Shown: piece after piece, positions 1 through 64,000 of the stretch
How the letters are laid out: each line of letters begins with the position of its first letter
Numbering within the stretch: the stretch's first letter is position 1
DNA from: Ascidiella aspersa
Taxonomy: Eukaryota
Length of the DNA stretch: 64,000 nucleotides
Direction of reading: 5' to 3'
NCBI GenBank assembly: GCA_963924565.1
Contig: OZ004607.1
Span: 11,718,001 to 11,782,000, forward strand
Made by a program: the position numbers and the translations under genes
Notes under the pieces: model-generated
The model's input: only the letters and a program-made list of their open reading frames with translations
Told to the model about the DNA's origin: nothing
The model's database searches: none

Positions 1-3000
1 GACTTATTATCTAAATGACATTGTTCTTTACCGCCACCTAAATGCTGTTGCTTTTGGTTAGTCCTTACAAAGTACAAGTCCTAATTTTTCTCATATACGC
101 TTCTAACATAACCTGTGGTTATGTAAGTTTAGTAAACGTGAAGCTTTTCAAAAACGAATTAAGTACAACATATGGTTTAGTGAAAGATATAGAATTGTCG
201 TCCAAAACATACAACAATATTACATAATTTAAAACTACAGGCAACAAAGACTTACTTGTTTTTTGTTTGTCTCTAGCGATTATTGCGTTATACAAAAGTC
301 ATCGTTGCATAATTTAAAAGACTTAAGTAAAGTGTACGTGTTTTTATAACTCTTTTGCGTACTCGATTCAGAAAAGTCCCCACTGTCGTTTCAAACAAAT
401 TATATATAACCTATATTCTTAGAACTAATCAACTAGTTTAGATAGCTTGAACACACCTAAAAAAGATATTAATGTGCTTCAAAACATTAGCCTAATATTT
501 TTTTTATGAAACCTTTTGCCATTATCAGTTTTGAAAAGTTTGAACAAAAGTTTTCCAGACGGCGTTTGCTTATTCACCACATGCTGTTGCTACCAGGCAA
601 AGCATGCCAAATAAAAGCTCCCGCGGCCTAACGCATTAGGTCCGCACAAAGGCGCTACAATAATTAAATTTGTGGCAATTTATTTCCTCCAACGTTTCGG
701 CTACCTATACAGGATGCCTTAAACAGGCAATGCAACAATACCAAGATAAAACCCACGCAAAGTAAAACTAAACAAAAAGCGATAAAGGCGTCGACCCACA
801 ACTCAATTGTTATCTTTTAACACCTGTTTGCATGGAGCTGGAAATAAAACGTTCGTTTTTATATTAATAGTATCTGGCTGCCGGTGAATACACCACGTTT
901 CACAAAAAATACGTTACCAAAGTCACCTTCTTTCGCAATAACAGTGCCACCAGAAGAATTTAATATTGTGATTGAATTTACATACATGCAGCGCAAAAGC
1001 TGACTTCTTAGCGTCGTTGTTTAGCGTCGTTGTCGTTGTTGACTTTCTTAGCGTCGTTGTCTTCACTTCACGAACGTGTTCTTTCCGCCGTGTGTCGAAC
1101 AAACTTCCTATTTCACCAATAAACCATAGGACAATCGCCGCACAGATTATTATAAACTAGGCCCTTTGCCTTGTTGACTTCGATTGAGTTTTCAGGATAC
1201 TACAACAGGTGGCATAACGTGGTGATAGTGACCCACTTCTCCCATTCAGTAGGGGCTCGTTCCGTGAGACCGCACGTTGTTGTCTTAGTAACGACAGTGG
1301 ACATCTAATAAGGCCTAGGAATTTGCGAACCCATCGAAGCCGGTGGTCTTTCACCGGATCACTGTGGGTTTGTGTCCTGCCATTTGTTTCCGGGCAGTAA
1401 AATATTAAACTTATTAATAATACTGACACCTATTACCTATAAATCTTATGCCGAAGCGCAGTTTAACTCTGGTCCTACCTCCAAGTGGCGGCATCGTCTC
1501 CCTTTGAGAGAATGCTTGTCCTCAGGATTTTGGTCAATGGGAAGAATAAGTCTGTTAATCTTCACCCTTTACTTCACACTTACTTTCTTTTTTTTTTTCA
1601 GTAGAAAGAGAGTGGCCCAAATAATAGATAAAAGATTCATTCTTTTATTAGCAAACGTTTCGGCAATTTATTTTGCCATCATCAGTGCAGTAAGTGAGAC
1701 CAAGATAAAAACTCTTTCTACTGAAGATAATCAACAGATCCGTGTTTAGTGTTCCTACTTTCTTTTAGTTAGCGAAAAACAAATCAAAAAAAACCTCGAA
1801 GCTCTTCCTCCACCACGCTCGAGTCCAACGTCAACCTTTTTTTAATTTCTTTTTCGTCATCTTTAACTTGCAACCGACCACCGTGTATATGTGTGCCCCC
1901 GTAATGTTTTTGACCTAACATTATGCAACAGATGTAGTCGTATGGATAGCATTTAAAAGTATCCATCTAACCTTAACTTGTATGTATTTATAATTATTGT
2001 GTAGGTTTCTGATAAAAAATCTACATAGATGATAGATGGAGTCAAAGGGTTAATAAAATGATATCATAGGTTCAGGGACAAGACGTTCAACAATACTTAT
2101 CAGAAGTTAAAACAGGGACCACATTCATTAATAAGCTACTTTTAAGTGTAACCACCGTTTCGGAACACAAATGCTCTTATGCCGGATTGACTGCTAAGGG
2201 TATAGCGTCTAACAAACCATGATGAAGTATAATGTTTTGCCACGGGCAAATTATGACTGAATCCAGCCTCCGCAATTTCCTAATCATGTATCTAAAGGCC
2301 TTCTCGGCATTGTAAAACCTGTTGGTATTTTGCTACTTCCAACACTAACAGACTTCAAAGTAACCGAGAATAACATTGGGTTCCGCGGAAAATGGCGCCA
2401 TTTTTATTAAGGCATGCTTGTGTTTTACTATTGTATCTAAAGTGTTTTGATTTTGTCTAAATAGACAAAGTCTGTGATTGAAAAAGCCAATAGTAGGCTA
2501 CAGTGTTGTAATGATAGAAGTTAATTACTTGAAGTAATTGTACTTAAGTATATGTTTTCAAATATCTTGGCTTGTCTTAATAACCTGTTTACAACACTGG
2601 GATAGTAGAAGTTTGTGATATTGTAAGTCGTCCGATACCAGTTTTTTAACTGCTTTCAAGTGTAGCAGATTGGCTGCACTTGAGTCAATGTTTATAAATA
2701 ACTTGACTCGACTTAGGTCATTTCTCTTCTTGCTGAACGCGACTTGACTTGATTTGTTATTATCCACTGGAATAAGGTTCGGTTTCAAAGAACGTTATCT
2801 AAACAACTTTAAAGGTTTAGACTTGACATAAAATGGCTTGCCAAGCCATTTAATTCGGTCCACGGTTTATTTTCATTAAAACAATTTTTCTTGGTATGTA
2901 CAACTCAAACGTAATGACAACTTAGTGTCACAGTATGACGTCATGTTATCTATTTTAGTTCCACTTTTTGACCCGGCCAGCTACAGCATTTTGTGTTTCT

Positions 3001-3466
3001 CATGCGCCTGCTGTTGAAAATAATGGCCCACGGTTTATAGCTTATTTAGCCTATAAATACATGTACAATAAATGCCTTTTTAATTTTTTTTTATTTATTT
3101 ATTTATTTTATTTATTTTTTATTTTAATTTATTTTTTTTTGAAAATATTGTGTGGGAACTTAACATCACATACGTCTTACTTGAATTTACTGTTATCCCA
3201 TAAAAATATGCCAAGGCAACTGCTTACCCCTTTTTACGACATTAAATTAAAGACAGGAAATGCCAAAATAAACGCGTAATTTCCTGGCGCTTGTTTATAT
3301 CTAACAATATTTTTACATAGATTTAAATGCACACATCAAAATTAGTAAGCGCATTATTCCTAGGCGAACCAATTAACAAAGGAACGATAACTGTTGGCTT
3401 TTTGTTGTAACTAACTAAACCTCTATTGTTTGCTGTTATCTTAAATAAATAAACATAACTTTTAGC

Positions 3467-4867
3467 ATGCAGGTTGAACTCTACGCAAGGAGGTGGTTCT
3501 TTTTGCTCGGCCTTTTTATTTTCCAGTTTTTCGGCGGAATTTCTTTCGGCAGTTTTGGAGAAATCAGCAACTTCTACACACAGTTTTACAATATCGACCA
3601 TGCGTTGGTGGATTGGATCACAAACGGACGAAATATCAGCGCCGTTTTCATCACAGTTCCTTTGGCGTGGTTCGCATTCAAAGGCAGCATCGGATTAAGG
3701 AAGATGGTTGTGATGGTTGTAGTAACAAGCACAATCGGAATGCTGTTGGTTACTGCCGCCCTCACTCGCCCTTCACTGGTTTCCTTGATATTCCTAGGGC
3801 AGCTTTTGTCAGGAATCGCAGAAACCATCGTCATAGGTTTGTCCTCCACGTTTGCAGTTCTGTGGTTTCCCGAAAACCAAGTGGGTACAGTGATATCCAT
3901 CAACGTAATGGGCCTTGTTGTCGGGGATACGACCGGCTATCTTTTGCCGCCTTACTTGCTGTATTCGTCGGATTTAGGCAGAAATGATACGTACACCCTC
4001 AGTGATTCAATGCTTGAAAACGGCCGGCGTAACTTACAAATCATGTACGCTGCGTTTTCGGGCATTGCAGTATTTTCTGCCGTGTTCTTATGCGTGTTTA
4101 TTACCGATCGACCACCGATGGCACCAACGGCGGCTCAAAGTCTAAAAGAAACAATGAATACAGATCAAAAGACTTGGACTGTGTTTTGTAATGAAACAAA
4201 ATCGTTGTTTACAAACAGGTCTTACGTTATTATGACAATTGCGTTGGCCATTGTCTTCCAGATAGTCTTCATTGAAAATCTTATAATGTCAGAGATCCTG
4301 CATAGTTTACACCTGGAAAGTTTTTCTAGACTTCCCTCCGACGTAGTAAGCGGTTATGTCATGTCGCTTTGGAGTGTTAGTAACATAGTTGGTCTTATGC
4401 TCGGTGGCCCGCTAGTCAACCATTGCAAGCGATACAAATCTCTAATTTTAGTAAGCCTGGGGTTGACGTTGCTGTCCACAATCTTGTTGGGTGTGGGTGT
4501 GATTTTAGAAAAAGCAAAGCTCATCTTTGTCGGAAACTCATTGTTTGGATTTTTTAACGGTTTTTCATCAATCTTAGGTCTAGAGATGCTGACGCAGCAA
4601 ACCTATCCCGTCGAAGAAACGGTTGTTAACACTTGGATGACAGGGTCAATGTCAGTCACAGCATTGTTTCTCGGAGTGGTCGGCAGAATCATTTATAGCA
4701 GTTTTGGCAGTGTCGGTATAATGACCTTTCAAAGTGCACTGCTACTAGGAGTCCTTATTACAACCTGTTTTGTTTCACCCATAAACAAGCGGCTGGAAGC
4801 TGGAAAAAACGGCGTCATAAGTTCCTCCGAAACTCCTCTTTTAAAAAATGGAATTGCATCCTACTAA
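3467..4867 (+). CDS. Intronless MFS transporter, SLC49 (FLVCR/DIRC2-like) family, 466 aa
   Basis: Single long ORF with ~12 hydrophobic segments. SLC49-type motifs: N-terminal LYARRWFFL, WFPENQVGT, PPMAPTAAQ after TM6, and TYPVEE. A splice acceptor (ttttag) lies 1 nt before the ATG. The exact paralogue cannot be assigned. Confidence 0.9.
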   Translation: MQVELYARRWFFLLGLFIFQFFGGISFGSFGEISNFYTQFYNIDHALVDWITNGRNISAVFITVPLAWFAFKGSIGLRKMVVMVVVTSTIGMLLVTAALTRPSLVSLIFLGQLLSGIAETIVIGLSSTFAVLWFPENQVGTVISINVMGLVVGDTTGYLLPPYLLYSSDLGRNDTYTLSDSMLENGRRNLQIMYAAFSGIAVFSAVFLCVFITDRPPMAPTAAQSLKETMNTDQKTWTVFCNETKSLFTNRSYVIMTIALAIVFQIVFIENLIMSEILHSLHLESFSRLPSDVVSGYVMSLWSVSNIVGLMLGGPLVNHCKRYKSLILVSLGLTLLSTILLGVGVILEKAKLIFVGNSLFGFFNGFSSILGLEMLTQQTYPVEETVVNTWMTGSMSVTALFLGVVGRIIYSSFGSVGIMTFQSALLLGVLITTCFVSPINKRLEAGKNGVISSSETPLLKNGIASY

Positions 4868-5663
4868 TCCTGCGACTGAACAAGAAAGGGCCATTAAAAT
4901 AACTTGTATTGTTAATCTGTTCACAAAGTTGGCTTTCGCAATATACACAATAGAAAAAACAGTTATTTTCCTCACTTTTTTAAATTATTTTGCAAGACGT
5001 AAAATGCTACTGCTTCTGTTACCTTTGTGTATAATATATTTACAGTTATGTTTGTTAAGTTAAATCAATTGCGAGATGTACAGTGACACAGACATTTTAA
5101 CTTGTTAATTAATCGTGCACAATCATCACTTCAGACGTCTTAAATAGCTTGCATCACATGTACATAATATTATTGTTTTCTTCTGCATGTGTTTACTTTT
5201 ATGCGTTCACTAACAAAGTTTAAAAGGTTAAGCGCTTATTTCAATATATTTCTATTCGTCAACTGTAATCCCCCGTGTACATTACACGAGGTCGCAACTT
5301 CTCCCCACAGATTATTGCTTGATTTGACAAGATCAACACGAAAATATGACAATACGTCAAAGTGTAATGCTTTACAAAAAGTTTAATTATATTAAATTTG
5401 TCCAAAAAACACCAAAGCAGGAATAGGTTCGGTGTTTTAAACCTTGCCGTTTTTTATGGTAGGCTTGCAATTGTCAATGCTACGTGCCTAAATGCTTCTT
5501 GCTAATTGACAATTTATTATGTGTGTTGCTTGTAAACAAACTGCACCTTATTAACTAACTCGATACATTGACGTCCTCCGAAGTAAGTTGCTGATAATAG
5601 GGTATTCTTCTGAAAAAAAAAAATTGCACAGAACCAAATGAATTTTTCTATTTATTTTGCGCA

Positions 5664-8600
5664 TTATTCGCCAATAGTTGACTCTGCCTTTGGTTGCTTG
5701 TTTTTCTTTTTCGCCTTCTTCTTTGGCACAGAAACAACAAGAGAGTCCGAGCTTTTCTGTGCGTCATTTGACGTTCCATCTTCCGCCAGGTGGCGCTTTT
5801 GCTTCGAACCTTTTCCACGTTTTGCCTTCTTCTTTTCTTTCTGCACTCTTCTCTTTCTCGCTTTCCGGCTCTCTTTTGGCTCTTCGGTGGCATTTTCGTC
5901 TGTGTCAATAAAACGTTGATGAATTGTACATATTGGAAATAAGCTTGATTAAAAACTAACTTAACCCTCCACCAAAAACATGTGATCGTTTCGAAAAATT
6001 GGTAGTCGAAACAGTCGCTGAAGAAAAATTGCCCATGTGAAACAGCATTTATTAACTTAACACGTAATTACGGAGTTTTGGGAGCATAATGACCGAAGGT
6101 TGTAGTTGGACGTAGAATGATTATATTAAAGAGATGTTGAAGATGAATTAAGAATTATTTCGATATCTTCAAATACGCCTACTTCTGTATTGGCATTGAT
6201 GTTGTTTCTACAAACAACGGAGCGATTTGCGCCTCGATTCCTGTATTTAACCATTTATGCATTAACCCAAGCAGACTATAGATACCAACCGTTTTCGCCT
6301 TCTGACAACTTGCGTTTTCGCTTTTCTTTCTTCTCCTTCTTTTCTTTCTTTTGTGGTTTGTCGGATTTGTCTGGTTTGGTTCGCCTGTGAAACACCAAAC
6401 GTTAAGAATATAAAATTATCAGTCGAGAGCATGGATGTTCTTTGAATTGAAATTTTTGACAATGGAGCTACTGGTTTTGTGTAGGCGCATATTTTCAATG
6501 TCGTTCAGCCTGGGATGATTCATTTGCCAGTAACTGTCAAAAACGACTAATAAAAGCCAATAGTGGCCTGACTGCGTTTATGTCTTGCCACAACCTTGTA
6601 TTAAGTTAAGCAGCGATTAGTTAATCGGTGTATGAAAGACACACACAATCGGTGTACTGCGAAACACTCTTCAAAACAGGCCTAGATATCGCCAAAAGAA
6701 AAATTGAAAGTGCATAAACTGTAATTGTGTGGTTTATTTTAAGGCATGGTTACAACCTTGTGTTCCGTAAAACTATTTTAATGCGATAAGCGATATGTGG
6801 TTTAAAAAAGTTGAAAACACTGCGCTAATTTTAGGCGTTCAACAAGATCGATGGTTCACAAACATTTCCAACAGTTTGAAACAATTCCTGCAAAGATTTG
6901 TCATAATTACCAAGACTCGTTAACCCAGAAAAACGGACACCTAAATGTCGTTTTCATAACAGCTCGGCTAACCTAATGACTTGCAGACAAAAGTAAGGGG
7001 TTCACATCAGTCACTGTCGGCATACATTATAGCGTGGCATGCGGTGAGCACATTTCTTAGTAAACCTACTTTGCTCCGAGAGTGGAGAGGACCTTCCAGG
7101 CGAGGTTGGTGATTTCCTGCGATCTCCTTGCTTCCTGCAGCTGGAGGAGCTTGTTGAGAGCGTCACTGACTTCCTTCCATTGTTCCAGGTCGTCTTCCGC
7201 TGCCTTTGACTTTATGGTCTGGACCGGGTGATATAGGAGTCTGTGTGGTATAAAAAAAGCATTTAAAAGAAAACGTGTGAAACTAGAGACGCGTTTGTCT
7301 TTAAAATAACACTCGGCGTGGATGTTTCCTGTATACAAGCTCTTTATCATATACAGTGAAACGGAAAGCACGGATACTCTTACTGGCATTTATGTTAGTT
7401 ATGAATGCGAACAGATTAACCCGAGTTTTGAGGCAATAACAGCAGTTTTAATGACTCGAATAAATTAAGAGAAATTTACCGTCAACTAAATTTTTCTTTT
7501 TTTTTTTAAATAGAGCACATAGTATTATTGTGGCACCTCCGAGGGGATTGACATTTTAAATTATTTAAAAATTTCGCTTAACAAAAATAACATATGAATG
7601 GTCAAGTTAATTACTAAAGGTTGGGTTTTTCCAAAAACGTTTATATGTCGCAAATTAAAATCATTAATATACCAAAAGGAGTGTATACAAGACCGCAATG
7701 CATATTTTAACTCACATTATACCTTTCTTTAAATAATAGTGTTGCAGACAAAATGTAAACCTCTGAGTCAAACAATTACAATCACAATGGTTAATCGACT
7801 TCCTGATGAGTAATGAAACCGGTTTTGACGCATTTACAAAGCACCATCTTTGACAGCAACAAAACAAATCAACTGAAATTAGCCGAAAAAAATCAACTAA
7901 AATTGCCTCCAATCCACTTCAGACACAATTAAAACCAATAACTCTAAAAAAGGGTTCGGCTCTCTATAAGCGGCCACGAAAATTGTCCAATTTACTTGCG
8001 ATTCACAGCACTCACCGCAGAAGTTCGGAGACGTGTTTTGGCCGAAAGTCGTCTGCTGGCTGCTTGCAAATCTTGCTTAGGATGTCGGTGATTGTGTCCA
8101 CGAGCTCCGCCGAGTGCTGGCCGGCGTAAGGGGCTGACACCGAGCAAGTGAAAAGTAGCTGAAGAAGCTGGCAAGCCTGACCCTAAAATAGCAATAAAGA
8201 TGAGCTAAAATCCATTGAAAAGCAACGCCGCGAAACGATTACGGCATCCTAATAACATGCCTCACAAATGAACACAGTACAATATAACACACAGCCTTTT
8301 GAAGTTACTGCAGATCTGCAAAACCTACTAATGATTTTCATATTATTTTATATTATATTTTTCTTTAGTGGCTATGGCTACTTTACAGTTCTTGGTACAA
8401 CTTACAGGCTCCATTTAAACAAGACAAAATGTCTGGCGTACCTTTCCAGACAATTTGCAGTGGGTATAACGAAAGTAATAACGCTACAAAAAGTAGAAGC
8501 AATGCAAAACCTAACAATGATTCTTATATTATATTACTTTTAGTAGTCATAGCTGATGTACAGTTCTTTGTATAAGTGACAGGCTACAATCAAACAAGAC

Positions 8601-11600
8601 AAAATGTCTGGCGTACCTTTCCAGACAAATAGTTGCTGTGGGTTTAACGAAGTAAAAACGCTACAAAAAATCAAAGCAATGCACCTTAGTTAGCGTACAA
8701 TCTGGTAAAAAACGAAAAAACACCAACAATAAAGCAAATAATGGAAGTAGGCAGATATCGTACCTTCCTAAACACAAGGACGGCGTCTTTCACGTTGGCG
8801 ATGAGCGGTTTGGTGAGGTTCCGGGCGAGGATCGGGTAACGGCTGACGAAATCGTGGAGCACGCATTGTTGCATCTTGCTATCCCGCCTGCTCATGTAGT
8901 CGTCCAGCGCGCTCGCGTACATCGCGCAAACACGCTCCACGTCCACGGCGCCTGTCTCGCAACTGGGGGGATAGAGTAGGGATGTGCATAAACAAAATGT
9001 GTCCAGTATCATAACTTAATGCTTCATCAGTAAGTATTTTAACGACAAGACGAGGCCTCCACGACCTTTAAACTGCGAGTAAGAGGTTGAACGATTCTTT
9101 AAAGAGCGACTGGGATTCGACTGGTCGGCTAACTACAGTGAGGGGCTAATCCAAATGCTCCCCAAGTAAAAACGGCAAAAGCATTCAACGTATTTGTAAG
9201 TATTATTATCGCAAGAGGTTTTGATCACACTGTGATTATCACAGTGTATATTCGGTTATCGTGAATATAGTATGTTCTTAACAGCTACATTCTTCTTTGT
9301 TTGCAATACAAAAAAGTCAGTAGCTTATAGTTTCATGCAACATGTAACACTTTAACGTTGCTCATTTCGCTTTCTTTTCCCATATCAATAGACATCTTAG
9401 CCTTAAAAAAACAGTAAAATAACAGGTCTTACGTTTTCACTTTACAGGTAATTTGGGCGGCGGTTTATTTTATTTTTATAATTTAAAACAGGTTTTACAT
9501 AATGGCCATCCTGCAACTCAATCTAGCGTCCTTGGTTTCAATGTGTATACAAAGAGATTTTGAGCTTTAGGCGATAAAGCTTACAAGAAACAGTGGCCAG
9601 AGACTAAGCGGCAAAACATGTGTAATAAATTTTACACTGACATCGAGTAATATTTGGGTTGATGAAGTGGTGCCGGATTTCTTCACATAACCAATGTGAA
9701 AAGAAGTCTGGCATACCAAATAATACAGGGTCGGTTTTACTGCGGAATGAGGCGCGAGCCGGTTTTGTCTGCTTTCTATCGCTGTTGAATATAACCACTG
9801 AACTCGGTGCGGTAAAATCAAACAAGAGAAAGGCTTGGATCAGTGTTTCTCAAACTTTTCAGCTTGCGATACACTTAGACTTGGGACGATCAAAAAAAAA
9901 GATAGGCGGCGCACTTTTTTAAGAATAATACACAACCTTGACAATAGTCCTTAATACACGGCAAGCTTATAGATGAATACCATAGTATTGCATACATAGT
10001 TTTTAAAATAAATATAGTTTACATTTAAGCCTCACATGCTTACTTGTGGCTAGTGAGTAATATGAATGGTTTATATGAAAATCTTTGGATACACACCAGT
10101 GTGCCGTTGCACACAGTTCGACAATCACTGGCTAAGATAAAGCGATGGGAACACACGATAAGAAATGTAAAGTATCAACTTTTAATGCAGAATAGTTTGA
10201 ATTTTGTAAGGCTGTCATTAGGACCAACGACATAATGAGTAAGATATTAAATCGTCTGAATACGGCCCAAACATGTCAGAATAAGTCCTAATTTTAACGA
10301 AGTAAGGTCTAAATCGACAAAATAACGCCTGAAACTGTAGGGAGGCGGTATGGGACACCTGTCTGACATCGAACGTTTGGGTGTCGAAGCTTGGGGGTCC
10401 CAGTTTGAACTGCGCCGTTAAGGTTAACGTTGTTTTGGCACGAAATTGTTTGCCCCTGTATGGGGTTATGGGCAGGTAACGAATGATGAGATAGGAAATT
10501 TCGTGAGAGTTGAAGTTATTGGGGGAGTTAGTGATGTTAGGACTAGGATTTTGGGTCAGGTAAAAGCTGTATAGGCCTTATTCTGGCTGTTTAGGATTTA
10601 ATCCGGCCGGTCTAAGACTTATTCCAATCAAGAGGTTTTCACGACTATTATGTATTGGTCCTATTTTGGTCTATTTCCGAATGTTGTTAAGAGGTCATTG
10701 ACGCTTACCCTTCCTGCGTGGATGGCTGGCCTGCCAGCACCCTCAGCAGCAACATGCAGCAGTGAGACGAGAGCTGGGAGAGAAAAACGCCGCCGTTGGC
10801 GCGCTCGCACCTGCGCAGTATCGCCTCCATGTCGTCGTGGCAACCACTGATCTGCGCAGCATCCAACGTGCGCGGGTATCCCTTCATCTTGCACAGCTTA
10901 ACCCTGGGTGTGAAACAAATTGTCAGTCAGTTTTTTTTAGGTTTTGGAGGTTTGATCCGATTTATGCTAATGGAAAAAATTATCCTGATTGATATCTTCA
11001 TATTTTAACGAAAAACCTTTTTATGACACAGCTTCTGAGAGCGTTGTCTGAACTAAAGTGTTCTACACCGCATTTTTTAGTGAACAATTTCATAGTGATT
11101 TTTGATAACTAATCCATCGTAATTCTATAAATGATTTAAAAGAACAAACAATAAAAAACACAAAAGCTCGCCGTGTCGTATTCTCAGTGCACAACAACAA
11201 AAGCCTTATGGGCGTTTAAATATAACCGCATGAACTAGATGACTTGCAACCACCACTTTCGACATCACGGCAGAAGCGCTGTTGTGACGTTTTTACGCCT
11301 AGTAGATAAGCCGTGCAACAATAATAAGCAATGCAGATGACTTTTCAGTTGCAAATACTCTTTCGCCATGTTGTGTACAATGTATATAACCAGGTTTAAC
11401 ACAACTTGAGAAAATGTGTGTCGACTGGTTTCCTCAGCGATTGGCAAAAAACCTCCGATTACGGTTAAAAGAAATGGCTCTTTACCTATGCATTTACTCC
11501 GAGAAAATTTTACAATTTTATGAGAAATTTTTGCAACGATATTATATGCTTCGTTTGACTGCCAAAAAGCAAAAAAGTGTGTTTTGCTTAATAAAATAAA

Positions 11601-14600
11601 AATCCGTGACCATCCCGTGAGACTCTACAGAACTTCGGACTCGCGTGAATCCTTATAAGGGTTTCCAGGTTCTTCAGATTTCAAAGTTCCGGCTAAAAAA
11701 ATTCTTTGCTGAAAATGCAAGTCGAAGGTCAAAGCTCAACGTTTACTTAAACAGATTTTATTTAAACAAGCATATCTTTGGGCAAACCGTACGTCTTTAG
11801 GGTAAGATGGCCGACAAAATCGGGTTAACGTGGTGATCCAAAGGTCAAAAGTGTAACGTATGGTAAATCGGGATGCATATTTTATTTTTTTGAGTAGAAG
11901 GTTTGGCTGTTAAAGCAAACTCGCGTGAGCACTTGCTCTATTTCAAACAGTAGTCTGTTCATACCCAGTTTAGGACAAAAGACTCTACTTTATTTTCGAA
12001 TGCGCTCGCACAAATCAGAAAACTCATATCATCTTCATTTACTATTTGATTGTACAAAAAGTGCTGTCGAGATTTCTTATTCATTGAAGGCATATTTGCC
12101 AGGATTTAGGTTTAGTGTCACAATAGCATATATTTTTGGTTTCTTGATTGACAAAAAGAACTGTCTTAATGGGTCATATAACAATAACTTAAGTCATTAA
12201 CACTTATAGCTTTAAAAACTTTTGTATTTTACCGCGAAATCGTCAAATTGTTTTCTTCTGAGACATCCTAAAAGTGCTCTAAGCTGTCTGGCAACCCTGA
12301 TCCTTATCAAAGAAACTGACAAGAAACCGCAAGTGGCGGGCAGAAGCTGATGGAAAGCAGACACAGGCTGAGAAGAAAGGAGAAAACATAAACCCTCCTG
12401 TCTTTCATATATAACTTTTTACAGAGACTGGCTTATTTAATGTCGCGTCGTTTAAGGGTCGGAAAATGGGCCATTTCAATAGAGTGATTTAGCATACAAA
12501 TAATTGAAGGCGCTGAAATGAGGACTGCGTTGGCGTGGACTGACCAAGTGTACTGTGGTCTGTGACCAGTAAAACACGGGCGAGAGGCGTGAGAAAAGAC
12601 CAGATTCGAGGCCAAGTACTTCCTCTGCTGGGACAAGAAATTCGTTGGAATCTCGAGGCGGTTTAGCACAGCTTAAACGCTGATATGGTTTCAGGGGGTT
12701 CGAGTGTGTTTGAGTGGTATGCTAGTGCGCGTAGTAAGTGGGGTAAGTGGGACGAGCGCGTGCATAAATAATTCACCGCTTAGTTGCCGGTCTGAAGAGA
12801 TTTGCGACCAAACTATGCGCGAAGGCATACTTCAAGCGCTGGCGGAAACTTTAAGGCAGGTGTGAAGCAATGTAGGGCGAATTTTACGGAAATGGTGTAG
12901 GTGAAATGTAAACCACAGGCAACCGCAAGTAAGTTTAGATAAATAATCACAGAGTCTATGTTAAGAAAAAATAGTCCCTCAACTCAAACCTGGAACAGTT
13001 TTTGTCCCAAACTTCTAGCAACAACAAATAATCGAAACCATATTAAAACTTTCGAGTGTTCTCCAAAACCCGTAACCAGGTGCCATGCAAAACTCAGCCT
13101 GTGTCAGTTTGTCGACTTTTTATTTGGGCTGGGGGCGTCTACGTTTTCAGTTCACGTGCAAGGTCTACTGGCAATGCATTGTGCGGTCACTTCAGTGGCA
13201 TTGTGACGTCATATAGGCGCGGGGAAACGAGAAGGCAAGGGCTGGTGTAATGCCAACACGAAGAGAAATCCTATTGATTTGCCAGAGTCAGATAAAAGTG
13301 CTTGGAGAGTTAGAACAGGGCCATTAGTGGGATGCATGTTTGTACAGCATTGTCAGGCCGAATTGTTTAGTTGTGTGGAGATGCAAGTTGTGTTACCGAA
13401 ACAGGGGTGTTTAGCTAACGCTTTTTAGACAACTATTCTCAAGAACCAGTTTGCTGTCTATAGTATATTATATAGAACACAAATATTTGTCATTCCTTAA
13501 TAAATAAGCGTCAATAATAATACGATGTTTCGGCGACGCGTCGTGGTTAAGTAACGTTGGTTTGAAAGGCATGGGTGTAATTCAATGCCCTCCATCAACA
13601 TATATTTTGTATTAAAACATAGAAAACCGGAAGGGCAGATGCCATTTTATTGCGAAATGGCGGGAGTCAGTTTTACGTTTTATCACCGAGAAAATATTTC
13701 GAAAAGCTTGGAAGCCCAGCTCAATTTAACCACGTGACGCGGTAAAATGTTAAGAGTCCGTGAATTTAGCTGGAACGGCGAGTTATGTCAATATTGTTTT
13801 CCACCGACAGTTTGGAGAGGCCTGTAAACTTTTTAACGGTCTCTCTGGCATTTATCTCCAGAAGCTTGTAAATCCTGCCTCAGAATCGTTAAAACCCAAC
13901 CGAGCGATTTAATTAGTAAGATTTTTGGATGATTCAAACGATAGAAGATATTTTATAGGGAACAAGTAGTGTGAGGTTAATATGGTCAATATAACATAGA
14001 TTACGACATATTCTAGTGCAAAAATCAGATATCGAGCGTAAATAAAGTCCTTTGTACGCTTAAAAGGCGAATTAGGTTTCTACCATTCGTCAAACGATCA
14101 ATAGTGTGTGCTAACCTGTCCGCATAACTCACCACAAAAAGGAGGACGGATTTAGAGAAAACGGCACTTTAATCTGTCGTGTGTAACTGATTTTCGAACG
14201 TCAGCGGCAGGTAAATTATTGTAGGCATTGGAATGCCGTGAGTGGACGTTCGGCTATTTGCGCGTGCAAACACCTGGCCTTTTCACGGCTCCAACCGCTC
14301 GCTAATTAAGCTGCGCGAAGCGAAGTGCCACGCTATGTGGCAAGGCTAAGCGCGCAACGGCATTGCGCGCGCACCCAATCAACTAATGGCCCAGCAACGT
14401 ACAGGCTTTATCGCAGGGATCTATCGCTTGGGTACGGGAGGGACGCTACCGAAGCCTTGTTAAACGTAGTAGGCAAACAGTGGGATAATCCTCGGCGATA
14501 AAATTCAACTGAAATGCGGCACAGAACTTTTTTTATAGATATCTTTACCTTGTAATTGTTTACATACGCGGTGGTAAGGCAGTGTTAGACAGACAGGCAG

Positions 14601-17600
14601 AAATCCGCTCACAAAGGGTTCACATTCCATTGAGATGTAGCTTATTAGTTGAATTTGCATAGTTTTAGGGGCAATTAATTTCCACACGACAATCGCCGTA
14701 AGTTATATCCAGTTAGCTATACTGCTCTAAAACGTATTTTTCCTTAATAAAATAACCCCCCAAACAAAATCGGTTAGCTTGGAAAAATGTTACCATTGTA
14801 CAGTGGCGAGCTGTAAATATCTCAATTGGATCACGTTTAGACACGTACAAGGTTTAAAACCAGCACTACATCATGCTAGTTTCGAATAGGCCTCCTTCCA
14901 AAGAAAGTTCCCTTTGCCGCGCCCTTTCTGTTCCCGCTGAGCAGCAATATTAACATGTGGGAAATCGCAGTCGGCAAAAGGCGCGGTTCATGGTCGTGTG
15001 GCGTGACATCGGGCCTTTTGTGCGCACTGAGCAATTAACCCAGTTGGTCGAGCCATAAAATCCACAGGCCACTCGGACTGTTGGTTTGGACGGTGGCTGC
15101 CTTAAAGACGCTCGGCCCTTGTTTACACAGGCTCCGAAAAAAAGGCCGGCAGTAGCTTTTTTACTTTTCTTAGGTGCATATTTTTAACCCGTTTCGTGAC
15201 CTTTTTATTTTGTCCCGCCATTATTTTTCGTCGAACACGTTCGGTGCTGTTTTTCGCACCTTCTCGCGTAAACAACGCGGGAAAAAAGGAGCCGGCTTCT
15301 TGCTAAAAAGGCCTTGTAAGCTGGCCGATTGCCAAACACAACAAGAGCGCGATAAAGCCAACCCAGCCGCCTTGGGGAGCAATCGGGTCGCTTAGATTCG
15401 CCGAAAAGCGCAGGCACCACAATAGAAGGCTATATATATATCGCTGCCAGGGCCGAAGAGCGATCGACTTTAGATTGGGGTCGACACAGGGCGGAGCTCA
15501 TAGTTAGCAAGAGAGAAGTAGTTAAACAGTGGATTCGGAGGGCAGGGCGTTTCTAGAAGTTTTTGTGGAAGGATTTTGCCAAGCTGAGACACGAATCTTG
15601 AGGAACTGGGCAAGGTGCCGCCTGTGAGATTTGGTGTCTGCCCTTCGCAATAAACGCGAAAAAGCTTAAAAATGCATATTTGAGTAAAGTTACAGTGCTT
15701 TTACAGGTCTTGGGCGTAGATTGACAACAATGCGAGGTTTAGACTTCTGCGTTTTGCATAGAGTTACACAAGCTTTATAAAAGTTCGACAAAACTTTGTT
15801 AAAATATCTGCAAACGTGACCCACGTGCAACGTAATGTAAAAATTGTTTAGACATACGGCTTTATGAACTATATAATGGACGCTTCTCGATACCGATAAT
15901 TGTAATGGCTCAAATACTTGATGCCAATAATAACTTCTTTTTGGGTAAATATTGATTTTTTAGAGAAGGGATATTAAAAAAATAAAACAAACATTAAAAT
16001 CACGTCAATTTTAGATATGAAGTGGGTGGAAACGCCCTTTGTCAATTCCATCAATCAAGTATATAACGCTAACATCGCACATTAACAAACCATTAGCAAA
16101 AACATTAAATTTCGTTCGAAATGTCGTGAGTGGCCCGACGCCGCTGACGAAAAACAATAAAACAGCGAACTGGGTTCGTGACAAAAAAATGTGCGCAGAT
16201 TTCGCACAATCGTCGTTGTTATCGTCACAGAATTGCGTATAAATGTCACTGCCAGACGCCCGGTATCGCCATTTCGAGTTTAGCGTTTGTCCTATTCGTA
16301 AAACAAAATTGACAGGCAATAGGAAAAAGTATGGCATGAAATCGATATAGGGCGATATTTTATCAACGCATAATTTTTAATTAAGGTGAAAGTCAGTTGT
16401 CTACGTATTTCCTGTCGAAATGTGTCAGTTTGTCAGGTGATTTAAAATTAGAAAGCGCACTGTGCAACAAAAATTACAAAAAGTGTGCAATATGCTTTAA
16501 CTTATCTATTTCGGTTGGAGAGAAAATGTTGCGTTTTTTTGGTAATAAATATATGCAATTTGGTCATTTGCAAAGAGAGTGAGTTGACCAAGTACCTCTG
16601 AGACATATAAAAAGTAAACTTACATCAAATAATGCGGTAATACATACTACTAACAATTAGTCACCACCAACTTAAAAAAAATATTACTACCGGTATATAG
16701 AAAGGATATAACAGGAACACATTTAACCTAACTGACATTAAAGTATCTTTAAAATTCCTAAAAACCCATGTGTAGACGGGCAAGGGCAAATAGTCTTATA
16801 CATAATTAAAACGAATCGACCAATTTTATCCAGATATAACCAGCAAGTTTCCAATTGTAGTTAACAGGACTAGAAATAATGGAAGTCAACAGAGTTTTTT
16901 TTTTATTATTCATGCTGCTTGTTAACATCACAGAGGCGTGATGCAGCCACGATTGTGCTCATGTTAAATTTGTAAACGGCGTACTGCGACTGAATGCAGC
17001 AGTAAATAAAAACATGAGAGTATACGCTGTCTATAGAACATGTTAATACAGTATTCAATAAAATTATGGTGTTTGTTGTCTCAAAATGGCGAAATAATCT
17101 AAATATTTTATACATGCGAGCCTACGGTCGACGTTGTGTCCTCAATTATCATTTTACGGGTTTCGTACGCTTATTATATACACGAAGTAAAATATTCTCA
17201 AGTTGGGGCAATAGACCAATAGTTTAATTTTTATTAAAGTTACAAACAGCGTCGGCAGTCATAAAAGGGTGCAGTTTATTTTAGTTGTTTTAACAACACT
17301 GGACTGCGTTGTGTGCGGCGTACATAATCACAATCAGCAGTCAATTAGTTGGTTTAACAATCAAAGGTTATACTATTTTGTTTATTTTTCACTTTACCCA
17401 GAGCATATATACTTGTAGAACATAATGACAGTATCCTCGCTGCAGTTAAACTTTGAGATTTCATTTGGGGTTTTCGGTAAGCGGATAGATATATAAAACA
17501 ATCTAACAATTATGCTGCTGTCAGGTTTAGCGAACAATGTCCAGAGCACTGTACAAAGAAATTCAGACATGCTCAAACTCTGGTGTATTACTGACAAGGA

Positions 17601-20600
17601 GCAACAGCTGGAAAAGTATTTGCAGCGGCAAGATCTGAAAAGGGTGCGACAACTACTCAGCAAAGGTAGGCTGCGTTAGACCACGGTTTTTCGTTCATAG
17701 TCATCGTACAGGGCACGATCTGCGAATCGCCGTAATTGCACAAAAAATCAATCTAGTATATTCGGCAAATAAGTAACTTCCTTTTTAGTAACCCTTTGGG
17801 ATGTCAGCTATCAGAGTTACATTAACACTTTAACACCGAATTTTCTCTCTTTCCGCCATGAGTCTAAAGTTGGAGTAAAGGCAAAAACTCATATATTGTT
17901 GTTTTTCGCACAGGCGCCAACCCGAATGGCTACAGCCAGAAAGCCAAATGTTCGTTCCTGTGTATGGCGATCACGCAGCGCAACGAAGCACTGGTAAGTA
18001 CAATTATTTTTTCGACGTTTTTCAATTGACTTTTCTCCAAGTTTATGACTAAAAGTACAAAACCCTTTTAGACAAATATCAGAATAGGCTGGTAAGCCTC
18101 ATTTTAGGCAGATATACTTTTGTACTTCTGGTTAATGCATTTACGGCTTGTTGATTAATAAAGCAAAGCAGACTAGGTTAATGCGAATTCTGTGACTTTA
18201 TAATTGAGTTTGGGATCCAACGTTTAGAGCAGTGGTTCCCAAACTTTTTTGATTCGCGGCATACTAACTAATCTTAACTATTTCGCGGCACATTTTTAAC
18301 AGAACAACAATAGAGTAATTTTACAATCTCCCTTGACACAGTACAAACCATATGTAAATGTCTCAAAAAACACACAGTTTGGAAATCACTGGTTTAGAGT
18401 CATCATCCAACACAGTAAAACAACGTAGAGAATGATATTTTACTTCAGGTTAAAGAAATCGTAATTTAAAATGTTTAAAGGCAGAATAGCTACATGTGCT
18501 TTAACAATAATCGGGGTAATCTTTCTAAGGTCCGGATGATGCTAAAGGCCGGATCATCGACCAACCAAACCACTTGGCCCTCAGAAGAGGAGAGTCCCTC
18601 GCATTTGGACGAATATCCCCTCCATATTGCGGCGAAGCAAGGAAGCCTCGGCATAATCAAGGTAAAGCAATCAAATAAGAAATTAATAGCCAGATTTCCA
18701 CAAACCGAAACTGCATCTCGTATGTACAGGCATATAGATTTAAAAAACACTATACAAAAACGACAGTATCTATCGTTACTTATAATGACATCAATCGTAA
18801 CACATAAAGATATATCGTATAAATTTAAATCGCATCACGCGTCAGGCAACATCAAAATTGTAATAATAAACTGGAAACCCAAATAAAACAGTTTAGGATG
18901 TCGCAGGTTGTATCATATTAGTTTCCAGTCCATTTTACTTTACGTTGGGCAGACAGAGCGAGCCACAATTTAAAGCAAACTATTTCAGGCTTTACTTGAA
19001 CACGGAGCTAATGTTGACATCGGGCAGGACAGCAAGCTTGGAACGCCTTTGCACCAAGCGACGAGGCAAGGACATAAAGAGGTGAGATTTTAATTTAACA
19101 AAGTTAAAGTGGGTTGTTAGTTACATTAAGGTGTCGATATTTTTTTCAACCAAAAAGTACAAGTTACTTTGCGGCAAATTTAATTTAATTCGATGAATTT
19201 TCTTTTTAATTTAATAAGATTTGGTTATTCCAAAACTCGTAATCTCCGTTTACCTAGTTTGAAAAAGCTTAACCTGTAATGTAATGTTTTTGTCCTGCAT
19301 AAGCTGTTTACAAAATTAACTTAGTTAAGTACAGTTATATGCTGTTAAATGTGTTTAAAATGCGAACGCCTATATGCTGTTAAATGTGTTTAAAATGCGA
19401 ACTAATTAGTTTGTTTAATTAGTCAGCATACGTTGGTGACCAGATTACAACAGAACTCGACAACACTAGCACAGTTAAACCCTTCAAACCTAAATCGAAT
19501 AGCGTTGCTCTATGGCCAGATTGTTTCGTTTACGTTAAGCGTATAGTGATGACGCAATCGCAAATCGCCACTTCCTTTGTTTCTCCACGAATAGTAAACC
19601 ATATTAGGCCGACCTCGGCTCTTAGTAGCGACGCTCGCACATCAAAAATCGCGACGCGAACATGATCGATATTATCGAAGTCTGTTCGTCAAACTAATTG
19701 CTTTTAAACCATGTAGGGTGACGCTTTTCTAAAGGCAACTACATCAATTTTTGCGATTTAGAATTTAACTGGGGCACGAATGTGATGTTTTATAGTGGTA
19801 TTAGTGGGTTGTAAAAATTGTGACTGTCGCAAAGGAAAAATAAGTATATTAAATTTACTTTTTATAATGGTTGTTTTGATAAAGCACTTACAATCTGAAC
19901 CAAAACATAATAATTTGGTGTTTAAATGAGTGAAAAAAGTAACGTGTTTTGGTGCAGAAACGTGCTAACCTTTTATTGTGTGCTATGCTAAATATTCATG
20001 TAAAGACATTCTAGCTTCTCAACATGCCGGAGCTTCGCCAAACATATGCCAAAAACGCAACTTTAATTTCCCCCATTTTTACGCAAACAATCTCAAGTTA
20101 AGCAACAATACAAGCACAGGTGAAATACTCAATCTGTAACCTTCATCAAAACGTTTTGACATCACAGTTTTGCGCAAAATATCACTATAAATGGGCTCTG
20201 CAAACAGGTGACGTCACTGCTGCTGGCTCACGGTGCCGACCTGATTGCGATCGACCGGCAGCTGGACACGCCGCTGCACAAGGCTGCCGCTTTTGGCTAC
20301 AACGCGGTGGTGAACGTTCTCCTTAACAAAGGAGCCCCGGTCAACGCGCGCAACTACGCAATGGCAACGCCGCTGCATCACGCGGCCAAGGCCGGCGCCC
20401 TTTTGGTGGTCCAGACTCTGCTGGAACGCGGCGCCGACCCGGCCGCCCTGGACTCGGCGGGAAATTCCCCGGCCAACGCGGCAGGCAGCGGTGAAGTGCG
20501 CGACTTGATCGCGGCGTGTAACATCCGCATTGAGATCAAGGAGCGTGCGGTGAGAAGCGATGCGGAAAAGGCGTGGTTTAAGGAGTACGAGCCGCTGCCT

Positions 20601-23600
20601 ACGTGGAGCTATCGGGAGCGCGAGGTCGTTGCTTCAAGCGGGAACAGCAAAAGCGCGTCGGATCGGCGGGAAAACGGGGTTGAAAATCCCGCGTACGCGT
20701 CTGGCGACGTGGAGAGCGCACACAACAGTCTTAAGGAGAACCACAGCAACACGCACCGGCTGCTGAAGCGACTTGGCAGCTTTTCGAAAGCCATACGCAG
20801 CGCCACGGAAGCAAAGCCAGGCGCGTCGGAGGTTCAACCGAGTCAGAAGGATGGTAGGACGTGGGAGGACCTCACCTCCTCCGACCTGGACACGATTTCG
20901 GAAGACCTGGAGCAAAAACGACGCGACCCTCAGGAAAGACCCGTTCCGTTGCCGAGGACGCGCATTAAGGAGCAGAGTCCGGCTCCAGGAAGCTGGAGGA
21001 GGCCGAACGGACACGGAGGAGCCAAGGAGGACCCGGCCTACTGGCAAAAGAGGAGGGGAAGATCCCTGCATCAACCGAAGAGGAAGAGACACACGTCACG
21101 AGCGAGGAGGGGAGTGACGCGAACGCAGAGCGAGCTTACGGCGCGCCCGGTTTAACTTAATGTTTTCTATTTGTATATTTTTCGTCGTTTGTAGTCTATT
21201 ATCTTTTATGTGTTTGCAATAGAGCGCTGCAGTGTAAGGCCGCTCGTGGCTTTGAGTTCCGTTTGCCTTTGAACAAATTCATCCTGCAGAAATTGAATTT
21301 ATTGTGTTCAACGTCTAAACTCGAAATAATTCACGTTGATTTAATGATTGCAGTAATTTGCAAATTTGACACAATAAATGTTCATTGGAATAGTTTTTTT
21401 TTATTCGGAAAAATTTAGCAAATGGTTTGATTTTTTGTACTGTAGGTCTTGTACTCAAAAGAACCAGGATTTATGTCTTGTATAGTTTCTCGTTTCCACA
21501 TGACGAATATGTTTATTTTATTTATGTCAATTTGTGTATCCACAAAGAAAGACTGGTGATTAACGATACATATACACTGAAGAAACAAAACTTTTTCCCC
21601 CTAATAACCATAAATAATTCAGATACGTGCACCATACATAGAAGTTTTAAAAACAAATTTCGCCTAATGCATATATTGTGTTGTTATGGCAAAAAAAAAA
21701 TATTTTAAGGGTATTTTCCAAAATTGATTTATTATTGACATTTAAACATTGTTACCTATTTCGTAAAGCTTAGTTTTATTAAACGCCTTACTTCAGCCTC
21801 AAGCCAACGTGTTCAAATATAAAATGCTAATAAAATTGCACACCATGCTATTACAGTAGACACATCTGTGTTGGTTTGGAATACAACTGTACAGCAAACA
21901 TATTAAAGAGAAGACAACAACAATTATGAGTCTGGCAAAATTAGTTTAAGCCTTAGAACGTATTCCCGAAAAAAGTATTCCCCGAAGATGCACAACTGCT
22001 TAAATTTCTAGCTATAGCGCAAAATTAGCTTCGTGAATTCGAAATGAACTCTTGGTAAATTGTTAAACTAGTTCCACTAAAATTACATTCATTGCAAATC
22101 CATAAATATTAATCCTTACAAGAGAAAGAAAAACTAGGAAAGAAATATAGGAATTCAAAATGTCATTTGTTTGAAATTTGGTAAACTGTTACACTAGTCA
22201 AAAGTGTAACTGTTACACTATTTAAAACTAAATTAAATATTGCTCACCTAACGTTTCGCAAATTACAAAGCTTGTTTGGCGTTGAGCCCCAAACTAATGG
22301 CGCGCCATCCAAAACAACGCCACAAAGGAAAAAAATGAAAGAACATACCTTAAAACGACTGTGGCGCGCTCGGCCAACACCGACTTGTCGGGGTCACGTG
22401 ACGCCAGTTCGACCACGTCCAGCAGGGGGCGCACGAGGGCGAGCACGAGCGGGTTCTTGTCGTGCTGACGTTGCACGAAAGACTCGAGAAGCTCGACGCA
22501 GCGCAGCTGGAAGTGTGTGACGTGCAACTTGTTGTTCTTCTTGGTCGCCTTTTTCTTTTTCTGCGAGAGAGCGAATTGAATGAGGTTTTTAAGTATGCTG
22601 TACTGACAGAGGCAAAACAACGGGGAAGCGCAGCTACGGAGGATTTAGAAAGAAGGTTTTGGACCTTAGAACTTCCACAATCGGGGTCGACAGACCCCTT
22701 GGATCAGTGAGAAACTTTGGCAAGCGCAAGGTCTAACTCTAGCTGGGACAAAATAGTCTCGTTAGGTTTAACTACTTAGTTTGCTTAAGTGCTGGTTTAA
22801 ATAGTAGAGCAATTTTATTACCCACTTGAAACCCTTAGAGGAAATTTTCGACTTTTAAGAGGAAATTTTTTTCCATGGAGAAATTGGGGAGGAAAAATCG
22901 ATAAAAAAACTTATTTATTCGGTTGTATGCAATAAAACGCTTGTTTAACTTCATTGATTGGTATTATAAAGAGCCTATTAGGCATCTACAATAGGTCTAT
23001 TGTAAAATTGAGCAGCCTTTCATTATATCAAGAAAACAAAGGGTCCATCGTTGTAAGCATACGCTTGACAACCACTGATTCAGTTAAATATGTGACTAGA
23101 ATCTTCCAGATGTTAAGGATCGCTTGGCACGAGCCGCTAAAGGTCGAAAACAACCAGAACATCCTAGCTTAAAGGTGCCTCGCACAAGTCCAAAAGGAAT
23201 TCACTAATTCAAATAAATATTAATTTTTTAATATTTTCTAGCTATTATTTTATGCAAAACAATGAGGAATGGAAGGTGGGGGCATGCAAAGATAAACAAT
23301 GAATAAGCAGAACTCTTAAAATTGTTACTACTTTGTTTGCTCAATTTAGAAAAAAAGGTTCCAGTAAAGATGCATATAAGTTTGATTACAGAAACCAGTA
23401 AACATGTTTACAGTGGTCAGCGGTATATATTAAACGGTAGCCACAAAACGGATACAAAATAACTCTAAAGAACTATAAACATTTAATAACCTGGTTAATT
23501 GTCAGTTTTTAAATCCGAGTTAAAATTGTTGTTAAATACAGATAACACAATTTAAAAGTACGCTTAAATCGTGAATCTGTTCACCTTTCTCTGTTGAAAT

Positions 23601-26600
23601 ATGTCGGAAAGCATGTAATCAATCCTCATCATTGCGTCATCACTCATGTCGGCATCGCTATCGTCGTCGCCCTCGTCGCCCGCATCGTCGTCATCGCCTT
23701 CACTTTCCTGAAACGCGGAAGCATTGTGGTTAAAAGGAATTACCCACGGCCCTTCATCATGAATAAAACTGATCAAAAATATTCCTCTAACTTAACGACA
23801 AAACTAGCGTTATCAAGTACAAATTAGAAAACTTAAATGTAAGAAATCGTTAAACAAGCCCCTCTTCTAGTTCTGCCTGTAAACGTTTATTTTTGCAGTA
23901 AAAAATCAACATTTTATCAGCCAAAGATAAAAATTTAAACTTGATATCCATCTGTACTGATTTGTGTCAGGTAGCCACCAAGACATATTACCATTGTTTT
24001 AAAAAAAGTAAAAAATCACCTTTGATTACGTATATTACCCACACAAGACGTAATAATGAATAACAAGCAAGCTGACCTGCAAGCTGCAACACATTAAAAA
24101 AGGGGTCGGAAACCTTTTTAGCTAGGGAGCCATAAAAGCCAAATTTTCTTGGTTGTATTTCCATGAGAGCCATATAATACTTTTTTAACATCTAGTTATG
24201 TTGGCAAAAAATAGTAAATTGAGCAGGGCCTTATTATTTTGTTCCCATTAAAAGGGCACAAGCAAAGCACCAAAATTTAATTAGTCAAGTTCGCACAACT
24301 TTGATTACTGAGTTCTGTTAAAAGAACATGCAGGGCCTTTTGGATATTAAGAGATCTTTCAAACGGGATAACAGCCTAAAAAACAAATGGGATTCGCGCG
24401 AAGCGCCGAAAATTTGCTTCTATGTGCAATAAAAAGAAATATAAGGTTAGGAAAGCGGCCATGGACGCGTGCAGTTTTATTTAAAATCAGGCTAGGCAAT
24501 GATAGATTAGATTTTTCTGCAAGCAATATTCAGATTAGCAGCATCATATAATTACCGATGGAGGAGCGACGTCCCCCAGCGCTTCTTTGATTCTCCTGCG
24601 AAATTCCTCGTCCACTCCTCCATCAGGATCGTTCGTGCTCTGATCTGCATCTTCGTCTTCACTTGACTCCGAGTCGGATTGAACATCTGATGCGTGGCTC
24701 TCTGCGCACAAGTTTTTCGAATAGCATTACTAGGAGGTAAACCGAACTTGCTAGCAAATTTTAACAGTTTCTTATTACCACAAACCAAATGTCATTGTAA
24801 ACTTGCATTTATTCAGAGAAAATGCATATTCTCACGAGTAGCCATCGCTACGTTGCGAGAAACTTTAGCAGAACCGAAACTCCTTGCAAGAAATGGAAAC
24901 AACTTACTTATTTGCCGGCATGTACGGGTTTGTCAAAAAATTAAACTAATTGCACAGACCCTAACTCAGGGGTTCCCACCCTTTTTTGCTCGTTACCCAC
25001 TTGTCAGGTCAGAGCATTCTTCGTACCCCAAAAAGTTCTGATAGAATCTTTCATGTATATATATTATATATATATATTTTTTGCTTTATAGCTCAATTAA
25101 ACGTTACCGATATTTCACACAAAACTGCAACAATCAGTAGTTATTTGGTTTGTTACTTCCTAGTGAGATATTTGTTGCTGCTTCATTGATAAAATTTGCT
25201 CAAACGATGGTTGGATTATACTCAAGGCAAAACATAAATTATCTGAAGTTAAAATAACGCATTGTTATTAGACAATAAGGTTTCTTGCTAAAAAACAATT
25301 ATTTGTAGATAATTGTTTTTATTTTCAAAGCAAAGACCGTAATAGCATACATAATACCACTTACAATTCTAAAATAAAACTGTACCACTTACAATTCTAA
25401 AATAAAACTGTACCACTTACAATTCTAAAATAAAACTGTACCACTTATAATTCTAAAATAAAACTGTGAAATATGTTTGAAATGCTGCTCTGTGGCCCAA
25501 CGATGTCAGTACCCCTTGATGTTCAATCTCGTACCCCCAAGGGGTACGAGTACACCCGTTTGGGAACCCCTGCCCTAACTGTTGCAATTTGAAAACTAAC
25601 CAACCACGCATACAGGTTTATGAAGAGGCCACATTAGTTTAAAGTGTGTGCCAACTGCCAACCAAGTTATATCTAGCTAGAATGGAATTTAGAATCCTCT
25701 CGTTGTATTTAAATCTGCAAATCATGAGAGTAGGGCAGCTTACCATCAGGATCCGACTGCACTTCTTCCTCTTCTTCTTCTTCTTCCTCGTCATCGTCCT
25801 CATCCAAGTCTTCCTTGTCCTTCATTAAATCTTCATCGGACATTTTAAGGACCTTGGGAAACCACATTATTGTTTTTAAAGTTTTAAAAGCTGGTGTTAA
25901 TAGGTCCCAGTTTTTTTACTACGTAGCTCAGTGGTTATCAACCTGGAGTTCAAGTAACGTTGCTGTTGAAATACTGAGCAGCTTTTAGGTGTATGTGAAG
26001 GCCAGGAAAATGTACTTGAGTGTAACATTTTAGCGGCTCACGTAGGAAGCAACATTTTTTATAAGTCCTAAAAGTAGTATTATAAGAGTCTTTTTTAATA
26101 AGATGTATGACCTTTAGGTCACTTTTTAAGTCTGGAGAGCAAGTAACGATATAGGAATGGTGAGTAGCTTTCAGGTCTCTATGGTGGCCAGGAAAATGTT
26201 TGCGAGTGTAATATTTTAGCGGCTTACGTAGGCTATTCTTTCTTCGACATGTTTTTTGTCATTTCGGCCCAAGTTTTAGCTGCCTTTATGAAAACCGAAT
26301 TTCATAGTAGGTTTCATATACAAGGTGAGACTTGCGTACCACGTATAGCACAATAAACTGCCAGTATTAGAATTTTTCTTTCGAACCACTGAATTCACGC
26401 TTAACCCTGTCTAAAAACGTCTGCCCTAAATCATCATCTAAATAAAATCTATAGCAAACCAAATCAAGAACATTATGAAATGACTTAACGTGGGGACGTT
26501 GTACTCGACTCAATGACGTATGCTACCTGAAATGGGTTATTTGTGTTTGCATATAGACAAGAAGCCTAGAAAAGCGTTCAACAAAGTTTAAAACATGCCA

Positions 26601-29600
26601 ACTTACATCTAAGATGAGCTGAACTCCGGTCTTGGTCAAGTGACACGAAATGAGACGGAAGACTTGGTTCGCGATGATTCTGACGCTACGGGACTCTTGA
26701 GACAACATTCCCAGCAAGATTTCGACTATCACCTGAAGGCAATTTAATGTCAAACATAATTTTACACATAGTTGCCACTAAACTACTAACTGGATAGACC
26801 CGGATTGCTATGCTACACTTATCTCTAATAGGTAAAAAATAATGACAAATGGGTAAAAATAGGTGTTTTAGCAAAACAACAATCATAATAGGCTTTACAT
26901 GGTTTGGATTTAGATAAACTTGGGTTATGTAGGTTGTTTAATAGAAAAATCCAATTATTTTTAATGTGACATAAGTAAGTCTGTTTTATGTTGTTATTAA
27001 AGTGACTTCTGGGGTGTATTTTTCAAAAATAACGGAAAAGCAATACAGCACAGTTTTTATTATGGGATATACACACCAGCCGCTAAAAACGTTTCAAAAT
27101 TATATTTGACCTTAATTTCGGTAATAGGACATATCTATCGACTTGTTCCTATCAATAAATTGCCGAAAAGTCGATAACATCGCGATATATTACCCCCTAT
27201 TTATAAAGGTTAGCGCGTAAAGGACAAACCTGTCATATTAACCAACAGTCAAAACAGAGGGGCGCGTTGGATTCCTCGAGTTCTATTTGTTACATCGCTG
27301 TACAACCTGCGGGTGGTTTGAAAGCATTACACTAGCTAGCAAAACTAACCTCGACCCAATGAGGCGCGTCGGAATCTTCGTCGGCCGGCTTGGCGCTTTT
27401 GCCTTTGCGGAACCTCTCCTTGATGATTTCGCGCAGGTCGCCGGCAACGTCGATGGCTGACTTCTGCACGTCGGCGTCGGTCGAGAGCAGCTGGAGAGCG
27501 ACGTGCAACAGGAGAAGCTGCAGAGCTGTGGCTTCCGACGACTTGAAGTTTTTCGTGTCTGCGCGGTTATTTGTCAAATTATATAAATTAACCCAGTGTT
27601 TCTACTACACATGGGTCGCGACCCACGATTAGATCGACGACTGCAGTGGTTCTCATGGTTTTAAGAGTTTGGTTCTGAGCAAGATGTCTGCGAAATTCAA
27701 CAGCAATACGAAAGCGTGGCTCATGTTAATTAATTTGAATCTAGTTATGCTATTGTCTTAGTCAAACATATATGCACACTAAGTGCTTTAACTGATGTTC
27801 AGTGAAATGTCGCCAAGTGTCCCGCAACAAATATTTAATCAAAGTTCCGTTCAACACCAGTCAAAATTACTGGTTGGACTTGGCTTTTATTTTATGAAAT
27901 TTATTATCCACAACCACCAGTTTGAATGCCTTATCGTGTTTTTCCTCATTTATTGCTGTTATAAGCTAAAAATACCCTAAACAAATTGATTTCGAATAGT
28001 TTTAGAAATTTTAAATAGTTTAGAAATAGTTTTCGAATAGTTTAGAAATGCCGGGTGGAAACGGTTTATTGGGAAAAACAACAACCAACAATATAGTAGG
28101 AATCTTCACTTTGATTTATACACTTGTCTAATGCAGAACGACAACGATTGGCAATTGTCACAATCGCTTCAAACTTATGTCCTACTACGGTACCCCGGTA
28201 TATTACATAACGTCAGTTTCTAAGCAAGGTTATTTTTTCGAGAAACCGCCGATGCGATGGCGAGAGAAGTTCACCTTTCTTTAGCGTTGACATTTTCCCG
28301 ATCGCCGACATGGCTTCTTTCCAGGCGGCCTTAACCTCGTCAGTGAAATCGACAGTGGTTGTCATGCTAACGTCGCTTTCCTCCAGTAGCGCGTCTGCGT
28401 AGCGAACGACCATGTGTAGCCAGAAGTCGCCGTTCGACATCACGCCAGGAATTCGCCGCTGGTTCGTTTCCTGCAAAATTCCTTTGTTGTCGATATATTC
28501 TAAAATCTGAACGAAGGAAATCACCACAAACCTTTTTGTTCTCGCGGCCCCTTTTAATTTTTTGGTAACCTGCGCGACCGCCCAATTTTAGTGTATGATA
28601 CATAAACCAGAGTCAATACAAAACACATATAAAAATTGGGGAAAAATCTGACGGATTGTATCAAAATTTGGCCAAAAATTAAGTCCGGATTTAAGTATGC
28701 ACAACAAGGTAAGGTTACGGTTTAAGCGTTCATCCATGTTTATTAGACATTGTTTGATTGAGCCAACGCTTTAGTTAAGTGTAATGGTGACGTCAAAATC
28801 ACGACTGTTTAACTGCAGCAAAACCCACATAAACACAATTATTAGACTGTCGTTTGCTTTTGCTTCATCATAATGTTAAATTTTAGTTCATATTGCTTAT
28901 TTGTTATGAAGTTTTTCTTTATCAAATACTATACACGGGGACCCCCTAGCCAAACCTTTGTGGCGCCTTTAAGGGCCCAACCCCCAGGTTGGAAACCACC
29001 TAACAATGGCAATCATCACAAAAATCATGAACACGTTTACGGGGCTATAACTAAGCGTTACACATCGCTGAAAAAAGATAACATATTTCACTAGAACATT
29101 TAGAGGTTCAATTGTTATTGGTTACATTTATCACTACCATTGAAATATGCAATATAATTTTTAAGAGCGTAATAGGTTTTATAGGAATGGTTTTACATAA
29201 TCAATCTGCTTCTACTTCTTTCAGTGGCGACAAAAGAATATAACTGAACAAAGTTGAAAAAAAGAACGCTTTTTCATACAACACATCAAAAAGAGGGCTT
29301 ACTGTTAACTATCTAACGTCTCCTTATGTTATTATAAACTGTGTCATATAAGCATAAGCAGTGTTTCTCAAGTATTATATATCAGCAACTTTGCTGTCTT
29401 ACATTCTTTTCGGAGTCCACTGGAAGCATGTTGTTCAGCCACGACATAAGGGTGTTAAAATTTGAACGCACTTTGCTCTGCGTTGATTCTGAAAGCTCCA
29501 TAAAATGAGTCGGCACCATAGCGACTTCTTCAATGTTCGATGATTTACTGGTTCCAGTCACTGTTCACAAACAGTGAGTTTAAGTCTTGCCTTCATTTAC

Positions 29601-32600
29601 CGAATATTTTTGTGTGGAAAATGACCAAACAATGTAGTTTATGAGTTTGTTTTCATATAAGAATCTTACCATCAAAGTGGCCATGGAAAAACATAAACTT
29701 AAGAGTATTTGATATCCAGTCTTCATTCCGTGGAAGATGGATCATCCTAACAAGGTGAGCAAGCTGTGTGCTGCTCCATCTTGAAAAGCAAATAAAAAAT
29801 CATATCAAAACAATACCAGACTCAATCAAATTAAGGTGAGACTTGTCGGATAAAATCTTGTTTTCTTGTTTGCTTAATTTTTATGTTCATTGGTTGTTTA
29901 TATTTTATTTAAATAGCAACTAGGAAGTTTGCAGGCATCTTACAAATATCATTTGACATAAGCTGTATTTTAAAGGGTGACTTTGCACCGAAGCACTGTT
30001 CGGTGGCAACGTTTATGCAAGTAAAAAAGTCTACTTACTCGCGAGCAACATCCAAGTTAAGTTCCTTGATTCCAGAATCGCCGACCGATCCCTCTAGGAA
30101 CAGTTTCTTGAGCCAGCTGATGTACTTAAGCAGGGCAGGCAGTTTAAGGTGGCCAACCACCGAACTAACTATAGCAGAATGTGTGACGCTATCAAGATAG
30201 ATTCCACCAGGACTAAAAAGATTAATTTTAAGTATGTTAATCAAACGCCCTGAAAACCCAAAGAATATAGAAGCAAATTTTTCCATTAAATATATTGTTT
30301 TCTTATGAATTTTTCGTATTCATCATCATTACTTTTCCATGCAACCATAAAATTTCCAAAAAAGTATACATTTATAAACAAATCATGTTTTTTTTCAGTA
30401 TATATTAATATATTGTATTTAAACTATCATTTAAACAGGCTATTTTACACTACTAACTTGTACTAAGTACTTATTTTTTTAGTCTCAACTCAAACATTTT
30501 TACCTCCTGTATTGAGGCCCTTGCAGTATATATTTATGCAATTTATACATAATGCACTAAAAACAGAAAACAAGATTAACATATTACCTCTTCAATAACT
30601 GAAACAAAACCTTGTATTGCACATTAGGGGACATATTTGCATCTTTCATTTTTTCAGAAAGCTCTTGAGGCAGTTGTTGTTTGGAATATTTATGAAAGTA
30701 ATGATCTTTATTCAGTAGAGAGGTGTAGATTTGAACCAATATATCTTTACTCCAAATGATAGGTACCTGGAAAAGGGAGATTGTAGGTGGATCTTATGAA
30801 CCTAGCCAATAAATAGAGAAACAACCAGACATTTTTCAAAAACATTGTTTAAAAATTAATGTAAGTTTATAATAAAAAGTGTGATTTTACTTAAAAAAAT
30901 GTATACACATATATATATACATTTCATAATTAAACATATTGAAAACATAATTATATATATACATATATATAAATATTGAAAAAAAAATTTAATAATATGA
31001 TTACTAATTTTATATTAGTATTTCAAGTTCTACATTACACAATTTGTTTATCTTTTTTGGAGAAATATTAGTACTTACATTATCTTGGCTTAAATGGGGT
31101 AACAGAAAAACGGCAAGTTTAATTGCCAGACATTTTCGTTCAGGTGATGAATTAATTAGTGTTGGCTGCAGAAACTCATGCCAAAACTTTGCTAAGGACT
31201 CATGGCCTTGAGTGGCTATCTGCAACATGATGTCAAGGGCAAATGTGTTAACTTCAGGCTGGCAAGGAGTGGTTTCAGCAATAATTCTGGCCAACTGTTT
31301 AAAACAGTGCGTTCCTGTAAAAGCAGATTTATTACATATTGGAATGGGTCAAAGTTTGTCAAAGCTTAAAATCACTGACCTATGATTTCACTCTTCTTTG
31401 ATTTCTTGGGTATCCAGTTGTTTGTTTTGAGAAAAGTCTTGCCACATGCTTCAGGATGATGCTTTGAACAAACCAACAGCAAATGTAACATGTCTGGAGT
31501 GCAGCTATCCCATCCATCCTCAAAGAAAGATGACAGTGATGGCCACATTGCATCTTGAAAAGTTGCAGACTTTACCTTGAGGAGATAAAAAAACATTGCT
31601 TATTTTCTTAGCCTATAGAGTAGAAGATTTCTAGCAATTTTTTTCTTTTAAAAAAGTTTTGAAGCAATGCATTGTTTTAGTGGGTTTTACTAATTGATAA
31701 AGTAACACCTAAAATTAATTAAATTTAAATATATACCTTTTTGGTCAATTCACAAAGTCCTTGAATAGCCAAGCTGTGAACAAAAACCTTAGCTTTGGCA
31801 AGACTAAGGAACTCTTTTGTAACATGATTTATAAGTCGACCACTATGACTCTCCGCTTCAAATAACCTGTTGCTTTCTATAAGTGTCAGCAAGCAAAACG
31901 CCCTTCCGAACAACATTTCTCTGTCCTCCTAAAAAGCAATATAAAAATTGTAAATTCCTACTAATTTTAGGGGGTAGGGTAATTCCATGTCAAAGCAACC
32001 AGAAAAAACGAAAATTTTAACCACTACACCTTGGATTTCTTTTATATTTGCCACACTTGTGGAGTTTTTCAGCCAGATCATTAAAAACTTTATTTTGTCA
32101 AAATTGGTTGAGGGGTAAAAAAGTTATGTTATTTTAAAATTTGGGGTAATTTGTGCTCGGTCAACCATGAAATTCATTGATTTTCAGCTATGTCAACTTC
32201 AACATCTTGTATCTTTGTGATGGATTGAAGTTTGTGTTTGAAATAAAGTTTATTTAAAAGATAATAATTTAAGGTCCTATTGCTTAGATTTTTATGACAT
32301 TTAAGGCTGAAGGTCAGAGGTCATGCAGAGGTTGAATATTTGTCTTTTTTGAAATCAGTGAAGCGGAACCCAATTTAAACGCGGAATATCTCAAAAGCGT
32401 TGACTTAAATTTTTGTGTTAAGGTGTCTATGGAGAGCTTATTCCAAGTACTTTCATTTAAACCAGGTTTCATTGCTCCTTTCAAGGGATACCACTGTCAT
32501 ATGAGCTGTGTAACATGACCGTCTAAAAAATAGCATTTTGGTTCGAATTACAAATTTATTTCAATACAAAGTCTGAATTACATTATTTTTTCAACTACTA

Positions 32601-35600
32601 AACTGTGACATTTGTTTTCAAATAAATTTATTTTCACAATATATATTTTATTCTTAAAATGTTTATGGAAGTATACTCCAAATACTTTTTTAAAACATGG
32701 GTGGATAAAGTGCATTATATCATGTTTTTTTTATTACAAATTTTTTTTTTATTACAAATGGAAATTTCTGTAGTTTTGTGAATTGTTTATCTAAAATTGT
32801 CAAAAAAGTACTCATCCAGTTATTAAAAATCCAGCTAATGAAGAGTTTAGTGCTCGCAGTTACACACTAATGAGGATTCTGACTGCCATAGATTAACTAT
32901 GGTAAAAGAATGTGGGTATATTCTATTTGCTGAACTACCTATAAAAGATAAATCGTTGCTATTAATAAGAGCCTTATTATAAGAAAAATTTGAAGGATAA
33001 AATTTGCTTGTATCACCCTGCTTTATTCTTAAACACAAGATACAACTCCTTTAATGTAGACAGTATTAACCTCTTCTGTTCATATACTTTAGTTGCAACA
33101 CTAACTTTGTCGCTAATTCCTGGCATTATACGTGTGTTGTCATTGACACAGATTCAGCACAGCTTCTTTCTATGTTTCCTGCTGGCAATGGTTTTCTCTT
33201 TTGGTGTACATTTTTTTTGGACTTTCGTAAATTTTAAAAAATTCTTTGCTGTACGCATCATATTTTCTGGCACTCCAAAAAATTCTGAAACTTTTTTTTC
33301 TAGACCAAGAGTCTGGAGAAAAGGTTAGAAGTTGAACTTTTGCTGAGTAGGATTCTTCTGTAACCAGTTTGGTTTGAATTTTATCCATTAGTTTGTCAAA
33401 ATCTTTGGCTTTTTGCATATTTACAATAATTTTGCCTTCTCTTCTCTATTAGTAGTTTCCAAGTGTGGAAGAGCAGTTGAAAACCTCTTCTTCAAATCTT
33501 GATAAATAGAGCCCAATTTCCTTTTTCTATATACAATCTTGCTGGATGATGGTAGGCTATGAAGTTTTAATGGGATTGACTAATCACATGTAGGCTTGTG
33601 TTAAGCTGACTTGTGGAAAGATATAAATCGCTGTTGTCACTAGTGTTAGAGGCAGCTACACTAACATTCGTATCAATTGACGATTCCGATGAAATGCTTT
33701 CATTTTCACTACAAATTAATTTTAGTTTTGTTTTGCAATTACTAGAATTTTTTGTCCAGGGATAAGCTTAAAATTATTTTGCTTAGTTTTTTGTGAAAAA
33801 TCAAGTTGTATTTTTTGTAATTTAGCCATAATATTTGTTTTATGTGATTTAAATGGATTGCAGCAGACTTTTTGAGGCAGATCATATTTATTTAGGAAAA
33901 AGCATGGTGATACAAGCAAATTTTCTTTTTGCAATAAGTTTGCTCTTATTAATAACAACAATTTAGATAGTTTAGCAAATAGAATAGGCCGATATTCTTT
34001 TACCATAGTTAGTTTATGGCAGTCAGAATCCACATTAGTGTGTAAACCAACACTACAAGCACTAAACTCTTCATTAACTGGGTTTTCAATAACTTGATGA
34101 GTACTTTTTCGATAATTTTAGATAAACAATTCACAAAACTACAGAATTTATCAACTTGTAATGAATCTGAAATAAAAAAATATGATACAATGGACTTTAT
34201 CTACCCATGTTTTAAAAAAGTATTTGGAGGAGTATATTCTTCATAAACATTTTAAAAACAAAAAATATGTTGAGAAATTAATTTATTTAAAAAACAAATG
34301 TCACAGTTTAGTAGTTGAAAAAATAATGTAATTCAGACTTTGTATTGAAATAAATTTGTAATTCGAACCAAAATGCTATTTTTTAGACGGTCATGTTACA
34401 CAGCTCATATGACAGTGGTATCCCTTGAAAGGAGCAATGAAACCTGGTTTAAATGAAAGTACTTGGAATAAGCTCTCCATAGACACCTTACACAAAAAAA
34501 TTTAAGTCAACGCTTTTGAGATATTTCGCTTCTAAATTGGGTTCCGCTTCACTGATTTTTAAAATACACATTAGTTTGACCTGCACTTGACCTCTGACCT
34601 TAGAGCTGAAACAACAAAACAATGTAACAAATCTAACATTAGGTTATTATCTTTTAAATAAACTTAATTTTAAAGTAAAACTCCAATCCATTAAAAAGTT
34701 ATGCTAGATTGAACTTTGCATGAGTAAAAATCAATGAGTTTCACGGTTCAGCGAGCACAAAATGCCCAATATTTCAAAACAGCATAACTTTTTAACCCCT
34801 CAAAAAATTTTGGTAAAATAAAGTTTATTGTAATCAGGATGGAAAACTCTACACATGTACAAAATTTGAGCAATTTTGAAAACATATGGGTTAAATAGGT
34901 TGGTTGCTTTGACATGGAATTACCCGGTAGTAGAACATAATCCTTTCTATCATATAAAAAAAATTAACAGCCTTACACTTTTTGTATTGCCCAGCTGAAG
35001 TTTTTCTGTCATTAGTTCCAAAATGTGATTGGCATTGACTAGCTTTGAAGTTGTTTGACTGAGTAAAGCGGACAGAGCAGTGGAGAAGCCAACTCTGGCA
35101 AACTTTCTGTTGGATCCCAACCCACCAACCAGACGGCCAATCGTATACTTGAAATCTGGACATAATTCTTCAGGATCTTCTGCCTATTATCAAAACGTGT
35201 TGTATTAGATTTAGATAAAGACAATGTGTAAACCTATAAATGAGCCCGTCTGGAAATTAATGGATGTGACCGGGTGCAACTAAGGTCAAAAGTGCAGCCC
35301 ACAACTATAAATCATGTGAAAATCAGGTGCATATTTAATATTTGGGGTGCAGGAGTAGTCTGTTGAAAAAAATGCAGGTCCACTTGTCTTACTTTTCAGA
35401 GTAGTAAATGGGAATCTTTAAACAATTAAATGAAAAAATTACATCATTTAAGGTAAAAAACACTTCACATTGAACTATTTGTTTTTTTATGATGAAATTT
35501 TCCTCTCTTTCAGTGATAAAAATATGAATATACTAATCATAAATGTTTGAATCATGTCTAATTCTGAAATTACATTTACACTGGAATGTATAACTAACAA

Positions 35601-35946
35601 AAAAGTGTAAAAATAAACAATAAAAGGCGCTGGGCTAGAATCCTACTACAGCTTTGAAACAATTATTATTAAAGCAACACACAGTATTTGGGTTGGATGG
35701 GTCAAGTATTATTATTTATTAATATTGCTTAACCTACTTTAATCCGCACGCTAACCCAAATGATGTTCGTTGTGGTAAATTTTTAGACCAGCTCCCAATA
35801 AAATTCACAAATAATTCATCTACCTTTTTCTGTTGTTTCAACAACCGATTGATCAGCAATTGGGTTGCATTAATTCGCTTTGTTTCATCGTTATCTGCCA
35901 GGTCCCAGAAAACTTGCAACAACTGATTGTCTCTCTCAACAGTCAT
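5664..35946 (-). CDS. MYBBP1A: Myb-binding protein 1A (DNA polymerase phi/Pol5 family nucleolar protein), 22 coding exons, ~1252 aa
   Basis: Exons (minus strand): 35946-35824, 35183-34977, 31928-31737, 31575-31380, 31314-31079, 30766-30588, 30212-30039, 29779-29670, 29560-29403, 28470-28275, 27558-27350, 26732-26607, 25852-25744, 24701-24556, 23707-23585, 22560-22349, 10903-10709, 8962-8764, 8182-8016, 7240-7070, 6384-6290, 5899-5664. All junctions are GT-AG and phase-consistent (total 3759 nt). Motifs: FWDLAD..E.KR, Y..GRLVGGLGSNRKFARVGFS, HWVEVIVEILLGMLSQ...QLILDVL, an acidic tract, DDAMMRID..L..IF, HFQLRCVELLE, and a Lys-rich C-terminus. Confidence 0.93.
8315..8685. repeat. Diverged ~175-bp tandem duplication with an invariant hairpin core
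   Basis: AAACAAGACAAAATGTCTGGCGTACCTTTCCAGACAA is identical at 8417 and 8592. The flanks are alignable but diverged. Confidence 0.85.
9841..10109. mobile_element. hAT-type MITE, same family as 18230-18391, older
   Basis: Ends are CAGTGTTTCTCAAAC and GCACACAGTTCGACAATCACTG. The 8-bp TSD is degenerate (GCTTGGAT / GCTAAGAT). Right-end remnants of the family also occur at ~47021-47056 and ~58831-58867. Confidence 0.75.
10215..10680. mobile_element. Degenerate inverted-repeat MITE family B
   Basis: Inverted pairs GGACCAACGACATAAT / ATTATGTATTGGTCC and AGAATAAGTCCTA / TAGGCCTTATTCT. The right end resembles ~50330-50497 (TAGGACTTATTTC...ATTATGTGTTAGTCATATTTTGTCCTTATTCCG). Confidence 0.55.
14100..15620 (+). 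promoter_or_regulatory. CpG-rich non-coding block ending in a TATA-like element; candidate enhancer/promoter of the nested ankyrin gene
   Basis: GC/CpG-rich with no convincing ORF. TATATATATA at 15431-15440, repeated GGCCTTTT/AAAAGGCC, and TGTGGGAA at 14956. Confidence 0.45.
17569..21155 (+). CDS. Ankyrin-repeat protein (~6 N-terminal ANK repeats plus a low-complexity/basic tail, ~450-480 aa), nested in MYBBP1A intron 16
   Basis: Exons 17569-17665, 17914-17993, 18530-18661, 18989-19081 and 20208-21155 are GT-AG and phase-consistent. ANK motifs: YPLHIAAKQG, GTPLHQATRQGH, DTPLHKAAAFGY, ATPLHHAAKAGA, LLERGADP. The start is ambiguous: ATG 17569, in-frame ATG 17512, or ATG 17425 via a 48-nt intron at 17477-17524. 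Confidence 0.88.
18230..18391. mobile_element. hAT-type MITE (162 bp) in an ankyrin-gene intron
   Basis: TIRs CAGTGGTTCCCAAAC / GTTTGGAAATCACTG and a perfect 8-bp TSD GTTTAGAG (18222-18229, 18392-18399). Confidence 0.9.
19337..19402. repeat. Short tandem duplication
   Basis: TATATGCTGTTAAATGTGTTTAAAATGCGAAC occurs twice. Confidence 0.9.
24967..25572. mobile_element. hAT-type MITE (606 bp) containing a 28-bp minisatellite
   Basis: TIRs CAGGGGTTCCCA / TGGGAACCCCTG and a perfect 8-bp TSD CCCTAACT (24959-24966, 25573-25580). Confidence 0.9.
25355..25466. repeat. 28-bp tandem repeat x4 (TACCACTTACAATTCTAAAATAAAACTG)
   Basis: Copies start at 25355, 25383, 25411 and 25439. They are head-to-tail with no spacers, and there is one substitution in the last copy. 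Confidence 0.95.
25943..26232. repeat. Diverged ~188-bp-period direct duplication
   Basis: CTGGAG..CAAGTAACG...GGCCAGGAAAATGT...GAGTGTAA.ATTTTAGCGGCT.ACGTAGG occurs at 25943 and 26132. Confidence 0.8.
31977..34925 (-). mobile_element. Sola2-like non-autonomous foldback DNA transposon with ~1.05-kb inverted arms and a truncated transposase
   Basis: Termini GGGTAATTCCATGTCAAAGCAACC (31977) and its exact reverse complement ending at 34925. 4-bp TSD GGTA at 31973-31976 and 34926-34929. Arms span ~31977-33035 and ~33885-34925. GRG termini, a 4-bp TSD and long inverted repeats match Sola2 (established knowledge). Confidence 0.85.
33015..34075 (-). pseudogene. Frameshifted N-terminal half of a Sola2-type transposase; catalytic core missing
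   Basis: Successive minus-strand fragments: CSVGLHTNVDSDCHK, FLNKYDLPQKVCCNPFKSHK, LIPGQKI/(frameshift)SNCK, DFDKLMDKIQTKL..SYSAKVQLLTFSPDSWSRKK, and TRIMPGISDKVSV..YEQKRLILSTLKELYLVFK. The last fragment runs directly into the left inverted arm. Confidence 0.8.
35686..35795. mobile_element. Palindromic MITE family A fragment in MYBBP1A intron 1
   Basis: ATTTGGGTTGGATGGGTCAAGTATT...GCTTAACC...CTAACCCAAAT matches the family core. Confidence 0.6.
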
Positions 35947-37094
35947 GTTTAAGCGATTTTATGTCGCTATATCATGAATAAAGAAATATTATAAAAAAGC
36001 TTACCCCTAGTAAACAATTGCAACGCACATGTTTTACTATCCAGTGGTGAATTCTCACCAATACGTTGCTATTTTCGACGCCATTTTGTGCTAATAATAA
36101 CTTTAAATTTTTTTAATATTTCAGTTCGTTGCGATTTTATTAAAACTTTTATAATTATTAGAGATCATCAGTATGCATTATTCGTCCAATTAATTCATTC
36201 AATAACTAATTTTATCACAAACAAATACGTTTTATTTTTAATCGAAGTGAAATTAAAAACTGCAGCAACATACACAAACAAAACAACAACATAGTATAGA
36301 ATTTTAAAGATGTCCGTTATGCTCAACGTCACCTTAGCTAATAATGTATTTCCATACAAATTATCAAATTCAATTATAAATTTAACAATTTCAATGCGGC
36401 ATGATTTTGTTCAATTTTTTGTGTTAGTTTAGCGATACAAAATATAGAGTTTTAAACAAAAAAAACGCACTTTTAAGAAGTACCCTACAAAAAGTCTTTT
36501 GTAAATGTGTACATATGAAGTTCTTTACGCTAACCAGTTTGAGTTCTCAGATACTACTGAGTAAATCTCAGATACTACTGAGTAAATCTCCTTTCACCCG
36601 AAAGTGATAAATTTGTATTTTTTACTTTTTAAATTACCTGGATTGTTTTGTGTGCCGCTAAACCATGTAATTTTCCCAAATGAATTATTTGTATTACAAA
36701 TATAGATATGCAGCTTAGCATGTATATTTGCACTATCCCTAGGGTAATTGATAACATTACACTATTTACTGACCACCTTGTCTTGCGGTTAGATTGTAAG
36801 GTTATAATTGTATGATTTTGTACAAGTCTACTGCAAGTTTGTTTTTATTTTTTTCCACAGGCCCAAAAAGTTAAGAATCACTGTTTTATGCATTACTAAC
36901 TCATAGTCACACTTAGCAGACTGAATAATTTTGTAATATAATTTATTTTACAGGAAAATTTTAGCTAGCTTGATTCAATCGCTGTTGCCAACTTCAGAAA
37001 TATGATCATTCATCAACATGTGTAGCTGCAATCATACACTTCAAGCAAATACGCCCTTACAATAGTCCAACCACCAATTAACTTTAGTTTAAGC
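35947..37094. promoter_or_regulatory. Shared head-to-head promoter and 5' UTR region of MYBBP1A and PCNX4
   Basis: Divergent start codons are 1148 nt apart. YY1-type CGCCATTTT at 36079-36087. Strong + strand acceptors end at 36860 and 36953, upstream of the PCNX4 ATG. Confidence 0.65.
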
Positions 37095-48626
<11,532 letters not shown>

Positions 48627-50519
48627 TAAATTGTCCCGACAGATTATTAAACAACGATTCACTTTGTTTCTTCAAGAATTGCTCGCGCTATACGCCTGTT
48701 CTTTGGTGGTCCTTGTTTGCATGTTGCCGGTATGCATTGCGTGAGCCTTGCTGGTGGAAAAACGTGGCACCAAGTAACTTAATTCAACCTTTACCATTTT
48801 AAACTTGTTAAGCAAACGTCTGTACGTTTTTATACCCTTCGTATGTGAACAATTTTAAGCAGTCCTTAACACTTTTCCACACTGTTTTTTATATGAAAAA
48901 TAAGTTTTCCTTTCTAAGTTCTCGTAAACAAGCCACAAAGGTACAACCCGAACAGTGAACTCACACCATCAGTGTTCGTCTCCGGGTGTAACTTTTGTAC
49001 AACCAAGTCGCTTTCCAAATCGCTGTCCGTCTGCTTTTTTATAACGACGACCGATTTTTAAACATTAGCGTCCGTCTTCAGCCCATTATTTGAAAACTGT
49101 TTTATAGAAAATGCTTACAGCGTAGGAAAAAAACAAATACCCAAGTCTATTTCACTTTGATAAGTTAATGCCCATTGTCTTCACCCACTCCGTAAATTTA
49201 TTAATCTATTGCATTTTACACTATGTTCAAAGACGCTTTTAACTTAAAATACTACTTTTCTTTTATGCTTTCTGCTTGTTACCTTTTCACTTTTATACCT
49301 TATATAACATAGAGTGTTGCTCTCTTTTTCTATTTCATACGGTTTTTGCCAAATTCTGTTGGTTGGTGTTTATACTGCCTTGTATTAAATATGCCCAAAG
49401 TTTACCAGTAAAACAATATCTTTCTTTCGTGAAAGTTTACTGGTCATCCACAATCAAATATACCTTTTAAACAACTTTCAAAAACTCCATCAATAAAAAT
49501 AATGCCTAGGTCCATCAAGCTGATTATACAATGTATGGTTATTGTATTTATTGTAACCATTAAATTCTTACTAAAGCTAAGCAAGCCGACTTGACTTTTC
49601 TTTTCAATGTTTTATTTGTATTTCAAGGGTAGCTTTTTCATCTGCATGACCGGCCATATTTTCTATTATTGCCTCAAAAATCGATTACTTGAAATTGAAT
49701 TCCCCTGACTCTAGCTAGCCTTGTTTTTGTACTATTGTAAACGAGCGGTGCCCAAGTTTTTCAGTCAAAAGTTCCTCATAGATTCCGCTTTTAAAATCTT
49801 TAGGTTCAGATAAATATATTTTACTTATACTTTTGGCAAGACCCGCAAAATTAATCGGCCTTTTATCAGTTAAAAGTTGATCCGACATGTGTTGTTACTT
49901 GGCATTGGTTTTTCACGCTTATAAACAAATTCAGTTTATTATTCCCTAATTGGAAAGTCCATTGATTGCTGAACCTCTTTTCACTGTGCCCTTGTGAGCT
50001 TTTAAATAATACTATTATGTTTTATGCAAAACATTTATCTGTTTTTTATGCTGTTTCCAGATTTATGATGTACAAAAACGTAAACAAATATGATCGTTTT
50101 TACCAAGGAAATAAACAAGTGTATTACTTTTACTTAAAACGTGCCTTCCTTGCATATAATCAACGATCAGTTGTTTTATAATGCTTTGTTGTGGTAGATT
50201 TAAAATTATTAATGTACGTGGTTTGGCAGGGTTACCATATTTTCGAAGCTTAAGTTTTGGCACCGGATTTTTTTCCTGTTTGGGGATATTGGTGGGTAAT
50301 GGATTGGCTTGGAAAATGGGTTTGTGTTGAAACAATTAGGGAAGTTAGTTATGTACTTTGGGGTGGGGTTTTGGGTTAGATAAAGTGTGTTTAGGTCTGA
50401 TGACCTTTAGGGTCTTGTTATAACGGATTTAGGACTTATTTCGATTTAAGCGGTAATAATACCATTATGTGTTAGTCATATTTTGTCCTTATTCCGAATT
50501 GTGTTTTATTCTGATGTGG

Positions 50520-50800
50520 GTGTTGTTGTCAAACTGTGACGTCATACTGGAGTGCACTTTTTAAAAGGATTGTAATCAGTTAAGGATTAGGTTTATCCCA
50601 GGCATATACGTTCTCCTTTAGGTTTGACTTCTTAAAATCTTACGAAAAACCATATGGAATCGATTAAGGTTAGTACAAAATCAGTTTAAAACTACTTCAT
50701 AATGATCTGTTGCGGGTTCGGTCGGAGTTTCTGTTTTAAAGTTCAAGAGCCTCTGGTGAAAAAGTTGCAAAATTTGGCGGGAAATTGTACTTGTCGGAAA
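50520..50800 (+). promoter_or_regulatory. Probable NAP1L1 promoter (CRE and E2F sites)
   Basis: TGACGTCA at 50537-50544 and TTTGGCGGGAAA at 50773-50784. CpG depletion begins downstream. An acceptor (tttttacag) ending at 55557 implies a non-coding first exon or an outron upstream. Confidence 0.45.
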
Positions 50801-51161
50801 ACTAAGTTTACTGTTAATACAAAACTTGGAGAAAAATACTTACTTTTCGCAAAATAGCGAAAAAACACACATATTATGTGATTTGTATAGAATTTATGTC
50901 AAATTAACCATTTATAATGCTAAACGGGCTTATTTTATATTGTTTTATTGCAAAATTTTCGGTTTAATGCGGAGCTGTCATAGGATTTATGCTACAAGAG
51001 GGAGATTTTATATTCTTCCACATGTTGCATTTGGGTGACTTTCGTTGTTCAGACACTAGTTCTGTTTATGTTATATGTTATATGTTTAAAACCTTTAAAT
51101 ATTATGAGACTGTTAAGTGTTACAGAGTGCCCGACCCTTAGTTAGACTGAATTAAAACATT

Positions 51162-51395
51162 TAGGCGCTTCGTCGATTTGTTACGTAATACGTATAGAAA
51201 GTAACGCAAAAAATGTCTCTAGAAAATACCGCAAAGCACATTGGTTGCGGGTTAGGTGGGTCAAGCAATATTGTTAATAATAAATATAATAATACTAAAC
51301 CCACCCACACCTAAAAGGCATCGACACCCTAACCCAAATAATTGCGTTGCGCTATTTGTAGATCGTTTTTTTTTGCGTTACTTTCTAAAGAGCCC
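51162..51395. mobile_element. Palindromic MITE family A (GGGTCAAG...CTAACCCAAATAAT core)
   Basis: Internal inverted repeat TAGAAAGTAACGCAAAAAA / TTTTTTGCGTTACTTTCTA. Related copies lie at ~46205-46460 and ~35686-35795. Confidence 0.7.
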
Positions 51396-51665
51396 TTCAC
51401 CCATTTCTGAATATATAATAAGCAGTTTAATACAGTAGAAGATTTGATTTTTATAAGGATATTTAGACTAACTTGTTGTCTTTAATTTTAAACAGGTGGC
51501 AGAATCTTGCCAGTCTTATGGTGTCCAGCATTTTTGGCCCAAATTCTTCGTTTTTTTGCATATCCTAATGAATGTAGAAACTTTATTTTTCAACCTTTTA
51601 GTAGAGCACCCTGAAAAACATCTAACCGGAACCCAAAATATGTGGGACAACTATATATACTATGG

Positions 51666-52952
51666 CAGGGGTTCTTAACCTTTTTTCCCTTATTACCCAT
51701 TTCTGTCAGATGAAAGTCCTTTTACCCAAAATCTAATTTCTTTTATTTTGTAATACTAAAAATATAAAACAGCGTTATTCAACAAAATATTGCTTGCTCG
51801 TCTCAACACTAACTCCCTAAATGTATACTTAGCTATTCTGCTCCAAACAACTTCACTAAGCAGGGTTGTTCCTAAGCAAAAATTTACACTCGCCAGGCAG
51901 GCGAGTGGCTATCAATCACCACTCGCCTGGACGAAATAACAATCACCAAATTTGTTGGCATACCGTCTACAAATTTCCATCCAAGCGCGGTAATTTTTGG
52001 GGTTATCGTTAATCTGACTTGTGGTTTTTATACGTAAACATTAGTTTTTATAAAGTCTGGTCATTTATTTCCATGCATGGATAAACAAATTAATGACAAA
52101 CAAAGCACTTGACGCTTAAAGCAATGTTTATTAGCGGAATATTTCTTACAATCTTTAGTGAAAAAAAACCCTGACATTTTATTAGCTACGGCCTGCCTGT
52201 TTTCCATTTATCTAAAAATCCTTGCGCTATCTTTTTTTCGTATTCTGGTTTTTCTGTTCCTAAAGGAGGTTCTCCGCAGGTTATTTTACGCCAGGAACAA
52301 AACGCAACATTTCACCTAACACTATAGTTGCTGGATCAATTAAACAAATACAAAAAAGTAGAATTATTATCCTAAGTACATCGTAAGTCCAATAAACATT
52401 TCCAACGACTGGGTTAAACATTTAAAAATTAAAAATGTTTAAGGTAAAAAATAAACCAAAAATAAAAGTGTTTGATTGTTACGATTTTTCTAAAACGCGA
52501 CAAAGTCTCACTGAAGTCACTCACCAGTCGGACGAGGTGTCAATTTGCACTCGCATTGGCAAGCGGGCAAGTGCTTAAGCCCAACCCTGCTAAGAATACC
52601 TTAAATAAACACTAAACGGCAACGCATCCGTCAAGCTTGCTTATAAAACAGCTGTAACGGAACTGATCATGAAATAATAGCTAGGCTAGCAGATACACAA
52701 AAAATCTTACTGTTGGTAAAAGTGGCAACAAAAATGATCACTATGACAAAACAATTCTAAAAATAATAAAATATCACTGTGCTTGTTTGGTTGTTTTGAA
52801 CGAACTCAAAACATTAAATGAAGTGTAAGTAATAGAGAAGCTTTAGCACTTACACCTTTGAAATTGTTGGTTACATCTATAATTCTAAATATTCTGGTTC
52901 AGCTGATTACCCACCTCCTATCCTGGAATTACCCATAGGTTAAGAACCGCTG
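51666..52952. mobile_element. hAT-type MITE carrying a nested insertion
   Basis: TIRs CAGGGGTTCTTAACC / GGTTAAGAACCGCTG and a perfect 8-bp TSD TACTATGG (51658-51665, 52953-52960). Confidence 0.9.
51861..52589. mobile_element. Nested non-autonomous element with a 5-bp TSD (hAT5-like)
   Basis: Termini CAGGGTTG / CAACCCTG and a 5-bp TSD CTAAG (51856-51860, 52590-52594). Subterminal CACTCGCC/GGCGAGTG-type motifs occur at both ends. Confidence 0.8.
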
Positions 52953-55039
52953 TACTATGGCATGTTGCACTGTGTGACTTGTAACCTCAGCAAACAATTT
53001 CTGTTAAATTAGCAAAACAAATCAGCAAACAATTTCTGTTAAAAACCTAATATTTTGCCAATATAGTTGGTACAATACAACTCTACACAATGGTCAAGCA
53101 AATTTTGTCCTGTTTTTTAAAACACTGTTGTGTTTCAGTTCCAAGGCCAACACACTTGGGAATGCTACTTTTGTAACTTATAAAGGGAATTGCAAACTCT
53201 GCAACTGATGTTGCATGTTGGTGGCTCGCCCAATAATGCTTGTTTGACACTTAATTATTAGACAAAGGTTATTGCAAGTAATTAATCACCCCAAAAAACG
53301 CTGACACTGCACTACATGCCTTCATTTAAATCATGTGGTATAAATGTACAGGCCTTAATCCAAACTTGCCACCCGCGAACGCACAATTAGGTGCAACCAT
53401 CTGCGGTAAAAAAAAAAAGTATAGCGGTTCCAATCACCCGAGATGAACGGCAAAATTTAAATCCAATTTGGATTTGAATCTAAGGATTCAGTATTCTATA
53501 ATAAACATCCCTAGCCATGGCCCATAGATTGGAAGCCCCATCGTTGTTAATACAGTATTTTTAAATGACTTAAATACAGTTTATATTAATTTTTGAGCGA
53601 TTTTGACTTGAAATAATTTTTACAACTACTCGGACCTTTATCAAAGTGGGATTGTAGTTATTGAGACTAAAAATTAGTCTAAGATCGCTGTTGGATTATG
53701 TCTCTGTTAAAAACTTTTGACAATTATACCAAATAAATGCTTAATTGTGCCCAGTTAAAGGATTCCAGTAGGAACCAGACCAGTGATACAACGTTATCAG
53801 CCATTTGGCCAAAGTAACTTTGGAGTTATGCCTTTGTTATTTTTATGATCAGATTCAGACTCATGTTGTTTTTAGCTCACTCTGTTGCCCTCCAAAAAAA
53901 TGCCCAAATGAGCTACTCATTTGTGTTTTGCATTTTGTTGGTAATCCTTTTAAGAAAATTATATTTACGTGTGAGTTTTTAGCAAGAGTGCTAATTTAAG
54001 TTGAGACTTTTTGGTAATGGAATGAATTCTATCCATTTTATATGAACGTTTCCTTTTGCAAAAAATAAGCAGAACCAAAAAACAAAATGATAATGTAAAT
54101 CTGCAAAATAAATTTGTCTACTTTTTCGCTGTTACTTTGCTAAATTTTATCCAAAAAGAAGTTAAGTATTGTTTAAAAAAATTCATTCCAAATGTTGCTT
54201 TGTCCTCCAATTGTGCAGATTAATATATGCTAGCTCTACCTTGACATTTGTGCTAGTGAAGTTTTTTTCTAGATATCCATTAGTCATTATAATGATCGAT
54301 AAAGGGAAATTCCTGAACTCAGTTTAGGAAAACAATGATCACCCACATGCATTAAAGAAATGCCAATCTTGCCTTCAAGGAAGTTGTAAGACCACATACT
54401 GAAGTCATTTTTAATTGAGCGACAACATATCAATCTGAATATTTCTTGCCAGTCTGCATTCTGTGTCTGGTACAAACTTAAAATAAGGAAATTGTGTGCA
54501 CACCTCAATCTGGTAATTGAACACCTAAATTTAGTAAATATGTTAGGTTATGATGGAATTTAAAGTTCATGTGTCCATTAAACCAAAGTTTAATTTGATT
54601 GCACAGGTTTGGTGTGTACAACAGCATTTTTAAACTTTTATTTTTAAGTATTTTGTGTGCACACCTGAATTAGTGCCCCAAAAAATTATGACCATAAAAA
54701 ATTATTCCTTTAAGGATGACATGTGTCACTATTAAGTCTGTGTGGTACATTACCTAGCTATTGTGCTGTTTTTTAGCAACAGTCATAACTGCTGTCTTTT
54801 AAAGTCCTAAAATTATGGTTATTACGCTTACTTAAATTTCTAAAAAACTTACCAGACACAAAAATAGTAGTTTTAGATAACTTCAAAAATTTGCTGAAAT
54901 GTTAGAAATTAGTACCAAGTTTATAAGGCCTTTCACTTAGACAAGATTTAGTCTTGTTTACAGTGTTCAATAGGGCCTTCTAATTTTCTTTTGATGCAAC
55001 CTTTTGCTGTACCAGCGCATCTGTTTATTCGCATATAAC

Positions 55040-55212
55040 CAAATAAAACTAATAGGCACTGTTTTATTTGCATGTATTTTGAAAATACTGATTTCGGCAC
55101 TTTTTATTCACATGTAGCTTGGCTGCTTCAATAAAACTAATATGGGCACTTCGCACTTATCATTTTTTACATAGCTAGAATGAAACTAATTGCGATACTT
55201 TTCTATTTGCAC
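55040..55212. repeat. Degenerate ~40-50-bp minisatellite, ~4 copies
   Basis: Recurring AATAAAACTAAT...GGCACT..TTTATT motif. Confidence 0.6.
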
Positions 55213-55637
55213 CAAGCTTAAATATATAAAGACATTTGGACACATTTTCGATACTTAAGTAAAAATTGGGTACTAAAAGTGTTATATTTAAATATCCTTG
55301 CAAAACAGTTAACAGGTAGGCTTCAGGAGAGTTTTGGTGTTCAAAATGTTTTTAAACATTTCCGCTTACAAAAACACTGCACTCATTTTTTTTCAAGTTT
55401 GCATTATTGGTTGAATGAATTTTGATAGGTTATGATTCCAAACTTTAGGGTCCCTGTACACCTAAAAAGTTGGCGCTTCACACCCAAGATCTTGACAAAA
55501 ACTACCATGAAATGTAAATGGTATTGTCAGCAACACAAGTGTGTCCATTTTTTACAGGTTTGATACATAGTGTGGTCTGCAACCAAAGGCAGATTTTTTT
55601 GTAAAGTTACCGATTTTTGCACACACACAAAATAATA

Positions 55638-58600
55638 ATGTCAGCTGGCGATGCAGACACAAGTACCAATGTGGCCAAGGAGGAAGATGAGGGAAAGGTT
55701 GAAACAGAAGAAGTTCAAGCATCTATCCCATCCGGTAAGTTAAATACCGCAGTAGCTGATAAATTTAACTAGTTTAATTTTTTTAAATTGATTACGTATC
55801 CTGTTCTACGGCAAATAATTTATCAAACTACCAAACATAGCTAGCTAATATGAAAACTATTTTGCTTACTCTATGATAGTACACCTCTATTCAATTTAGA
55901 TGGATTCTGGTGTAAGTTGTATTTTTGCTTATAAATATTTGTCTTTTCACAGCCAGTCAAATCACTTCGGAAATGATGCAAAACCCTCAAGTGCTTGCTG
56001 CATTACAGCAACGATTGGACAGTATTGTAGGGACCCCTTCAGGATATATAGACAGGTTTGTAAACAATTTATGCAGTAAATTGAAAAATAGGAATATCTG
56101 CAGATTTTGTTTCAAGTTATTTTTTAGTTTCAACAATAGTAATAATGTATGTAATAAATTTTAGAATAGGAATTATAGTTTAAAGAAATTGTATGATAAT
56201 AATATAAACCAATTGTATAAGTTGCCAAATTAAAAAAGGTGCTTTTTATAGTTATTTTAACACCTTGATTTGACATGTAAAAATATTAGTTGGGTCTTTT
56301 ATTTTGCAACTATTGGACTGTAAACACAATGAACAATATAAAAAATATTTATTTTGTATTTTGTTAAACACGCAGTCAAGTACAATAATGAATATGTAAG
56401 TTTTATCATAGGTTACGTATAGCAATGCAAGAATAGACATCAAATTTATTTTCTTTTTTTATACAACATAAAATAAAATTAAGTTTATTCCTCTCTTTTT
56501 TCAAGTCCTCTTGAATGTATTTTTTAAACATAGTTGATTGTACTTTAAACACCCTTGTTCATAAAGGTGACTGGTAATAGAAACTTTTAATATTTTAATG
56601 TATTTGCAATTTATAGCTTGCCAAAGGTGATAAAGCGTAGAATCCATGCCTTAAAGAACTTGCAAGTAAAGTCAACAAAAATTGAAGCCCAGTTTTACGA
56701 GGAAGTCCATGAACTGGAAAGAAAGTACAGCGAACTTTACAAACCGGTTTTTGACAAGGTACACAATATTGCTATCCATTTGTAAAAGGGTTAACTTTAA
56801 CTCTAATCCATGGGTCCTTATCCTTCTACAATATTAAATAAATGTTTATCATATATTTTGGCAACAAAAGAAGGTACTTGAGATAACATATATTTGTTTT
56901 ATATACTGGTTTTACCTAAAGTTGTCATTGCGAAACATAATGCAAGATTTTGTACTACAAAAAACGTGCTGTTTTTCTTCCAGCATTTAAGGGAAAACAT
57001 GTCTAAAAGTTGCTTAGATTTAATTTAAGCCGATAAAAAGATTAAATTTAAGCCAAATAAAGTGTTTAGATAAGAATTTATATAAAGAAGTAATGCTTTA
57101 AAACCCCAAGTTTTACAAAGATTAACAACTTGTATTTTAATAAAATGGGGAAGCATAAATTAATTTCATTTTAAAATTAGCCTGGCATAATTTGAAAACT
57201 CCATCGCCCGGACAAAACATGATTTTCCATAACACCATGAGTCACGATTGTGTTGGCAAAAGGTCAATTACATGATTAAAGTTGATGGGTGGCCTGTTTA
57301 ATAATTATTGCTTCTGGCACATCCTAAATAAATATTTTTGACTACCTTTTTATTTTGTAAGTGAATGTGACTACCTTTGAAATTCGAGAATCTACAAAAG
57401 TAATTCTAGGCTTTTAAAATTACTCTTTTAATATTCCTGAAGACTTGTATTAAATCTTTGTGTATGCTTTTAGCGGCATGTCATTGTCAGTGGCAGTTAT
57501 GAGCCTACTGACGAGGAGTGTGAATGGGAAAGCGAGGCTGAAGAAGAAGATGATGAAAAAATTAAAGAAGTCACAGACTCGGAGGTTAGAGCTTCATTTT
57601 ATAATTTTGGAAAAACGTGATTATTTAGTGGGCCTTTCTATTTAAAGTATTTTTCAAATTTTAAATACTCAAGTTAAATTTATTTCATTATTTTAATATT
57701 ATGTATTTTCCAATATGTTGAATATATATATATATATCTATATATAACTCTTTCATGGAAATCTCATGCAATTATTGTGACCAGTCATTGAACCCAAAAG
57801 TAGAATCTCCAATTTGTTTGTTGTGACAGTTGACGTTACATGTATCATGTCTTAATATAACCGGTAACCAGACTGCCACGTAGACAATTCAATGTATAAC
57901 CTGACCTTTCCCTTCCACTTTTTTTCCCAGGAAAAAGATCAGGCCCAAGCTAAGATAGATGAAGAAGATGAAGGTAATACTTGAAACCTGAAACCTAAAA
58001 CCTAAAAGAGTTTTATCTGATTGCTTGAAAGAGAACATTTAATTTAGTTAAAGTGGAATAGTTGTAAAACCTTAAGCCAATCAAAAAAAAAAAAATGTAA
58101 TGACTATCTGCCAATGTTTTATTGATTTTTTTTCGTGCCAAACTTTTTTACAATAAAGACACTTTTACCAAAGTATAAATGCACAATAATTAACATGTGA
58201 TGCTTATTTATTTTTATATGTTGAAATAAAAATGCTGATTTTGTGATTTTTTGTAGAAAACCCACAAGGCATCCCTGAGTTTTGGCTGACTATTTTTAAG
58301 AATGTGACTATCCTCCAAGACATGGTACAAGAGCACGATGAACCAGTATTAACTAAACTTGTTGATATCAGGGTCACATACTCAACTACAGATGAGCCAA
58401 TGGTAAGATTTTAGTGGTTTGTAAAGCACTGATTTTAAGTTTAATGTCTTTTGATGCAATCTAATTTAATAGTGTGCACATTTTACATAACAAAATGCAA
58501 CTTAATTTGCCCATCATTCCAACTAGATAGCAAGGCAATGTGTAAATATCATGTTAGATAATGACATGTATGAGTTGTCATGCTTAGTAGGCATATAAGG

Positions 58601-61600
58601 CTTGCATACTTTCTGCTTGTTTGCACTGTTATTTTAGGAAATTGCTGAAAGATATTCACAATCCTTAACACCCGACAAACTATATATAAATGTTTCAATA
58701 TTATTAATTTGTAATGGATTATGCGTATTTAAGTCTAAAATGCTTGCGTTTGTGGCCGTATGCCTATTGGTAACACTAATAACTAATATTTTTTCCAAAT
58801 TTACTGAACAACTTGAAAATCTCTGAGGCACACTAGTGTGTTGTGGCACACAGCTTGGGAATCACTGCTTTAGAGGCAATATATAAGTTTAGTAACATTT
58901 AAGGGTTGTTGGTTATAACTTTATAAAGTTTATTTATGTTAACTAATTTTGATGTTAATTTGATTGTAAAACTTGCAGGGCTTTACTTTGGAGTTTGTTT
59001 TTGATTCCAATTCATACTTTACCAATTCCTCGTTGACGAAATACTACAAGTTGCAATCACAGCCTGATGAAAAAGAACCATTCTCATTTGAAGGCCCTGA
59101 AATTGTTTACTGTAAAGGGTGAGTTTTGTTATATCTTTTAAAAGTATTTTATGCATTAATAAATTTAGAATTGCCTTTTTGGAACTGCCATGTTCAGCTA
59201 TGTAAAAAAATTCACGATATGCAATTTTTTTTCTCCCATGGCAAACTGAATTAGTGTGCACTGTTTGTTGCTTTGTCTAAAAAAGGAAGTGACACTGTCA
59301 TGTGATGCGCTACAACACAATGCACTAGGGAAATACACTGGACAGGAATGCCTTGCAAGTTGGTTTAATTGTATCTTTCTTGACAATTGCCTGTCAAAAT
59401 GCAATTTGGCACATCCTAGTAAAACATATGTGTTTATTATCTGTTTTCTCTTATTAAATATTAATCACTTTGTCAAAGAAGGTAAAACAGTTAAAATATA
59501 GATACATGACATTTAAGTCTGGAGAATTATTTCTGTTTTAGTGTTAATAGCTCTATTTACAAGCAAGCTTTGTTTTGCAATTTTATTCACAAAAAAAATC
59601 CTTAAAAGTAACATTTTAGGTTAAATTATGTTTGACAGATACAATTCAAAGTATTTTATTTTGCCATACACATTTTTTCATATATACTATTGAACAAACT
59701 ATGCAAGAAATTAGAAATTACAATCGGTATATATACTTATTTAGTACAGCTTAAAGAACATACTTTCAATTGTTGAATTTATAGGTTAAGTTTGTGTTGT
59801 CCTGTTTTTACATTAAGTTTATTAACAAATTTTTTTAGCGAAATGATTTAAGACAGTAGTTTTGTTTAAACATATCAAATCACATCACTACAATTTTATA
59901 TTCTAATTAAAGTTCAACACTTGCTTACCCAGAAAAAGACATCTTTGAAATACAATTTATTTTCTGAAAGAATGTGCTCTGTAGGCGTTTTATACGTTAG
60001 AACCAAATGACTGGTCAGCAGAAGGTTAACCATGCTGTATTTACACCAGGTGCACCATTGACTGGGTCAAAGGGAAGAACCTGACAGTGAAAACGATCAA
60101 GAAAAAACAGAAGCACAAGGGTAGGGGGACAGTACGAACAGTCACCAAACAAGTTGCAAATGACTCATTCTTTAACTTTTTCAACCCACCTGAAGGTTTG
60201 TAGACATTTTTTATAAACAGTAGTAAAATCAGGCATATCTACATATTTATTTTTGGAAAAATACATTGCCAATGCTATATAAAAGTTTAACTGCTTTTAT
60301 AGAGTGTAGTAAATTTTTAGTTCTGGTAAAGGTTGAGTAGATTTAATACACAAAATAACAGTTATACACAGTATATAATTATATACTAGAGAACAAACAC
60401 TTTTTATAGCCGATGTATTTGTTAAATGAGTGACATGATCATGTGCATCAAGAACTGTTAAAAATGTCTTTGTGTTTGTTTCATCTCATGCTATATATAT
60501 TTACTATTTTTCTTCCCAAAAGCTGTTCTATGATATACCGCAACGCATCTAGTTATGTCAGTTGCATTTGAAATTACAACCCAATGCAGCATATTTCAGA
60601 AAAGTAGGATAATAATAGCCTTTGATTTATGTCAGTTTAAAGTTAAACAGATACTTTTTGTTGTTGTTAATTTACATTTATTTATGGTTATTTTTAGTTC
60701 AAGAAGACGACACTGAATTGGTAAGTATTTGTTTTCTTTTTTGTTTTAGGTTAATGTTTTTTTGTGTAAAGTGCACAGGCGACATTTTGTATACTTTATT
60801 ACTGGTGTGGTTTTCAGTATAAAAAAATCACAATTAAGGAGGCCCCCTAACTTTTAAGAAGTATACAGATATATACAGCCTATGTTGATCATTTTAATGT
60901 TTTGGTTGTCGACACACAAACTGTGCTTAAGATGTGAAAGTATTGCTTGGTTTACTTCACTTTCGTTGTACACTAAAACTTGTTGCAAGAAGCTTACAAA
61001 GAGACCATTTCAAAATATTTAGGAATCAGATATGTAAGCCCACCCTCTTGCACATTAGAAATGCCACCTTAGTTGGCAACTACTTCCTTATAGTGTTTAA
61101 AAAAGTATTTTCTTCCTGTTGTGGTCACTAATTTAGACTTGCTTATAACTAATACTAAAAAATACCACATTCATGTTAATGGTTATTTTTATTTATTTGT
61201 AGCCAACCGTAAATGACTTGTTTGAAATATTTTCTTATACATAATCTTAGTAGCCTAGACTTTTAAAAAGTAATGGCACTGTAGCAACATATATATACTC
61301 CATATTTTTGGGACATTTTAATGAATGTTGTAGTTCTTACTGTTTGAAATTATGCATCTTGTGGACGATGTTGTATCTACTTTTTATTAAATAGATGCTG
61401 CTTCTAACCATAATTTTCGTGGGCGTTTTACGATAAGTTGGCACTGAGTTTTAAAAATCTGTAAGACTAAATTGTCTGTTGATACATATATAAATGGGCA
61501 GATTTATATTTGGGTAGGTGGGAATAAAATTTTTTTGAGGTGACAATGAAAAAACTAATCTTTAAAACACCCAGTGTTCTCCAGTCAACTCATGCAATTT

Positions 61601-63374
61601 GCAAGTGAAATATAGGTGAATCGTAAGAAGCACAAAATAGTTAATTCACATGTCATAACATGCTACAGTATGTCACCTTCGACCTAAAAATATTTCCCTC
61701 AAAGGGTTGTTTATGACAAAATTTTACATTCACATTTCTAAATTTGAGATAAAAAACAAACACAGTATTAAATATAAATCAATTCCAATTTTAGTTTAGG
61801 CAGATGTTTTTTTTTATGTTAATTTATGATTTATTTAATTTACCAACTAATGTTTTAAAATATTAGTTTCTGTTCATTAGATTGTTTTGCTACTTTCCTA
61901 TTTTTGACGTTTCAGCAAAACTACAAAAATAATAATCAGCCATTAAGTTTTAAATTATATTTTAGCAGTTTTATTAAAAAACTTTAATTTTTTATAAAAC
62001 AACAAAAGTTGCGCAAACATTTTTTATACTTAGGCGAGGGAGGTAAGCAACCACAGAGCTCCACACACCCACACAATATAACAATGCTAAATTTAACTGT
62101 GTGCACAGTGTACTTTGACTGTTGTGGCTGCATTAGACACGTTTATAGTCTCTGAAAAACTATAAAATGACCTCAAATACTATGCCTTGTACCCGTTTTG
62201 ATGATATTTTATCATTTTTTTTTTTGAAAAAATATTATTTGAAGTGACACTGAGTGCTGGGCCACACCAAAACATCAGTCGGGTTGGACATCCCTAGATT
62301 AACTTTGACTTAAAAAGTTACATATTCCTGCGCCTGTGTTTTGCATTCTGTCATACCAGCCACAGTAAAGTTCTCATTTCAACTTAAAACTAAATCAAAT
62401 TTTCTTTATATAGGACCCAGACACCGAAGCACTGCTGGCAAGTGATTTTGAGATTGGACACATGATACGAGAGCGGATCGTCCCCCGAGCTGTCCTCTAC
62501 TTTACCGGGGAAGTCAACGATGAAGATGATTATGATGAGGAAGAAGAGGAAGATGATGAAGAAGGAGGAGGAGTAAGCCATAAGAACGTTTTTTGTGTTT
62601 AAATCCAAGGCTTGTAAAACTAGGGGTTGTGCAATGAGTTTTTGGTGTAAAAGTAGACCTACAATTTACACACAACTCTTAAATTGAAATAAATTGTAAT
62701 TTTTTAACCTATATTAATGAAAAGGTCAAAACGAAAAAAAATCCTAATACCTGACTGAGCTGCAATTTATTTCAATGTTGGGTTAATCATTGACTTGTCA
62801 ACTATAAAGGGATTATAAAAATAAAATAAAAGGTTTGCAAATTGCAAAGTTTAAAAAGCTGTGCTTTAAACAACATATTTATATTAACATGTTGCCTGTT
62901 GCACTTGAAGCTTTCTGAAATCTGTCAATATCAAAAATGCTATTTATTTAATTTGTCCCCATTTTACCGGTAAGATTAAGCAGGCTTAGTATTGCAAGTT
63001 TATAAGCTTAGGAGCTTGGATTTGCTTACTGACAACATCCAAGATGTAATTTTATGAAAAATCAATACTAAAATCTTAATTACCAATTTATAACAATAAA
63101 ATTACTCGGCTTGCGTTCGGTTTTTATAATGTAATGGAGAAGCTAAAATTTAGTTAAAAAAGCTAAATATAAAAACTATACAGATTTATATTTTATCAAT
63201 ACCAGCAGTTTTATGTGTATCATTAAACATAAACATCTATGTGTATAATTAGTTAATTTTAGATGATGTACACTTTTTCTTCAGAGAGTAACTGTTTCTT
63301 ACGTTTTCTAGTTTAACCTTGGTGAATCTGTTGATGATTCGGATTCAGCAAATGACTCTGACTTTGACCCACAG
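55638..63374 (+). CDS. NAP1L1: Nucleosome assembly protein 1-like (NAP1L1/NAP1L4 co-ortholog), 3' end beyond window
   Basis: Exons: 55638-55734, 55953-56055, 56617-56758, 57474-57584, 57931-57973, 58257-58402, 58979-59118, 60050-60195, 60698-60720, 62414-62572, 63312-63374. Motifs: MMQNPQVLAALQQRLD, LPKVIKRRIHALKNLQ, GIPEFWLTIFKN, EPFSFEGPEI, KKQKHKGRGTVRTVTK...SFFNFF, DFEIGH..RERIVPRAVLYFTGE. The last exon ends in a donor, so there is no stop in the window. Confidence 0.93.
59252..59429 (+). ncRNA. Candidate intronic H/ACA-like RNA in NAP1L1 intron 7
   Basis: Two consecutive hairpins followed by ACA (59424-59426) plus 3 nt. The hinge lacks a canonical ANANNA H box. Confidence 0.35.
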
Positions 63375-64000
63375 GTAAACTAGTGATTAAAAATGTTGTG
63401 TGATGTATTCTAGGTGATATGTTTACACAGACACAGTTCTTAACTTGTAGTCTAAGATAAGGTTATCCACTTATATATTTTAGAAATCTCTTTAATAAAT
63501 ATAAAAATGTCTTGAGCCTTGCATTAAAAAAAACGACTTGGCAAGAAAACGGGAGTAATTCCAGATTTTTTTTGTTTGGGCAGAGAGTTTCAAAACTGAC
63601 ATTGGGTAACGTTAAAATCCTCCGGTACACATTTAGTTTGTTTTGGTAAACTAGATTGTTGTTACAATAGCCATATTGTATTTTCCTATTTAGTTCCAAT
63701 AAAGCAGGACAAATACCCTAACTAGATTAGGTTGGCAAAAACTGCATTTTTAAAAAATTGGTCCTACCATGGTAACACATGTACATTAAAAAAGTACAAT
63801 AAAATATTGTTTAAAGTTTGCTGTTTTAACTACTGTAGAATACAAATAAAATGTACACAGTGCTATGGGCCATTTTTTTGCAAAGTCTAAAGCTTTTAAC
63901 TTGTCACTATACTAATAATGTTTAGGCATCCTTCAGTTTGGAAATCTTAAATTGTTATCACCTTGGCTATTAGATAATCTGATTGATTAGCATTTATGTA

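Follow-up and report, generated by a model that had tools for sequence, protein, structure and literature searches.

Can an intron that consists almost wholly of a transposon be tolerated because the insert folds itself away, or is the fold a feature that the transposon brought with it? Intron 2 of MYBBP1A/Pol5, a gene that acts in ribosome construction, raises this question in a 64,000-nucleotide window of the Ascidiella aspersa genome (assembly GCA_963924565.1, contig OZ004607.1, positions 11,718,001 to 11,782,000 of the forward strand), to which all coordinates below refer. A first-pass annotation, made from the sequence alone, had read the intron as roughly 97% foldback transposon and had proposed that a giant hairpin restores a spacing of ~95 nt between the splice sites. 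MYBBP1A is an essential gene; a literature search found no paper on its lethality.

A transposon fills most of MYBBP1A intron 2

The annotated intron length of 3,048 nt was confirmed, with GT..AG ends on the minus strand and eight RNA reads (seven distinct starts) across the exon 2–3 joint at 31928/34977 (Table 1). The element and one copy of its target-site duplication account for 2,953 nt, or 96.9% of the intron, leaving the 51 nt on the donor side and 48 nt on the acceptor side that had been claimed. The donor, polypyrimidine tract and acceptor are all intact and lie outside the element, and the gene is single-copy. The neighbouring introns, which the first-pass annotation had put at 65–160 nt, do not all fall in that range: they measure 640, 161, 65 and 312 nt, and one of 11,445 nt is predicted by homology in the same gene.

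The arms have the annotated length of ~1.05 kb, but they are just 81% identical overall. Identity passes from 25 perfect terminal bases to 64–80% over ~350 bp, rises to 95–100% in a core that is likely a recent conversion tract, and then settles at 79–86%. The inverted copy of parent 5' region 550–1059, which one arm carries in addition to its terminal repeat, takes in the opening ~83 codons of the transposase reading frame. Eleven AATAAA motifs occur on the host-sense strand, all of them within the arms, and their absence from the loop does not clearly exceed what chance would give.

Table 1. Features of the window around MYBBP1A intron 2.
Feature	Position	Strand	Details
Non-autonomous Sola2 element	31977..34925	-	2,949 bp with GGG at both termini; the remnant of the transposase has the sense of the host gene
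Target-site duplication GGTA, acceptor side	31973..31976	+	One copy only at empty site
Target-site duplication GGTA, donor side	34926..34929	+	From sequence
Arm: parent 3' terminal repeat (~550 bp, 91% to L040) plus inverted parent 5' region 550–1059	31977..33033	+	
Arm: parent 5' terminal repeat, 5' leader and transposase start	33891..34925	-	
Arm core, 95–100% identical	32363..32640	.	Spans inner edge of parent's terminal repeat
Loop, 857 nt	33034..33890	-	0 of 28 listed editing-type sites
Broken transposase remnant, codons 1–377 of parent's 877, three frames	33022..34117	-	tblastn; catalytic region absent
MYBBP1A/Pol5 intron 2	31929..34976	-	Filled 3,048 nt, empty 95 nt; GT..AG, RNA joint, empty allele
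MYBBP1A exon 2	34977..35183	-	PF04931 positions 1–52; RNA joint
MYBBP1A exon 3	31737..31928	-	PF04931 positions 58–121; RNA joint
Predicted intron, same gene	10904..22348	-	11,445 nt, GT..AG, in frame, no long inverted repeat; homology only
19 A-to-G sites in family RNA	32103..32920	+	Reads from other copies
Partner arm: 6 A-to-G sites on plus-sense RNA, 3 on minus-sense RNA (34514, 34522, 34533)	33981..34776	.	

The insertion is recent and polymorphic

The ancestral intron of ~95 nt that the first-pass annotation expected does exist. An empty site, with a joint that skips exactly 2,953 nt, was found in all three DNA data sets examined (two studies): five reads carry it in X10, and unbroken contigs at approximately single-copy depth carry it in X1 and X2, although contigs attest the presence of the empty allele and not the absence of the filled one. 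The window copy differs from another copy of its family at two positions in 2,948 nt. The insertion is polymorphic and very recent.

None of the pieces listed for X1, X2 and X10 holds the filled junction. An assembly artefact, in which the insertion at this locus is not real, would account for the lack of a read across that junction among those listed. We consider this highly improbable, since the empty site's four bases occur in exact duplicate, as in 17 of 17 two-ended relatives, and the copy has variants of its own, common to L042 only. The unlisted junction would also suit a mildly harmful insertion, one that slows splicing, provokes early polyadenylation or keeps edited pre-mRNA in the nucleus and survives as a rare allele beside the empty one, whose contigs are unbroken; the host gene is single-copy and the 11 AATAAA motifs lie on its sense strand. 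A neutral insertion of very recent date, however, would look equally rare, and the comparison covers three DNA data sets; we regard harm of this kind as unlikely.

The element belongs to a mobile Sola2 family

The element is a DNA transposon of the Sola2 type, non-autonomous and present in 18 near-identical copies. The diagnostic junction was matched over the full length at 97–100% identity in 18 places, and 4-bp duplications flank 17 of 17 two-ended copies (20 loci examined). Both ends start with GGG, which fits the 5'-GRG termini that Bao et al. reportedly gave for Sola2 in 2009. The remnant in the window is 57–76% identical to codons 1–377 of the presumed parent, L040 (4,465 bp, with an 877-codon frame); it ends at codon 377, carries frameshifts and stops, and has no intact catalytic triad. 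In a comparison by eye, the motifs of the L040 frame agree with those of the Sola2 alignment given by PMC3627910 (supplement S10), and a 4-bp target-site duplication is a Sola2 feature (PMC3627910). Pfam gave no match to the L040-type transposase or its remnants, a protein search returned 952 relatives, mostly unnamed or labelled 'ARL14 effector' or 'Cc8L18.2-like', and Sola is not mentioned in PMC10045372.

The term foldback describes the shape of the element but not its family. Membership in Drosophila Foldback/Galileo was rejected on the 4-bp duplication and the Sola2-type transposase, as opposed to the P-type transposase and 7-bp duplications of Galileo. Arms built of internal tandem repeats, as in Foldback/Galileo, were likewise rejected, because the arms hold just two short repeats, of 16 and 18 bp, with two copies each. 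A Sola2 copy may have lost its catalytic half, with repair from the other end making an inverted copy of the 5' region and stretching the arms from ~550 to ~1,050 bp. An L040-type transposase would then have spread this master copy through the genome, although L040, the sole near-intact transposase found close to the family, is only 87.5% identical to the element.

A predicted stem in the intron and an A-to-G signature in family RNA

For intron 2, the predicted fold is a single long stem with 859 cross-arm pairs, whose closing pair (intron positions 52:3000) falls right on the two ends of the element. Its predicted stability is -0.43 kcal/mol per nt, compared with -0.19 without the distal arm, and its base is weak past the first 25–28 pairs.

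Clusters of A-to-I editing on the arms had been proposed as a check of the hairpin, and RNA of the family does carry an A-to-I-type signature there. Over 31300–35300, A>G (50) and T>C (15) make up 70% of the 93 places with RNA changes, compared with 157 of 713 (22%) for the same classes among genomic copies and, across a longer span, 108 of 454 (24%) in DNA reads, and the A-to-G changes follow the RNA strand. The listed editing-type sites number 28, with 40 of the 93 places shown. None of these falls in the loop, all 25 on the plus strand fall inside the predicted stem, and 17 of the 28 lie in the extended part of the arm; they imply that arms of the element's family pair in cells. The base 5' of the 28 sites is T (19), A (7) or C (2) and never G, so that at the family level the sites prefer U/A and avoid G, as ADAR does. 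At 18 of the 28 the edited-type base is absent from every aligned copy and from the other arm, whereas at 10 an older copy or the opposite arm has the G. A_deamin genes are present at three loci. Positions 32303 (A>G), 32009, 32802, 33018, 33146, 34808, 34819, 34863 and 34878 were discarded as genomic variants of other copies.

These RNA data come from raw run X11 (6% of the run, 2–8 starts per site, set against DNA from other animals). The animal that supplied the RNA departs from the window sequence at two exonic positions, 31845 (9 of 9 reads) and 35165 (6 of 6), and likely did not carry the filled haplotype. On ADAR editing of ascidian transposons, the literature search gave general reviews only.

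The hairpin is probably not needed for splicing

We think it probable that this is a recent, polymorphic Sola2 insertion in the middle of a 95-nt MYBBP1A intron, that its arms likely pair up and likely undergo ADAR editing, as seems to be the case for its sister copies, and that the ordinary spliceosome likely removes the intron with no need of the hairpin. Host transcription across any copy would yield an intramolecular hairpin for ADAR to edit. With the donor, branch region and acceptor untouched here, the intron would merely be longer, and the hairpin would be a by-product of transposon structure that predates the insertion and is no adaptation to the site. The predicted 11,445-nt intron would serve as an internal control for long-intron splicing, although it is predicted solely from homology, and a long intron of great age may possess adapted signals that are missing from one of 95 nt. 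Other points weigh against this reading: normal splicing of the filled allele is something we infer, because no read from a carrier was seen, and the editing signal comes from few molecules, with the 10 sites at which G occurs elsewhere.

The alternative is that arm pairing restores the ~95-nt spacing or hides cryptic processing signals, so that the allele would otherwise mis-splice. Closure of the predicted stem at the very ends of the element, the gain in stability and the pairing implied by editing-type sites, including those in the extended part, all agree with it, as do the confinement of AATAAA to the arms and the shortness of the two next introns (161 and 65 nt). In the accessible text of PMC6239182, moreover, essential C. 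elegans genes show an enrichment of palindromic transposons, but most genes do not differ in expression between strains with and without such a transposon. The weak stem base, which editing would loosen further, also speaks against a need for pairing, as do the ~2 kb of transcription during which the first arm would stay unpaired and the AATAAA-free loop, which chance may explain. Three sister copies could be placed in introns, of ~0.86, 1.4 and 1.5 kb, which were already long; they were drawn from 17 sister copies by a Pfam scan of 290 flanking frames (two between exons of the same family, the third by reading frames), the other 14 being left unclassed. We therefore hold it unlikely that pairing is required. 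Overall, the first-pass reading is partly supported: a stem closing at the element's ends is indeed predicted, but tolerance through the hairpin is unsupported, given the young polymorphic allele, the splice signals outside the element and the 11.4-kb predicted intron without an inverted repeat.

The hairpin could instead act on the transposon itself, if the inverted 5' end of the transposase made each transcribed copy a source of dsRNA that silences autonomous Sola2. Heavy editing opposes RNAi and counts against this reading. The family has moved very recently, which means that the transposase was not shut off, and identity to L040 is just ~85–88% in the region concerned. In its favour, the parent 5' leader and first ~83 codons are present in both arms, which duplicates the 5' end of the transposase in inverted form, exact 21-mers of one arm recur in L040 (29 in the frame and 159 in the terminal repeat), and maize Mu killer shares the layout, as far as the available part of PMC3440606 describes it. 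We find such silencing improbable. We give little credence to a combined picture, in which a still-mobile Sola2 derivative folds out of the spliceosome's way by means of its extended arms, is tolerated even within an essential gene's 95-nt intron and, through the transposase start contained in that hairpin, also travels as a Mu-killer-like brake tuned by ADAR editing.

Comparison with known systems

Sola2 elements are known already, as are the lengthening of arms through inverted copying and the presence of edited transposon hairpins within essential-gene introns. The parent transposase has the Sola2 motif series, including three Asp positions said to be catalytic. Shared with the Sola2 group of the Repbase Sola superfamily (Hydra Sola2-1/2/5_HM, aligned in PMC3627910, supplement S10) are the 4-bp duplications and the lack of a Pfam match, as reported for Sola. 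The window copy differs in having no catalytic half and in an inverted duplication of the transposase start that doubles arm length.

Mu killer is a single locus that silences its parent. In it, too, the 5' part of the transposase is present as an inverted duplication together with terminal repeats, and host-gene read-through into a long hairpin is described for it in the accessible part of PMC3440606. The element here is, in contrast, an 18-copy mobile family, 85–88% like its intact relative and with evidence of editing. Non-autonomous, foldback-like Galileo copies also recruited inverted sequence beside repeat 1 (TIR1-F1-F1-TIR2), and in Drosophila mojavensis their repeats are extended up to ~1.25 kb, according to the available text of PMC3573991; Galileo, however, is a P-superfamily element with 7-bp duplications, whereas the recruited part of this Sola2 element extends into the coding frame. 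Paired terminal repeats in RNA are shared with SOS splicing, for which 466-nt Tc3 repeats are A-to-I edited (accessible portion of PMC12779559), and which was rejected as a removal route here.

Another parallel is C. elegans, in which Reich and Bass describe palindromic transposons in structured, ADAR-edited introns of essential genes and propose that folding may draw the splice sites towards each other; their strain comparison gave no clear support for this idea (available text of PMC6239182). The predicted -0.43 kcal/mol per nt misses the -0.5 cut-off given there, and here one element makes up 97% of the intron. In A. aspersa, a housekeeping gene has one intron with segregating alleles of 95 nt and 3,048 nt, the insert is a self-contained hairpin, and sister copies appear folded and edited. 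This allele pair would allow a clean natural test of the question posed in PMC6239182, whether intronic hairpins aid splicing or ride as passengers. If pairing turned out to be required, DNA transposons could use long terminal repeats to cut their cost in genomes with compact introns.

A polymorphic insertion in MYBBP1A

MYBBP1A/Pol5 is an essential gene, and its intron 2 holds the 2,949-bp non-autonomous Sola2 element. The named homologs are Myb-binding protein 1A, with the top score from Ciona savignyi, which makes an ascidian host likely; exons on either side of the filled intron match consecutive portions of PF04931, and the MYBBP1A exon has one copy in the assembly. Eight stranded RNA reads with seven different starts cross the exon-exon joint over intron 2, and five cross that over the next intron (introns 1-5 measure 640, 3,048, 161, 65 and 312 nt, in order). 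Re-measurement of the sequence reproduced the figures of the first-pass annotation for the intron, the element and the intron remnants beside it.

The insertion is polymorphic. Five reads of DNA run X10 skip exactly 2,953 nt, and the empty site lies within single contigs of data sets X1 (911 nt, depth 94.8) and X2 (1,005 nt, depth 29), whose depths approximate that of the flanking single-copy sequence. The allele without the element was therefore present, with the same exact skip, in 3/3 DNA-type data sets from two studies, bearing out the predicted ancestral intron of ~95 nt. No filled junction was spanned among the pieces listed for the DNA data; the contigs show that the empty allele is present, not that the filled one is absent.

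Coordinates of the insertion, its genomic neighbourhood and its apparent parent (window positions unless a locus is named)
Feature	Position	Strand	Description
MYBBP1A intron 2	31929-34976	-	3,048 nt, GT..AG
Sola2 element	31977-34925		GGTA either side; 51 + 48 nt of intron left
Arms	31977-33033; 33891-34925		81% identity overall
Loop	33034-33890
Further MYBBP1A intron	10904-22348	-	11,445 nt, predicted by homology, in frame
Ankyrin-repeat gene	18479-21152	+	Opposite strand, within the predicted 11.4-kb intron
Repeats in other MYBBP1A introns	~24120-24510; 24990-25510; 28550-28930		High-copy, very high read depth
Repeat in final stretch ahead of the end of MYBBP1A exon 1	~35670-35780		High-copy, very high read depth
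Interval between head-to-head starts of MYBBP1A and a pecanex-family gene	35960-37030		~1 kb; PF05041 at 48297-48623
Major facilitator transporter frame	3449-4864	+	472 codons, single exon
Parent L040	L040 2768-7232 (G000:C6:1455967-1460431)		4,465 bp, same ends as element, 877-codon frame, 4-bp duplication

A young foldback family and its parent

Sola2 termini follow the rule GRG. An 18-base terminal motif of the element occurs 48 times in the genome, against 0 for the reversed control, and 17 of the 20 loci examined are two-ended, all 17 with a 4-bp duplication of varied sequence; such target duplications are a Sola2 feature according to PMC3627910. The diagnostic inner junction is found full length at 97-100% in 18 places including the window copy, from which the other 17 copies differ by 2-57 substitutions. 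Because the nearest copy, L042, has only 2 differences in 2,948 and shares five variants otherwise private to the window copy, the window insertion is very recent. The foldback shape is common to all young copies and is therefore older than this insertion.

Among 112 matches, L040 is the only near-intact close relative and is apparently an intact autonomous Sola2 element. A Pfam scan of its transposase frame gave no match; compared by eye, its motif series fits the Sola2 transposase alignment in part 1 of 2 of supplement S10 of PMC3627910. Its terminal repeats span only ~550 bp and are 80% alike. Segment 1 of the window element corresponds to L040's first 1,939 bases at 87.5% and holds a broken remnant of codons 1-377, segment 2 is an inverted copy of L040 positions 1059 to ~550, and segment 3 is the 3' repeat. 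Between the arms, the 25 terminal bases match perfectly, the next 350 bp at 64-80%, ~32363-32640 at 95-100% and the remainder at 79-86%. A near-identical inner and a ~75% alike outer terminal repeat are seen both here (32363-32640) and in L040 (~400-520 from each end), which suggests either repeated arm-to-arm conversion or a binding region.

Of the 17 sister copies, three could be assigned to an intron, one each in CCDC39, a Kelch gene and a kinase gene, the remaining 14 not being classed. Six copies (L039, L044, L037, L031, L034 and L035) sit inside or next to CCDC39, Kelch, CASK-like kinase, MRCK-like kinase, cullin and FAD-binding genes, some in the orientation of the host gene and others against it. 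A second Sola2 family, with open frames of 862, 862 and 634 codons, may be young too, since its scores are equal at three places. Miniature derivatives of ~370 bp that share these ends occur at three places ~74-79 kb apart (G000:C3:24937386, 25015944 and 25089913; L011-L016) and may belong to a tandem duplication.

A-to-G changes in family RNA

Changes of A-to-I type on the arms, a check proposed in the first-pass annotation, appear at family level, as 28 listed sites in reads from other copies. The data were 6% of RNA run X11, with 225 reads on 31300-35300; they represent few molecules, set against the assembly and separate DNA data sets, and the call is for the family. Among 93 changed places, 50 A>G and 15 T>C account for 70%, compared with 157/713 (22%) among genomic copies and 108/454 (24%) in DNA reads over 22000-36600. 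The site list covers 40 of the 93 places, 37 of them inside the element; nine of these were dropped as genomic variants of other copies.

Each of the 28 left reads as A-to-G on the strand of its RNA; plus-sense reads carry 25 of them and minus-sense reads three. For 18 of them neither any aligned copy nor the opposite arm has that base; for the other 10 it is found in one of the older copies or in the opposite arm. The 5' base is T at 19, A at seven, C at two and G at none (T against an arm background of 190/742; Fisher P = 5e-6, although the sites are not independent). The predicted stem contains every one of the 25 plus-sense sites (20 at A-U pairs, five at single mismatches), and the extended part of the arms holds 17 of the 28. 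None of the 28 listed lies in the loop, though reads cover both strands there, and intramolecular folding is therefore favoured over sense-antisense pairing. Deaminase-domain genes occur at three loci.

Loose ends and one insertion assign the reads to other copies, matching loci L051, L055 and L052. The RNA animal has two haplotypes at several exonic sites and, since it differs from the window at 31845 (9/9) and 35165 (6/6), likely lacks the filled allele.

Tolerance or masking of the insertion

The predicted fold of the intron (-1,299 kcal/mol, 859 cross-arm pairs) closes its stem at the first and last base of the element, and its energy per base goes from -0.43 for the full intron to -0.19 without the distal arm. 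The proposal that arm pairing in pre-mRNA masks the insertion from splicing by restoring ~95-nt spacing draws on this geometry, on the evidence for pairing and on 11 sense-strand AATAAA motifs, every one of them within an arm, but plain tolerance appears likelier. Donor, pyrimidine tract and acceptor are intact beyond the element borders and the bordering exons are of ordinary size; the predicted 11,445-nt intron has no inverted repeat, the element being the only one found in a search of window 1-37000; and the three placed sister copies occupy introns already ~0.86, 1.4 and 1.5 kb when empty. The insertion itself is real and well supported as a young and polymorphic Sola2 copy with long arms, in a family that shows editing.

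Comparison with known systems

The masking idea is already in print: PMC6239182 describes enrichment of palindromic transposons in C. elegans essential genes and suggests that they draw splice sites close to each other by folding, but comparing strains lent this no clear support. The arms of the window element share the layout of the TIR1-F1-F1-TIR2 extension described for Galileo in PMC3573991. By analogy, each transcribed copy might act like maize Mu killer (PMC3440606), because both arms carry the transposase start; 29 21-mers match the L040 frame exactly. The family's recent spread speaks against strong silencing.
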